Origin: an uncultured Chloroflexia bacterium
GTDB lineage: Bacteria; Chloroflexota; Limnocylindria; Limnocylindrales; CSP1-4
Length of the DNA: 64,000 nt
Assembly: GCA_963716025.1 (NCBI GenBank)
Contig: CAVQSY010000068.1
Coordinates: 2,108 to 66,107 of the forward strand
Reading direction: 5' to 3'
How positions within the stretch are numbered: position 1 is the stretch's first letter; each line of letters opens with the position of its first letter. The notes under the pieces are model-generated. The model was not told where the DNA came from. It worked only from the letters and a program-made list of their open reading frames with translations, and searched no databases. The translations under genes and the position numbers were made by a program. Below, in pieces: positions 1 through 64,000 of this stretch.

Positions 1-491
1 ATGACATGGCCACGGAGATCCTCGATCGACTGCAGGCCCGAGTCACGACGCGCGAAGAGGACGCTGCGGTACGAGGCTTCACCCTGTTTGAGGCGCCGGA
101 GCAACGGGCGGGCGCCGGTCTCGTGAACCACCCAGCTGACCGGGAAGGGGCTGTCCAGGTAGAGATCGACCTCCCCCTGGCCGAGATGCGTGCCGCGATC
201 GCACCCAGTGAAGACTCGACGACGACCCGAGCCCGACCGATCCCGACCGGGTGCAGACGCGACACCAGCTCCTCGGCGAACGCCATCACCTTGGCGTGCT
301 CGCGGGCCGGCTCGAGCGACACCGAACCGATCGTCAGCACTCCGGTCGGAGCGGCGTCGGCGGTCGGCGCCGACGGATGCCGCGACCGGCTCGCCGCAAC
401 CCACGATGGCCGCGAGCGCCACCGCCAGACACAGCTGCCACCACTTCACCGCCGCGACCCACCCGGCGGTTCCACGAGTTCTGGGCGTCAT
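1..491 (-). pseudogene. PhnD-like periplasmic binding protein, 5' part only (arm A copy of 17616..18605)
   Basis: The reverse complement matches 17616-18100, including the start codon (489-491). A 2-nt insertion near 186 breaks the frame. The rest of the gene would lie beyond the window start. Confidence 0.6.
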
Positions 492-560
492 GGCCTGGGC
501 ACTCCTCCGTTGAGTCGATCCAGGATCATCATAGTCGGCTTCGAGTCCGTCGCGGCCGGA

Positions 561-965
561 TCATTCGGCCGCTCGACGGCTCTGAGACGCCCCCAGAGCT
601 CTCGGACTCGCTCCGCCAGAGTCAGCGGATCGAAAGGTTTACGAATCACACCGATCGACCCGACGGTGAGCAGGTGCTGGACATCCTCCTCAAGCGCTCG
701 AGCCGTCAGAAAAACGACCGGCAGCTCGCGATCGCTGTCGAGGTTTCGGATCGCCGCCGCCACCGACGGCCCGTCCATGCCCGGCATCATCACGTCGAGT
801 CTATCACAGATGGGAGCGATCATCCGGAGTTTCTCGAGCGCCTCGGTGCCGCTGCCGCGTGAACCTGGAGAGCCCCAGACGCTCCAAGGCGAGCCAGAGC
901 ACATCCCGGATGTCCGGATCATCCTCCGCCACCAGTATCCGCTGAAGCGGTCGAGGCTCGGCCAT
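561..965 (-). pseudogene. CheY-like receiver response regulator, decayed arm A copy
   Basis: ORF 488..922(-) carries EALEKLRMIAP...DVMMPGMDGPSVAAAIRNLDSDRELPVVFLTARA, identical to 17135..17545. Clusters of indels and substitutions near 795-815 and 855-880 destroy the N-terminal frame. Confidence 0.7.
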
Positions 966-972
966 TCAGAAC

Positions 973-1449
973 CTACGGCAACACGCGGGTCCAGGTCGAG
1001 CTGCGGCCGAGCAGCGACACTCCGATGTACCCGCGCACGCGCAACTCGCCGTGGTCACCGAGGCGCACCTCTTGCACTTGTAGGTCTTGCCATTGTCCGG
1101 GTCGTAGATCGTGCCCTTGTGCCAGAGGTCGTCCCCGTCAAAGACGAAACCCTCCATGACGAGCAGCCCCGATGAGCGGGCGCGCCTGCAGGCCCTCGTC
1201 CGAATTCTCGCGATCGATCTTGGTCTGCCCCATCCCCTGATCGTCGTCGGCGGCGTACTCGGGCTTCTCCAACCACACGAGGCGGCCGTAGTACTTGCCA
1301 TCCTGCTTGAAGATCTCGACGTGACCGTTGCCGTCCTCGGCGTCGGGCTCGGTCGCCCGCAGACCGAGAATGGCATCGCCGTCGGCGGCCACAGCCCCTG
1401 GGCGGCCGCTGAAGCACAGCAGCATCAGCACCGCCATCGAAGTACGCAT
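973..1449 (-). pseudogene. DUF2147-like secreted protein, frameshifted arm A copy
   Basis: ORFs 1138..1449(-) and 966..1376(-) together match the intact 16651..17127 protein. The total length is the same (477 nt), but internal indels switch the frame. Confidence 0.6.
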
Positions 1450-1498
1450 CCATCACCTCCGTCGCCACATCTGCGCAGCACCATGATACCCGGGCGAA

Positions 1499-1523
1499 GG
1501 GGTCAGGGGTCAGGGGTCAGGGG
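1499..1523 (+). repeat. (GGGGTCA)3GGGG heptamer array, canonical G-quadruplex motif
   Basis: Four GGGG runs separated by TCA, between the divergent DUF2147 (-) and ABC-F (+) genes. Confidence 0.85.
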
Positions 1524-1646
1524 TCGGTTCGCGTTGAGCTGAGGTCAAGGCCCTCGTACCAGCTTTCTGGGACGGCTGCCGGGCGAGTGACCCCCTGCTA
1601 CCCGGACAGGTGCCCTTCGCCCGGGCATCCGGTATGCTACGCGGCC

Positions 1647-3578
<1,932 letters not shown>

Positions 3579-3657
3579 CGCCCCTCTGACGGGCTCAGCG
3601 CCTCAGCGGTTGGTGCTGATGTCCTGATTCCTGAGCCCTCGCAACACGCAACCTCCA

Positions 3658-4925
3658 TCACATCCCGCCGCAGGGCGTGGATGGTGAAGCCGTCGGCCTC
3701 CGGGCGGGGCAGGATGCGGACGCCGCCGGCCGCGGTGGGACGCGCCGGGCAGCACGGGGGCAGCAGGGGCAGCAGGTCGACCGACTCGAAGCCCGTGGGG
3801 ATCGGATCGAAGAGGCACTCGTTCTCCTCGGGCTCGACCGAGCAGGTCGCGTAGACGAGCACGCCACCGGCCCGCACGACCTCACGGGCCGACGCGAGGA
3901 GGCGCGCCTGGACGCCCGCCATCTCGGCGATACCGTTCGGCGACAACCGCCAGCGCAGCTCGGGGTGGCGGCGCAGGGTGCCGCTGCCGGAGCATGGCGC
4001 GTCGAGAAGCACGAGGTCGATCGAACGGGCGGCGAGAGGCGGCGCGGTGGCATCGGCCGCTGCCACGACCCCCGGCAGCAGACCCGCGACGAGACGGCTC
4101 CGGCCGAGATGCCGGTCGAGCGCCAGCAGACGCGTGCCGGGCCGACGGGCGGCCATCAGCGCGGCCTTGCCGCCAGGCGCTGCACAGAGGTCGACGATCG
4201 TCGCGGCATCGGGAGCGGCGGCCAGCGCGACCAGGGCCACGAGCTGCGAGCTCGGGTCCTGGGCATAGGCGCGACCGTCGGCAACCCGGTCGATCAGACG
4301 ACCGACCGGGCCCTCGGAGCGCCACGCCCCGGGGCACCACGGGTGGGGTTCAGAGGCACTCGTCCGGCGGCGCGCCGTGCGTCGATCCGGCGGCCGGGGT
4401 GCGCCACAGACCCACAGATCGGCCGGCCGCTGATCGGCCTCGAAAGCCGCCGTCGCCGCCTCGGTCCCGAAGTGCTCCGGCCGCGCCAGGCCGTTCCGGG
4501 TGTGGACGAGCGCTCTGCGGGAGATCCGTGAAACAGCAGACGATCGAGCTCGGGACCGGCGCGGCGCAGCACGGCGTTGACCAGGCCGGCCGCGCGCGGC
4601 GCCGTCGCCTTGGCGACCTTTTCCACGGCCTCGGAGACCGCGATCTGAACCGGGGGGTGCCTCATGCGCGACGCCTCGTAGAGACCGGCGTGCAGCACGG
4701 CTCGCTCACCGCCGGGTCGAGTCGGGCCCCCAGCCGCCTGGCGCACGTGCGGGCGCCAGCAGATGGTCGAGCGTGAGCTGCCAGCGCAGCGCGCCGAGGA
4801 CGATCTCGCGCGTTCGCCGGGCGCGGCGTTCGCCCAGGAGCCGGGCGGCGTGGGCACCCGCGGCGTCGACCCTGGCGAGCACCGCCGCCGCCCGCCGCCG
4901 CGGGTCAGCGGGAAGTGCTCGCCTG
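3658..4925 (-). pseudogene. rsmB: 16S rRNA m5C methyltransferase RsmB/Sun, arm A copy, frameshifted
   Basis: ORF 3236..4240(-) contains DLCAAPGGKAALMAA, LLDAPCSGSGTLRRHPELRW and VYATCSVEPEENE. One extra C at ~3665 removes the stop that arm B uses. The N-terminal part is spread over other frames. Confidence 0.7.
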
Positions 4926-5875
4926 GCGCAACCCGTTCTCCGAGAATGAAGGCGTCGGCGGGCAGCCGGCGGCGGCCCTCGCGCTGCAGCTCCGTGAGCA
5001 CCGCGATCTTCGATCCCTCGCCGCAGCGCACCGCGATGCCGGCGCCGGGTCTATGCCGATTCACCCCGTGCCCGGAGCCTCGTCGCCGGGGAGGAGTCGC
5101 GCGATCTCCCCAGGCCGTGCACCTTCGAGCCGGCCGCCGCGAAAGCTGCAGTCAGAGCCCCGGCCACGGGATCGAGCGCGCGGCTCCGACGCTGCCAGCT
5201 CCAGCGCGGGCGGGCTGCGACCAGTCGATTGTGGCGGCCGTGGCGGCGGTCGAGCTTCTCCGTCACCTTGCGCTGCAGGCGGCGCTGCTCTGTCTGGGCG
5301 ACGGCGGCGGAAGTACAGGCAGCCAGACCGGCGATCGTCTCGGCGAGCAGCTCGGCGCCGAGCCACGGCGAGCCGCTCGGCGAGCAGCTCCGCGGTGTCG
5401 CGCGCATCGATCGGAACCCGCCGCTGAAGCAGGATCGGCCCCGTGTCCATCCCCTCGTCGAGCAGCATGGTGGTCACCCCGGTCGGCCGGTCGCCGCGCA
5501 CCAGATCGCCCCCTCGATCGGTGATGGACCCCGATGCCGGGGCAGCAGGCAGGGGTGGACGTTCACGAAACCGAAGCGCGGCACCCCGAGGAGCTCGGAG
5601 GGGATCAGCTTCCCGTAGGCGACCACCACCGCCACGTCGGCGCCAACCTCGGCGAGCTCGGCCGCGAATCTCTCGTTCTTCAGTCCCTTGGGCTGGCTTA
5701 CCGCGAGGCCGTGGCGGTGCGCAACCTCGACTGCGGGCGGCGCCGTCAGCACCTGATGGCGCCCGATCGGCTGATCCGGCTTCGACACCACCAGCGCCAC
5801 CTGGTGCCGACTCGCCACCAGGCGCTCGAGCGTCGGCAGAGCGAACTCTGGCGTACCGAAGAAGACCGTCTTCAT
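4905..5875 (-). pseudogene. fmt: Methionyl-tRNA formyltransferase, arm A copy, frameshifted
   Basis: ORF 5474..5905(-) has MKTVFFGTPEFALPTLERL...VVAYGKLIP...FGFVNVHPCLLPRHRGPSPI. It continues in ORF 5061..5501(-) with GVTTMLLDEGMDTGPILLQ. Confidence 0.8.
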
Positions 5876-6009
5876 CACGCGGGAGTCTAACATCCGTGCC
5901 ACCACCCAGATTCTTTGCCCAGTAAGGCGAGGAATCTGGCTATCATGACCGTTTCAGGAGGCCGAGGGCCTCCCCTTGAGACGCTGTATACTTTCCCCCG
6001 GAGGGGCCG

Positions 6010-7991
6010 ATGACGGAGACCACGCCCGCCGCGATCCGTGCGGCGCTCGACGACATCCTGCCCGGGGTCCAGAAGCCGTCGCGCTACCTCGGGCTCGAGC
6101 GGAATCTGGTGCCGCAAGGCGCTGGGACGAGGTCGCGGTGCGGGTGGCCCTCGCCTTCCCCGACGCCTACGAGATCGGGATGAGCCACCGGGACGAAGAT
6201 CCTCTACGAGATCGTCAACCGCCGGGAGGGCCTCGCCGAGCGCAGCTACGCGCCGTGGGTCGACCTGGAGGAGGTGATGCGCGCACGCGACGTCCCGCTC
6301 TTCTCCATCGAGTCGTGCGCCCCGGTGCGCGACTTCGACGTCGTCGGCTTCTCCCTCCAGAGCGAGCTGAACTACACGAACGTGCCCGAACATGCTCGAC
6401 CTCGCGGGGATCCCGCTTCGCCGCCGAGCGCGGCGACGGCCGACCCGGTCGTCATCGGCGGCGGGCCCTGCGTCGCGAACCCCGAGCCGGTCGCCGACTT
6501 CTTCGACGTCTTCCTGATCGGCGACGCCGAGGAGGCGCTCGACGTCTTCCTCGACGCCGTCCGCGACGGCCGCGCCGCCGGGGCGCCGCGCCGCGACGGC
6601 TCCTCGCCGCTCGCCGGCGATCCCGGCATCTACGTCCCGTCCTCTACGACGTGGACCTACGGCGCGGCGGACGGCGCCGGCGGATCGCGTACGCGCTCGA
6701 CGACGACGCCCCGCTTCCCGGAGGCGAGCGGGTCTGGGTCGAGAAGCTCGACCCCGGCCGACCCCGGAAGCCCGATGGTCCCGTCCGTCGACATCGTCCA
6801 GGACCGCCTCGGCCTCGAGATCATGCGCGGCTGCACGCAGGGCTGCCGCTTCTGCCAGGCGGGCTACTGGTACCGCCCGGTGCGCGAGCTCGACCCCGCG
6901 GACGTCGCCCGGATGACGAAGGCTTCATCGACGAGACGGGCTGGTCGGAGGTCGGCCTCCTCTCCCTCTCCTCGGCCGACTACTCGCAGATCGAGCCGCT
7001 CGTGGTGTCCTCGCCGCCGAGCTCGCCGACGACGAAGGTCTCCATCTCGCTGCCGTCGCTGCGCGCCGAGGCCTTCTCGGTCGCCCTCGCCGACGCCGTC
7101 TCGGAGGTGCGGAAGTCGGGCTTCACGTTCGCGCCCGAGACCGGCTCCGACCGCCTCCGCCGCGTCATCAACAAGACCTTCACGAACGACGACATGGTGA
7201 AGGCCGCGCGCGTCGCCTTCGAGCGCGGCTGGGACCTGATCAAGGTCTACACGATGATCGGCCTCCCCACCGAGACGACGCCGACCTCGACGAGCTCGTG
7301 CACGCTCGTCGCGAACATCCTCGCCGAGGGCCGCCAGAAGCGCGGTGACGGCCGTCGGTCAACGTCTCCGTCGGCTCCTTCGTCCCGAAGAGCTTCACGC
7401 CGTTCCAGTGGTCCGCCGTTCGACGGCGTCGAGCTGCGAACGGAGAGATCCGCGTTCTCAAGGAGAAGCTTCCGCCGCATCCGCGGCGCCAAGCTGAAGT
7501 GGCACGACCCGAGCGAGGCCGAGATCGAGGCGCTGCTCTCGCGCGGCGACCGGCGGATGTCGCAGGCCCTCCTGGCGCCCACGACCGCGGCGCGCGGTTC
7601 GACGGCTGGTCGGAGCACTTCTCCTCGGCGCTGGCGGAGGCGCTCGCCGACGCGGGCGTCGAATCGCCGAGGAGCTGGCACCGCGCAGAAGGACCTCGGG
7701 GAGACGCTCCCCTGGGACGTCGTCGACGCCTCGTCCGCAAGCCCTTCCTCGTGGTCGAGTGGAAGAAGGGCGCAGCGCGAGATCGCAGACCGAGGACTGC
7801 AAGTGGGGCCACTGCTACCGCTGCGGCGTCCCCGGCAACGGCGAGGACACCCAGCTCGCGTCGTCTCGAGCCTGCCGGTGCTCGGCGAGCTGCTGCCAGA
7901 GGACGAGCGCCCAAGGCCGCCGCGTACCGCCGGCGACCTGCGCCTCGCGTCGCCCGCCGCGGCACCGAGCCCGCCCAGCCGCGGTCCATGA
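6010..7991 (+). pseudogene. B12-binding-domain radical SAM protein (TIGR03960-like), arm A copy, many frameshifts
   Basis: Recognisable segments: MTETTPAAIRAALDDILPGVQKPSRYLGLERN, FPDAYEIGMSH, GGGPCVANPEPVADFFDVFLIGDAEEA, EIMRGCTQGCRFCQAGYWYRPVRE (CxxxCxxC), INKTFTNDDM. Confidence 0.75.
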
Positions 7992-8619
7992 TCCGCTATC
8001 GCTTGACGTGGCGAAGACCGGGGACGCCCGCTTCCTCTCGCACCGCCAGGTCATGGACACCCTCGAACGGGTGCTGCGGCAGCGAGGCTGCCGGTGCGCT
8101 ACACCGAGGGCTTCAACCCTCACATCCGGCTGTCGATGGGGCCGGCACTGCGGGGTCGGTCACGCCGGTCTCGCTGAGATCTTCGACGTCGACTGCACCG
8201 CCCCGATCCGCGCGCCCCACCTCACCGCCGCGACCGCGCTCCTTCCGGCAGGGCTCGATGTGATCGACGCGCGGCCATTGCTCGCCGGCGCCCCGTCTCT
8301 CGGCAAGATGGTCGCCGCGGCACGCTATCGCGTCGCGGCCCCGCCGGCCGGGGAGTGGCCCGACACCCCCGACTCCCTGCCTGGAGAGATTCGCGCCGGC
8401 ATTCTGTCGTGGGACCGGCGTGAGGACGGGGCTCTCCGACTCGAGCTCAATCTTCGCCAGGAGGACGGGCCGATCGTGAGCGTCAAGTCCATCGCCGCCG
8501 CCCACGGGCTGGACGCCGCAACCGTCGTACGCCTTCGCGCCATCCGCGAGCGGCTCGTGCTCCGCCCACGAGCCGGCGCCGGCACCGCTGCCGGCACCGT
8601 GGAGGTCGCGACGACATGA
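7988..8619 (+). pseudogene. DUF2344/TIGR03936-like protein, arm A copy (about 3 frameshifts in the first ~170 nt, clean afterwards)
   Basis: MIRYRLTW / AKTGDARFLSHRQVMDTLERVLRQ / YTEGFNPHIRLSMGPAL. Its ATG overlaps the radical-SAM stop (ATGA at 7988-7991). Its stop overlaps the queD start (ATGA at 8616-8619). Confidence 0.65.
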
Positions 8620-8999
8620 GCCGCTGGGTCGTCCACTCCGAGACCGAGTTCGACGCCGTGCACGCCCTGACGACCTATCTCGGCGCGCCGGAAGTGCCGC
8701 ATACGCACCGCTGGCGGGTGGCGATCCGGGTCGGCACCGACCACCTTCACCCCGAGGGCTATGCGATCGACTTCCATGGCGTTCACCACCTTCTGGCAGA
8801 GGTCGTGGCGCCGCTCGACGGCGCCGACCTCAATCGCGAACCAGAGATTGGTGTACCGTCGCCGACCGCCGAGCGGCTCGCCGAGGTTGTCGCCAGTCGC
8901 CTGAGCCCACACTGTCACGCCATCGAGGCGCGGCTGCTCTCCGTCAGCGTCTGGGAAGGGCCCGGTAACCGGGTCGACCTCGAGCTCGACTCGCGCTGA
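8616..8999 (+). CDS. queD: 6-carboxytetrahydropterin synthase / PTPS-family protein (QueD-like), intact
   Basis: 127-aa ORF with a His-rich metal-site region (PHTHRW) and GYAIDFHGVHHLLAEVVAPLDGADLN, resembling the PTPS/QueD pattern. Confidence 0.7.
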   Translation: MSRWVVHSETEFDAVHALTTYLGAPEVPHTHRWRVAIRVGTDHLHPEGYAIDFHGVHHLLAEVVAPLDGADLNREPEIGVPSPTAERLAEVVASRLSPHCHAIEARLLSVSVWEGPGNRVDLELDSR

Positions 9000-9181
9000 C
9001 CGGCCAGTGCGGCCCGCAGGTCAGGCGAACCCGAAACCGGTCGGACCGACGGCCGAGGAGACGGCCTCGACGAGCTGAGCACCCGATCAAGGGTGCTCAG
9101 CTCGTCGAGGCCGTCTCCTCGGCCGTCGGTTCCGACCCGGTTTCGGGTTCCGCCTGACCTGCGGGCCGCACTGGCCGGTCA
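8998..9181. repeat. Palindrome centre: ~85-bp near-perfect stem around the 6-nt loop GATCAA (9085-9090)
   Basis: 8998-9084 versus the reverse complement of 9091-9180 differ only by three 1-nt length differences in short G or A runs. The stem starts right after the two facing queD stop codons (8997-8999 and 9179-9181). Confidence 0.9.
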
Positions 9182-9533
9182 GCGCGAGTCGAGCTCGAGG
9201 TCGACCCGGCTACCGGGCCCTTCCCCAGACGCTGACGGAGAGCAGCCGCGCCTCGAGGGCGTGACATGGCGACTGGCGACAACCTCGGCGAGCCGCTCGG
9301 CGGTCGGCGACGGTACACCATCTGGTTGGCGACGTCGGCGCCGTGAGCGCGTCTGCAAGGTGGTGGATCGCCAGATGGAAGTCGATCGCATAGCCCTGGT
9401 GAAGGTGGTCGGTGCCGAGCCGGATCGCCACCCGCGGCGGGTTTCGGTATGCGGCGCTTCCCGGCGCGCCGAGATAGGTCGTCAGGGCGCGCGGCGTCGA
9501 CTCGGTCTCGGAGTGGACGACCCAGCGGCTCAT
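9179..9533 (-). pseudogene. queD: QueD-like gene, decayed arm B copy
   Basis: Same start context and same C-terminal ...RLLSVSVW as 8616..8999. It is net 29 nt shorter, with many substitutions and indels between, and no single frame survives. Confidence 0.75.
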
Positions 9534-10152
9534 GTCGTCGCGACCTCCACGGTGCGGCGGTGCCGGCGCCGGCTCGTGGGCGGAGCACGAGCCGCACGCG
9601 GATGGCGCGAAGGCGTACGACGGTTGCGGCGTCCCAGCGGGCGGCGGCGATGGACTTGACGCTCACGATCGGCCCGTCCTCCTGGCGAAGATTGAGCTCG
9701 AGTCGGAGCCCCGTCCTCACGCCGGTCCACGACAGAATGCCGGCGCGAATCTCTCCAGGCAGGGAGTCGGGGGTGTCGGGCCGCCCCGCCGGCGGGGCCG
9801 CGACGCGATAGCGTGCACCGGCCGCCGTTGTTTGCCCGAGAGATGGTGTCCGGGGAGGAGTAGCACATCAAGCAGATCGAGGCGGTCCCAGAAGGAGGGC
9901 GCTCGGCGGCTGCGACCTGGCGCACGGCCGACCCCGGGGCGGTGCAGTGCGACGAAGATCTCGGCCCAGACCCTCGTGGCCGAGCGGCAGTGCCGGACCC
10001 ATCGACAGCCGGATGTGAGGGTTGAACCCCTCGGTGTAGTGCACCGGCAGCTTCGCTGCCCGCAACACCCGTTCAAGGGCGTCCATGACCTGACGGCGAG
10101 AGGAAGCGGGCGTCCGCCGGTTCTTCGCCATCGTGAAGCGATAGCGGCGATG
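9530..10152 (-). pseudogene. DUF2344/TIGR03936-like, arm B copy, frameshifted, start codon lost
   Basis: The reverse strand encodes RYRFTMAK...QVMDALERVLRAAKLPVHYTEGFNPHIRLSMGPALPLGHEG, then changes frame repeatedly. ATG is replaced by ATC at ~10150. Confidence 0.6.
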
Positions 10153-12121
10153 GACCTCGGCTTGACGGACCGGTGGAGCAGCGGCGGGCGGAACGCGAGG
10201 CGCAGGTCGCCGCCGAATAGGCAGCGACCTTCGGGTCCTGGTGCTGCTCCTGGCAGGAGCTCGCCGAGCACCGGCGGGGTGGCCGACGCGAAAGTAGTAT
10301 CCTGCCGTCGCCGGGGATGCCGCAGTGGTAGCAGTGGCCCCACTTGCAGTCCTCGGTTGCAAGCTCGCGCTGCGCCCGTCGCCACTCGGCCCCGCCGGTA
10401 GCTCTTTCGGACGCCGGCGTCGATCACGTCCCAGGGCAACGGAGCTGCGTTCGTCGCGGGCGCCGAGCTCGGCGCCGAGATCGACGCCCGTGTCGGCGAT
10501 CGCGCTCCGCCATGCGCCGAGGTTCAGATGGTCGGACCAACCGTCGAACACGGCGCCGTGATCGTGGGCGAGCGCGATGGTCCGGAACCGCCGATCGCCG
10601 CGCGACAGCAGTGTCGAGCGCCGACTCCTCGGGATCGGACCAGGTCAGGCGAGCCCCTTTGATGCGGCGGAAGCGGTCCCTGAGAACCCGGATTCTCCGT
10701 TCGAGCTCGGGCACCGGCACCAGACGGCTGCCACTGGAACGGGGTCCATGCCTTGGGCACGAAGCAACCGACGGACACCTTGATCTCGACCCGTCCACCG
10801 CGCTCCTGGCGGCCGGCGCGGACCGGGATTCCTCGGCGAGCACCGCGAGCTCCTCGAGGTCGTCGTCGCTCTCGGTGGGGAGCCCGACCATCGCGTAGAC
10901 CTTGATCAGGTTCCAGCCGCTGGCGAAGGCGGCGCGCGCTGCCTGGATCATGTCGGCATTGGAAAAGGTCTTGTTGATCACCCTCCGGAGGCGATCGGAG
11001 CCGTCTCGGCGCGAAGCGGGAAGCCTTTGCGGACCCGGGACAGCTGCCTCGGCGAGGCCGACCGAGAGCATCGGCGCGAAGGCTCGGCAGAACTGACGGA
11101 GACCCGCCGGTCAGCCAGGCGTTCGGCGAGCGAGTACACCAGCGGCTCGACCTGCGAGTAGTCGGCGGACGACAGGCTGAGCAGACCGACCTCCTCGAAG
11201 CCGCGCGCACCTGGGCGAGCATGCGGATTGGCGAACCACCTCGGGGTCGTGCTCCCGTACCGGCCGGTTCCAGTAGCCGGCCTGGCAGAAGCGGCATCCG
11301 GTACGCCGCGCATGATCTCCATGCCGACCCGGTCCTGGATGACCTCGGCGAACGGGACGATCGGAACCTCCGGCTGGTCGGCCGGGTCGAGATTCGCGAC
11401 CCAGACCCGATGGACCGGAAGCGGAGCGTCGTCGTCGAGCGTGACCCATCCGCCGGTCGGCCGGAGCCGGGGTTCCAGGCGTAGAAGGACGGCACGTAGA
11501 CGCCGTCGATCGCGGCGAGCCGGCGCAGCACCGTCCGCCGCAGCTCCCCGGCGGCGAGGCCGTCGCGGATGGCGTCGAGCATCGCATCGAGGGAGGCCTC
11601 GCCGTCGCCGATCAGGATGGCGTCAAAGAAGTCGGCGACCGGTTCGGGATTCGCCGTGCAAGGACCGCCGCCGAGCACGAAGGGCATGCCGTCGGCGCGC
11701 TCGGCGGCGACTGGGAATGCCGGCCAGGTCGAGTAGGTAGGGCACGTTGACGTAGTTGAGCTCGGACTGCAGCGAAATGCCGACCGCGTCGAACTCGCGC
11801 ACGGGGTGGTAGGACTCGAGGGTGTACAGCGGGACGTGAGCGGCGCGCATCGCGGCGGCCATGTCCGCATCGGAGCGTAACAGCGCTCGGCGAGGCGCGT
11901 CCGGTCGGCGGTTGACGAGGTGGTAGAGGATCCGCGCATCCCTGGTGGGACATGCCGATCTCGTAGGCGTCGGGGAAGGCGAGGGCCACCCGCACCGCCA
12001 CCTCGTCCCAGCCCTTGCGGGTCAGGTTCCGCTCCAGCCCCAGGTAGCGCGACGGCTTCTGGACCCCGGGCAGAATGTCATCGAGCGCCGCACGTATCGC
12101 GGCGGGCGTGGTCTCCGTCAT
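10153..12121 (-). pseudogene. Radical SAM protein (TIGR03960-like), arm B paralogue, many frameshifts
   Basis: ORF 11612..12121(-) has MTETTPAAIRAALDDILPGVQKPSRYLGLERNL...FPDAYEIGMSHQG. Further pieces: VPLYTLESYHPVREFDAVGISLQSELNYVNVP, EIMRG...CRFCQAGYWNRPVRE. Confidence 0.7.
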
Positions 12122-12255
12122 CGGCCCCTCCGGGGGAAAGTATACAGCGTCTCAAGGGGAGGCCCTCGGCCTCCTGAAACGGTCATGATAGCCAGATTCC
12201 TCGCCTTACTGGGCAAAGAATCTGGGTGGTGGCACGGATGTTAGACTCCCGCGTG

Positions 12256-13188
12256 ATGAAGACGGTCTTCTTCGGTACGCCAGAGTTCGCTCTGCCGACG
12301 CTCGAGCGCCTGGTGGCGAGTCGGCACCAGGTGGCGCTGGGGTGTCGAAGCCGGATCAGCCGATCGGGCGCCATCAGGTGCTGACGGCGCCGCCCGCAGT
12401 CGAGGTTGCGCACCGCCACGGCCTCGCGGTAAGCCAGCCCAAGGGACTGAAGAACGAGAGATTCGCGGCCGAGCTCGCCGAGGTTGGCGCCGACGTGGCG
12501 GTGGTGGTCGCCTACGGGAAGCTGATCCCCTCCGAGTTCCTCGGGGTGCCGCGCTTCGGTTTCGTCAACCTCCACCCGAGCCTGCTGCCCCGGCACCGGG
12601 GACCATCGCCGATCCAGTGGGCTCTGGTGTGCGGCGACCGGTCGACCGGCGTGACCACCATGCAGCTCGACGAGGGAATGGACACGGGGCCGATCCTGCT
12701 TCAGCGCCGGGTTCCGATCGATCCTCGCGACACCGCGGAGCTGCTCGCCCCGCGGCTCGCCGAGCTCGGCGCCGAGCTGATCATCGAGACCCTCGACGGG
12801 CTCGAGGCCGGCACCCTCGAACCGACTCCTCAGCCGAGCGACGGCGCCACCGTCAGCCCGATGCTCAGGCGGAACTTCGCCAAGGTCGACTGGACGATGC
12901 CGGCCCGCACCCTGGTCAATCGACTGCGAGGGCTGACGCCGTGGCCTGGGATCTACTGCAAGCTGCGCGGCGGGCGCGTCAAGCTCTTCGGGCTCGAGGA
13001 GGTGGTGCCGCCACCGGCCGGCGACGAGGAGCCTGGAGGGGTGGTCGCCGTGGAAAACGATGGCATCCTGGTTCGTTGCGGCCGAGGCACCGCGGTTCGA
13101 GTCACCGAGCTGCAGCGCGAGGGGCGTCGCGGATGCCGGTACGTGGCTGATCGGTGAGCAGGTCACCCGCGGTGAGCACTTCAGCTGA
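12256..13188 (+). CDS. fmt: Methionyl-tRNA formyltransferase, arm B copy (frameshifts near 12340 and 13130; 12342-13157 is one clean ORF)
   Basis: MKTVFFGTPEFALPTLERLVASRHQVAL, then ORF 12342..13157 with SKPDQPIGRHQVL...FVNLHPSLLPRHRGPSPIQWAL...GVTTMQLDEGMDTGPILLQ. Confidence 0.8.
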
Positions 13189-14420
13189 CCGCCTGACGGC
13201 GGCCCGGCTGTTGCTGCGGGTCGAGGCCGGCGCCTACTCGACGCGGCTGCTGGGCGGCGCGGCACATCCGGGTGTTCGCGTCCGGGTGCTCGGCGTGCTG
13301 CGCTGGCAGCTCTCTCTGGACCGGGCCCTCGAGGGTCGCGTCCGACGACCCGTTCCCGATCTCGACCCGGAGGTCCGCGTGACGTTGCGTCTCGAACTTC
13401 ACGACGGCGCCATCCTCGGCGTCCCCTGGCCGGTGGCGGTTGACGCCGCCGTGCGCCTGGTGCGCCGGCTCGGGCGGTCGTCGGCATCGGGGATGGTCAA
13501 CGCCGTGCTGCGCCGCGCCGGTCCCGAGCTCGATCGTCTGCTGTTTCACGGATCTCCCGCAGAGCGCTCGTCACACCCGGAACGGCGGTGGAAAGGCGGC
13601 GGAGCATCGGGACCGAGGGCTTCGGCGACGGCGGCTTTCGAGGCCGATCAGCGGCCGGCCGATCTGTGGGTCTGTGGCGCACCCCGGCCGCCGGATCGAC
13701 GCACGGCGCGCCGCCGGACGAGTGCCTCGAACCCCACCCGTGGCGCCCCTGGGCGCGCGCGTTCCGAGGGCCCGGTCGGTCGTCTGATCGACCGGGTTGC
13801 CGACGGTCGCGCCTATGCCCAGGACCCGAGCTCGCAGCTCGTGGCCCTGGTCGCGCTGGCCGCCGCTCCCGATGCCGCGACGATCGTCGACCTCTGTGCA
13901 GCGCCTGGCGGCAAGGCCGCGCTGATGGCCGCCCGTCGGCCCGGCGCGCGTCTGCTGGCGCTCGACCGGCATCTCGGCCGGAGCCGTCTCGTCGCGGGTC
14001 TGCTGCCGGGGGGTCGTGGCACGGCCGATGCCACCGCGCCGCCTCTCGCCGCCCGTTCGGTCGACCTCGTGCTCTGACGCGCCATGCTCCGGGCAGCGGC
14101 ACCCTGCGCCGCCACCCCGAGCTGCGCTGGCGGTTGTCGCGGAAGGTATCGCCGAGATGGCGGGCGTCCAGGCGCGCCTCCTCGCGTCGGCCCGTGAGGT
14201 CGTGCGGGCCGGTGGCGTGCTCGTCTACGCGACCTGCTCGGTCGAACCCGAGGAGAACGAGTGCCTCTTCGATCCGATCCCCACGGGCTTCGAGTCGGTC
14301 GACCTGCTGCCCCTGCTGCCCCCGTGCTGCCCGGCGCGTCCCACCGCGGCCGGCGGCGTCCGCATCCTGCCCCGCCCGGAGGCCGACGGCTTCACCATCC
14401 ACGCCCTGCGGCGGATGTGA
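13172..14420 (+). pseudogene. rsmB: RsmB/Sun methyltransferase, arm B copy, 2-3 frameshifts
   Basis: ORF 13154..14077 contains ...AYAQDPSSQLVALV...DLCAAPGGKAALMAA. ORF 14016..14420 contains ...VYATCSVEPEENE...FTIHALRRM* . Confidence 0.7.
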
Positions 14421-14499
14421 TGGAGGTTGCGTGTTGCGAGGGCTCAGGAATCAGGACATCAGCACCAACCGCTGAGGCGCTGAGCCCGTCAGAGGGGCG

Positions 14500-16451
<1,952 letters not shown>

Positions 16452-16574
16452 GGCCGCGTAGCATACCGGATGCCCGGGCGAAGGGCACCTGTCCGGGTAG
16501 CAGGGGGTCACTCGCCCGGCAGCCGTCCCAGAAAGCTGGTACGAGGGCCTTGACCTCAGCTCAACGCGAACCGA

Positions 16575-16600
16575 CCCCCTGACCCCTGACCCCTGACCCC
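16575..16600 (-). repeat. Mirror copy of the GGGGTCA heptamer array (G-rich on the minus strand)
   Basis: The plus strand reads CCCCCTGACCCCTGACCCCTGACCCC. Confidence 0.85.
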
Positions 16601-16650
16601 TTCGCCCGGGTATCATGGTGCTGCGGAGATGCGGCGACGGAGGTGATGGG

Positions 16651-17127
16651 ATGCGTACTTCGATGGCGGTGCTGATGCTGCTGGTGCTCGCGGCGGCCGC
16701 CCAGGCCGCGGCCGCCGACGGCGATGCCATTCTCGGTCTGTGGGCGACCGAGCCCGACGCCGAGGACGGCAACGGTCACGTCGAGATCTTCAAGCAGGAT
16801 GGCAAGTACTACGGCCGCCTCGTGTGGTTGGAGAAGCCCGAGTACGCCGCCGACGACGATCAGGGGATGGGGGGGCAGACCAAGATCGATCGCGAGAATT
16901 CGGACGAGGGCCTGCAGGCGCGCCCGCTCATCGGGCTGCTCGTCATGGAGGGTTTCGTCTTTGACGGGGACGACCTCTGGCACAAGGGCACGATCTACGA
17001 CCCGGACAATGGCAAGACCTACAAGTGCAAGGTGCGCCTCGGTGACCACGGCGAGTTGCGCGTGCGCGGGTACATCGGAGTGTCGCTGCTCGGCCGCAGC
17101 TCGACCTGGACCCGCGTGTTGCCGTAG
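16651..17127 (+). CDS. DUF2147-like secreted protein, intact
   Basis: Signal peptide MRTSMAVLMLLVLAAAAQAAAA, then GLW...GKYYGRLVWL...GTIYDPDNGKTYKCKVRL...LRVRGY, typical of DUF2147. Confidence 0.65.
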   Translation: MRTSMAVLMLLVLAAAAQAAAADGDAILGLWATEPDAEDGNGHVEIFKQDGKYYGRLVWLEKPEYAADDDQGMGGQTKIDRENSDEGLQARPLIGLLVMEGFVFDGDDLWHKGTIYDPDNGKTYKCKVRLGDHGELRVRGYIGVSLLGRSSTWTRVLP

Positions 17128-17134
17128 GTTCTGA

Positions 17135-17545
17135 ATGGCCGAGCCTCGACCGCTTCAGCGGATACTGGTGGCGGAGGATGATCCGGACATCCGGGATGTG
17201 CTCTGGCTCGCCTTGGAGCGTCTGGGGGGCTTCGAGGTTCACATGTGCGGCAGCGGCACCGAGGCGCTCGAGAAACTCCGGATGATCGCTCCCGATCTGG
17301 TGATACTCGACGTGATGATGCCGGGCATGGACGGGCCGTCGGTGGCGGCGGCGATCCGAAACCTCGACAGCGATCGCGAGCTGCCGGTCGTTTTTCTGAC
17401 GGCTCGAGCGCTTGAGGAGGATGTCCAGCACCTGCTCACCGTCGGGTCGATCGGTGTGATTCGTAAACCTTTCGATCCGCTGACTCTGGCGGAGCGAGTC
17501 CGAGAGCTCTGGGGGGCGTCTCAGAGCCGTCGAGCGGCCGAATGA
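17135..17545 (+). CDS. Single-domain CheY-like response regulator, intact
   Basis: ILVAEDDPDIR...DLVILDVMMPGMDG...VVFLTA...GVIRKPFDP. Confidence 0.85.
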   Translation: MAEPRPLQRILVAEDDPDIRDVLWLALERLGGFEVHMCGSGTEALEKLRMIAPDLVILDVMMPGMDGPSVAAAIRNLDSDRELPVVFLTARALEEDVQHLLTVGSIGVIRKPFDPLTLAERVRELWGASQSRRAAE

Positions 17546-17615
17546 TCCGGCCGCGACGGACTCGAAGCCGACTATGATGATCCTGGATCGACTCAACGGA
17601 GGAGTGCCCCAGGCC

Positions 17616-18605
17616 ATGACGCCCAGAACTCGTGGAACCGCCGGGTGGGTCGCGGCGGTGAAGTGGTGGCAGCTGTGTCTGGCGGTGGCGCTCGCGGCCA
17701 TCGCTGGTTGCGGCGAGCCGGTCGCGACCCCGTCGGCGCCGACCGCCGACGCCGCTCCGACCGGAGTGCTGACGATCGGTTCGGTGTCGCTCGAGCCGGC
17801 CCGCGAGCACGCCAAGGTGATGGCGTTCGCCGAGGAGCTGGTGTCGCGTCTGCACCCGGTCGGGATCGGTCGGGCTCGGGTCGTCGTCGAGTCTTCACTG
17901 GGTGCGATCGCGGCACGCATCGGCCAGGGGGAGGTCGATCTCTACCTGGACAGCCCCTTCCCGGTCAGCTGGGTGGTTCACGAGACCGGCGCCCGCCCGT
18001 TGCTCCGGCGCCTCAAACAGGGTGAAGCCTCGTACCGCAGCGTCCTCTTCGCGCGTCGTGACTCGGGCCTGCAGTCGATCGAGGATCTCCGTGGCCATGT
18101 CATCGCATTCGGTGAGCCGTTCTCGACGTCCAGCTTTCTGCTGCCAAAGGCGAGCCTCGTCGAGCGGGGACTGCAACTGGAGCGCTACGAGGATCCGGCC
18201 GCCGACGTCCCGGACGATGTCATCGGCTACGTGTTCTCGAACGACTCGGAGAACACGATGATGTGGGTTCTCAAACACCGGATCGTGGCAGGAGCGGTCA
18301 ACGCCGACTACTTCGAGTACATGGCCGGAGAACGGCGAAGCGAGCTGATCGTGCTCCTCGAGTCCGAAGATGTGCCTCGAAACATCGTCTGCTGCCGCCG
18401 CGACCTGCCGGCGGAGGTGCGCGATGCCATCGAGGTGGCGCTGCTCGACCTCCATCGCGACGAGAAGGGGCGTCAGGCGCTGCTGCGGTTCGAGGAGACG
18501 GCTCGATTCGATCGGTTCCCGGTCGATCCCGAGGAGGCCCTGGCTCGGGTTTCCGCACTGCTGCCATTCGTCGAAGACGATCTGGGCGGGCAGGTGCGAC
18601 GGTGA
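17616..18605 (+). CDS. PhnD-like (phosphonate/phosphate ABC-type) periplasmic binding lipoprotein
   Basis: Lipobox LAAIAGC. YRSVLFARRDSGLQSIEDLRGHVIAFGEPFSTSSFLLPK and AGAVNADYFEYM resemble the PhnD-family fold. The 5' end may instead be at 17574. Confidence 0.6.
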   Translation: MTPRTRGTAGWVAAVKWWQLCLAVALAAIAGCGEPVATPSAPTADAAPTGVLTIGSVSLEPAREHAKVMAFAEELVSRLHPVGIGRARVVVESSLGAIAARIGQGEVDLYLDSPFPVSWVVHETGARPLLRRLKQGEASYRSVLFARRDSGLQSIEDLRGHVIAFGEPFSTSSFLLPKASLVERGLQLERYEDPAADVPDDVIGYVFSNDSENTMMWVLKHRIVAGAVNADYFEYMAGERRSELIVLLESEDVPRNIVCCRRDLPAEVRDAIEVALLDLHRDEKGRQALLRFEETARFDRFPVDPEEALARVSALLPFVEDDLGGQVRR

Positions 18606-20365
18606 TCCGCCGGCTCTCGTTGTACTGGCGGATCCTGGCGGTGGTGGCGGTATTCGTGCTCGGCTTCGGCGTCGTCGTGGCGTTGCTGGCGGTTCGACTC
18701 CAGTCGGACCGCCTGCGCAGCGAGCTGGTCGAGCGTGGTCGGCTCCTGACAGCAGTCGCTGCCGCCAATGCCACGGACGCCCTCGTGCTGCTCGAGATCC
18801 AGGAGCTGCGAGGCATGCTTGGCGAGCTGCGGGCGCAACCCAGCGTCATCGATGCTTTGGCGTTCGACGAGGAATGTCGGGTGTTGACCGACGGGACCTT
18901 TGACAACCTGCGCCGCCACGAGAAGGTGAGCGAGGCCGAGTGCGGGCATGCGATGGTCGGTGGCGACACCATGGTCGCGATGGGCAAAGACGCGCTGGTT
19001 CTGACCCGGCCGGTGCTGGTGGGAGGCGAGCTGCGGGGCGGGGTGAGGGTGGTGTTCTCGATGGACTCGCTGGCGCGAGAGCGGGCGCTGCTGGCCCGGC
19101 GGACGGCACTCGCTGGGATCGCCTTCGTGCTCTTGGGGGTGGTGGTGTCGACGTTCGTGGCGCGTACGATCACCCGGCCCCTGGCTCGACTATCCGACGC
19201 AATCGGGGTCGTCAGCGGGGGCGAGACGCCGCCACCGATCCCGGTCGAAGCCCGGGACGAGGTCGGCCAGCTGGTCGAGGCGTTCAACGAGATGACTCGA
19301 CGGCTGCGGGAGACCACCGTGTCCCGAGACTCTCTACGCCAGGTGCTGCGAAACATGGGCGAGGCCATCGTGGTCATTGAGCCCGACGGGTGTATTCGGC
19401 GCATCAATCCGGCAACCTGTTTCCTGCTCGGCTACGCCGAGAACGAGCTCGAAGGGCGTGCGTTCACCCAGTTGCTGGTCGGTGGCGACGAGCCCGACCC
19501 CCTGGCGACCGCCTTTGCCAGACGCGAGTCGGCGCATGGTGTCTCGAGCCGATTGCGGTCGCGGATCGGAGAATTGGTGCCAGTGCTGGCTTCGTTCTCG
19601 GTCATGCGTCGTGACATCGGTGAGCTCGACGGATTCGTCTGCATCGCCCGGGACCAGCGCGAGTTGCTCCAGGCCGAGCGTCTGAAGGACGAGTTCCTGT
19701 CGGTGGTCAACCACGAGCTGCGCACGCCGCTGACATCGATTCGCGGCTCGTTGGGCCTGCTCAAAGGCGGCGTGGCCGGCGCCCTCGGACCGGAGGCCCT
19801 CGACCTTGTCGAGCTCGCCGACCGAAACGGCGAGCGTCTCCAGCGTCTCATCGACGATCTCCTGGACAGTCACAGGATCGAGGTCGGCGAGATGCCCTTC
19901 CGATTCGAGGAGGCCACGATCGGGCCGATCGTCAGCCGGTCGATTGACGTGGTCCGGGGGCTCGAGGCGCGCTACGGGGTGCGCTTTCAGCTCGACCTCG
20001 AGGCGCCCGAGGCGCGCGTGCGCGTCGATGCCGAGCGTCTCGAACAGGTGCTGGTCAACCTGCTCTCCAATGCCGCGCGGCATGCACCTACGGCGACCGC
20101 CGTACGGCTGGCCGTCGAGCCGCGCCAGGGACACCTCCGGATCGCCGTCTCCGACTCCGGTCCCGGGATCCCGGTCTCGTTCCGGCCCCGGGTCTTCGAG
20201 AAGTTCGCCCAGGCCGAAGGCTCGGATCACCGTCGCGCCGACGGCTCCGGGCTCGGGCTGGCGATCTCCCGTGCCATCGTGAAGCGCCTCGGTGGAGAGA
20301 TCGGCTTCGACACCGAGGAGGGTCGGGGCACGACGTTCTGGGTAGATCTTCCGGTCATCAGCTGA
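18602..20365 (+). CDS. Sensor histidine kinase (TM-HAMP-PAS-HisKA-HATPase)
   Basis: The GTG start overlaps the upstream stop (GTGA at 18602-18605). HAMP: PLARLSDAIGVVSGG...VGQLVEAFNEM. H-box: NHELRTPLTSIRG. N and G boxes: LLSNAARH, DSGPGIP, GSGLGLAISRAIV. Confidence 0.85.
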   Translation: MIRRLSLYWRILAVVAVFVLGFGVVVALLAVRLQSDRLRSELVERGRLLTAVAAANATDALVLLEIQELRGMLGELRAQPSVIDALAFDEECRVLTDGTFDNLRRHEKVSEAECGHAMVGGDTMVAMGKDALVLTRPVLVGGELRGGVRVVFSMDSLARERALLARRTALAGIAFVLLGVVVSTFVARTITRPLARLSDAIGVVSGGETPPPIPVEARDEVGQLVEAFNEMTRRLRETTVSRDSLRQVLRNMGEAIVVIEPDGCIRRINPATCFLLGYAENELEGRAFTQLLVGGDEPDPLATAFARRESAHGVSSRLRSRIGELVPVLASFSVMRRDIGELDGFVCIARDQRELLQAERLKDEFLSVVNHELRTPLTSIRGSLGLLKGGVAGALGPEALDLVELADRNGERLQRLIDDLLDSHRIEVGEMPFRFEEATIGPIVSRSIDVVRGLEARYGVRFQLDLEAPEARVRVDAERLEQVLVNLLSNAARHAPTATAVRLAVEPRQGHLRIAVSDSGPGIPVSFRPRVFEKFAQAEGSDHRRADGSGLGLAISRAIVKRLGGEIGFDTEEGRGTTFWVDLPVIS

Positions 20366-20425
20366 ACGGCGGCCCGCCCGTGACCCGTTTACATTTCCCC
20401 CGGGTGTCCGCTACCGTCGTGGGAC

Positions 20426-21556
20426 ATGGGAATCGACGGACGTCTCAGCACGATGACCCTGCCGGATCTCCTGCAGTGGCTCGCCTCGAACGGTTCGACG
20501 GGGACGCTCGAGCTCTCGAACGGTCGCGTCGAGAAGCGGATCTTTTTCGACCACGGACACATCGTGTCGTCCGCCTCGTCCGATCCTCGGGAGTACCTCG
20601 GCCACTTTCTGGTCGGCCATCGATTCATCACCGAGCTCCAGTTGGTCGCAGCGATGCGGCAGCAGGAAGAACGTCACTCGTTGCTCGGCAAGATCCTGGT
20701 CGACCAGGGCTCGATCACGTCTGAAGACCTCGATCGCATGCTGATACTCAAGGCCGAGGAGGGGATCTTCGACCTGTTCTCGTGGTCCGACGGGGACTTT
20801 CGATTTTTGGACGGGGAGGTCCCCGTTCACCAGATGGTCCCGATCTCCCTCAACGTCACCGGCCTCTTGCTCGAGGGCATGCAACGCCTCGACGAGTGGG
20901 GACAGATCCGTGAGGTCGTGCCCAACGCGCACGCTGTCCCGGTGCGGATGACCGGGGATCTCGAGGACAACGGCGCCGCCGGAGATCGGGAGCTCGCGGT
21001 CCTCGCGCTCGTCAACGACGACCGCTGCATCGAGGAACTCTGCCTCGAGAGTCACTCGAGCGAGTTCTTCGTCGCCAAGACCATCTTCGAGGCGGCCCAG
21101 CGTGGTTCCGTCAAGGTGGTTCGCGCGCGGGCCGTCGAACGTGGGGTGGAAACCCGGGCGCCTGCACATGGAGCCGGCGGGCTGGTGGCAGCAGCCCGCG
21201 ATCACCTGCAGGCCGGCGAGCTCGAGCTCGCGCTGCGGCACCTGCAAGCGGCGACCAGTCTCGAACCTCACGACCATGAGCTTCGCGGGACGGTGCGTGA
21301 GCTTGAGACGGAGCTGCGGAAGAGGATCGTCGAGGCCGGCATCGAGCCAGGTGCGATGCCCGTGTTGGCGCGGCCGCTGGCCGAGCTGGCCGGAACCGGG
21401 CTGGCCCCGGAGGAGGGCTTCGTGCTGTCACGAATCGACGGCTCGACTGATCTCGCCTCGATCATCAAGATCTCGCCGTTGCCCGAGATCGAGGCGTTGA
21501 CGGTTTTCTGGAAGCTCGTCGATGCGGGTCACGTCCGCCTCGGTGCGTCGCCGTGA
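20426..21556 (+). CDS. DUF4388 (PATAN-type) domain protein with C-terminal helical-repeat region
   Basis: N-terminal LSTMTLPDLLQWLASNGSTGTLEL...RIFFDHGHIV is the DUF4388 signature. Intact 376-aa ORF. Confidence 0.55.
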   Translation: MGIDGRLSTMTLPDLLQWLASNGSTGTLELSNGRVEKRIFFDHGHIVSSASSDPREYLGHFLVGHRFITELQLVAAMRQQEERHSLLGKILVDQGSITSEDLDRMLILKAEEGIFDLFSWSDGDFRFLDGEVPVHQMVPISLNVTGLLLEGMQRLDEWGQIREVVPNAHAVPVRMTGDLEDNGAAGDRELAVLALVNDDRCIEELCLESHSSEFFVAKTIFEAAQRGSVKVVRARAVERGVETRAPAHGAGGLVAAARDHLQAGELELALRHLQAATSLEPHDHELRGTVRELETELRKRIVEAGIEPGAMPVLARPLAELAGTGLAPEEGFVLSRIDGSTDLASIIKISPLPEIEALTVFWKLVDAGHVRLGASP

Positions 21557-21587
21557 GCTGGGGAGGAGGAATGCGTTGGGGAGGTTG

Positions 21588-22232
21588 ATGGATCCCGAGC
21601 GTCGGCAACGGGCGAAGGAGGAGAGCGCCGAGCGAAAGGAGAGCATGCTCGAGCAGGCTCGACGGTGCTTTCTCGAGCTGCCATTCCCGGAGATCAACCT
21701 CGAGCTGATCGCCCGGCGGGCCGGAACCAAGGCCGGTTTCGCGTCGATGTACTTCGACGACCTCCACCACCTCGCGCTCGGATTTCTGCGTGAGGAGCTG
21801 GACCGCTGGTTCACCGAGCTGGAGTCGATTCTCTGCTCGGACCGGCTCGGTCGCCGGACCGCCAAGGGCGTTGCGCAGAAGATCGCTCGGGACCTGGCTT
21901 CACGCGAGCTGCTGTTGCGTCTGCTGGCGGCGATGCCGGGGCTGCTCGAGTTCGGTCTGTCGCCGACCGAGGTCTTCACGCTTCTCAGCTGGCATCGTGA
22001 CCGGTTGGGGGCTGCGGGCCGATCCATCGAACGTGCCTTCCCGCATCTCGGCGCCGGGGGCGGTGTGGCGGTCCTGTTCGAGCTCGAGCTGCAGGTCGCC
22101 GCGCTGCTTCCTCTCGCCGCACCTCGAGGCGCCCTGGCGGTGGCCCTCGGCGACCCGCAGCATGGATGGCTGCGACGCGAGCTCGCGACCGATCTCGGCG
22201 GATGGCTCGCGGCGCGCCTGACCGCGCTATGA
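21588..22232 (+). CDS. TetR/AcrR-like transcriptional regulator (tentative)
   Basis: N-terminal HTH-like MLEQARRCFLELPFPEINLELIARRAGTKAGFASMYF, with an all-helical remainder. Confidence 0.45.
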   Translation: MDPERRQRAKEESAERKESMLEQARRCFLELPFPEINLELIARRAGTKAGFASMYFDDLHHLALGFLREELDRWFTELESILCSDRLGRRTAKGVAQKIARDLASRELLLRLLAAMPGLLEFGLSPTEVFTLLSWHRDRLGAAGRSIERAFPHLGAGGGVAVLFELELQVAALLPLAAPRGALAVALGDPQHGWLRRELATDLGGWLAARLTAL

Positions 22233-22236
22233 TCTG

Positions 22237-23433
22237 ATGGTTGAGAACGTCGCCTCGGCGCTGAGGGAGAGCATGGCCGTTCGTTGCTTGGAAGATCTGA
22301 CGGAACTCCAGGATGCCAGAGTCCTGCTGCGAATCGACCTGGAGCGATTCGGTGCGGTGTCGGCCCCCATCGATGACCCGCGGCTTGTCGGGGTTTTCAC
22401 GACGGTCGACTGGCTGGCCGAGCGAGGGGCCAGAGTCACGTTGTGCGCTGATCTCGGGGGTGCTTCCGGCGCGACCGTCGCACAGTTTGCAGGATCGCTC
22501 GAGGCCGTGCTCGCACGCAGCGTCGAGGCGCTCCCGGGCTGTGCTGGCGACGATGTCGGCTCGAGGGTCGCGGGCCAGTCGCCGGAACGTGTGCTGTTGC
22601 TTGGCGATCTCGCGAACGAGGCCGGCGAGTCGACAGGCAACCCCGAGTTCGCGGCGCGACTCGCGGCACCCTTCTCCCACTTCGTGAATGACGCCTTTGC
22701 AGCGTCGCACCTCGAGGTGGCCTCGGTGATGGCTGTCGCGGGGCGGTTCCCGGACGGCCGGCGAGCCATCGGACGGGCGATGCAGACAGAGGTCGATGCC
22801 CTGGCCTGTCTCATGAGCCGGCCGGATCGCCCCAACGTGGCGGTGCTCGGTGGAGGCGGATCGGCTCGCCGCTTCCGAGCGGCTCGAGCACTGGTGGCGC
22901 GTGCTGATCGGTTCGGCGCGGTGGGTGGGATCGGCCTGGCACTGCTCGCCGCACGGGGTCACGCCGGCGCCGCCGCGGACGCTCATCCCGACGGGGTCCA
23001 GTCCGGGCTCGAGCTGCTCGAGATGGCGGCAGAGCTGCAGGTCGACGTCGTGCTCCCTTCGGACGTGCGGGTCGGGCGGTCGCGGCGGGTGCTGCCGATC
23101 GACCGGCTCACGGCCAGGAGCCGCCCGGTCGATGTCGGACCCGAAACGCTTGCCGCGGTCCGCACGCTTTTCCACGGAGCTGAAACCGCATTCTGGTGCG
23201 GCGAGACAGCGACCGTCGATGGAGCCGGCGGCAGCCGGGGTGGGGACAAGGCGATGGCGCGGGCTCTCGGTTCTGTCCCCGGGTTCAGCGTCACGGCGGG
23301 CCTGGAGACCATCGACCGGGTCGGCGGCCTGGCCCGGATGCAGAGGGTGTCGCACGTCGTCTGCGGCGGCGAGGCTGCTCTCGCCTTCATCGCCGGGGAG
23401 CGGCTCCCGGGGCTCGCGGCAATGGAGGACTGA
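22237..23433 (+). CDS. Phosphoglycerate-kinase-fold protein with degenerate catalytic motifs
   Basis: 398 aa, collinear with PGK: VLLRIDLE, LLLGDLANE, VNDAFAASHLEVAS, PNVAVLGGGGSARR, LPGLAAM. The canonical SHLGRPKG, GGAKVSDK, WNGPMGVFE and GGGDS are replaced. Confidence 0.5.
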   Translation: MVENVASALRESMAVRCLEDLTELQDARVLLRIDLERFGAVSAPIDDPRLVGVFTTVDWLAERGARVTLCADLGGASGATVAQFAGSLEAVLARSVEALPGCAGDDVGSRVAGQSPERVLLLGDLANEAGESTGNPEFAARLAAPFSHFVNDAFAASHLEVASVMAVAGRFPDGRRAIGRAMQTEVDALACLMSRPDRPNVAVLGGGGSARRFRAARALVARADRFGAVGGIGLALLAARGHAGAAADAHPDGVQSGLELLEMAAELQVDVVLPSDVRVGRSRRVLPIDRLTARSRPVDVGPETLAAVRTLFHGAETAFWCGETATVDGAGGSRGGDKAMARALGSVPGFSVTAGLETIDRVGGLARMQRVSHVVCGGEAALAFIAGERLPGLAAMED

Positions 23434-23469
23434 ACCCTCTCGGAATGCATGTCGGTCTGCTGTGGTGAG

Positions 23470-23498
23470 TTGACAGATCGGGCCTCGATCCGTATGAT
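23470..23498 (+). promoter_or_regulatory. Sigma70-type promoter for rpmG-rpmB
   Basis: TTGACA (23470-23475), 17-nt spacer, TATGAT (23493-23498), about 30 nt upstream of the rpmG ATG. A GGGGG Shine-Dalgarno-like run lies just before the start. Confidence 0.6.
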
Positions 23499-23528
23499 CC
23501 GCGGGCCTTCGGACGAAGGGGGTAGGTG

Positions 23529-23690
23529 ATGGCAGGCAAGGGACACCGAGTGATGGTGAAGCTCAAGAGCTCCGAGAGCTCCTACATTTACTACGTCAAG
23601 AAGAACAAGCAGAACACTCCCGATCGCCTCGAGCTCAAGAAGTACGATCCGATCGTGCGCAAGCACGTGACGTTCAAGGAAGCTCGTTAG
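23529..23690 (+). CDS. rpmG: 50S ribosomal protein L33
   Basis: 53 aa, [53 protein letters not shown]. Too short to appear in the ORF track. Matches the L33 pattern ...KKN..NTP.RLELKK..P..RKH.. Confidence 0.8.
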
Positions 23691-23710
23691 GCCGGGGGGG
23701 GGAGCGAACG

Positions 23711-23953
23711 ATGGCACGCTGTTGCGCCCTGACGGGCAAGAAGCCGCTGACCGGGAACCGGGTCTCCCACTCGCACCGCAAGACCAAGCGGCGCCAGCTT
23801 CCGAACATCCAGACCAAGCGTATCTTCGTGCCCGAGCTCGGTCGCTCGGTGCGGGTCCGCATCTCGACGCGCGCGCTGCGCACTGTCGATCGCAAGGGTT
23901 TGCTCGCCTTTCTCCGAGAGCAGGGCCTGTCGCTGAAAAACGTCACGCGCTGA
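23711..23953 (+). CDS. rpmB: 50S ribosomal protein L28
   Basis: [34 protein letters not shown]...[14 protein letters not shown]. Confidence 0.85.
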
Positions 23954-23976
23954 CGGCGCGAGATCGCCGATCTCCC

Positions 23977-24010
23977 GAGCCGGGGCCTCTGCCCCGGCTC
24001 GTTTTCGTTG
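23977..24010 (+). terminator. Rho-independent terminator after rpmB
   Basis: GAGCCGGGGC-CTCT-GCCCCGGCTC (10-bp perfect stem, 4-nt loop) followed by GTTTTCGTTG. Confidence 0.65.
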
Positions 24011-24289
24011 TGGGACGGAGTGTGTGGTGGCCGAGCCTGCAGCAAAGTCCGTGGAGATCAACCAAGGAAGAGCTCTCAGCCTTGAGCTCACAGCCCGGGG
24101 TCGCCGATTCCTGCGAGAAGATCAGCCGGCCGACCATGGGTTCTCCGGCCGGCGTCGGCGCCTCCGCGGCCAGAGGGGTGGAGGAATGTCGAGATCTCGG
24201 GCTTCCTCCGGTTAGAATCGGAGAAGGATTCTCGGGTCGATCCTCGAAGAGGTTGCAGGAGCTGCTCCAGCGGCTCCGGGAGTTGAGGT

Positions 24290-25519
24290 ATGGAGGTCCT
24301 TCGGGAGTTTCTCGAGTTCATCGAGTCGTCTCGGCCGCAGCCGGTCGAGGAGCTGCTCCGTCGGGTGTTGCTGAAGAGCCGGGAGTTGACCGGCGCCGAG
24401 GCTGGCACGGTGTTCCTGGCGCGCGGCGCCGCGGCCCGGCGTCGGCTCGAGGCGGCGAGCGTCCAGAACGACGTGATCGCTCTGGAGACGAGCGACTTCG
24501 TCGTCCCGGTGTCGCGGTCGTCCATCGCCGGGTTCACGGCGATCACCGGTGACACCGTGTTCGTCGACGACCTGTATGCGATCGGCGGCGACGTACCCTA
24601 CTCCTTCGATCCCAGCTTCGACCGCGCCTGCGGCTACCACAGCCGTTCGATGCTGTCGTTCCCGTTGCTCAACTACGCCCGGCGGGTGATCGGAGTGGTG
24701 CAGTTGATCAACCGGCGTGTGGACGGCGCGGCGGACCCGCTGCCCTTCGAGGCGAAGCAGGCGGACCTGATCGTTCCCTTCAATCACATCGTGGGCAACG
24801 CGGTCGAGCGCGCCGACATGCTCGACCGGATCCGGAGCCAGAACCTCAGGCTGCGCGACCGGAACCGGATCTTGAAGGCGCAGCGGGAACGGATCGCCGC
24901 GCTCCAGCTCGAGACGGAGGACGCCTTCCAACTGTCGATCCGGCTGCTCGCCAAGGCGGCCGAGATCCACGACGAGAACACCGCCCATCACGTCGAGCGG
25001 GTCAACGAGTACTCGCATCTGCTGGCGCGGGAAGTCGGCATGTCGGCGGCCTTCTGCGACCAGATCCGGTACTCGGCGCAGCTCCACGATGTCGGCAAGA
25101 TGAGCGTCAACGTCGCCATTCTGCGCAAGAAGGGTCCCCTCGACGACGACGAGCGAGCCGAGATGATGCGCCATCCCCACTACGGTCACGAGATCCTGTC
25201 AGCCTCCGACCGCCTCAGCCTGGCCGCTGAAATCGCCCTCAACCACCACGAGAAGTGGGACGGATCGGGCTACCCCAACCGTCGTCGAGGGCACGAGATC
25301 CCGATCTCGGCCCGAATCGTGGCGATCGCCGACATCTACGACGCCCTGCGCTCACCGCGGCCCTACAAGCCCGGGTTCACCCACGAGCATGCTCGGCGTG
25401 TGATGCTGGATGGTGATCACCGGATGGACCCGTCGAGCCACTTCGACCCGACGCTCCTCGACCTGTTCGACCGCCGACACCGAGGCTTCGCCGAGATCTA
25501 CGATCGCCTCGCCGGCTGA
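24290..25519 (+). CDS. GAF domain - HD-GYP domain protein (putative c-di-GMP phosphodiesterase)
   Basis: HDENTAHHVERV, LHDVGKM, HHEKWDGSGYPN, IVAIADIYDALRSPRPYK. Confidence 0.8.
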   Translation: MEVLREFLEFIESSRPQPVEELLRRVLLKSRELTGAEAGTVFLARGAAARRRLEAASVQNDVIALETSDFVVPVSRSSIAGFTAITGDTVFVDDLYAIGGDVPYSFDPSFDRACGYHSRSMLSFPLLNYARRVIGVVQLINRRVDGAADPLPFEAKQADLIVPFNHIVGNAVERADMLDRIRSQNLRLRDRNRILKAQRERIAALQLETEDAFQLSIRLLAKAAEIHDENTAHHVERVNEYSHLLAREVGMSAAFCDQIRYSAQLHDVGKMSVNVAILRKKGPLDDDERAEMMRHPHYGHEILSASDRLSLAAEIALNHHEKWDGSGYPNRRRGHEIPISARIVAIADIYDALRSPRPYKPGFTHEHARRVMLDGDHRMDPSSHFDPTLLDLFDRRHRGFAEIYDRLAG

Positions 25520-25605
25520 CGACGCAGCGAACTCAGCGTGAGGGAGCCCACAACCCAAGAGCGAGGAGTAGGAGAGAAAGGGATGAGGATCGAGGGGTGA
25601 CGGGG

Positions 25606-25692
25606 CTTCTCACCACAGAACCCTAGGCGTCAGCTTCTGCGGGCCTCTCCGCCCTCTGCGATTCAAGACGAAGCTTTTCACCGTAGAGGACG
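25606..25692. repeat. Short-period intergenic repeat element (TCTCACCACAGA / CTCTGCGAT type)
   Basis: CTTCTCACCACAGAACC ... CTCTGCGATTCAAGACGAAGCTTTTCACCGTAGAGGACG lies between the convergent HD-GYP and topA genes. It belongs to the same motif family as 31712-32060. Confidence 0.5.
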
Positions 25693-25706
25693 TCGTGGGT
25701 GCGCAG

Positions 25707-28410
25707 CTACGCGCCCTTCGGCCGACGGGGGGCGCGTTTGGGCTTGCCGCCGCCGGCGGCGACCTTGGCGGCGCGGGCCTCGAGCAGCTCGACGGCCCGC
25801 TCGACGGTGAGCGTCGCCGGATCCTCCTTCTTGGGGATCGTGGCGTTGAGCGTGCCGTCGGTGACGTAGGGCCCGAAACGGCCGGTCTTCACCTCGAAGC
25901 GCCACCCCGCTGCTGGTCGGGTGGGGTCCGAGCTCTCTGATCACCGCCGGCTGGGCGCTGCGGCCGCGGGACTTGGGCTGACGGAGAATCTCGACCGCTT
26001 CCTCGAGCGTCACCGTCGCCAGGCGATCCTGGCTGCCCAGGCTGCGGGTCTCCTCGCCCATCTTGAGGTAGGGTCCGAAGCGGCCGTCCTGCGCGATGAT
26101 CATCTCGCCGGTGTCGGGGTGGCGGCCGAGGTCCTTGGGAAACGAGAGCAGCAGGAGTGCCGTCTCGAGATCCAGCTCGGCGGGCTCCATCCCCTTCCAC
26201 AGGCTCGCCATCCTGGGTTTGGTGCCTTTCTTGAGGGCGCCACCGTTGTTGCGCTCGGCGTCGCCGAGCTGGACGTAGGGACCGAAGCGGCCGTCCTTGA
26301 GGTAGACCGGCTTGCCCGTGGCGGGGTCCTGGCCGAGCTCTCGGGCGCCCTGGCCGGAGCGCTCGACGAGGGTCAGCGCGGCGGCGACCGTGAGCTCGTC
26401 GGGGACGGTGTCGTCCGGAACCGTCGCGCGGCGATCGCTGTCACCGATCTGCACGTAGGCGCCGTAGCGGCCGATCCGGACCGAGACCTCGTCGCCGCCC
26501 TCGGTCTCGCCGATCCGGATCCGCGAGATGTCCTGCGGAGCGATGTCACGGCTGGAGGTCTCGATCTGTCGTTGCAGCCCGATCCGGAGCAGGGCCCGTC
26601 CGCCATCAGCAGCCTCGCCGCCGAAGTAGAACTCGCGAAGCCAGGGCACGGGCTCCCGCTCGCCGCGGGCAATCGTGTCGAGCTCGTCCTCCATCGCGGC
26701 CGTGAAGTCGTAGTCGACGAGGTCGGGCAGAGCAGTGCTCGAGCAGCCGCGTCGACCGCGAAGGCGATGAAGGTCGGGACGAGCGCCGGACCCTTGTGGA
26801 ACACGTAGCCGCGGTCCTGGATGGTCTGGATGATCGTGGCGTAGGTCGAGGGCCGGCCGATGCCGCGCGCCTCGAGCTCCTTGACCAGGCTCGCCTCGGT
26901 GTAGCGCGGCGGCGGCTGGGTCGTGTGGTGAGTCGTCTCGAGGTCCCTGCGAGGTTCAGTGCCTGGCCCTGCCGCAGCGGCGGCAGGACCCGCTCCTGGT
27001 CGGCGAGCTCGGCCTGGGGATCGTCCGAGCCCTCGACGTAGGCGCGCAGGAAGCCCGGGAAGGTGATCACCTTGCCCGACGCGGTGAATACCGCCAGCCC
27101 GTCGCTCGCCGCCATCGGCCTCGATCCGGACGGTGGTGCGCCGGCCAGCGGCGTCCTTCATCTGCGAGGCGAGGGTGCGCTTCCAGATCAGCTCGTAGAG
27201 CTTGAACTGGTCGGCCGTCGAGCATCCCGCGCAGGCTCTGCGGGTGTCCGGAAGCGCGTCGCCGGCGGGCCGGATCGCCTCGTGCGCCTCCTGCGCGTTC
27301 TTTCGACTTCGAGCGTGTAGATGCCGCGGCCGCTCCGGCAGGTAGTGACCGCCGTACAGCTCCTCGACCTGGCGCCGCGCGGCGTCGATGGCCTCGCTCC
27401 GACAGCTGCACGCGAATCGGTTCGCATGTAGGTGATGTAGCCGTTCTCGTACAGGCTCTGGGCCACCCGCATCGTGCGCTGGGCGTTGAAGCGGAGCTTG
27501 CGTCCCGCCTCCTGCTGCAGGGTGGAGGTCATGAACGGCGGATACGGGCGAGTCGTGAACGGCTTCTCGCGTCGACCTCGGTGACGCGCGAAGTCGCGCC
27601 CGCTCGAGCGCTGCGCCGAGGCGCGTCGGCGCCGGTCTCGTCGAGCACCACGGACGTCGGCCCCCTTGAGCTCGCCGCGTTTCCGCGTCGAAGTCCTTGC
27701 CGATGGCGACGCGGCGGCCGTCGAGCTCGGCGAGCCGCGCCGTGACAGCTCGCCCTTTGCCGGCGTCGCCGGCGAGCTCGCCTCGAGGCCCCAGTAGGCG
27801 GCCTCGACGAAATCGCATGCGGGCCGCGCTCGCGCTCGACCACCAGCGCGGGTGGCGACCGACTGCACCCGGCCGGCGGAGAGCCTGGGCTTGACCTTCC
27901 TCCACAGCAGCGGCGAGCACCTCGTAGCCGACCAGCCGGTCGAGAATGCGCCGCGCCTCCTGGGCGTCGACGAGGTCGCGGTCGATGTCGCGGGGCTCTT
28001 CGAGGGCGCTCGTCGATCGCGGCCTTGGTGATCTCGTGGAAGACCATCCGCCGGACCGGGACACTTCGGCTTCAGCACCTCGACCAGGTGCCAGGCGATC
28101 GCCTCGCCCTCGCGGTCCTCGTCTGTCGCGAGGTAGAGCACGTCGGCGGTCTTGAGCTTTTCCTGCAGCTTTGTGACCTGGGCCTTCTTGCCGGGCGGGA
28201 CGATGTAGAGCGGCTTGAAGTCGGACTCGACGTCGACGCCGAGCCGGGCCCACGGCTCGTTCTTGTCGGCTTGGCGGGGATCTCCGCGGCGGTCGAGGGC
28301 AGGTCGCGGATGTGGCCGATCGAGGACTCGACCACGTAGTCGGAGCCGAGGTAGCGCGCGATGGTGCGCGCCTTGGCTGGCGACTCGACGATGATGAGGG
28401 TTCTCGCCAT
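25707..28410 (-). pseudogene. topA: DNA topoisomerase I, many frameshifts in the 5' two-thirds (26700-28300); 25920-26694 reads cleanly
   Basis: [38 protein letters not shown] (Toprim); [18 protein letters not shown]; RLSAGRVQSVA; TLQQEAGRKLRF; YENGYITYMRTDS; KNAQEAHEAIRP; [25 protein letters not shown]; C-terminal repeats GRFGPYV. The pieces lie in at least 6 ORF-track fragments. Confidence 0.85.
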
Positions 28411-29040
28411 AGGTCCCCTAGGAGAGCCGACATGCCGACCCTTGTCAAGCTCGGGGCTTCCGCTCGGCGACCGTCCGCGGGCCCTCCGAAGCAACGGAAG
28501 TGTGTCCCGGCGCGGTCGGTTGCCGCCTCGTCCCCGAGCCCCGCTCTGCTATGATCCGTTGCTGTCGCGGCACGCGATCGGAGGCTGGCAGATGGGTCCG
28601 TGGTTGGTCGATGTGGCACAACGCAATGAGCTCGATCCCTGGCTCAGGGCACCGACCCGGTTCCCTACCAGCCGGTCGTGCTGATCGTACGCGGTGACGA
28701 CGACGTCATGCGGGAGCTGCTACCGAACGCCCTCGACGCCGCCAAGATCGCACCGGCGCACCGGGTGGTCTGTGGGTGAAGGACCCGGCGCTGCTCAAGG
28801 ATGAGGAAGCCGCGACGTTATTCAGCAGCAGCGGCGAGCTCGGAGTGGCGATCGTGCGCCGCGGTGCGTCTCCGACGGAGCCATCCGGGTGAAGACGCCC
28901 TGTTGATTGTAGGCGCCGATCGCACTCGGCAGTCGGCGATGCGCTGCGTCGCCGTCGGGAGTCAGGCCACATCCGGTGGGCTGGACACGTCCTGGTGCCG
29001 ATCCGCTCCCGCGCCTGGCCGTGTGAACTGGAGAGACACG

Positions 29041-31708
29041 ATGACCGAGATTCCGAGATCGATACGATCACCTGCGACGCCGAGCGCCGGTGGCAGCGAG
29101 CGCTGGGACGAGTGGCAGCTGCATCGCTGGGATCCGACCCGCCCGAGGGAAGCGCACCTTCGTGGTCGACACCCCGCCGCCGACGGTGTCGGGCTCGCTC
29201 CATGTCGGCCACGTCTTCAGCTACACCCACCAGGATCTGCTGGTGCGCTTCCAGCGCATGCAGGGGCAGCAACATCGCCTACCCGATGGGCTGGGACGAC
29301 AACGGCCTGCCGACCGAGCGCCGCGTTCAGAACCTGCTCGGCATCCGCTGCAACCCCCACCTGCCCTACGACCCGGACTGGCAGCCGGAGAAGGTCGACG
29401 GCAAGAGGAAGAAGGACATCCGTCGAGGAGGTCTCACGGCGCAACTTCATCGAGGCCTGCGCGCCGATCACCGAGGAGGACGAGACAGGCCTTCGAGCAT
29501 CTCTGGCGGCGCCTCGGTCTGTCGCTCGACTGGGCGGAGCAGTACGCGACGATCGACGAGCACTGCCGGCGGATTTCGCAGCTGTCCTTCCTCGACCTGG
29601 TGGCCAAGGACCTCGTCTACAACGTCGAGTCGCCGACCATGTGGGACATCGACTTCAAGACCGCGGTGGCTCAGGCCGAGGTCGAGGACCGGCCGCAGCA
29701 GGGGCTGTTCCACGACGTCCGTTTCGCGGTCGAGGGCGGCGGCGAGCTGCTCATCGCGACGACCCGGCCCGAGCTGTTGGCGGCCTGCATCGCAGTCGTC
29801 GCCCATCCCGACGACGAGCGCTATCAGCCGCTGTTCGGCAAGCTACGCGATCACGCCGCTGTACGGCGCGCGGGTGCCGATCTCGCCGCCGAGCACGCCG
29901 ATCCCGAGAAGGGGACCGGCATCCTGATGGTCTGCACCTTCGGCGACGCCATGGACGTCGAGTGGTGGAAGCAGTCCGGCCTGGCGGTGCAAGCAGGTCA
30001 TCGGGCGCGACGGACGGATGATGCCGGTCACTTTCGGCGCGGCGCCCTTCGAGACGCATCGATGCAGTGGCGGCCCAGACCGCGCTTCGACCAGATCGCC
30101 GGGCTGACGGCGAAGCAGGCGAAGGCGAAGAGTCGCCGAGCTCTCGGCGGAGGACGGCTGCGTTTCCCGGCGGCGGCGCGGCCCTCGTCGGCGAGCCCCG
30201 ACCGACCGACCAGATGGTCAAGTTCTACGAGAAGGGCGATCGCCCGCTCGAGTTCGTGCCGACCCGCCAGTGGTTCGTCAAGATCCTCGAGCACCAAGAG
30301 GCGCTGCTCGCACAAGGCGAGAAGATCCAGTGGCACCCGGCGCACATGCGTACGCGGTACGACCACTGGGTCGAGGGCTTGAATCAGGACTGGTGCATCT
30401 CCCGCCAGCGCTACTTCGGAGTGCCGTTTCCGGTGTGGTACCGGGTCGGGGCGGACGGGGAGCCGCTTTTCGACGAAGCCGATCTACGCCGATGCCGAGA
30501 GCCTGCCCGTCGACCCGCTGTACCGACGTACCGCCCGGGTTCGAGGAGGCGCAGCGCGACGTTCCGGGAGGGTTCACCGGCGATCCCGACGTGATGGACA
30601 CCTGGGCGACCTCGTCCCTGACGCCCGCAGATCCAGTCGCATTGGGGCATCGATCAGCGCCGCCACGAGAGCCTGTTTCCGATGGACGTGCGGCCGCAGT
30701 CGCACGAGATCATCCGCACCTGGGCGTTCTACACGATCGTCAAGGCGTGGATGCACTCCGACGACATCCCCTGGCGCCACGTCGTGATTTCTGGCTGGAT
30801 TCTCGACCCGGACCGAAAGAAGATGTCCAAGTCGAAGGGCAACGTAGTTACGCCAGAGGGCCTGCTCGACGAGTGGACAGCGGACGGCGTGCGCTACTGG
30901 GCGGCGCGGGCGCGGTTGGGAACCGACACGGCCTTACGACCCGGGCGTCTTCAAGGTCGGCAAGCGGCTCGTCAACAAGGTCTTCAACGCCAGCCGGTTC
31001 GTGCTGATGCAGCTCGACAGGGTCGGCGGCGAAGGGCAGACCCTTCCCGGCGTCGAGCACATCACCGAGCCCCTCGACCTGGCTTTCGTCGAGCGCCTGC
31101 GCGACGATCATCGAGCAAAGCGACTGCGGGCGTTCGACGCTTTCGACTACGCCACTGCCCTGCAGGTCGCCGAGGACGATTTCTGGCAGTTTCTGCGACC
31201 ATTACCTCGAGCTCGTCAAGCTGCGCTCCTACGACGAGGACGACACCCCCGAGCGGCGCTCGGCGCTGGCGGCCCTGCTCTGGGGCCTGCGCACCTTCCT
31301 GCGGCTGCTCGCTCCGTTCCTGCCCTTCGTCACCGAAGAGGTGTGGTCGTGGCGGTTCGCCGCCGACGAGGGTCGAGAGCGATCCGTCCACACCGCGCGC
31401 GTGGCCGAGCGTCGACGAGGTCGAGGCGGTGGCTCGCGCCGCGCACGAAGACGTCTACGGTTCGCCGTCGAGCTGCTGGCGGCGATCCGCGGCGCCAAGA
31501 CGGCTGCGCAGAAGAGCCTGCGGTGGCCGGTGGCGACGATCGAGATCGTCGGTCCCGCAGCAGCTCCGCACAGCCCTCGACACCGGTGCTCGACGACGTC
31601 CTGCGCGCCGGCAACGTCGTGGAGGGCGCCACCACCATTGTCGACGGTGCGGCCCTCGAAGGGCAGCGTTTCACGATCACCGTCGAGCTCGGCGAAACCG
31701 CCGACTGA
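29041..31708 (+). pseudogene. valS: Valine-tRNA ligase (archaeal/actinobacterial type), many frameshifts
   Basis: FVVDTPPPTVSGSLHVGHVFSYTHQD; YPMGWDDNGLPTERRVQN; TRPELLAACIAVVAHPDDERY; WCISRQRYFGVPFPVWY; DVMDTWATSSLTP; DPDRKKMSKSKGNVV. The fragments alternate between all three plus frames. Confidence 0.8.
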
Positions 31709-31711
31709 GCG

Positions 31712-32060
31712 GGACAGGCCTTCTCACCACAGAGGAACGAAGATCCTGCGCGGGCCCACCCGGAGCCTGGCAGCAGGTGATGAACCACAGGCCCACAAGG
31801 GCACGGAGCTGAGGGTCTGGCGGACCCGCAGACGCAGTACGGCGGCATCTCGCCCCGATCGGGAAGCGCCCTCTGCGATCCTCTGCGCCCTCAGCGGTTC
31901 AATACGTGGATTCTCACCGCAGAGGACGCAGAGGATCGCAGAGGAGCCGAAGCGGGAGTCTCGGGCGTGCAACCGAGAACCGACAGGCGAGTCGGTTGCG
32001 GTGTGCATGGGTGTCCGTTGGTGGTTCTCTGTGACTCTGGGTCTCTGTGGCGAGAGATGC
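31712..32060. repeat. Cluster of short-period intergenic repeats (TCTCACCACAGAGGA / CGCAGAGGATCGCAGAGGA and their complements)
   Basis: TTCTCACCACAGAGGAACGAAGATCC; CCCTCTGCGATCCTCTGCGCCCTCAGCGGTTCAA; TTCTCACCGCAGAGGACGCAGAGGATCGCAGAGGA; GGTTCTCTGTGACTCTGGGTCTCTGTGGCGAGA. Forward and inverted copies occur. Confidence 0.7.
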
Positions 32061-32237
32061 CGCCTCGCAGTGCGTTGACGGTTGCGGAGTGTGGTATGGT
32101 GTGCCGTCGTTTGGCTCGCTGCCCTGTCCTCGGGATTTCACACCAGCAGCCCAGGTTCAACTCAATCCACGGCCCCGGTGTGAAGGCGCCTCGATGTCAC
32201 GGGTCTCACGACCCGAGACCCGACACTACAGGAAGCG

Positions 32238-33879
32238 ATGATGCTCGACTCTCTCTTCGCTGAGGTCCCGGTGGGCCTCGGTCCGGTTCTGGCCGATCGC
32301 GGCTTCGACACTCTGACCGACATCCAGCGGGCGGTTCTCGCCCCCGGTCTCGCCGGGCGTGATCTGCGGATCTCCTCGCAGACCGGCTCGGGGAAGACGG
32401 TGGCGCTCGGCCTCGTCGTCGCCGCCGAGGTGGCCGAGGCGGTGGCCGCTGGGACATCCGGCCCGGGCCCCGCTCGTCCAGCCGTGCTGCTGGTCGCTCC
32501 GACCCGGGAGCTGGCGGTTCAGCTCGCCGGCGAGCTGCGCTGGCTCTTCGCCCCACTCGGTGCCGAGGTTGGCTCGGTCACCGGCGGCACCTCGGTCGAA
32601 GGCGACCTGCGTCTGCTTCGCCGCCGTCCCCCGGTGCTGGTCGGAACCCCGGGGCGCCTCGTCGATCACCTGCGTCGCGGATCCCCTCGTCCTCGACGCG
32701 GTGACGGCGGTGGCACTCGACGAGGCGGACGAGATGTTGGCCCTCGGCTTCGCCGAGGAGGTTTCGGCGATTCTCGAGGTGACGCCGGCGGACCGCCGGA
32801 CCCATCTCCTGTCTGCGACGTTCCCGGCAGCGGTGCGGGCGGTGGCCGATCGTGCTCAGCGCGATCCGGTCATGGTCACTGGCGCTGCACCGGGCGAGGC
32901 CAATGCCGACATCGACCACCATGCGATGCTGGTCGCCAGGGGCGACCGGCTGGCTGCGCTGGTCAATCTGCTGCTTCTCGATCCCGAGCAGAAGACCCTC
33001 GTGTTCGTGCGCACACGAGTTGACGTGGGGGAGCTCACCGAACGGCTGGCCGCGCTCGGGCTCGCCGCCCACGCCCTGTCGGGCGAGCTCAACCAGCGGG
33101 AGCGCACCGCCTCGCTCAACGGTTTTCGCGAGGGTGCGGTGCCGGTGCTGGTGGCCACCGACGTGGCCGCACGCGGCCTCGACGTTCAGGACATCGGTCG
33201 GGTGGTCCACGTCGACCTTCCGGTCAACGCCGAGGTGCTGACGCACCGCAGCGGCCGCACTGGTCGCGCCGGCCGCAAGGGCACCAGCGTCCTGTTCGTG
33301 CCGCCTGGCGCCGGCGGGCGCGTCGATCGCATGCTGCGCGAGGCCGGGATTTCGGCCAGCCGGTGCCCTGTTCCCGGTCCGGAGGAGGTCCGCCGTGCCG
33401 CCGACGAGCGTCTGCTGCGCCAGTTGTCGCCCGATCCCGACAGCGAGCGTGTGAACGAGCGGTTCTATCGCCTCGCCGAGGCGCTTCTTGCCGACCGGGA
33501 CCCGGTGCAGCTGGTCGCGTCCATGCTCGAGGCCGGCCGTCACACGGGACCATGCGAGCCGTACGAGATCCGGCAGCCGGCGCCAGAGCGGCCGGCGCGT
33601 CGTGGTCCGGCGCCGGATCGCGGCCACGGGAATCGCGGCTGGGCCAGGTTTCAGGTCAGCTGGGGCAGTCAGCACGGTGCCGATCCACGGCGGCTGCTGG
33701 CCGTCGTGTGCCGCCGCGGCGGTATCAGCAGCGGCGAGGTCGGTCTGATCCAGGTCGGCGAGCGCTCATCCATGGTCGAGGTCACCGAGCGGGTGGCCAC
33801 CACCTTCGCCCAATCGGCGAGTCGGCCCGACCCGCGCGACCCGCACATCAAGATCCGCGAGTGGCGCACCGGCCGGTAG
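32238..33879 (+). CDS. DEAD-box ATP-dependent RNA helicase with DbpA-like C-terminal RNA-binding domain (one frameshift near 32680)
   Basis: TDIQRAVL (Q motif region), SQTGSGKT, PTRELA, LDEADEM, SAT, VATDVAARGLD, HRSGRTGRAG. Confidence 0.85.
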
Positions 33880-34074
33880 GGCTGAATCCGACCGGAGAGG
33901 TCTCACCTCCGAGACGCAGAGATCACAGCAGCGCGGGCGAGCCCACGAGCGAATCGCAGTGCGTGAGCCCTTGTGACCCGGGAGCGGCGCGGGAAAAGCG
34001 CGGAGACAGTTCCTCTCTGCGCCTTTTCGATCTGCTCTCCGGGTGGAAGAGGGGGTCCGGACCCTGAAACCGGC

Positions 34075-35286
34075 CTACGGCAGCAGCTCGACCGGGGCGG
34101 TGGTGATGTTCCAGGTGAAGCCGGACAGGCCGTCGGGGTGGGTGTAGAGGGTCTCCCTGACCGGCTGCCCGTCGGTCCATACGTAGCGGTTGACCTGAGC
34201 CGCCTGATCGTTCGCGACGTAGAGCTCGTCGGCGCCGTTCCCGTCGAGGTCGGTCAGCAGGGCGGCGTGCTCGAATCCCCCGGAGTCTCGGTCGAACGAG
34301 GTCACGCTCCACTCGGCCGCCGGGTCGGTGGGAGGCCGCAGCAGCCAGAGGCCACTCTTGTGCGCGGCGGCGACCATCTCGGTGGTGCCGTCGCCGTCGA
34401 TGTCGCCGGCGGTCAGGAAGCGGCACAGCTTGTCAGGAAGGTGCGCGATCACCCGGGCCGCGTCGGCCGGGGTGTCGGCGTCGTAGCGCCGAATCTCGAC
34501 CTCGCCGCCGGCCACCGCCTCGACCACGACGTAGAGCTCGTCCGTGCCATCGCCGTCGACGTCGTCGACGAGGATTTCCTTGGCATGGCGGTCGCCGAGG
34601 GCGGCGACCACCGTGCGGGCACCGCCGGGCTCAGTGGGCAGGTAGCGCACCACCTCGCCGGGTTGCGGTGAGCCGTCGAGCTTGTTGGGTGCGCTCGGGG
34701 TGGCGTAGATCTCCGGCCGGCCGTCGCCGTCGAGGTCGCCGACCTCGACCTCGTGGACGATGGTGTTCGGTTGCTCGTCGAGCCGGGTGACGGTCCAGGC
34801 ACCGCCGGCCGGGGACACCCAGGCGACGACGCCCTGGTCGTGGGTCACCACGGCGAGGTCGTCGAGGCCGTCACCATCGAGGTCGGCGATCTCGACGTCG
34901 CGCATCCGGCTCCACTTGCCACCGAAATCGGCCTCCCACACCAGCTCTGGGTCCGCGTCGGGGCGTCGCAGCTTGAGGATGGCGCGGCTGCCTCCGGCGG
35001 TCAGGATGCCGGCTTCCCCAGGCTTCGGCGAGTACACCAGGGCCTTGTGGAAGACGTTCGAGTCGGGGTCGTCGATGGCCTGGTAGCTCCAGGAGATGCC
35101 GTCGGAGGTCAGGATGCCGAGCTCAGCCGGCTGCGGCAGCGGCCGTCCCGAGGCGTCCTTGCCGAGCACCGCCAGGGCGAGGAGCAGACCCTGGGTGGGA
35201 GGTGTGGGCGGCGGTGGGGGTGCGGCGCAGGCGCCGATCGTGAGCGAGGTGACCAGGATCGCGATGGCGGAACGGGTGTGAGGCAT
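34075..35286 (-). CDS. FG-GAP/VCBS-repeat lipoprotein
   Basis: Lipobox LTIGAC. Repeated Ca-binding-type motifs: ADLDGDG, GDLDGDG, DDVDGDG, GDIDGDG, TDLDGNG. Confidence 0.7.
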   Translation of the reverse strand: MPHTRSAIAILVTSLTIGACAAPPPPPTPPTQGLLLALAVLGKDASGRPLPQPAELGILTSDGISWSYQAIDDPDSNVFHKALVYSPKPGEAGILTAGGSRAILKLRRPDADPELVWEADFGGKWSRMRDVEIADLDGDGLDDLAVVTHDQGVVAWVSPAGGAWTVTRLDEQPNTIVHEVEVGDLDGDGRPEIYATPSAPNKLDGSPQPGEVVRYLPTEPGGARTVVAALGDRHAKEILVDDVDGDGTDELYVVVEAVAGGEVEIRRYDADTPADAARVIAHLPDKLCRFLTAGDIDGDGTTEMVAAAHKSGLWLLRPPTDPAAEWSVTSFDRDSGGFEHAALLTDLDGNGADELYVANDQAAQVNRYVWTDGQPVRETLYTHPDGLSGFTWNITTAPVELLP

Positions 35287-35413
35287 GAGGGGGACTCTCC
35301 GTCGGTGTGGTGTCACGGCCCGCCGGGGCGGGTCACGACATGGTACCCGATCTCAGCGTCGGCCGGCAGCGCGCATGGTAGACTGCGCCCGATTCGGTCG
35401 CGGAGGTAAGGTC

Positions 35414-36777
35414 ATGATGCAACGTCCGCACTGCTCGATTCGCTGCGGTCTCGGTTCAATGTCGCTGGGCGCGGTCGCGGCCTGCCTGATCGGTGCGCTG
35501 ACCGGCTGCGGCGGCGGGACCTCCGACCCGGCTGCGGCGCCCTCCACCGAGCCTGCGGTGATCGTCATCGCGATCGACGCCCTGCGGCCGGACTTCGTCG
35601 GCTGCTATGGCGGCACCGAGGCGCGGACGCCGAACCTCGACGCCTTGGCGGCCGAGTCGCTGCGCTTCGACCTGGCGTTCGCCCAGGCGCCAGGCGCGAC
35701 GCCGTCGGCGGCGAGCATCGCGACCGGCCTGTATCCCACCACTCATGGCGTGATCAGCGGCGAGCTGGCACTGACCGAGGAGGTGACGACGCTGGCCGAG
35801 GCGATGGCGGGCGCCGGTTTCGCGACTGCAGCATTCATCGAGCGGGCGACCGGATTCGACGCCGAAGGCCTGTCCCAGGGGTTCACGACCTTCGAGGTCG
35901 GCGAAGGGCCGGGCGTCCCGGCTGGCGCCTGGCTGGGAGAGCACCTGAACCAGAAGCTCTTCATGCTCATCGGCGGCTGGGCGCCGCAGGTGTATGCGCT
36001 CGAGCGGATCATGGAGGCTGCGGGCCTGCCTCCCGAGGGCTTCGTCGAGCGCCTCGGCCAGGCCCTCGATCCGGCCAACGCCGATGCCGAGTCGCCGCTC
36101 ACCGATGCCGACCGCGCGTTCCTGCGCACCTCCTACGTGGTGCGGATGCAGCTGACCGACCAGGCGCTCGGCGGGTTCCTGGAGTCATTCCGCAGCATGG
36201 GTCTGGACCAGCGAGCCACCTTGGTGGTGGTCGGGACCACCGGCCGTGACCTCGGCGAGCACCGCGATCCTCGAAACCAGTGCGGTTTTCGCCACGGTCA
36301 CCCGCGTACCGCTCCTGATCCGGCTGCCGGGCGGCGCCAAGGCCCAGGTCGTCGACCGGGTGGTCGAGCTCGTCGATGTGATGCCGACCCTCCTCGAGGT
36401 GGCGGGCGTACCGGTACCTGCCGGCGTCCAGGGCGCCAGCGTGATGCCGATCGTCGACGGCACCAGCCAACCCCCGTACCTCGCGTTTTCCGAGACCACC
36501 CACCGAGGCCGTCAGCGCGCGGTGGTGATCGCCGGCCTGCAGCTCGTGAAGTCACTGGACGGAGAGGCGATGCCCCAGCTCTTCGATCTCAACCAGGATC
36601 CGTTTGGAACCGTCGACGTGTCGGCGTCGATGGAGGACCGCGTGGCGGTTCTCGAGGGTCACCTCGAGGTCTGGGGAAAGATGGTTTCGGCGGCGTCGTA
36701 CGACCCTGATCTGCGCACCGAAGAGCTCGACGACGCGACCGCTGGAGCAGCTCAAGAGCCTCGGCTACATCCAGTAG
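35414..36777 (+). CDS. Sulfatase-fold (alkaline phosphatase superfamily) lipoprotein lacking the C/S-x-P-x-R motif; 2 frameshifts (~36230, ~36745)
   Basis: GGAGG RBS at 35402-35406; lipobox LTGCGG; VIVIAIDALRPD; ATPSAASIATGLYPTTHG where canonical sulfatases have CxPSRxxxxTG; C-terminus ...LEQLKSLGYIQ*. Confidence 0.6.
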
Positions 36778-36800
36778 CGTCGTGCTGCCTCGAGAGCTGA

Positions 36801-38902
36801 TCACACGTCGAAAACCGACGTGCCCACCATCTGCTCGGGCTTGGGCGATGCCGAAGCAGTCGAGGATGGTGACCGGCAGGTCGAGGATCGTCGGGTGCGG
36901 CCCGGGTGACCGGCCGGCTCGGCACAGGAGCGTGCCCGGGACCAGGTCGCGGGCCATCGAGTGGTCGCCGCTCCAGGCCCAGGGGTTGAGGTCGATCGAT
37001 CGCGCTGCCCGGTCGCGCCCAGCACCGACGGCGACGAGCTGCGGTAGCCCGGCGTGTAGCCGACCAGCAGCTCGGGCATGCTCGGGGTCGCCTCGCCCGT
37101 GTACATGCTCGTCCCGTCGGTAGACCTTGGCGACCGGGCGCTTGTCCGGTCTCGGGGTCGACGACCGCCTCGAGCTCGCGGCGTGAGTCGGGCGAGCGAG
37201 CTCGGCTCGGCCTTCGTCGGGGCTCGACGATGCCCCTGCCCTCGCGGCCCTCGAGGTTGAGGTAGAGGCCGTTGAAGCCGATGCCGTAGGCCGCGGTGCG
37301 GCTCCAGTCGACGTCGGTGATCGCCGTCTCCTCCTTCTTCTCCGCGCCGGGTCTTCAGCGTCAGGTAGCCGTTGTCGCGCAGCCAGGTGTTGAGGTGGAA
37401 CTGGCGGCCGAACTGGGCGAAGCCGTGGTCGGAGCAGATCGAGCAGCAGCGTCTCGTCGTCGACCGCCGGCAGGACCTTGCCCACCAGCTCGTCCATCCG
37501 CTCGTAGAGGTGGTGGAGATAGCCCGAGAAGCGCAGGTCCGACTCGCGCGTGCATCGGGTGGGTCTTGTCCATGTTGCGCCACAGCATGTGGGCGTCCTG
37601 GTCGGTGGACGAGACGTAGAAGTAGAAGAGCCCGTCCTCGAACCGCGACCACTGGTGGTCGAACAGCGCCATCCGCTCCTCCAGGATCAGCTCCGCCTGC
37701 TTGACGTACTCCTCGTCGTTGAGGATGCCGTAGTCGAAGGCCTTGGTGTCGCAGGGCAGGCCCTTGGTCCAGAACGGAGCCGATGTCGCGCGCGATCTCG
37801 GCGCCGAAGCTCCGTCGGGTAGGTGACCGGCATCGCCTGGTTCGCGGGGTCGATGTTGATCGGCGTGACGTAGAGCTGGAAGTGCGGGTCGCACCTGCTT
37901 GAGGAGGAAGCGGGCGATGCCCGGACACGGAGCCGATCAGGGGCAGCAGGTCGAAGTCGACCTTGACCCAGTCGCGAGTACTCGCCCGGTCTCGAGGACC
38001 ACGGTCTGCCCCTGGATGTCGATGCGGACGGCGTCGCGGTCGGGTCGAGGTAGACGGTGAACGGGATCTTGGCGTGGTTGACGACTCGGTCCCGGCGGTC
38101 GTCCTTCGGCGGCGTGACAGCGAGTTGACCGGGCCGAGCAGCTCGGCCTCGACCGCGGTTGTTCGCGACCTCGACGTAGTGGACGGTGCCGCCCGAGATG
38201 TCGCGGGTAGTGCTCGAACGCGTCGGAGGTGTAGTAGCTGAACGATGCCGTAGGAGTCGATCAGGTCGGGCGTGCCCATGCCGCGATCGCGCGGGTGGCG
38301 GTCTCGTCGACCGGGAAGTTGGTCGGGATCTTCGAGATCCAGGCCGGGATGCCCGCTCGGTCAGGTAGGACCAGAAGGGCTTGCCCTGTGCGCAGGTTGA
38401 CCGGGCCGCCGCCCGAGAGCGGCAGGTGCACGTCGCCGAAGTCGACGACGCGGTCCGGCGTCGCGGTTCTCGTAGATCGAGAAGACGGGCATGTAGGTCT
38501 CCGGGTCGCGGGCGATGAAGTCGGCGATGCCGTGGCCGCCCGGAGTCATGCCGGTGATGAAGCTCGACCAGGCCACCGGGCTGAGGGCCGGCATGGTGGT
38601 GGCGAGCGGCCGAACGACCCCATCTCGGCCAGCTTCTTGAAGTTCGGGGCGCGGCCGAGGTCGATCAGGCCTTGACGATCATCGGGTCGAGGCCGTCGAG
38701 GCCGAGCACGATGACCTTCCGGCCGGTCGGCGCCCTTGCGGCCACAGCCGAGAGCCGGCAGGCCGAGGCCGCCGGCCGCGGCGCTGGCCCCGAGCAGGGA
38801 CAGGAAGCGCGCGGCGATCGAGACCGGAAAGATCGATCGGGGCCGATCGGCGACTCTGATGGCTTGGCACTGCGGGGACCTCCGTGCCTCGGCGGGCCCC
38901 AC
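36801..38902 (-). pseudogene. Type I phosphodiesterase/nucleotide pyrophosphatase-family (alkaline phosphatase superfamily) protein, many frameshifts
   Basis: KVIVLGLDGLDPMIVKA, LIDLGRAPNFKKLAEMG, PALSPVAWSSFITGMTPGGHGIADF, with later segments spread over several minus-strand ORFs. The start position is uncertain. Confidence 0.55.
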
Positions 38903-38991
38903 GTCGGGCCACGGTCTGGCATCAAGATCTAGGACACACTTGAGACCGAATCTATTCCAGCTCCGGTCCCGACCGCCGAGAATACCCAGTC

Positions 38992-39017
38992 GGGGGTCAG
39001 GGGTCAGGGGTCAGGGG
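38992..39017 (+). repeat. (GGGGTCA)n heptamer array, G-quadruplex motif
   Basis: GGGGGTCAGGGGTCAGGGGTCAGGGG. Confidence 0.85.
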
Positions 39018-39028
39018 TCAGGCCCGAG

Positions 39029-39250
39029 CCCGATCCCGGATGAGTTTCGCGACCCGAGCCGGGAATCCGGGACCGGGCGGCAGGCCGCGGGGCGCCGGAC
39101 CTGGACCCCGGGGTCCCGGTCCAGCCGCCCGCTGCCCGCCGCCCGATCCCGGATGAGTTCCGCGATTCGAGCCGGAGAATCCGGGACCAGGCAGGCAGGC
39201 CGCGGGGCGCGGGTGCGGGGGCGACCGGGAGGCTCCGGGATCCGGGATGC
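39029..39250 (+). repeat. Two tandem copies (R1, R2) of a ~110-nt repeat starting CCCGATCCCGGATGAGTT(T/C)CGCGA
   Basis: R1 starts at 39029 and R2 at 39142. Both contain ...GAGCCGG(A)GAATCCGGGACC.GGC.GGCAGGCCGCGGGGCGC. Confidence 0.75.
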
Positions 39251-39297
39251 GGCAACAGGGGCGCGGGTTCCGGGTATGGGGCGTCCGTGCCAGCTCG

Positions 39298-39457
39298 GTC
39301 TGGGCGGGGGTGTGTGCTGGCTCAGGCGTGGGGTAGGCGGTCGGCGGCCGGTCGTCAAGGGCAGGCTCGCTTCGTTCGCGGCCTTCGGCCACCCTGGACG
39401 ACCGACCCCCGACCGCCTGGTGGGGCGGCATGAGCCAGCACACCCCCCCGCCCAGAC
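39298..39457. repeat. Long imperfect hairpin (27-nt outer stems, nested inner pairing)
   Basis: GTCTGGGCGGGGGTGTGTGCTGGCTCA (39298-39324) pairs with TGAGCCAGCACACCCCCCCGCCCAGAC (39431-39457). The inner segments GGTAGGCGGTCGGCGGCCGGTCGTC and GACGACCGACCCCCGACCGCCTGG are also complementary. Confidence 0.6.
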
Positions 39458-39500
39458 ACGCCGTCGCCGAGACCAACCGCTCTCCCCCGGGGCCGGGCCG

Positions 39501-39850
39501 GCCTCGTCGCCCTCGAGCTCGCGCTGCAGCTCGCGGCCGAGGTGGTGGGCCATCCGCATCCCTCGCGGGGTCTCCCACCTCCGGGATCACCTGGTGAGGG
39601 CGGCCGACAACACCGCGCTGCGGCTGTCAGAAGCCAGCGGCCGGACCCTCGGCAACCGGTACCAGCACCTGGAAGCCGCCTACGCCGAGAATCAGGAGGT
39701 CGCAGAGCGACCTCGCGCTGCTCCAGGGTCGGGGGATCCAGGTCCCGGCAGCCAGCGATGAACCTCGCGGATACGCCGTTGGCGGCCTGGTCTACGGGCT
39801 CCTCCGGTCGGAGCTGGCGGGCGTGGAACGGCTGACCGGAGCCCTTCCCT
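39501..39850 (+). pseudogene. Four-helix-bundle protein (TIGR02436 / 23S rRNA-intervening-sequence-protein-like), needs 2 frameshifts
   Basis: LELALQLAAEVVG / IPRGVSHLRDHLVRAADNTALRLSEASGRTLGNRYQHLEAAYAENQEV / SDLALLQGRG... fits the family pattern FP..E...L..QlrRAa.S...NIaEG.gR......fl.iA.GS..E. The ends are uncertain. Confidence 0.35.
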
Positions 39851-39926
39851 CATCCCGGTCTCGCGGACGGGCCCCGCAGGATCATGAGTCGTGTGCCCGG
39901 ACACCTTTCCTTCCAGCCGCTCGCCG

Positions 39927-40135
39927 CCCGATCCCGGATCCGGGCCGGGGATCCGGGACGAGGCGACCAGGTCGCGGGGCGCTGGACCCCGATCCGGGCG
40001 CCCGGTCCCGGCCGCCCGCTGCCCGCCGCCCGATCCCGGATGAGTTCCGCGATTGAGCCGGGAATCCGGGATGAGGCGGGCAGGCCGCGGCGCGCTCGGT
40101 GCGGGTTCGGGGCCCGGCAACGGGGCGCAGGTTCC
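39927..40135 (+). repeat. Two further tandem copies (R3, R4) of the ~110-nt repeat, same orientation as R1-R2
   Basis: R3 starts at 39927 (more diverged) and R4 at 40029 (CCCGATCCCGGATGAGTTCCGCGATTGAGCCGGGAATCCGGGAT...). Confidence 0.7.
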
Positions 40136-40167
40136 ATGAGGGCCAGAGGCGACGCCGCTGCGATGGT

Positions 40168-40250
40168 CCCCTCACCCCTCCGCTCACGCCTCACCCCTCA
40201 CCCCTCACCCTTCACTCCTCACCCCTCACTCCTTACCTCACTCCTCACCG
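40168..40250 (-). repeat. C-rich heptamer array (CCCCTCA/CCTCACT variants); G-rich, G-quadruplex-capable on the minus strand
   Basis: CCCCTCACCCCTCCGCTCACGCCTCACCCCTCACCCCTCACCCTTCACTCCTCACCCCTCACTCC..., about 70 nt upstream of the ileS ATG. Confidence 0.8.
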
Positions 40251-40317
40251 CATCCTCCGCGGTGTAGATTGCGCGGACTCGGCCGGGGGCCGGGGACGCG
40301 GGAGGGCGCAGTGCAAC

Positions 40318-43236
40318 ATGAGTGCGGCGAAGAAGACGACCGCTACCGCGACACGCTGCAGCTTCCCCGCACCAGTTCTGCGATGCGCGCCGGGCTGCTG
40401 GACGAAGGAACCGCAGCTGCAGGCACGCTGGCAGGCAGATCGGGCTCTACGATCGCATTCAGGGCGCGCCCACCCGGCGGGGCCCGTTCGTCTTCCACGA
40501 CGGGCCGCCCTACGCCAACGGCTCGATCCACCTGGGGCACCTGCTCAACAAGGTGCTGAAGGACCTCGTCGTGCGCGCCGCGACCATGGCCGGGCCACGA
40601 CGTCGCCCTTCGTCCCGGGCTGGGACTGCCACGGCCTGCCGATCGAGCACAAGGTGATGAAGGAGCTGGGCGACCGAGCCGCGCCGAGCCTCGACCCGCA
40701 TCGAGATCCGCGACGCGCTGCCAGCGACGTACGCCGCGAAGTACATGAAGCTCCAGGCGCGAGCAGATGCAGCGGCTGCGGCACGCTCGCCGACTACGAG
40801 CATCCCTACCTCACGATGGACCCGGCCTACGAGGGCGCGGTGCTCGAGGTCTTCGCGCGCGCTGGTCGGGCAGGGGCTCGTCTACCGCGACCTGCAAGCC
40901 CGGTGCACTGGTCGATCGAGAACCAGACCGCGCTCGCCGAGGCCGAGCTGGAGTACTACGACCGCGAGGACGCGAGCGTCTACGTCGCTCTTCGAGGTCG
41001 CGGACCCGGCGGCGCTGCCGGCGGCGCTCGGCGCTGCCGACGGGCGACGCGGTCGCAGCCTGATGATCTGGACCACGACGCCCTGGACGCTGCCGGCGAA
41101 CCTGGCGGTCGCGGTCGCGCCGAGCGGCCGACTACGGCCTCTACCGGCTCGAGCAGGACGGCCGCGAGCGGCTGCGTCGTCGTCGCCGACGAGCTGGCCG
41201 CGACGGTGCTGCGGCGCCGGCGGCGGACGCCGAGCGTGCTCGGCCGCTGTCGACGGCGCGCGAGCTCGTCGCGGCCGGCGTCGCGCTACCGCCACCCGTT
41301 CATCGACCGCGACGAGCGCCGGTCGTCGCGGCGGACTACGTCACGCTCGAGGACGGCACCGGCCTCGTGCACACCGCCCCGGGCCACGGCGCCGAGGACT
41401 ACCAGACCGGCCTCGCGCGAGGGGCTCGAGATCTACTGCCCGGTGCGCGAGCGACGGCACCTTCGACGACACCGTGCCCGAGTGGCTGCGCGGGCGTCGA
41501 CGTCTGGGAGGCGAACGACGCTGGTCATCGAGCACCTGCGCGAGGTCGGGCCACCTGTTCCACGACGAGCACGTTCACCCACAGCTATCCCGCACGACTG
41601 GCGCGGCAAGACGCCGATGATCTTCCGCGCCACCGAGCAGTGGTTCGTCGCGCGTCGACCGCACGTTCGGCGAGCCAGGGCAAGTCGCTGCGCGAGCTGG
41701 CCCTCGACGCCGACCGAGACCGACGATCGAGTTCGTCCCCGAGTGGGGCCGCAACCGGATGCGCGGCATGCTCGAGTCGCGACCCGACTGGTGCATCTCG
41801 CCGCCAGCGATCCTGGGGCCTGCCGATCCCCGCGTTCCGGACGCCGCGACGGCGAGCTGCTGCTGACCGCGGCGTCGGTGCGCGCCGTCGCGCGGCTACG
41901 TGCGCGAGCACGGCTCCGACGCGTGGTTCGCGCTCGACGCCGGCCGAGCTGCTGGCGGGCTACGACCCGGCGCCGGACCCGGACGCGCCGGACTGCGGTC
42001 CGGCGGCCGGCGGCGCTCGACGACGCTCGACGAAGGGCCACGACATCTTCGACGTCTGGTTCGAGTCCGGCTCGTCCTGGAACGCGCGTGCATGCGCCAG
42101 CGCGGTCTCGGCTATCCCGGTCGACCTCTACCTCGAGGGCTCGCGACCAGCACCGCGGCTGGTTCCAGCTGTCGCTGCTGCCGGCGCTCGGCGTCGACCG
42201 GGCAGCTCGCCGTTCCAGACCGTGCTGACCCACGGCTTCATCGTCGACAGGCACGGGCGAGAAGATGAGCAAGAGCCTGGGCAACACGCATCGACGTCGA
42301 CGACCTGCTGAAGGAGCACGGCGCCGACGTCTGCCGCTGGTGGGTCTGCATCGCTCAACTACGAGAACGACATCAAGGTCGACTGGGAGTTCTTCGAGCG
42401 TCGCCGGCGAGGAGTACCGCAAGGTCCGCAACACGATCCGGTTCCTGCTCGGCAACCTCGGCGACTTCGACGCCGGACAGGACCGCCGCGAGCTGACGGA
42501 CGCCGATCGCCGCGACCCTCGACGGCTGGGCGATGGAGCGACTCGCCGAGCTCGTCGAGACGGTCCGCGACGGCTACGACGAGCTACCAGTTCAAGCGGG
42601 TCGCACGAGGCGCTGTTCAACTTCTGCAACGACACGCTGAGCGCCGGTCTACCTGGCGGCGGTCAAGGACCGGCTCTACTGCGACGCGCGCGGACGGCCG
42701 CGCGCCGCCGGCGCACGCAGACCGTGCTCCACGACATCGCCGACGGCCTGATCCGGCTGCTCGCGCCGGTCCTGGTCCACACCGCGGACGAGGCCTGGCT
42801 GGCGCTGCACGGGCGAGGACCGGACGACGTACGGTCGCTGCGTCCACCTCGAGCCGCTGCCGGAGCCGTACCGACTGGCGCGTCGGCGCCGACGGTGGGA
42901 GCGGGTCGATGGCGCTCCGCGACGAGGCGCTGCAAGGGCTCGAGCGCGCCAAGGAGGGCCGGGGATCACGAACCCGCTCGACGCCGGCGTCGTGGCGCGT
43001 GCTGACGACCGCGAGGCCGAGGCGGCTCGACGCCGTTCGCTGCCGGAGCTGGCCGACCTGTGCGGCGTCAGCCGCTTCGCGCCTGAGCGCGGCGGCAGAG
43101 TCGGCGATCGCGGATCGACGACCTGCGCGACGAGCCGCGCTGCGAGCGCTCGTGGAAGCGGGACGGCACGGTGCGCGAGCGGTCGGACGGCGGCATGCTG
43201 TCCGACCGCGACGCCGAGGTGCTCGGGCTGGTATGA
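40318..43236 (+). pseudogene. ileS: Isoleucine-tRNA ligase, many frameshifts
   Basis: [30 protein letters not shown]; [16 protein letters not shown]; HWSIENQTALAEAELEY; MIWTTTPWTLPANLAVAV; HTAPGHGAEDY; DWCISRQR-like; EKMSKSLGNT. The fragments alternate among the plus frames. Confidence 0.8.
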
Positions 43237-43487
43237 CCCGGTTGTGGCGGCTGGTGGCGTTGCCGATCCGTGGCTACAAGCGGTTCATCTCGCCCTGGAT
43301 GCCGCCGGCCTGCCGGTTCGAGCCCACCTGCTCGGTGTACGCCGCCGAGGCCATCGAGACCCACGGTCTGTACGGCATGTGGCTCGACGATCGGCGCATC
43401 CTCAAGTGCCAGCCGTTCCACCCGGGTGGCCACGACCCGGTGCCGCCTCGACGGGTGAAGGGCTCGAGTTCCGGGGTCGACGGCTGA
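43233..43487 (+). CDS. yidD: Membrane protein insertion efficiency factor YidD
   Basis: [31 protein letters not shown]...[17 protein letters not shown]. Its ATG overlaps the ileS stop (ATGA at 43233-43236). Confidence 0.85.
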
Positions 43488-43496
43488 GGGCGGTGG

Positions 43497-44135
43497 ATGA
43501 CCCTTCACCCACCGCTGGAGTGGCCCAACGGCGGCTCTGGCACAATGCGTTCCGTGACGACGCTCGCCGCGATCCGGGCCGCAGTCGAGGGATACCGAGG
43601 GCGGCGCCTGCCCGAGGACAGGAATCGCCGCTGGGCGGCGGTGGCGGCGGTGTTGCGGGACGCCGCGGCGGGCGCCGAGGTGCTGCTGATCCGCCGCGCC
43701 GAGGACCCGCGCGACCCGTGGTCCGGGCACATGGCTTTCCCGGGCGGCCGCGTCGACCCGTGCGACGGCGATCACCTGCGAGGCCGCGATGCGAGAAACC
43801 CTCGAGGAGGTCGGTCTCGACCTCGGTCTCGACGGCCGGCTGCTCGGGCGTCTTTCCGACCTTGCGGCCATCGGCCGAGGTCGGCCGGTGGGCGCTGGTG
43901 ATCGCACCTTTCGTGTTCGAGATCGAGGCCGAACCGGTGCTGCGTACCGAACTACGAGGTCGCCGAGGCGGTGTGGGTGCCGTTCGACTTCCTGCGCGAC
44001 CGCACCAATCTCTCGACCATCGAGTGGCGCCACGACGGCGCCGTCATCCCGCTGCCGTGCTATCGATACCGCGGCCGTGTGATCTGGGGCCTCACCTACG
44101 CCATGGTCCACGAGCTGGTCTCGGCGATCGGCTGA
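43497..44135 (+). pseudogene. Nudix hydrolase (CoA pyrophosphatase-like), 2-3 frameshifts
   Basis: WSGHMAFPGGRVDP...MRETLEEVGLDL (Nudix box); C-terminal ...VIWGLTYAMVHELVSAIG*. Confidence 0.65.
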
Positions 44136-44164
44136 ACCGCAGGTCGTGGCCAGCGGCCTGAAGA

Positions 44165-44938
44165 CTATCGACGATACTCGAGGCTGACCAGCGCCGACTG
44201 GCGGTCGCCGAAGCCGCCTTCGAGGATCAGGACGAGGTGTTCGCCGACGCCGACGGTGCCGCCGATCAGGCCACTCCACTGGGTGGCCTCGCCGAGCGCC
44301 ACGTCGAAGGGGACGCTGCCGAGGAAGGGGATCTCGTAGGTTCCGGTGTGGCGCTCCTCGGTGTCCTGGTACATGGCGCCGATCCAGACCGCACCGCGGT
44401 CGACGACCAGGCCGAGCTTCGGCGTCACCACCAAGGCCTCGACCGAGCCGTCGGTGACATCGAGGTCGGCCTTGGTGTAGGTCCCCGACACCGAGGTGAA
44501 CCAGCCCGTGCCGCCGGCGACGAGGGTCACGCCGCCGCCGTAGACCCAGCCGTCGTTGTCGATCTTGAGGTCGTTGAGGCGGATCGGCAGGCCGAGGTCG
44601 AGGTCCCCGAGACGGACGGTGGTCGTCGTGTCGAGCTTGCCGCCGATGGCGTAGAGATTGAGGAACGGCAGCGCCCACCAGTCGGCCTTGAGGTGGAAGC
44701 TGTCGGTGCGGTTGTCGACCGGAAGGTTGGTGGCGACGGCGGGGTCGATGCCGGGCAGCGCGAGGGTCAGGCTGTCGACGACATAGTCCTGGGTCTGGTC
44801 GTACAGCGTGATCCCGAGACCGAATGGAGCCGGGAGCTGGTGGCCCGAAGCGGCGTCGGCCGGCGTCTGAGCGAGGGCAGGCAGACAGTGGGTCGCGGCG
44901 ACGAGAACCAGGGTCAGGCGTAGAAGCGATCGCAGCAT
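44165..44938 (-). CDS. Putative outer-membrane beta-barrel protein
   Basis: Signal peptide MLRSLLRLTLVLVAATHCLPALAQ. The rest is an alternating hydrophobic beta-strand pattern. No family was recognised. Confidence 0.45.
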   Translation of the reverse strand: MLRSLLRLTLVLVAATHCLPALAQTPADAASGHQLPAPFGLGITLYDQTQDYVVDSLTLALPGIDPAVATNLPVDNRTDSFHLKADWWALPFLNLYAIGGKLDTTTTVRLGDLDLGLPIRLNDLKIDNDGWVYGGGVTLVAGGTGWFTSVSGTYTKADLDVTDGSVEALVVTPKLGLVVDRGAVWIGAMYQDTEERHTGTYEIPFLGSVPFDVALGEATQWSGLIGGTVGVGEHLVLILEGGFGDRQSALVSLEYRR

Positions 44939-45069
44939 AAAGTCGTTCTCCCTTTCGAACGAGTGGTGGGCTGAGCCGGTCAGCGGGATACGGTGCGTTC
45001 CGCCAGTGGCGCCATGGTACCAGCCGATGGACCCGCTGCGAAGCACGGCGGCCCGCGTATCATCGTCGG

Positions 45070-46635
45070 ATGGGACTGCGCGTCGAACGTTGGATTCGTG
45101 GCGCCTGGCGGCGACGAGGCTGGGTCGTCGGGGCGGTGCTCGCTGGAGTCGCCGTCGTCGGCCCAGCAGGTGCGCTCGAGGTCGATCCGTACTATGCGTG
45201 GGGGCATTCACCCGCGGACGCCTCCGAGGTGGTCAACGCCAAGTTCGACCTCGAGATCCGGGCGGCGATCGTGCAGGCAGAGGCTCACGGAGAGGGGTTA
45301 CCGTCGTGCGAGCAGGTCACGCGCGCCGTGTACGACCGGCTCGCCTTCGAGATCTTCCAGCCCATCGACCTCTGGGCGGTGCAGTCCCCTCTGCTGCAGA
45401 GGGTTCCGGCGGACGGCGCCGAGACCGCCGAGTATCGCAAGAACAACCTCTACAGCGACGCGGCGCCCTACGACATCGGCATGTGGATGCCGATCACCCC
45501 GGTCATCGAGGTCGACGGCGTTCTCATCGGGATCGACAAGCTCTCGCATTTCGTGTCGTCCGGGTGGAGGTACCGCGAAGCCTACCTCGGCGCCCGCCGT
45601 GACGGGCTCGATCCGAGCGAGGCGGAACGGCACGCGATCCGCAGGGGAATCCTCGAGGAGCGGACCATCAACGGCAGTCTGTCGACCGGAGTCCTGTCCC
45701 GCGGCGACCTCGAGGCCAACCACGGTGGGATGCGTTTCTATCTCGAGGTCTGCAGCGAGGGGGATCCCATTCTCGCCGTCGACGGCGGTCACTGGACCGT
45801 GGTGCGGCCCTTCGACATCCGCCGCTACGTCGGTCCGGAGTGGGACGAGGGGTTCGAGCCGTCGGTTTTCTCCGGCTACCGGTGGCGCCGGGTGCAACCA
45901 CGGCTCGTCCGCTACTGCCCGCGACTCGACGAGCCCGCGGTCCGGGCGATGCTCGACCGCTACCGGGCGGCGGATCGGGAGACGCCGACCGAGGTCGTGT
46001 TCCAGGAGATGGTTGACGAGGGAAAGCTGAAGGACCCGAAGGGCTTCGGTCTTCTCGCCAACTGCCCCGGCGGCGAGCAGCCCGACCGGCCCGAACCGCC
46101 GGATCCTCCTCTCGCGGCCGCGGAGGGAGACCGTCCGGGAGACGAGCAGCGTCTGGAGGACCTTCGACAGGCCCTGCGTGAGCTGGACCTCGACCGTCCC
46201 CTGCGGGTGGTCGGTCTCGTGTCGCTGTCGTTGGACCGTCCCAAGGGTCTGACCGGCTCGATCGGCGCCGTTTTCGCCCATCCACGGCGAAGCGACGACT
46301 GTCGCGACGTGTGCCAGCTCACCGGACCCTACGTGCAGGCCGATGTCGGAACGACCGGCGGTCAGCTGAGCCTCGGCTACGGGTCGATCGTCGGGGACAC
46401 CGGGTCGAGTGATCGATTCGTGACCGCCGCCTACCTCGCGGTCGGCATCGAGGCCGCGCTTCTGCGCACCTGGAGGGATTCGCCGCTCGACCCGGACACC
46501 CAGACCCTCGCCGGTCTCGAGGGCCAGCTGTCGGTGGCCCGGGTCGCATTCCGACTCGGCGTGTTCTATCGCCTGTCCGACGACGCCCAAAGCAATCGCT
46601 GGGTCGTGACGGGGGGTGTCGGCTGGGGCTTCTGA
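45070..46635 (+). CDS. Hypothetical exported protein, 521 aa, beta-barrel-like C-terminus (...GGVGWGF)
   Basis: Intact ORF with an N-terminal hydrophobic segment and a terminal aromatic residue typical of outer-membrane proteins. The family is unknown to me. Confidence 0.45.
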   Translation: MGLRVERWIRGAWRRRGWVVGAVLAGVAVVGPAGALEVDPYYAWGHSPADASEVVNAKFDLEIRAAIVQAEAHGEGLPSCEQVTRAVYDRLAFEIFQPIDLWAVQSPLLQRVPADGAETAEYRKNNLYSDAAPYDIGMWMPITPVIEVDGVLIGIDKLSHFVSSGWRYREAYLGARRDGLDPSEAERHAIRRGILEERTINGSLSTGVLSRGDLEANHGGMRFYLEVCSEGDPILAVDGGHWTVVRPFDIRRYVGPEWDEGFEPSVFSGYRWRRVQPRLVRYCPRLDEPAVRAMLDRYRAADRETPTEVVFQEMVDEGKLKDPKGFGLLANCPGGEQPDRPEPPDPPLAAAEGDRPGDEQRLEDLRQALRELDLDRPLRVVGLVSLSLDRPKGLTGSIGAVFAHPRRSDDCRDVCQLTGPYVQADVGTTGGQLSLGYGSIVGDTGSSDRFVTAAYLAVGIEAALLRTWRDSPLDPDTQTLAGLEGQLSVARVAFRLGVFYRLSDDAQSNRWVVTGGVGWGF

Positions 46636-46665
46636 ACGGGTATCCAGTGCTATTCTCGGTTTGAT

Positions 46666-49604
46666 GTGAAGACACGTCTCGCCGTTCTCGCTTCGGTCAT
46701 GTGGGCGGTCTCGGCGGCAGCCCAGCAGCTCCCGTTCGGGACCTACACCATCGTCGACGGCCTCGTCGACTCGGTGATCTTCACCCTCGAGCAGGACTCC
46801 AGAGGCTACCTGTGGATCGGCACCCGCGCCGGCCTGAACCGCTTCGACGGCCTCGAGTTCGTGGAGGTCACGGTCGACGACGGACTGGCCCACAACGTCA
46901 TCCGTGACGTTCAGGAGACCGCCGACGGCGCTCTGTGGGTCGCGACCGAGCACGGGTTGAGCCGTCTCGTCGATGGGCGCATCAAGAACTGGACGGTCGC
47001 AGAAGGGCTACCGCATCACTCGGTGCGCTGCCTCGCGGAGGGTCCCGACGGCGCGTTGTGGCTCGGCACCTATGGTGGCGGCGCCGCGCGGGTCGTCGAC
47101 GACCGCGTCGAGGTTGTGAGCACCGCCGACGGACTCGTTCACGACAAGGTGCGGGTCATGCTCCGGACAGCGGCGGGCGACCTGTGGTTCGGCACTTCGG
47201 GCGGCGGGCTCTCGAGACTCCGCAACGGCCGCTTCCAGAGCTTCGGCGAGAACGACGGTCTCGGCGATCTCGAGATCCGCAGCCTGTTCGAGGATCGCGA
47301 CCGGGTGCTGTGGGTCGGCACCCGCGGCGGGCTCTACCGGCTCGGGGACGACGATCGCCTGGTGGCGGTGGTCGAGGAGGTGCTCGCGGGCGAGACGGTC
47401 AACGTCATCACCCAGGATCGGCGCGGGCGGCTGTGGGTTGGCACCCGCGAAGGGGGTGCATTCGCCCTCGACACCGGGCGGGTTGTCCGCTACCGCAAAT
47501 CCGACGGGCTCGCCGACGACAGCGTGACGGCGATCCTCGAAGATCGTGAGGGCAGCCTGTGGTTCGGGACCTACGGCGGCGGGCTGTCACGTCTGAGCAC
47601 GGAGGCGATCCACAACTGGCAGCGGCAGGAGGGATTCGACTACGCCAACGTCTACGCCATCGTCGAGGACTCGTCCGGGGCCTTCTGGTTCGGGACCAAC
47701 GGCGGCGGCGTCAGCCGCCTCGCCAATGGGCGTTTCGAGCGATTCACCACCGAGGACGAAATCAGCCACGACAAGGTCGTGGCGGCCATGGAGGACCGCG
47801 ACGGGGCGCTGTGGTTCGGAACGCTCGAGGGTGCCACCCGCTACCGGGGCGGCCGCTTCACGACGCTGGGAGTCGCCGACGGATTGAGCCACGAGTATCG
47901 TCTACCACATTGCCCAGGACCGGCGCGGCGACCTCTGGTTCGCCACCTTCGACGGGCTCACGCGCCGGACGGTCGATGGCCGGTTCCTGCACTACGGTCC
48001 GGCCGACGGGCTCGCGAGCGAGCGGGTGAACTTCATTCGCGAGGCCGCCGACGGCACCCTGTGGTTCGGCACCGCCAACGGGGTCAGCCGATTCGACGGC
48101 GAGAGGTTCACCAGCCTCGGCGTCGAGGACGGGTTGGTCGCCGAGTTCGTCAACCACATCCTCGAGGACTCCTCCGGGGTCCTGTGGATCTCGACCAACC
48201 GCGGCCTGTCGCGCTACGACGGCGCCGGCTTCACCAACTACACCGTGGCCGACGGGCTGTCCCACAACAGCTGTGTGGTCGCCCTCGAGGGTCCCGACGG
48301 GGCGCTCTGGGTCGGCACCAACCGCGGAGTCAACCGGTTCGACGGGACGGCCTTCTCGGTCGTGACGTCGAAGGAGGGCCTGGTCGCCGACCTCGTCAAT
48401 CGCGGCGCCGGATACGCTGATCGCCACGGCAGCCTGTGGTTCGGCACGGTCGGTGGGGTGAGCGAGATCGACGCCACCTTCACGCCACCGGTGCTGCCGC
48501 CGCCCCCGGTCCATCTCGAACAGGTGCGTGTCCTGGGTGAGCCGCTGCCGCTGGGTGTGCGGGCTGTCCTGCCGCACGATCGCAATCATCTCAGGTTCGA
48601 CTTCGTGGGCATCTCCTTCCGGCGTCCCCAGGACGTGCTCTACAGGTACCGCCTTGAAGGCCTCGGGCTCGGCTGGCAGGAGTCGAGGGTGCGGTCGGTT
48701 CAGTACACGTCCCTCCGTGCCGGCCGGTATGTCTTCGAGGTCACCGCGCGGGGTGCTGACGGTGGTTGGAACCCGGCCCCGGCTCGATTCGAGCTCGAGA
48801 TCGTGCCACCGGTGTGGCGGCGGCCGTGGTTCGTGGTGCTGGCCGCCCTGGTCCTGGTGGGAGCGGTGGCTCTGGCGGCTGTGGGAGATGAAACGTCAGA
48901 CGCGGGAGCTCGAACGAAGGGTCCGGGAGCGAACCCGCGAGGTCGAGCAGGCGAATCTGGAGCTGCGCTGGCTCGCGCTCCACGACCGACTCACGAACCT
49001 TCGCAACCGCCACTACATGTACGAGATCATGCCGGACGAGATGACGCGTCTCCATCGCCGGACCTGGAGCGGTGACGACGCCAATGGTGGTTTCGGCCTG
49101 GCGTTGGTCGACCTCGATCACTTCAAGGAGGTCAACGACCAGTGGGACCACTCGGTCGGCGACCAGGCTCTGCGGGCAGTGGCGGAGGCGTTCCGCGACG
49201 CGACGCGGACCGCTGACGTGGTCGCGCGCTGGGGGGGCGAGGAGTTCCTGGTGCTCTTGCGGGACGTCCGGGTCGGTTACCTGCCCGACACGGTGCAACG
49301 ACTACTCGAGGCGGTGCGGCAGCTGCGTGTGCCGGCGGGTTCGAGCGACGTCCGTCTGACCTGCTCGATCGGCTACACCCACTTCCCGGGCCACGTTCCG
49401 GTGGCGACCTACACCTGGGAGGACGTCGTCAGGATCGCGGATGTCGCTCTCTACCTGGCCAAGGCCGAGGGTCGTGATCGGGCGGTCGGCCTCACCTACG
49501 ACCTGGCGACCCCTCCGGCCGAGCTCATGGCGAGCCTTCGCAGTGACGTCCATCGCGGCGAGGAACGCGGTCTGCTGCGCCGGATCGAACCCGCCAGCGG
49601 GTAG
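46666..49604 (+). CDS. Two-component-regulator-propeller (Reg_prop) / Y_Y_Y / TM / GGDEF diguanylate cyclase (frameshifts near 47893 and 48875)
   Basis: Many GL..F....DG.LWIGT/WFGT repeats. YRYRLEGLG..W (Y_Y_Y region). TM segment WFVVLAALVLVGAVALA. GGDEF: LALVDLDHFKEVND, RWGGEEFLVLL. Confidence 0.8.
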
Positions 49605-49653
49605 ACGGCCGCGCGCGGCGGACGAACGTCGTCGCTGCGACCAGGAGCAGGTT

Positions 49654-49754
49654 TTCTCACCGCGAAGACGGGACGGACCGCGAAGATGCTGCTCGAAGAA
49701 CGTCACGTGAGGCCCTCTTCTTCGCGGGTTCCTTCTGGCGCTTCGCGGTTCAGG
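49654..49754. repeat. Inverted pair of ACCGCGAAG-type short-period repeats between the convergent GGDEF and polA genes (possible bidirectional terminator)
   Basis: TTCTCACCGCGAAGACGGGACGGACCGCGAAGATGC ... CTCTTCTTCGCGGGTTCCTTCTGGCGCTTCGCGGTTCAGG. Confidence 0.55.
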
Positions 49755-49771
49755 AACCCCGCCGGCGGTCG

Positions 49772-52494
49772 TCAGTGCGCCTCGTCCCAGTTGCGGCCGC
49801 GTGCCGACGTCGACGACCAGGGGCACCGCGAGCTCGATGGCGGTGGTCATCTCGTGGCGCACCATCGTCGGCGACGGCGTCGGCCCGGTCCTCGTCGACC
49901 TCGAGCAGCAGCTCGTCGTGGACCTGCAGCAGCAGGCAGCTGGCCGGGGTGCTCGTGCAGCCAGGCGGCGGTCGACGCGCGATCATCGCCCGCTTGATGA
50001 GGTCGGCGGCCGATGCCCTGGACCGGGGTGTTGATGGCGATGCGCTCGGCCGCCGGCGCGTGCGGCGAAGTTGCCGCTGCCGAGGTCCGGCACCGGCCGG
50101 CGGCGGCCGAGCAGGGTCTCGACGTAGCCGTTGTCGCGGGCCGCCTCGAGGGTGCGCTGCCGGTACTCCTCGATCTCCGGGAAAGCGCTCCTTGTAGCGC
50201 TCGATGTACTCGCCGCGCCTCGCCGCTGGAGATCCGCTGCGTCTGGGCCAGGCCGAAGGCGCTCTGGCCGTAGACGATGCCGAAGTTGACCGCCTTGGCG
50301 ATGCGCGCGCATCGCGCGGGTGACCTCCTCCGGGGGCACGCCGAAGCAGCCCGGCGGCGGTCTCGGCGTGGATGTCGGCGCCGGCGGCGAAGGCGTCGGC
50401 GAAGCCGCCTCGGCCGCCGCACAGGTGGGCGAGGATGCGCAGCTCGATCTGCGAGTAGTCGGCCGACAGGAGCACGCCGGCCCGGGGGCGCGACGAAGGC
50501 CTGGCGGATCCGGCGGCCCTCCTCGGTGCGGACCGGGATGTTCTGCAGGTTGGGGTCGGTGGAGGCGAGGCGCCCGGTGGCGGCGGTGGTCTGCGAGAAG
50601 TTGGTGTGGATGCGGCCGGTCTTCGGGGTTGACCAGCCGGCAGCGGGTCGACGTAGGTGTTCTTGAGCTTGACCAGCGACCGGTAGTCGAGGATGCGCCT
50701 CGGGCAGCGGGTGCTGCAGGGCGAGCTCGCTCGAGCACCGACTCGTCGGTCGACGGCCCGGTCTTGGTGCGTCTTGATGACCGGCAGCCCGAGCGTCGTC
50801 GAAGAGGATCTCGCGCAGCTGCTTGACCGAGCCGATGTTGAACTCGCGGCCGGCGAGCCTCGTGGCAGCGCGCGCTCGGCCTCGGCGATGCGCCCGGTCG
50901 AGCTCGACCGACAGCGCCGCGAACAGCCTCGCGGTCGACGCGCGATGCCGTGTCGCTCCATGCGGGCGAGCACCGGCGATCAGCGGCACCTCGAGCTCGC
51001 GGTAGAGCACGACCAGCGCCGTTCTCGTCGAGCAGCGGCGCCGAGCTGCTGGTCGAGCAGCCAGGTGACGTGGGCGTCCTCGGCGGCGTAGTCCCGGGCC
51101 GTCCTCGAGCGGCACCGCGGCGAAGGTGCGCGCCGTCCGCCGACGGCCTCGGCGAACGAGATCATCCGGTGCTCGAGGTGGACCAGCGCCAGGTCGTCGA
51201 GCTTGTGCGAGCGGCGGTCCGGGGTCAGCAGGTAGTCGGCGAGCAGGGTGTCGCCGTCGATGCCCGGCGACCTCGACGCCGTGACCGGCCAGCACCTTGA
51301 GGTCGTACTTGAGGTTCTGGCCGGTCTTGCCGCTGCGACGGGTCCTCGAGCAGCGGGCCGAGCACCTCGCGCACCCGCGGCCAGGCGCAGCTGCCGGCGC
51401 CGTCGAGGCTGCGTGTGGCCGACCGGGCACGTACCACGCCACGTCGTCGTCGCAGCAGAAGGACAGGCCCGACCAGGTCGGCCTCCAGCGGGTCGAGGGA
51501 GGTGGTCTCGGTGTCGAAGGCGAAGCGCGGCGCCGCGGCGAGCGCGGCGCGCAGCTCCGCCGAGCTCCTCCTCGGTGGTCACCAGCCGGTAGCTCGCAGC
51601 GGTCGACGGCCGCCATCTCGCCGCCGAACTCCTTGAGCAGGCCGCGGAACTCGAGCTCGCTGAACAGCTCGCGCGGCCGCGTCCGGCGGGCGGCGGGAAG
51701 TCGAGGCGCGAGGTCGTCGAGCGTGACCTCGACCGGGACGTCGGTGCGGATCGTGGCGAGCTCGCGCGACAGGTAGGCCTGGTCGCGGTCGGCCTCGAGC
51801 TTGGCGCGGACGCCCGGCCGGCGCCACCTCGTCGAGGTGGGCGTAGATGTCGTCGAGACCGCGCCAGCTCGGCCGAGCAGCTTCTTCGCGCCCTTCTCGC
51901 CGATGCCCTTGACGCCGGGGATGTTGTCCGAGGTGTCGCCCCAGATGCCGAGGGCGTCGGGGACGAGCTCGGGCGGGCAGCCGAACTTCTCCGTCGACCT
52001 CGCCGAAGCGAGATCCTGCGCGTCCTTCATCGAGTCGAACAGGCTGACGTGGTCGCGCGACGAGCTGCATCAGGTCCTTGTCCGAGCTGACCAGCACCAC
52101 GTCGAGCTCGCCCTCGTGGCGCCTGGCCAGGGTGCCCATGACGTCGTCGGCCTCGAAGCCGTCGATGCACCAGGAACGGGAACGCCGAAGGCCTCGGCGA
52201 CCCGCGGGAAGAGCGGCATCTGCGCGCGCAGCGCGTCGGGCATGTCGGGTCGCGTGCCCTTGTACTCGCGGGAAGAGCTCGTCGCGGAAGGTGCCGCCCT
52301 CGGGTCCCAGGTGATCGCCAGGTAGTCGGGCTGCTCGTCCCGGATCAGCTTGAGCAGCATGTTGATGAAGCCGAACAGCGCGTTGGTCGGCTGCCCCTTC
52401 GAGCTCGCCATGCCGCCGATCGCGAAGAAGGCCCGGAACGCCATGTTCGGGCCGTCGACCAGATACAGCGTGGGTCGTCGTGGGGTGTCGCTCA
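49772..52494 (-). pseudogene. polA: DNA polymerase I, many frameshifts
   Basis: MSDTPRRPTLYLVDGPNMAFRAFFA (5' nuclease); GDTSDNIPGVKGIGEKGA; SADYSQIELRILAH; RRxAKAVNFGIVYG; QVHDELLLEV; C-terminal ...VDVG....NWDEAH* after a last frameshift. Confidence 0.85.
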
Positions 52495-52525
52495 TCGGGG
52501 GATCTTCCCACAGACGGCCAAGCCT

Positions 52526-52813
52526 GTGCAGCGCGACGTCCGTGACCTCGCCCGGATCCGCTCCCTCGAGGTCCTGGATCGAGACGGCGGCGAGGTGGAC
52601 CTGGTGCTCGAGCGGGGCGGCCACGAGCTGGCAGGGCTGGAGGTCAAGGCCTCGGCCACCGTCGTCGAGGCCGACTTCCGCGCCCTGCGCAGGCTCCGTG
52701 ACGCGGTCGGCGACCGGTTCCGGGCCGGTGTCGTGCTCTACGACGGCGAGACCACCGTCCCCTTCGGCGACCGCCTGTGGGCGGTGCCCGTGCGGAGGCT
52801 CTGGGAGGGGTAG
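52526..52813 (+). pseudogene. Remnant of the AAA+/DUF4143-type ATPase (5' truncated, internal deletion, PD-(D/E)xK-like tail retained)
   Basis: VQRDVRDLARIRSLE joined directly to DGGEVDLVLERGGHELAGLEVKASATV...VVLYDGETTVPFGDRLWAVPVRRLWEG*. Compare the full copy at 57604..58851. Confidence 0.7.
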
Positions 52814-53410
52814 GGGAGATCCGGCTGGAGAGGGCCTCAGCGAGCAGGGACAGCGACAGGGGCAGTGTTCAGGGACAGCGACAGCGGCAGCGAGCAGGAA
52901 CAGGACCGGCGATCATCGCCAGCGACGGGGTCGGCGACAGGGCTCGCGATGGCGTCGCCCAGGGGGGGTAGCCGGCAACCTGGGCGGTGTCGAAGGTCGC
53001 TTCGCGACCGGCCTGCGGCGGCGATCCGTCGGGACGCCCGGCTCGAGCTGTTCTCCGGGGGGATGGGCGGACGTCGACTTCGTCTGGCCGTGCCGGTCGT
53101 CGATCGCGAGGGGAACGCCCGTTCGCCAGGGTGCATGGCGCCACGGGCACACTCCTGCAGACCTGGGCTGGGCCCGTGCCATGGGACGGCGACGAGGGAC
53201 AGAAAGTGAGTGGAGTCATCGGGACGACGCCGAAGACGATTGTCGGGCCTTCGTGCTACCCGACGCCGATCCCCGCAGCGGTCACCGCCACGTCAAGGAG
53301 CTGCGCCCAGAGAGACGGGGCGCTTCGCCCCGACGGTCTCGCGGTGAGCACCTCCCCGGTTCTCTCGGCGTCCTACGGGCAGGGCGTCACGCACCAGGCG
53401 ATGACGAGCA

Positions 53411-54723
53411 ATGGCGGCCCATCCAGAGATCCGCGTGTTCTCGGGATGGGCATCCAATCCCGGGGAGGCACAATGTAATCTGGCTGGGCGGACGCGGGAC
53501 CTTCGCTTGGTCCCGGTGATGTCCGTCGGCGGAGTCCCTCAGTTTGAAGACCTGCGAGACATCGATGACACGGTCGATATCGCCGGCAGAGCGGCGGGGG
53601 ACGCTCTCTTCCACGCGAGAAGCGCTCTTTCCGTGCTTGCGGGACTCGGCTGGGCTGGGTTCGACGCACTGGACCTCGTCGTGCAATCCTGGTTCTGCAC
53701 GGATGGTGCGCAGTACTCAGCCGGGGCCGAGTACCAGCACAACCAGTACCTGACAGGGCGAAATGCCGTTCACTTCTGCCGGCATCTCGACGAATGTCGC
53801 CAATGACGACCAGTTTGACCCGCTCTTCATGAGCCCCACGAACCTGATGTTCTCAGCCGCCCAGGACGTGGTGGCGCACGAGATCGGGCACGGGATACAT
53901 GTTCGGCCTGACCCCCTGGGTACGAGATGCAGGTGACGGCGAGGTGACCTGGGAAGACGTGCTGCACGAGGGGTGGGCCGACATCATTGGTTTGATTGTG
54001 GAGTGGGCAGCAGAGGGTTCGCAGGGAGATGGGATGTCCCTGGATCCAGATGAGTTCGACCGCGTCGAGCACGCTGACTGGTTCGCCGGCGAGGACGTGC
54101 TCCGGGCGCCTCTCATCAGCAACGAGGACGCGGATCGCCGATGGGACGATTATGACGACGGGGCGAACGTTGGGTACTCGCTGCATGGCCTGGACGAGGT
54201 GGGACCGCCGCCCGAAGGACTGGCGGAGTACGCCTACTTTGAATCGAACCGCCTCCCGCTGGCCTTCCGTCTGTCGGTGACCGGCGGCCGGAATCCGGTG
54301 TGCAATCGGAACGTAGATGTCCGGCGTTATTGGACAGGGTGTGAGGTGGGGTTGTTTTCGCCGCAGTTCTGTGCCGAGAATCCCTACTTCTGTCCACCGG
54401 AGCCAGGAGCACCTCCAGGCTCCGTGGGCTCAGACTTCAGTGTGGTCGGAAGGCCGGTCGAAGAGATGAGCAACGCGTTCTTCCGAGCGCTTCGCTTGTA
54501 CTGGATGCACATGGACAGCGATCTCGGCGATGTGGCCGACTTCGTCAAGGTGGCGGCTCACGACCTGTATTACATGGACGGCACCAGCTGGCCGCCGGTG
54601 TGCACGGACGGTTTCGACCAGCAGATCGCGGTCGCCGGAGCCTTCCGGTCGGTCGGATACGAGGGCACCGGCGGCTGGGTCTGCACCTGTTCCTCACCGT
54701 GCAGCCCGCCGGTCGTGTGGTAG
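53411..54723 (+). CDS. Thermolysin-like (M4-type gluzincin) metallopeptidase, at least 2 frameshifts (~53810, ~53895); the true start is probably further upstream (~53200)
   Basis: DALFHARSALSVLAGLGW (compare DAHYYAG..); DVVAHEIGHG (HExxH at 53877-53891); VLHEGWADIIG (compare NEAxSDxxG, third Zn ligand); AFFRALRLYWMHMDSDLGDVADFVKVAAHDLY; Cys-rich tail GGWVCTCSSPCSPPVVW*. Confidence 0.6.
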
Positions 54724-54733
54724 GAGGACGACC

Positions 54734-57354
54734 ATGCCGAGACGGCAAGCAGCGAGAGTCTCTTTCGTGACGGCTGCCGTCGCGGCGGCGCTCTCGGCGG
54801 GGCTGGTCTCCGCCGAGGCGCCTTCCCGGGATGAGGTGGCGCAACGGCCGCTGCTCACGAGAGGGGCAGGCTTCGGAACGGCTCGTTTCAACGGCATCTG
54901 GGATCTCGACCTGGCGACCGGCGGTCTGGGCCGCCTCCGGCCGCTGGTGCTCACCTATCAGTATCCCTACAGCACCGGCTCGTTCTTCAACGGTGGCGAG
55001 GGGGCTCTGTCCGCCCAGGGCGACACGCTGTCATACCGGACGTGGCCGGGAGTGCTCGAGTTCGACCTGTTCTCATGGCGATTGGTGAGGCGGCCTGCCG
55101 AGCACGACTCGGCTGGGGATGTAGGCTGGGTGTCTGCGGCCCGACTTGGGAGGGGAAGACGCAGCGATCGGGAGCTTGGAGCCTGGGTCGTATGGGTTTC
55201 CGATCTGCGTGCGGTCTATCTTCACAGCTGTCTACAACACCGGCACCCCGGGACTGCCCTGCGAACCAGAAAGCCCGCCGTTTTTCCCGGCAGGCACGCC
55301 CTACTACTCCTCGATCCTATTCCAGCCTCCGCTGACCGAGCCAGGAGCGGTCCAGGTGGTGGGCGAGCTTCCGGACGTGGGCTGGCGGGTGACTCTGCCG
55401 TCGACTCGACTGCTGTCACCGGATGCGCGGCGGGGCGGGTTCTGGCGGCCGACGCCGCGGGGCTACCAGTTCATCAGGCTCCCTGCCGGTGGTGGGGTCG
55501 AGGTCGACCCGGTGCAGGACTTCCACGGCGAGCTGCTCGAGCTCGAGAACACCGAGGTCCGGACGCTGGTCTACCACGAGCTCAGCGACTCGCTGATCGG
55601 CAGCGTGTACGACATTCCCTGGACTGGCGGCTCGCAGGGCTACTGGATCTTCGCCGCCGATCCGGAGTCCGGCGAGATGCGGACGCTGACCCACATCGAC
55701 TACGACCTGGAGGGGTACCCCTATACCTGGGCCTCGATCGGGCGGCCGCCGCGGGAGCACGTGCAGACCGTGCCGATCGTCGGCGGCGGACCTGGGGCGC
55801 GGGGGACCGACTGGAGCACCGAGCTCTGGCTCTACAACCCGTCGGCCCGGCCGCAGACGGCGACCCTGCGACGGGTCACGCGCCCGGAGGAGAGCCGGAC
55901 GCTGGAGGTCCCGGGGCACGGCTCCGTGCGGGTCGACGACACCCTGACCTGGCTCGGGGCCGGCCCCTCGGGCGACGGCGTGCGCCACGAGGCGGTGGTG
56001 GTGAGCGCCGAGTCCCGCTGGGCCGAGCAGCTGGTCGCGCAGGGCCGGATCTCCACCGCCGACCCGGCGACCGGGGGCCGCTTCGGGCACGCCGTGCCGG
56101 CGGTGCCGGGCCGGGTCGGCTACTCCAACCACCTCGCCTGGGTCTACGGCGTCGACGAGGAGCTCGACCGGGTGTTCGTGCCGACCATGAACGCCGCCTT
56201 TCTCGATCTCGACAACCTCGAGGCAGGCCGCTTCCGGGCCAACCTCGGGGTGGTCAACGACCTCGACGAGCCGGTGACGATCACCCTGGTCTGGACCCAC
56301 TCCTACACCATCGGGCACTTTCGGCTACGGCCCCCGGAGACCATCCAGCACCTGACGGTGCCGGCCCACGGCGTGGTGCTGCGCCCTCTGGAAGACCTCT
56401 TCCCGGCGGAGATCGTGGCCGCCTTCCCGCCGCGGATCGCCGTGGCGGGGGACCGCCCGGCCATCGTCTGGCTGTCCCTGGTCGACAACCTGACCGGCGA
56501 CGCCACCTTCATCCCCTACACCACCTACCAGCTGTTCAACGACGACCCCGACGACCGGCTGGTGATCCCGGCGGTGGCGAGCACGGGTGGCCGCAACGGC
56601 ACCTCGTGGCGGACCGACCTCCTGGGCGTGGCGTCGTACGACTACCCGTTCGACGGGATCCTCGCCACCTATCGCCCGGAGGACCCGGCGTCGGACTGTG
56701 GCGGCGCGGCACTCGAGGGACCCATCGAGGACTGGGTGCTGGGCGACCTCGGGGCGCCGGTCGAGCCCTGGGTGGCGATCCTCGAGGAGCTCTACGACCG
56801 CGAGTACTCGGACACTCAGGCGACCTTCAGCCTCAACACCGTCTACCGGGACGTGGTGCGCCGCTTCGCGCCGTGCGCCGAGGAGGTCTCGACCAAGGGC
56901 GCCCTCGAGGTCGCCACGGCGAGCTGGACGGCCGGTTGGTCGCGGACCTACACGACTCGACCCGACGGCGGGACCTACGGCGGCATGCTGCCCTTCTACC
57001 CACCGGGGGGCTGGCCGGTGCAGCACTTCGCCGGGCTCGAGGTGAACCCGGAGCAGCGGATCAACGTCGGGCTCTACAACGGCATCGCCGAGCACCCGGT
57101 GACCCACCGGCTGCTGCTCTACGCCGCCGATGGCACCCTGGCCGCGGCGCGCGAGGTCGACGCTCGCACCCCACGAGCACCGCCAGGAGCCGCTGGCGAG
57201 GCTCCTCGCGGTGCCGGTGGAGATCCTGCCCGACGGCCTCTACGGCCTCACCGTGATCCCCCTCGACGACCCCGAGACCGGCCTCGAGGGCCGCTCCTGG
57301 GCCTACGTCTCGCTGGTCGACAACCGCACCAACGACCCGGTGAATCTGTGGTGA
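54734..57354 (+). CDS. ~870-aa secreted protein of unknown function with two tandem ~250-270-aa modules (frameshifts near 55140 and 57160)
   Basis: AGGAGG overlaps the protease TAG stop, and the ATG lies 10 nt after that stop. Signal peptide MPRRQAARVSFVTAAVAAALSAGLVSAEA. The modules start VPIVGGGPGARGTDWSTELWLYN (55770) and VIPAVASTGGRNGTSWRTDLLGV (56562). They end SLVDNLTGDATF and SLVDNRTNDPVNLW*. Confidence 0.7.
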
Positions 57355-57603
57355 TAGAGAAGCGGTAGTGGTTGCCAGATTCGCGAAGCGAATCTCGTAG
57401 CCACTGACGTCCTCGGACGTGGTAGCTCATTCGCGATCGGCCGTGTCATCGGTGTGTGGCCGGTTGGACGGGCCGGGAGTGTCACGGGAAAAGTCAGCCC
57501 TCCTCCATTGGGGTTCGACAGCAGCGCCCAGCACGATCTCCTCTTGCGATCAGCCGAAGGTTGAACTTTCAATCAGCGATCGTAGAGCTTGCAATCAGCC
57601 GAG

Positions 57604-58851
57604 ATGGACGATCCGGTGCTGTACCCGCGATTCGTCGCTGATCGGCTGCTCGAGGCGCTGGACGACACGCCGGTGGTGCTGATCCACGGACCGCGCCAGT
57701 GCGGCAAGACGACGCTGGCGCGGCGGGTCGGCGGAGCCGAGAGGCTACGCCTACTTCAGCTTCGACGACGACGTCGACCTCGCGGCGCCGAGCGCCGACC
57801 CGGTCGGCTTCGTCGCGGACCTGCCGGAGCGGACGATCCTCGACGAGGTGCAGCGGGTGCCCGGGCTGTTCACCGCCCTCAAGACCGCCGTGGATCGGAC
57901 GGCGCACTCCGGGGCGGTTCCTGCTCACCGGCTCGGCCAACGTGCTGCTGGTGCCCACAGCTCGCCGACTCGCTGGCGGGACGCATGGAGATCCTGCGCC
58001 TGCACCCGCTGGCGCAGGCGAGCTGGCCGGGCGTCGCCGGGCTTCCTCGACGCGCTGTTCGGCGAGGGCTTCAAGGCGCGCGAGCGGGCGCGACTCGGCG
58101 GCGGAGCTCGCCGAGCGCATCGTCGCCGGCGGCTACCCGGCGGCGCTCGCGCGAGCCACACCGGCGCCGGCGCGCGCCTGGTACCGCGACTACATCGAGA
58201 CCCTCGTGCAGCGCGACGTGCGCGACCTGGCCCGCATCAGCTCGCTCGACGCCCTGCCCGCGGCTGCTCGCGCTGGCCGCCGCGCAGACGGCGCGCCTGC
58301 TCAACGTGAGCGACCTGGCGGCACCGTTCCAGCTCAGCCGACCGACGATCCGCGACTACGTGACGCTGCTCGAGCGGGTGTTCCTGCTCGAGACGCTGCC
58401 GCCGTGGCACAGCAATCGGCTGAGCCGGCTCGTCAAGACGCCGAAGCTGCACCTCGGCGACACGGGACTGGCCTGCGCCCTGCTCGGCGTCGACGCGCCG
58501 CTCTGGCCGCGGACCGGACCACGCTGCGGCCAGCTGCTCGAGACCTTCGTGTACCAGGAGCTGCGCCGACAGGCGAGCTGGGCACGAGGACGCCGATCCC
58601 GTTCCACCACTTCCGCGACAAGGACGGCGCCGAGGTGGACATCGTGCTCGAGCGCGGCGGCCGCGAGCTGGCCGGCGTCGAGGTCAAGGCCGCGGCGACG
58701 GTCGTCGACGGCGGACTTCCGCGGCCTGCGCAAGCTCGGACGCCGCCGGCGAAGCGCTTCGCGGCGGCGTCGTGCTCTACGACGGCGAGACCACCGTCAG
58801 CTTCGGCGACCGCCTGTGCGCGGTGCCCGTGCGGAGGCTCTGGGAGGGGTA
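57604..58851 (+). pseudogene. AAA+ ATPase with DUF4143-type, PD-(D/E)xK-like C-terminal domain (COG1373-like), many frameshifts
   Basis: VVLIHGPRQCGKTTLAR (Walker A, ~57688-57714); RTILDEVQRVPGLF (Walker B region); YIETLVQRDVRDLARI; LLNVSDLAAPFQLSRPTIRDYV; DGAEVDIVLERGGRELAGVEVKAAATV; VVLYDGETTVSFGDRL. Confidence 0.7.
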
Positions 58852-59340
58852 GGGGAGATCCGGCTGGAGAGGGCCTCAGCGAGCAGGAACAGCGACAGGG
58901 GCAGTGTTCAGGGACAGCGACAGCGGCAGCGAGCAGGAACAGCGGCTTCGCCAGTGTACGGGGTCGGCGACAGGGCTCGCGATGGCGTCGCCCAGGGGGG
59001 CGGCGCCTGGTCACCTCCGGGTCTTTCACGGGGTGAGGGGGGGTTAGCCGGCAACCTGGGCGGTGTCGAAGGTCGCTTCGCGACCGGCCTGCGGCCGGCG
59101 ACCACCTGCGATTGCTGGCCTCGGCGGGGGCCGTCGATCGTCGGCCTGCCGAGGTGGCGCTCGATCGGTCCGACGAGGTCCGGGCGATGACCTTGCGGCT
59201 GCTCCATCCATGAGAGGTCTTGATGAAGAGCTTGACAGCCCCCTTCCCAGGACGCTGTGTTCACGATCGACACGGAGGGCGCCCTCCGCACGAGCACGCG
59301 GAGGAATCACATGCGATCTTGGACGCGCGGGTAGTGGTGT

Positions 59341-59463
59341 ACGTTGGTGGCGATGTGTCTGATGACGACGGTGGCGGGGACGTTCAGGTTGGGCGATGCC
59401 GAGGGAACCGGAGGTTGGGTCTGCACGTGTCAGAGCCCGTGCAGCCCACCGATTGGGTGGTAG
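59341..59463 (+). pseudogene. Remnant of the C-terminal tail of a second M4-like protease copy
   Basis: ...TTVAGTFRLGDAEGTGGWVCTCQSPCSPPIGW* aligns with ...QIAVAGAFRSVGYEGTGGWVCTCSSPCSPPVVW* of 54723. It is followed by the same TAGGAGGACGACCATG junction. Confidence 0.65.
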
Positions 59464-59473
59464 GAGGACGACC

Positions 59474-62078
59474 ATGCCGAGACGGCAAGCAGCGAGAGTC
59501 TCTTTCGTGACCGCTGCCGCCGCGGCGGCGCTCTCGGCGGGCTGGTCTCCGCCGAGGCGCCTTCCCGGGAGCAGGTGGCAGACGGGCCGTACCTGACGCG
59601 GGCCGCGGGTTTTGGAACGGCCCGCTACAACGGCATCTGGAAGCTGAACCTGGAGTCCGGGGAGCTGTCGATAGCCTGCCCGCTGGTGTCTCACGTGGCA
59701 GCACGCGTACCTGATCGAGAAGTTCTTCATAGGTGGAGAAGCCGCGCCTGCCGCCCACGGCGACACATGTCCTACCGCACCTGGCCTGGGATCCTCGAGT
59801 TCGACCTGTTCTCCTGGCGCCTGCTGCGCAGGCTGCCCAGCGTGACGCGCCCGGGCGATGTCGGCTGGAGACTCCTGGACCGACGCTGGCGGCGGACGGA
59901 TACCGAGGCGACTGGGATCGGGCCGGGACCTACGGGTTTCCAATCTGCCGGAGGAGCTTCTTGACGTGGAGAGGTCCCCAGTTCCCCGAAACGACTACCT
60001 CGGCTGCGGCCCGTCGAGCCCGAGTTCGCTCCGAGAACGTTCCCTACTTCACGACGTGGGTCCACCAGTCGGACTTCGACGCGGGAGGGAATCTGATGAT
60101 CCTGGCATCGCTTCCGGAGGTAGACTGGCGAGCTCTACCTTCGTCGGCCGACGTGCTCCTTCGACGCCTCTCGCGGCGGATTCTGGCGGCCGACTTCGCG
60201 AGGCTACCAGCTGTCCGGTCGTCGTCGGACGGCGGGCATCGAGGTCGAGGTCGGCGCACGAACTTCGACGGCGAGGTCCTCGATCTCGAGGACGCCGGCG
60301 TGCGCTCGCGGCGTTCCACGAGCCGTCGGGCACCTGGTCGGCAGCGTCGCGCACATCCCGTTCTCCGGGCCGGCTCAGGGCTACTGGATCTTCTCCGCCG
60401 ACCCCGCGACCGGCGAGATGCGGACGCTGGCCCATTTCGACTACGACCGCGAGGGATATCCCTATATGTGGGCGCTCGGTGGGCGGCCGCCGCGGGAGCA
60501 CGTGCAGACCGTGCCGATCGTCGGCGGCGGACCTGGGGCGCGGGGGACCGACTGGAGCACCGAGCTCTGGCTCTACAACCCGTCGGCCCGGCCGCAGACG
60601 GCGACCCTGCGACGGGTCACGCGCCCGGAGGAGAGCCGGACGCTGGAGGTCCCGGGGCACGGCTCCGTGCGGGTCGACGACACCCTGACCTGGCTCGGGG
60701 CCGGCCCCTCGGGCGACGGCGTGCGCCACGAGGCGGTGGTGGTGAGCGCCGAGTCCCGCTGGGCCGAGGAGCTGGTCGCGCAGGGCCGGATCTCCACTGC
60801 CGACCCGGCGACCGGGGGCCGCTTCGGGCACGCCGTGCCCGCGGTGCCCGGCCGGGTCGGCTACTCCAACCACCTCGCCTGGGTCTACGGCGTCGACGAG
60901 GAGCTCGACCGGGTGTTCGTGCCGACCATGAACGCCGCCGTTCTCGATCTCGACAACCTCGAGGCAGGCCGCTTCCGGCGCATAACCTCGGGGTGGTCAA
61001 CGACCTCGACGAGCCGGTGACGATGACCCTGGTCTGGACGCACTCCTACACCATCGGGCAGTTTCGGCTACGGCCCCCGGAGACCATACAGCACCTGACG
61101 GTGCCGGCCCACGGGGTGGTGTGCGCCCTCGAAGACCTCTTCCGGCGGAGATCGTCGCCGCCTTCCCGCCGCGGATCGCCGTGGCCGGGGACCGCCCGGC
61201 CATCGTCTGGCTGTCCCTGGTCGACAACCTGACCGGCGACGCCACCTTCGTCCCCTACACCACCTACCAGCTGTTCAACGACGACCCCGACGACCGGCTG
61301 GTGATCCCGGCGTGGCGAGCACGGGTGGCCGCAACGGCACCTCTGGCGGACCGACCTCCTCGGCGTGGCATCGACGAAGACCCGTTCGACGGGTCCTCCA
61401 CCTATCGCCCGGAGGACTCCGGCGTCGGACTGCGGCGGCGCGGCACTCGAGGGACCCATCGAGGACTCGGTGCTGGGCGACCTCGGGGCGCCGGTCGAGC
61501 CCGGGTGGGACTCGAGGAGCTCTACGACCGCGTGTACTCGGACACTGAGGCGACCTTCAGCCTGGAAGACCGTCTACCGGGACGCCGTGCGCCGCTTCGC
61601 GCGTGCGCCGAGGAGGTCGACTCAAGGGCGCGCTCGAGGTCGCGACGGCGAGCTGGACCGCCGTGGTCGCGGACCTACACCACTCGCCCCGACGGCGGCA
61701 CCTACGGCGGCATGCTGCCGTTCTACCCGCCGGGGCTGGCCGGTGCAGCACTTCGCCGGCATCGAGGTGGACCCGGAGCAGCGGATCAACCTCGGCCTCT
61801 ACAACGGCAACCACGAGCACCCGGTCACCCACCGGCGCACGCTCTACGCCGCCGACGGCACCCTGGCCGCGGCGCGGGAGGTCGTCCTGCAACCCCACGA
61901 GCACCGCCAGGAGCCGCTGGCGAGGCTCCTCGCGGTGCCGGTGGAGCTCCTGCCCGACGGCCTCTACGGCCTCACCGTGATCCCCCTCGACGACCCGGAG
62001 ACCGGCCTCGAGGGCCGCTCCTGGGCCTACGTCTCGATCGTCGACAACCTAACCAACGATCCGGTGAATCTCTGGTGA
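59474..62078 (+). pseudogene. Second copy of the ~870-aa secreted two-module protein, many frameshifts
   Basis: Same N-terminus MPRRQAARVSFVTAA and same C-terminus ...SWAYVSIVDNLTNDPVNLW*. ORF 60418..61020 is almost identical to the corresponding part of copy 1. The N-terminal third is clearly diverged. Confidence 0.75.
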
Positions 62079-62141
62079 GGGAGGGGCGAGAGTGATCCCA
62101 AGATTCGCGTCGTAGATCTGGGAGCCACGAACGTTTCGGGG

Positions 62142-64000
62142 TCACCGTGCCGTCACCTCGAAGCGGCTGATCTCGCGGGCGGTGTCGTCGAGGGCGGCGG
62201 CGAAGGCGTCCTCGGTTCCGACCCGGTGTGGAGTCATGAGGTCGGTGAGGATCTCGCGGACCTCGCTGCGGGAGGTGTTGAGCCGGACGAGATCGTCGTC
62301 GATGTGGAGCGAGGCCTCTTCGACGATGCGGGTGGCCGCCTCGGACCAGGGGGCGCCGGGCGAGACGACGGTGCCGAGACGCTCGCGGAGCTCGGCCTCG
62401 ACCTCGGCGTTGAGGGCCTTCTTGACCCGGTTGGCGGTCGCCTCGAGCTCGAGGTGGAGGGGCTCCATCTCGGCGTGCATGGACTCCATGGCCTCGTGCA
62501 TCGGCTCCATGCGCTCATGGATCCGGGCCATCGCCTCGTGGTGGGGCGCCATCTCAAGGTGCACCTCGGCGAGGTGTTCATGGAGCGGCTCGAGCTCGCG
62601 GTGCAGCGCCTCGAGCTGCTCGTGCATCGGCTCGAGGTCGACGTGGAGCTGCTCGAGGTTGGCGAGATGTGACTTCAGCTGCTCCTCGATCTGGCGGTGG
62701 ATGTCCTTGATGGTGCCACGCTCGATGTCGAGCTCGATCGACTCGACCACACGGCTCGCCGCCTCGATCTGCTCCAGATAGGGTTCCATGTCGATCTCGA
62801 TCTCGGCGATCCGGTCGAGGTAGGGCTCCATCCGGCGCTCGATTTCCAGCATCGCCGCCTCATCGACGTGCGCGGCGGCCTCGATCCCCTCGGCCTCGAG
62901 CTCGATCTCGGCCGCCGCCTCCTCGAGGCGCTCGTGGTAGGGCTCGAGGCGCGCCTCGACCTCGCGCAGGTCGGCGAGCGCCTGGGCGAGCTCGGTGCCG
63001 GCCTGGCGGGTTTCGGGCTGGACGGCAGCGACGACGGGAACGAGGGCAGCGATCGCGAGGACCGCGGCGGTCAGGGCGGTGCGGGTGGCGGGGTGGATGC
63101 GGGGGCGGTCCAGCATGGCCATGATGCGTTCCTCCACTTCGTGACGGCGAGCCATCCCGGCGACCGGAATGGTGCAGATGGGGCGTCGTCCTGCCAGGCG
63201 GGCGATGCCGAGCAGGTGGCTGGCGTAGTCGGTGGCGCGCTCGCCGAGGGCGAGCACCGTCTCGTCACAGGCGAGCTCCTGCTCGAGCTCGAGGCGCCGG
63301 ACGGCCCACCAGACGAGGGGGTTGAACCAGTACACGGCGACGGTGATCCGCGCCAGGGAGCGCAGCGCCCAGTCACCGCGCGTGACGTGGACGAGCTCGT
63401 GGAGCAGCACGGCGTCGCGGCGATCGGCGAGCCACTGCCCGCAGTGCTCCGGCAGCACGATGACGGGGGCGATCACACCGAGGGTCGCCGGCACGCCGAG
63501 CTCGGCGCTGGCGAGCAGCCGGACGGGTCGCCGGCATCCGGTGCGGCGCCCGGCGCGGTCGAAGGCGGCGCGCCACTCGAGGTCGTCGAGGAGATGGCCG
63601 CGGCGCACCGCGCCGAAGGCGCGCCACCAGCCGACCGTCTGTCGCGCGAGCACGGCGAGGGCGCCGGCGAGCCACAGGACGATCGCCACCAGCGACCACG
63701 GTACGGCCCCCGTCTCGACCGCAGACGGCGCTGGCACTCCGCTCGCGACCCCGGTCGGGTGTGCTGCCGCCGCTGCCGTGCTCTCCGGGCTCGGCGCCCG
63801 GCCGGACTCCGCCGCCGGGGCGAGGGGCGATCGGATGGTGACGGCCGGCAGCGCGATCTCCAGGGAGGGCCCGACGACGGCGAGAGCCGGCACCAGCAGG
63901 CTGCCGCAGATCGCGGTCGCCCACACCAGGGAGCGCAGACGGGCGCTGGCGCGACGCAGGGCCAGCGCTGCCACCGCCGCAACGACGAGCAGTAGTCCGG
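62142..64000 (-). CDS. BlaR1/M56-family membrane metalloprotease-type sensor with a His/Met-rich repeat ectodomain; the N-terminus probably lies beyond the window end
   Basis: LLHELVHVTRGDW (HExxH at 63387-63401), YWFNPLVWW, ELACDE. A C-terminal 11-residue repeat region lies at 62430-62987. The frame stays open to the window edge upstream of the first Met (63974). Confidence 0.7.
   Translation of the reverse strand, partial: GLLLVVAAVAALALRRASARLRSLVWATAICGSLLVPALAVVGPSLEIALPAVTIRSPLAPAAESGRAPSPESTAAAAAHPTGVASGVPAPSAVETGAVPWSLVAIVLWLAGALAVLARQTVGWWRAFGAVRRGHLLDDLEWRAAFDRAGRRTGCRRPVRLLASAELGVPATLGVIAPVIVLPEHCGQWLADRRDAVLLHELVHVTRGDWALRSLARITVAVYWFNPLVWWAVRRLELEQELACDETVLALGERATDYASHLLGIARLAGRRPICTIPVAGMARRHEVEERIMAMLDRPRIHPATRTALTAAVLAIAALVPVVAAVQPETRQAGTELAQALADLREVEARLEPYHERLEEAAAEIELEAEGIEAAAHVDEAAMLEIERRMEPYLDRIAEIEIDMEPYLEQIEAASRVVESIELDIERGTIKDIHRQIEEQLKSHLANLEQLHVDLEPMHEQLEALHRELEPLHEHLAEVHLEMAPHHEAMARIHERMEPMHEAMESMHAEMEPLHLELEATANRVKKALNAEVEAELRERLGTVVSPGAPWSEAATRIVEEASLHIDDDLVRLNTSRSEVREILTDLMTPHRVGTEDAFAAALDDTAREISRFEVTAR

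Follow-up and report, generated by a model that had tools for sequence, protein, structure and literature searches.

A large palindrome in a metagenome contig of an uncultured Thermoanaerobaculia bacterium is very probably a fold-back artefact

Gene content and centre of the palindrome

The window, the whole 64,000-bp stretch of DNA analysed here, opens with a large inverted repeat. In a self-blastn of the window, positions 1–18103 align with 18103–1 at 85.1% identity (bit score 19421, E = 0), which bears out the original prediction of mirrored arms of ~9 kb. Arm A (1–9084) is the reverse complement of arm B (9091–18103); arm against arm, 1–9084 pairs with 18103–9091 over 9264 columns that include 947 mismatches and 259 gap openings. 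The mirror continues to position 1, so that the window start cuts arm A, as had also been proposed. The contig of origin measures 71,396 bp, leaving at most 7.4 kb outside the window.

From the centre outwards, arm B carries queD (9182–9533, minus strand, badly frameshifted), a radical SAM/DUF2344 gene (9530–12121, minus, frameshifted), fmt (12256–13160, plus, one frameshift at codon 28), rsmB (13172–14414, plus, frameshifted) and an ABC-F gene (14489–16451, minus, frameshifted), followed by intact plus-strand genes for a DUF2147 protein (16615–17127), a response regulator (17135–17545) and a PhnD-like protein (17574–18605). The gene order runs on into the right flank, which contains HK (18263–20365), DUF4388, TetR and PGK genes, with HK and DUF4388–TetR ordered as in related genomes. 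Arm A is the mirror copy. It starts with a partial PhnD-like gene (about 1–530, minus) and continues through genes for the response regulator (about 559–969, minus), DUF2147 (about 977–1449, minus) and ABC-F (1647–3578, plus, frameshifted), then rsmB (about 3665–4950, minus, frameshifted), fmt (4940–5875, minus, broken over three frames), radical SAM/DUF2344 (6010–8619, plus, frameshifted) and queD (8616–8999, plus), the sole intact gene in this arm.

Phosphonate-bd, DUF2147, ABC_tran, Radical_SAM, DUF2344 and PTPS were assigned via Pfam, and rsmB, fmt and the response regulator via tblastn using orthologues. This orthologue-guided tblastn replaced GC3-based gene calling, which was too noisy at 70% GC; blastx against the full ORF set of the related loci was left unused because antisense ORFs confounded the matches. 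These assignments confirm the genes predicted and their mirrored order, except that the nine genes become eight, as radical SAM and DUF2344 form a single fused gene of about 870 aa in relatives. Rfam and tRNA scans of the window returned no RNA genes.

The centre (9085–9090) reads GATCAA, flanked by GACGAGCTGAGCACCC on the left and GGGTGCTCAGCTCGTC on the right. It is a perfect palindrome about GATC with two bases extra (core, CACCC-GATC-AA-GGGTG), and because GATC is itself symmetric the true spacer is 0–2 nt. No adapter-like sequence was found at the palindrome centre. The centre cuts a conserved HTH_17/response-regulator gene about 21–22 codons before its stop, and both arms end at the identical nucleotide within this gene. 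Arm A retains the last ~21 codons (9022–9084, minus), ending in GAQLVEAVSSAVGPTGFGFA and the stop, and arm B has the mirror copy (9091–9162, plus), which reads PIKGAQLVEAVSSAVG and is then frameshifted. The intact gene is convergent to queD in the three closest relatives (L001, L089 and L090). Its remaining part is not in the window.

Relatives carry one copy of the locus, which in them lies at an unremarkable position within the chromosome, on contigs as long as 2.5 Mb. The single-copy order HK–PhnD–RR–DUF2147–ABC-F–rsmB–fmt–rSAM–queD could be assembled piecewise from related loci. No large inverted repeat is present in the 86 related loci fetched; inverted repeats of at least 300 nt in this set comprise two weak examples of 482 and 311 nt, at 68% identity. 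A 40-mer from the window start gave zero matches to JGI metagenome contigs, and exact-protein look-ups with two window proteins came back empty. For queD, L001-type relatives are closest and the best is only 83% identical, so there is no independent assembly of the locus in the collections.

Frameshifts and the identity mosaic

All palindrome genes are frameshifted in one arm or both, and none is intact in both: queD is intact in arm A only, fmt is nearly intact in arm B only, and neither arm has an unbroken rsmB, ABC-F or radical SAM/DUF2344. Gaps in the arm-to-arm alignment are mostly short (1 nt in 166 of 259 runs and 2 nt in 51), with homopolymers holding half of the inter-arm indels in high-identity context, and mismatches between the arms are spread nearly evenly over codon positions 1, 2 and 3 (0.22, 0.21 and 0.32). 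Genes outside the palindrome are frameshifted too (topA and those for a class I aminoacyl-tRNA synthetase, a DEAD-box helicase and a Reg_prop/Y_Y_Y/GGDEF protein), a spread that we also followed with a phase-switch profile; consensus quality is therefore poor over the whole contig. A second duplication (54629–57410 and 59369–62134) shows the same mosaic, with one copy clean and one frameshifted. Gene breakage on this scale reflects sequence quality, because a viable genome could not bear such damage. The original prediction made no mention of frameshifts in the palindrome genes.

Identity between the arms is itself a mosaic, at 93–100% in positions 1–1784, 3235–4428 and 5604–6200 and 62–86% elsewhere. 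Hundreds of bases of poorly conserved or intergenic sequence pass without a mismatch (for example 3532–3831 and 5604–5903). The diverged blocks lie mostly over better-conserved gene bodies, and the flanks in arm A differ from arm B by small indels only. Divergence weakly follows conservation: the better a bin is conserved among clean relatives, the lower the identity between the arms tends to be, a moderate anticorrelation (Spearman −0.41, p = 0.05, 23 bins).

There are three diverged blocks. Block 1 (1785–3234, plus; partner 14847–16313) covers the ABC-F gene body and is frameshifted in both arms; its in-frame peptides represent an L070/L001-like allele in arm B and a different one in arm A. 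Block 2 (4429–5603, minus; partner 12527–13652) spans the C-terminal two thirds of fmt and the N terminus of rsmB. Here arm B is in frame and its protein is 84–85% identical to that of L001, and arm A is split over three frames; for fmt, what sets arm A apart is confined to this lower identity and the three broken frames. Block 3 (6201–8235, plus; partner 9901–11929) is the radical-SAM core, in which in-frame peptides of arm B are 80–91% identical to L001 and those of arm A are 73–84% identical to the L081–L085 clade and much less so to L001. The C-terminal end of the arm A radical-SAM gene is L001-like (A_pep4, 71%). Differences between arm B and L001 carry a clear codon signature (0.10, 0.06 and 0.31 at positions 1, 2 and 3).

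Judged by sequence similarity, arm B has the native allele in all three blocks (nearest MAG, GCA_964553295.1), the radical-SAM core of arm A comes from another Thermoanaerobaculia clade than that of arm B, and the ABC-F core of arm A is a clearly different allele. Sequencing noise alone as the source of the divergence was rejected for the radical-SAM and ABC-F blocks, as the in-frame peptides of arm A match real proteins of other lineages well. A search for the donor of the differing alleles turned up no near-identical source; the best hit was 88% identical and covered 47% of the peptide stitched together from arm A. Neither fmt nor ABC-F adjoins radical SAM in the two L081–L085 loci whose upstream sequence extends to about 10 kb, or in L087 or L088. 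Gene order in the L081–L085 clade thus differs, and the foreign part would therefore be a gene core and not a genome segment.

Origin of the palindrome

We consider it very likely that the palindrome is a technical artefact, arising from a fold-back chimeric read or mis-assembly, in a metagenome contig of low accuracy, most probably built from long reads, that derives from an uncultured member of the Thermoanaerobaculia (Acidobacteriota). Its halves lie on opposite strands of the same locus about GATC and 2 nt, it is absent from the 86 related loci, and its junction breaks the normal gene order. The real locus would be arm B and its right flank, with the genome past queD entering the convergent HTH_17/response-regulator gene, whose expected C terminus reads PIKGAQLVEAVSSAVGPTGFGFA. 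A fold-back chimeric read, or an equivalent fold-back by the assembler, would have reversed inside this gene, and the contig would then have been extended back along the opposite strand to produce arm A. During consensus building and polishing the two arms may have competed for reads. Reads of the same organism on both copies would leave them identical save for small indel errors; at the better-conserved ABC-F, fmt and radical SAM genes, reads of a related organism could also have aligned and overwritten arm A, and arm B near the centre would have stayed poorly corrected. We infer the read-level mechanism and the sequencing platform, together with the polishing of the arms by different read sets after the fold-back, for which competitive polishing is a plausible mechanism.

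The original prediction held that the diverged blocks exclude a fold-back and favour a real, old structure or a chimera of two genomes. This is not supported: arm A has different alleles in the radical-SAM and ABC-F cores and flanks that differ by small indels only, a pattern that fits a locus present as two copies that were polished from separate sets of reads, and not old paralogues. Among the three explanations put forward at that time, a fold-back or chimeric artefact fits best, and an inverted duplication and a hairpin telomere fare poorly. For a genuine inverted duplication (TID-type or palindromic), with the frameshifts and differing alleles as assembly noise on top, it can be said that the structure exists in the deposited sequence, that an in-gene junction is expected of illegitimate rearrangement, and that noise found contig-wide is by itself no argument against an underlying duplication. 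We nevertheless regard it as very unlikely. From what is established about long palindromes and SbcCD, high instability would be expected of one of at least 9 kb with a 0–2-nt spacer, and this one would double fmt and rsmB, which are usually single copy. None of the 86 related loci has the repeat, the window contains no complete version of the truncated regulator gene, and such duplications are far rarer than fold-back read artefacts. A classical TID has three copies (direct–inverted–direct) and two junctions; two copies and one junction are visible here, in a repeat whose left end falls beyond the window start. An ancient duplication should show codon-aware divergence and one intact copy of each gene, but 217 of the 259 indels are 1–2 nt long and rsmB, ABC-F and radical SAM are broken twice. 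Its arms should also be equally related to an orthologue, or both be found in relatives, but the radical-SAM core of arm B goes with L001 and that of arm A with L081–L085. A real spacer-less inverted duplication of at least 9 kb, fmt and rsmB included, in which one arm was patched by recombination with alleles of a distant relative and the frameshifts are noise, is highly improbable.

A head-to-head chimeric join of homologous loci from two related organisms in the sample would account for the radical-SAM core of a different Thermoanaerobaculia clade and the different ABC-F allele in arm A. This is very unlikely, because poorly conserved and intergenic stretches have zero mismatches despite an allele difference of about 25% in other places, the segments that differ stay within gene bodies, the clade that the arm A radical-SAM core resembles has another gene order there, and both arms terminate at one nucleotide in one gene. 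A whole-arm chimera of two genomes was rejected because poorly conserved sequence includes blocks free of mismatches. The earlier suggestion of a two-genome chimera survives only in the narrow sense that sequence of a second organism is probably present in the contig, and not as an end-to-end fusion of segments from two genomes. The remaining candidate, a replicated hairpin-telomere junction of a linear replicon, has as its sole support the near-absent spacer at the centre. Such a junction would have a telomere resolution site at its centre, located at a replicon end and outside any gene, and the replicon would encode a protelomerase of the ResT/TelK/TelN type. It is scarcely conceivable, given that the centre truncates a conserved response-regulator CDS that is intact in the closest relatives, that the arms are not identical, that the locus is chromosomal and internal in relatives, and that no protelomerase was found among the selected window ORFs scanned against Pfam.

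If it were real, a stable spacer-less palindrome of at least 9 kb that doubles essential translation genes would call into question present knowledge of palindrome instability in bacteria. As an artefact, its value is practical only, in showing clearly how a long-read metagenome contig with a fold-back duplication can mimic an old, diverged one. The copies seem to recruit different reads in polishing, resulting in a mosaic of identical and roughly 75%-identical sequence that imitates gene conversion. Any search for unusual genome architecture should begin by screening contigs for frameshift density, for junctions in conserved genes and for alleles that disagree with their flanks on the closest relatives.

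Comparison with known systems

The structure resembles TID and palindromic amplifications in bacteria in being an inverted multi-gene copy with its junction in a gene. A TID, however, has three copies and recent, identical arms, whereas here two copies are visible, every gene is damaged and relatives are without the structure. Multiple displacement amplification chimeras (Pacasus, bioRxiv 10.1101/173872) likewise give long artificial spacer-less palindromes in long reads, but there is no sign that the sample here was amplified.

False duplications and chimeras have been reported in long-read metagenome assemblies (10.1101/2025.04.22.649783). The contig shares with these errors its duplicated segments, patches from another population, indel-broken ORFs and a second duplication at 54.6–62.1 kb. 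Most of the errors described in that work are direct false repeats and chimeras of whole segments, in contrast to the palindrome analysed here. The latter is a particular combination, an inverted copy whose alleles differ in gene cores only, and we did not find it described in that paper.

Fold-back (duplicated-inversion) chimeric reads (Heinz, Meyerson & Li 2026, PMC12870357) occur in both ONT and PacBio data and leave inverted duplications in assemblies; fewer than half have sequence between their halves, and those without adapter-like sequence at the centre are common (PMC12870357). The palindrome differs from such reads in that it is known from the assembled consensus alone and in that its halves have drifted apart, through different polishing errors and the non-native alleles of arm A. 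It matches them in having halves on opposite strands of one locus and a central breakpoint with essentially no intervening sequence at an arbitrary point, which here lies in a gene (PMC12870357).

Mirrored arms and the gene cut at their centre

When the window is compared with itself, 1–18103 pairs with its reverse complement (85.1% identity, bit score 19421), bearing out the predicted mirrored arms of about 9 kb. The 9264-column alignment of arm A (1–9084) with arm B (18103–9091) contains 947 mismatches and opens 259 gaps. At the centre the sequence is ...GAGCACCC GATCAA GGGTGCTC...; because GATC is itself symmetric, only 2 nt are strictly non-complementary. Mirroring extends to position 1, so the window edge cuts arm A; a protein search places the window's own queD on a 71,396-bp contig, which therefore continues for at most 7.4 kb beyond the window. 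The predicted mirrored gene order also holds: Pfam detects Phosphonate-bd, DUF2147, ABC_tran/ABC_tran_Xtn, Radical_SAM, DUF2344 and PTPS in the mirrored arms, and tblastn with orthologues places rsmB, fmt and the response regulator in mirrored order.

The nearest relatives are metagenome-assembled genomes (MAGs) of the Acidobacteriota, class Thermoanaerobaculia, the closest being GCA_964553295.1 (loci L001 and L007; queD protein identity 77%). No same-species sequence was found in the collections searched, the top queD match being 83%. Assembled from several related loci, the single-copy order is histidine kinase (HK)–PhnD-like–response regulator–DUF2147–ABC-F–rsmB–fmt–radical SAM (rSAM)/DUF2344–queD, with rSAM and DUF2344 fused in a single gene of about 870 aa. 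Arm B shows this same order, and its right flank (HK, DUF4388, TetR) agrees with the neighbours in relatives. A scan of 86 related loci turned up only two inverted repeats of at least 300 nt, both weak (482 and 311 nt, 68% identity).

The peptide ...GAQLVEAVSSAVGPTGFGFA* is encoded on the minus strand of arm A directly before the centre and is mirrored in arm B. It is the C-terminus of an HTH_17/response-regulator gene that converges with queD in the three nearest relatives, ending in ...RPVKGAQLVEAVNTAIAPAGLGFA in L001 and ...RPIKGAQLVEAISSITGPTGFGLA in L089 (P0242), with a partial convergent gene at the equivalent position beside queD in L090. About 22 of its approximately 198 codons are present at the centre; the remainder, and the genes that follow in L001, are absent from the whole window. 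Fold-back chimeras and illegitimate rearrangements produce mid-gene breakpoints of this kind.

Consensus quality across the contig

The 259 gap runs between the arms are mostly short (1 nt in 166, 2 nt in 51 and 3 nt in 28) and are not codon-aware, and 16 of the 32 indels surrounded by high-identity sequence fall within homopolymers. Orthologue-guided tblastn finds rsmB, ABC-F and rSAM/DUF2344 broken in both arms. The queD gene is intact in arm A and lies in two frames with many deletions in arm B, and fmt is in frame only to codon ~127 in arm A and carries one frameshift, at codon 28, in arm B. Such damage in both arms is a consensus-quality problem, as no genome could carry it. Outside the palindrome, topA, a class I aminoacyl-tRNA synthetase, a DEAD-box helicase and a Reg_prop/Y_Y_Y/GGDEF protein (25678–28619, 29090–31812, 32359–33879 and 46636–49604) are also split over frames; these genes are single copy, and poor consensus quality is therefore contig-wide. 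A codon-phase-switch profile shows noisy stretches throughout the window (for example 28–34, 36–44, 48–54 and 58–62 kb) beside cleaner ones. The stretch at 18.1–25.6 kb (HK, DUF4388, TetR, PGK, HD-GYP) looks clean.

We suspect a long-read assembly, since split genes also occur in related ENA contigs whose names follow the Flye style (contig_N); the platform is inferred. Frameshifted genes are common among available genomes of the relatives' group: fmt is in two pieces in GCA_964553295.1 (L001 2839–3777), and rSAM/DUF2344 is split in two (484 and 196 aa) in L087 (10001–12694), an ENA contig named in Flye style.

A direct repeat (54629–57410 and 59369–62134; 84% identity) is mosaic like the palindrome, with a 100%-identical block (55795–55994) beside blocks of 56–69% identity. 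Copy 1 contains an intact 748-aa ORF (55125–57368) with no Pfam hit, and copy 2 is spread across three frames. The repeat is a second false duplication or else two paralogues blurred by poor consensus, and suggests more than one such assembly problem in the contig. A further pair lies alongside (52583–53024 and 58623–59101).

Elsewhere, a GC-rich unit of ~113 nt, itself partly palindromic (39065–39154), with copies at 39028–39219 and 39912–40105, looks like a REP- or MITE-like intergenic element. Nested inverted repeats at 39298–39457 (outer arms 30 nt, 93% complementary, 100 nt apart; inner arms 27 nt, 89% complementary, 30 nt apart) match no Rfam family, and a short C/T-rich tandem array of CCTCACC-like units (period ~7–14 nt) occupies 40170–40249. 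Across the 64-kb window (1–64000), scans for tRNA genes and for Rfam families at the gathering threshold found none.

Mosaic divergence between the arms

Arm-to-arm identity is 93–100% in 1–1784, 3235–4428 and 5604–6200, including several 300-column windows with zero mismatches, and 62–86% across three diverged blocks covering the ABC-F body (1785–3234), the fmt C-terminus and rsmB N-terminus (4429–5603) and the rSAM core (6201–8235). Identity tends to be lower where clean relatives are more conserved (Spearman −0.41, p = 0.05, 23 bins); the arms tend to diverge where reads of a remote relative could still be aligned.

Across the diverged blocks, arm B lies 8–10 percentage points closer than arm A to its best-matching relatives. 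Mismatch fractions at codon positions 1/2/3 are 0.10/0.06/0.31 for arm B versus L001, a clear signature of purifying selection, and a nearly flat 0.22/0.21/0.32 for A versus B. Arm B rSAM peptides are 80–91% identical to L001. The in-frame rSAM peptides of arm A show 73–84% identity to a distinct clade (loci L081–L085) and far lower identity to L001, and its ABC-F peptides represent a different allele; we therefore reject noise alone as the explanation of arm A in these two blocks. In the fmt block, the evidence is limited to a lower similarity of arm A to relatives and its breakage across three frames.

The C-terminal end of the same arm A rSAM gene is L001-like (71%), and the window queD is closest to L001-type relatives. 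In the two L081–L085 loci that have ~10 kb of upstream sequence, and in the related contigs L087 and L088, rSAM lacks an adjoining fmt or ABC-F, so the foreign part of arm A is a gene core and not a genome segment. This Thermoanaerobaculia clade keeps rSAM/DUF2344 apart from fmt, rsmB and ABC-F, unlike the L001/L005 group, and the surrounding gene order therefore varies by clade.

Origin of the palindrome

As an observation the palindrome is confirmed, but it very probably does not reflect a real feature, and its biological interpretation is unsupported. A replicated hairpin-telomere junction, one option in the original prediction, is contradicted, because the breakpoint falls arbitrarily within a conserved gene. 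Head-to-head joining of loci from two organisms could account for foreign alleles, but a whole-locus join of this kind is very unlikely because the arms include stretches without mismatches in poorly conserved sequence. A real inverted duplication concealed under sequence noise is improbable. The diverged blocks had been taken to favour a real, old structure or a two-genome chimera, but the foreign alleles are confined to gene cores, the A-versus-B codon positions are nearly flat and the indels ignore codons.

The frameshifts, the mosaic and the gene cut at the centre best support the remaining option, a fold-back or chimeric assembly artefact. The contig would have been turned round within the response-regulator gene, by a chimeric fold-back read or by the assembler folding back, and extended along the opposite strand, after which the two copies would have been polished using different read subsets. 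Both copies of one locus probably competed for reads in consensus and polishing, and reads from a second organism may have overwritten arm A within conserved gene bodies. Fold-back reads are known from ONT and PacBio, typically forming 1–4% of genomic reads in one study, with searchable sequence between the halves in fewer than half of them (PMC12870357), and long-read metagenome assemblers are on record as producing false duplications, chimeras and ORFs broken by indels (10.1101/2025.04.22.649783).

Follow-up and report, generated by a model that had tools for sequence, protein, structure and literature searches.

We found that the segment between polA and a BlaR1-type gene, within the 64,000-nt stretch of DNA analysed here (the window), consists of two related units. 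We consider it probable (at roughly 0.7) that these arose, in an uncultured Thermoanaerobaculia-like acidobacterium, by an old tandem duplication of an ATPase gene, a gene for a divergent thermolysin-like (M4-like) secreted zinc protease and a gene for its secreted all-β partner of ~870 residues, with later conversion and deletions, and that the small frameshifts are consensus errors. The duplicated segment would have carried a widespread solitary AAA_14/DUF4143 ATPase together with the protease and its partner, and the C-terminal ~60% of the secreted protein would later have been homogenised by gene conversion. Three deletions are seen, of which two lie at short, imperfect stretches of homology: unit 1 has lost the 5′ half and an internal piece of the ATPase, and also the protease promoter with codons 1–182, and unit 2 has lost protease codons 23 to about 724.

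The units were compared with each other using blastn, which paired 54629–57410 with 59369–62134 at 84% identity (E = 0), 52583–53024 with 58623–59101 at 82%, and 52526–52576 with 58206–58256 at 84%; overall, 52526–53024 pairs with 58206–59101 at about 82%. The blocks follow each other in the same order, which at the sequence level shows the units to be collinear paralogues, and blocks at 82–84% bear out the tandem repeat of ATPase, protease and secreted-protein sequence described in the first-pass annotation. The three shared landmarks listed there are also exact: a 46-nt string around the ATPase stop (52803 and 58842) and the junction TAGGAGGACGACCATG (54721 and 59461), both with 0 occurrences in shuffles, and the common C-terminus TNDPVNLW* of the two secreted proteins. 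A junction 34-mer had no match in the metagenome contigs searched. To the left, unit 1 begins at 52526, 30 nt from the polA ATG at 52495, as had been noted. The spacer between the units (57355–57603, forward strand) is homologous to the sequence downstream of copy 2 as far as 57410 and unique from 57411 to 57603. To the right lies an intact gene for a BlaR1-type M56 peptidase/sensor (62142–63974, reverse strand; Pfam and blastn), and the inter-unit homology stops 8 nt ahead of its stop codon.

It is very improbable that this layout is an assembly artefact, whether from mis-expansion of a repeat or from a chimeric joining of loci that belong to two related strains or species. In favour of an artefact, the consensus quality of the contig is clearly low, and paralogues have fragmented the nearest relative's assembly, leaving the short contigs L008, L009 and L020. 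However, divergence between the units is 16% overall and about 40–50% in the N-terminal third, whereas expansion of a repeat should leave them almost identical; each unit has its own microhomology-type deletion and unique junction; a chimeric join in the identical tract would yield a single hybrid gene rather than two complete genes with a spacer and an ATPase between them; and tandem arrays of the module occur in at least seven independent assemblies.

All genes of the two units are on the forward strand. The ATPase of unit 2 (57604–58852; Pfam, PADLOC, phase HMM and tblastn with P0093) is full length, covering residues 1–413 of 415 via about seven frame switches and ending in a TAG stop at 58850–58852. 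It contains the Pfam domains AAA_14 and DUF4143 and matches the PADLOC candidate defence family PDC-S01 (E = 1.4e-61), whose defence activity is unvalidated (PMC12988326). Its length of about 415 residues and its Walker A motif GPRQCGKT also resemble the COG1373-type AAA_14-DUF4143 ATPases of this group, in which the ATPase is fused to a PD-(D/E)xK-like domain. The locus differs from these in that the gene lies outside any recognisable defence island, its neighbours being polA, the protease and partner genes and the BlaR1-type gene, and in that one copy is only a remnant. This remnant, in unit 1 (52526–52813), was identified from the C-terminal end of DUF4143 in Pfam, tblastn with P0093 and alignment to unit 2. 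It is short and in frame, as first described: it joins residues 201–219 to residues 337–413, lacks the 5′ 200 codons and ~120 internal codons, and encodes 95 residues up to a TAG stop at 52811–52813. The non-coding tail that follows (52814–53026) is ~97% identical to 58853–59101, includes a 25-nt imperfect repeat (52838–52903), and ends at the deletion junction between GGCCTGCGGC and GGCGATCC, which leads straight into protease codon ~183. In unit 2 the region downstream of the ATPase (58853–59310; alignment to unit 1 and blastn with L007) comprises the common tail, as far as 59101, and then sequence that is absent from unit 1.

The unit 1 protease (53027–54723) was identified using tblastn with P0021 and the locus proteins, blastn with L007, and a thermolysin profile. 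It had been thought nearly complete, but covers only residues ~183–752 of P0021, its closest relative; there is no promoter, start codon, signal peptide or N-terminal propeptide, about 182 N-terminal codons are missing, and there are at least three frame switches, at about 53400, 53790 and 53900. The sequence HEIGH is at 53877–53891, the third-ligand Glu of HEGWAD at 53968–53970, and the TAG stop at 54721–54723. This arrangement of HExxH and a downstream Glu in ExxxD is that of the MEROPS M4 proteases (thermolysin, aureolysin, pseudolysin), and the profile aligns with thermolysin over the catalytic and C-terminal helical domains (E = 3e-15) and with aureolysin (E = 2e-11), with both motifs aligned. 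The relatives of the locus protease have a signal peptide, a long N-terminal region and a weak FTP-propeptide signal. The family is nevertheless divergent: Pfam matches to M4, M4_C and FTP all fall under the gathering thresholds, there is no NCBIfam match, large insertions and a Cys-rich C-terminus are present, and where thermolysin has His231, the window protease, P0021 and L006 have Tyr, as read by eye from the HMMER alignment. It also differs from the M4 proteases in always being paired with a gene for the ~870-residue partner, and in the truncation of both copies in the window.

In unit 2 the protease is reduced to a mini-remnant (59311–59463; tblastn with P0021, blastn with L007, and the sequence itself), in which an in-frame fusion across an internal deletion of about 2.1 kb brings together the first 22 codons, encoding the signal peptide MRSWTRG*WCTLVAMCLMTTVAG, and the last ~28 (…GTGGWVCTCQSPCSPPIGW*). 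Upstream, 59232–59310 is 73.5% identical to L007:183-268 and represents the protease promoter and 5′UTR (TTGACA..., Shine–Dalgarno GGAGGA), which is absent from unit 1. Unit 2 was said to keep only the protease tail; promoter, 5′UTR and first 22 codons are in fact present as well (59232–59379), fused to the tail, and copy 2 of the secreted-protein gene may be transcribed from this retained promoter. As read from the contig, neither unit holds an intact protease.

Copy 1 of the secreted-protein gene, sec1 (54734–57354), encodes 872 residues after two frame corrections, at about 55135 and at an extra C at 57167, and homologues cover 97–100% of it. The product consists of a signal peptide, a variable N-terminal domain that is lineage-specific and has no Pfam match, and a three-fold repeated β-sandwich region, with repeats of ~120–170 residues at ~340–460, ~495–650 and ~705–872. 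The AlphaFold2 model (pLDDT 83, pTM 0.86) is all-β, with only partial propeller and TM1070-like matches. Distant relatives in other phyla have this C-terminal repeat as a fusion with M10-protease, PKD, BACON and LVIVD-propeller proteins. Large secreted proteins of the M10 matrixin-PKD-fn3, BACON, LVIVD-propeller-PKD and CARDB types share with sec1 three to six copies of this repeat; they have protease or binding domains fused in one chain, whereas at the locus the metalloprotease is a separate upstream gene. This co-occurrence of domains suggests that the secreted protein may partner metalloproteases outside the cell, in a binding or anchoring role.

The identity between the units varies along the repeat, as the first-pass annotation had observed: it is only 46–69% at 54880–55600, 92–99% from about 55731, and 100% over the 300 nt at 55740–56039 (= 60481–60780), which form the core of a probable conversion tract of about 0.9–1.6 kb (87–99% identity over 55731–57354). 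The C-terminal ~60% of the secreted protein, the junction of protease end and signal peptide, and the ATPase 3′ end with its tail are each 90–100% identical between units. Synonymous sites follow the same pattern, with dS between the secreted copies of 0.04 in 55740–56600 (the core included), 0.15 in 56600–57354, and 0.5–1.0 upstream. Because of this mosaic identity and the collapse of dS, we interpret the homogenised tracts as the probable product of gene conversion between the tandem copies. In its C-terminal part the secreted protein is 97%/90% identical (by region) between units, against 72–83% to L008, the nearest sequenced relative. In the N-terminal domain, the unit 2 protein is closer to L008 (83%/60%) than to that of unit 1 (62%/48%), which shows that the duplication is older than the split from L008.

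Tandem paralogue arrays evolve in concert by gene conversion, bacterial surface-protein and tuf/rrn paralogues being examples. The locus resembles such arrays in its adjacent direct repeats, in sharply bounded tracts of near-identity that include synonymous sites and are flanked by old divergence, and in the loss of parts of one member by deletion; it is distinguished by the secreted protein's N-terminal third, which conversion has spared and which is still highly divergent. A similar mosaic is found in an independent Holophagae array, L010, whose copies reach 96–98% identity toward the 3′ end; L010 has two units, and the 98%-identical L011 has one.

Copy 2, sec2 (59474–62078), is full length and without large deletion, with small indels in about 28 codons against two in sec1; within the converted tract it has about 12 indels and 20 unique substitutions, against three unique substitutions in sec1. 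These asymmetries, together with the certainly genuine large deletions that affect both proteases and one of the ATPases, could be taken to mean that the frameshifts are real and that unit 2 (ATPase and sec2) and much of the contig are undergoing pseudogenisation, with complementary decay of the units. We consider this unlikely. The phase HMM finds same-strand frame switches every ~100–300 nt in many genes across the window. The left-flanking polA (49750–52495, reverse strand), used as a control for indel errors, is in at least ten frame pieces over all three frames, and topA and two class-I aminoacyl-tRNA synthetases are broken at equal density; it is implausible that a living cell has lost all of them at once. 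Amino acid conservation remains high in the broken genes, and they carry no nonsense codons, in the case of polA over the aligned parts. Moreover, sec2 reconstructs as a full-length conserved protein when single-base indels are skipped, dN/dS between sec1 and sec2 is about 0.4, and neither copy shows rate acceleration relative to L008. Given the window-wide breakage of such genes, the 1–2 nt frameshifts of unit 2 are most likely consensus indel errors rather than decay. Against this reading, the indels are unevenly spread: 1.67 kb of sec1, the BlaR1 gene and several further genes are free of them.

With the indels taken as errors, the locus would therefore encode a single ATPase and two complete secreted paralogues that differ in their N-terminal domains, but no working protease. 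The heavy frameshifting first reported for the unit 2 ATPase and for sec2 is correct as the contig is written, but belongs to the background of the whole window. Similarly, the structural losses do differ between units, but are not neatly complementary, since neither protease is structurally viable, only one of the ATPases is truncated, and the secreted gene is complete in each unit.

We then considered 62 non-redundant related loci with flanks of up to 10 kb, all from Acidobacteriota (Thermoanaerobaculia/Holophagae). The protease lies directly 5′ of the secreted gene in 19 of 34 evaluable cases, the other 15 having the secreted gene without protease, which counts against the partner role suggested above, and seven of the 62 loci contain two or more secreted genes. 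No locus has the ATPase near the protease or partner genes (0/62), although the contig of the nearest relative starts 268 nt before its protease and does not cover the sequence upstream. The three-gene cassette of the first-pass annotation, which was to be given up if synteny was lacking, therefore fails, and a two-gene module stands: the conserved unit is the protease plus the ~870-residue secreted protein, often in tandem arrays. The ATPase is probably a passenger of the duplicated segment, outside the functional module.

An alternative, which we regard as quite improbable, is that a pre-existing array of two pairs of protease and partner genes was twice invaded by related copies of a promiscuous DUF4143 ATPase, or that one unit was acquired horizontally. 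Arrays without the ATPase are common in this lineage, the ATPase belongs to a very large family with a scattered phylogenetic distribution (more than 6,300 homologues of about 415 residues across phyla) with multiple inter-domain transfers reported (PMC12988326), and the sec1 N-terminal domain is equally far from sec2 and from L008. Against this, the units share at about 93–97% the ATPase 3′ end and about 210–250 nt of non-coding tail, including the 25-nt repeat, in a like position relative to the protease, and a search around the ATPase found no transposase, integrase, tRNA or terminal repeats.

The secreted family is rare, with 20 matches among 5.8e9 proteins and 91 representatives at E ≤ 1e-30 among 1.84e9, and is found only in Acidobacteriota MAGs. 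Duplication of the whole segment, followed by conversion and deletion, would be evolution of an ordinary kind, although the gene pair that it has acted on is rare and uncharacterised.

Self-comparison of the region bore out the proposal of the first-pass annotation that it holds a tandem duplication of two units. Unit 1 (52526–57354) comprises an ATPase remnant, a protease gene and a secreted-protein gene, sec1, and unit 2 (57604–62078) comprises an ATPase gene, a very small protease remnant and a second secreted-protein gene, sec2. The comparison gives two long same-strand matches in collinear order, 52583–53024 with 58623–59101 (82%) and 54629–57410 with 59369–62134 (84% across 2,821 columns, E = 0), and a further match of 51 nt (52526–52576 with 58206–58256). 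The landmark strings said to be shared are exact in both units, with 0 expected in shuffles: a 46-nt string at the ATPase stop is found at 52803 and 58842, and TAGGAGGACGACCATG at 54721 and 59461. The identity is indeed mosaic. It is approximately 97% for the ATPase 3′ end with its non-coding tail of about 210 nt, merely 46–69% over 54880–55600, and 92–99% from about 55731 up to the sec1 stop codon, including a tract that is 100% identical (55740–56039 and 60481–60780). The collinear matches, exact landmarks and varying identity therefore confirm both the duplication and the mosaic. A 34-mer specific to the junction had no matches in metagenome contigs. Directly 3′ of the ATPase stop, both units contain 2.6–2.7 copies of an imperfect 25-nt repeat, CAGCGAGCAGGGACAGCGACAGCGG (52838–52903 and 58877–58973).

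The rest of the 64 kb contains no second repeat comparable to the two-unit one. Two shorter direct repeats have 76% and 85% identity: 15017–15136 with 15877–15996, probably one from each half of an ABC-F ATPase, and 39051–39219 with 39937–40105, close to the start of a tRNA-synthetase gene. Short intergenic tandem arrays of a G-rich heptamer (AGGGGTC or GTCAGGG, 4–5 copies; CCCCTCA, 12 copies) occur at 1498–1525, 16576–16601, 38989–39022 and 40168–40249, and the motif is also found 5′ of the protease gene on L007, a contig of a related MAG (L007:38–85).

Frameshifts had been described as a trait of unit 2, which does not hold, as the same breaks occur throughout the contig. A GC3-phase HMM indicated same-strand frame switches every 100–300 nt or so in many genes across the window (for example 1637–3575, 5997–8833, 14503–16461, 26747–28399, 29149–31371, 40435–44133 and 49792–52472) and a few clean genes, with clean stretches at 18598–21088, 24291–25503, 46217–47897 and 62154–64000. 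The polA gene, which flanks the array on the left (minus strand), is in at least 10 pieces across all three frames; the aligned pieces are highly conserved with respect to Taq, E. coli and Mycobacterium Pol I and contain no nonsense codons. Also broken are topA, two class-I aminoacyl-tRNA synthetases and ABC-F ATPases, and the database gene calls P0001 and P0022 on the contig, 71,396 nt in length, show identical breaks. Real simultaneous inactivation of all these genes is not credible. Since essential genes are broken together, with the same breaks in the gene calls, the most likely cause of the indels is error in the consensus of the deposited assembly. This reading agrees with three more results: sec2 rebuilds as a complete conserved protein once the ~28 indel-hit codons are skipped, dN/dS between the sec copies is approximately 0.4, and neither copy is accelerated relative to the nearest relative. 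Some real decay of copy 2 may nevertheless have occurred; in the recently homogenised tract 20 substitutions are unique to copy 2 and 3 to copy 1, besides about 12 single-base indels in copy 2. Frameshifts in this window cannot be read as pseudogenes, and every such call within it is suspect. On the right, the array is flanked by a gene for a BlaR1-type M56 peptidase/sensor (62142–63974, minus strand), which is intact; its long C-terminal region has 21-nt (7-aa) periodic repeats at 62434–62659, with coiled-coil-like units of the form HxxMEPxHxxLE.

The raw protease ORFs have no Pfam match. The frame-corrected window sequence was aligned with three proteins encoded next to homologous secreted-protein genes. 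In this alignment HE.GH is invariant in all four sequences (HEIGH at 53877–53891 in the window), as is H-E-x-x-A-D, which contains the third zinc ligand, a Glu, in HEGWAD at 53965–53982 and aligns with NEAISD of thermolysin. The spacing from HExxH to the Glu motif is 26 residues in the window and 20 in the related locus L003. In the PDB the family profile matched thermolysin (3e-15), aureolysin (2e-11) and neutral protease (6e-8), and the alignment brings the active-site motifs into register. Matches to Pfam Peptidase_M4 (best E = 2.6e-4), M4_C (3.7e-3) and FTP were all under the gathering scores. The equivalent of thermolysin His231 is Tyr in the window, L006 and the intact 752-residue protease P0021, and His in L003, according to an HMMER alignment that is uncertain in this region. 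The protease thus appears to be a very divergent M4-like (thermolysin-like) enzyme, having the HExxH and downstream ExxxD Glu of MEROPS family M4 but missed by the Pfam and NCBIfam thresholds. A search with the four-sequence alignment returned P0021 as its one protein, the candidate list apparently being swamped, and P0021, from L007, served as the key reference.

Against this reference, the unit 1 protease proved far from the nearly complete gene first described. It begins at 53027, which corresponds to codon ~183; its promoter, start codon, signal peptide and N-terminal region (residues 1–182) have been replaced by the ATPase tail, with the deletion junction at a short imperfect homology (GGCCTGCGGC...). 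The unit 2 protease is mostly deleted, as had been noted, but what remains is not only the last ~40 codons: the promoter/5′UTR is retained (59232–59310; identity to L007, 73.5%), as are the first 22 codons, which run in frame into the last ~28, with roughly 2.1 kb deleted between them. This 5′ end was exposed only by comparison with P0021 and L007; 59101–59369 gave no match to the unit 1 protease by sensitive blastn, tblastn or Smith–Waterman. The relatives P0021 and L001_665 have both a signal peptide and an N-terminal propeptide. Because unit 1 is without residues 1–182 and unit 2 is reduced to a signal peptide and the last ~28 residues, neither copy, as read from its sequence, can be functional, the signal peptide and propeptide required of an M4 enzyme not being present together in either. 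Overall, one ATPase is truncated, no protease is intact, and both secreted-protein genes are full length. The idea of complementary decay in the two units holds only in part: the deletions in the proteases and one ATPase are real and differ between the units, whereas the frameshifts, those of sec2 included, are more likely assembly errors.

The ATPase has AAA_14 and DUF4143 domains (Pfam) and gave E = 1.4e-61 against PDC-S01 (PDLC04790), a candidate defence family in PADLOC. Mapping of a 415-residue homologue, P0093, showed that the unit 2 copy spans residues 1–413 in several frames, with ~7 indel sites, and matches the PDC-S01 and AAA_14–DUF4143 family HMMs over its full length; the unit 1 remnant retains only residues 201–219 and 337–413. 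PDC-S01, in which an ATPase is fused to a PD-(D/E)xK-type domain, is reported to rank among the most frequent candidate systems; it derives from a guilt-by-embedding approach without experimental validation (PMC12988326). DUF4143 has few mentions in the literature searched. The family is very large, consisting of "ATP-binding proteins" of about 415 residues in many phyla. In the window, the immediate neighbours of the ATPase are polA, the protease and secreted-protein genes and the BlaR1-type gene.

We examined 62 non-redundant loci, gathered by looking up gene contexts and by scanning genome and metagenome contigs, with flanks of up to 10 kb. All the named loci are from Acidobacteriota (Thermoanaerobaculia and Holophagae). 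In 19 of the 34 cases that could be evaluated, the protease gene lies directly upstream of the secreted-protein (partner) gene in the same orientation, with gaps of a few to ~100 nt (for example L003, L006, L007, L010–L012, L016 and L059); the other 15 partner genes are solitary. The ATPase is found in none of the 62 loci. Of the three-gene cassette originally proposed, only the protease–partner pair is thus retained, and the absence of the ATPase from every related locus argues that it is a local passenger outside a conserved module of two genes, an M4-like protease and a secreted partner, that is prone to tandem amplification and loss. Seven loci have at least two tandem partner genes, the arrangement being prot-sec-prot-sec, sec-prot-sec or sec-sec. 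The closest relative is the Thermoanaerobaculia MAG SRP072547_co1_61, whose L007/L008 contig has P0021 followed by a partner gene; the three copies in this MAG are on contigs of 1.7–7.2 kb. Unit number varies between close relatives: there are two units in L010 (Holophagae MAG MFD09964.bin.1.27) and one in L011 (MFD03804.bin.1.68, 98% identical). The L010 array is bracketed by a 238-nt direct repeat of 97% identity (7247–7484 and 17357–17594), which suggests gain or loss of a unit via recombination between flanking repeats. Its second protease is broken, and its partner copies are approximately 50–60% identical at the 5′ end and 96–98% at the 3′ end. In three other loci (L034:4037–5633, L064:2528–4124 and L065:9346–10942) the N-terminal ~220 residues of the protease run straight into the C-terminal ~310 of the partner; this fusion by a large deletion is a further sign of module decay through deletion.

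Comparison with L008 bears on the age of the duplication. Over sec1 residues 28–130, amino acid identity to L008 is 83% for copy 2 and 69% for copy 1, and the copies are 62% identical to each other; the corresponding values are 60%, 50% and 48% for residues 131–335, 80%, 83% and 97% for 336–620, and 72%, 77% and 90% for 621–745. The N-terminal domain of copy 2 is nearest to L008, and the duplication therefore predates the split from the L008 lineage. In the C-terminal part the window copies are nearest to each other, and dS falls from 0.5–1.0 to 0.04. Constraint at the protein level could be rejected as the cause of this identity because synonymous sites are also nearly identical; gene conversion between the tandem copies fits the collapse and can account for the C-terminal homogenisation. 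The units are collinear and adjacent, and the synonymous collapse lies in the identity tracts, as expected of tandem duplication with conversion. Polishing cross-talk, which would make the identical tract an artefact, was discounted, given that the indel-free stretch of copy 2 (60324–60982) begins about 150 nt before the identity rises and that the independent assembly L010 has a mosaic of this kind too. A mobile-element origin was also rejected: there are no tRNA genes and no Rfam matches, no inverted repeats of significance border the units, and promoter or terminator consensus searches gave nothing above chance. We conclude that the feature is real and evolutionarily ordinary: an old tandem duplication, reshaped by gene conversion and by deletions, on a contig with many errors.

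After two frame corrections, the sec1 product is an 872-residue protein with a signal peptide. The secreted protein has no match in Pfam, NCBIfam or PADLOC. Among 5.8 billion proteins it has 20 relatives, of 860–885 residues, covering 97–100% of the corrected sequence; an exhaustive profile search gave 91 cluster representatives at E ≤ 1e-30. Some 2,000 weaker matches share just a repeated domain (sec1 positions ~340–460, ~495–650 and ~705–872), which in distant proteins is joined with Peptidase_M10, PKD, fn3, BACON, LVIVD-propeller or CARDB domains. Two large secreted proteins from other lineages, P0217 and P0222, combine Peptidase_M10 and PKD/fn3 with three to four copies of this unannotated β-sandwich repeat. 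The repeat is a candidate new domain family tied to extracellular metalloproteases. In the large multidomain proteins the M10 protease or binding domains are fused to the repeat, whereas in the window module the metalloprotease is a separate gene. The AlphaFold model of sec1 is confident and all-β (pLDDT 83, pTM 0.86); a Foldseek search of the PDB with the whole model gave no global match, only partial low-TM β-propellers and a TM1070-like domain of ~116 residues.

In the relatives, the intact module most likely consists of a secreted thermolysin-like protease and an extracellular partner. In other proteins the β-sandwich repeats of the partner occur joined to metalloproteases and binding domains. 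The partner itself probably binds substrate or acts as an anchor, and it has a variable N-terminal domain. The proteases appear to be dead in this genome, and the two partner paralogues may persist alone, like the solitary partner genes in relatives. The pattern of a divergent 5′ third, a homogenised 3′ part and a degraded second protease is seen independently in the window and in L010. It is conceivable, though we consider it unlikely, that the arrays in Thermoanaerobaculia and Holophagae represent lineage-specific variation of extracellular proteins, in which a common C-terminal triple-repeat scaffold is kept by conversion, a propeller-like N-terminal domain diversifies for several substrate or surface specificities, and redundant proteases are repeatedly lost.

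Duplication, gene conversion and deletion are textbook processes, and the view of genome evolution is unaltered; the novelty is only mild and is confined to the Acidobacteriota-specific protease–partner module. The analysis delineates a rare pair limited to Acidobacteriota, a divergent thermolysin-like protease and a secreted partner of ~870 residues with no annotated domain. The pair is often amplified in tandem, and the repeat domain of the partner occurs in ~2,000 large secreted proteins, some of them fusions with an M10 metalloprotease. The outcome is a hypothesis that can be tested about an extracellular domain lacking annotation, in an uncultured lineage of soil and sediment that has received little study.
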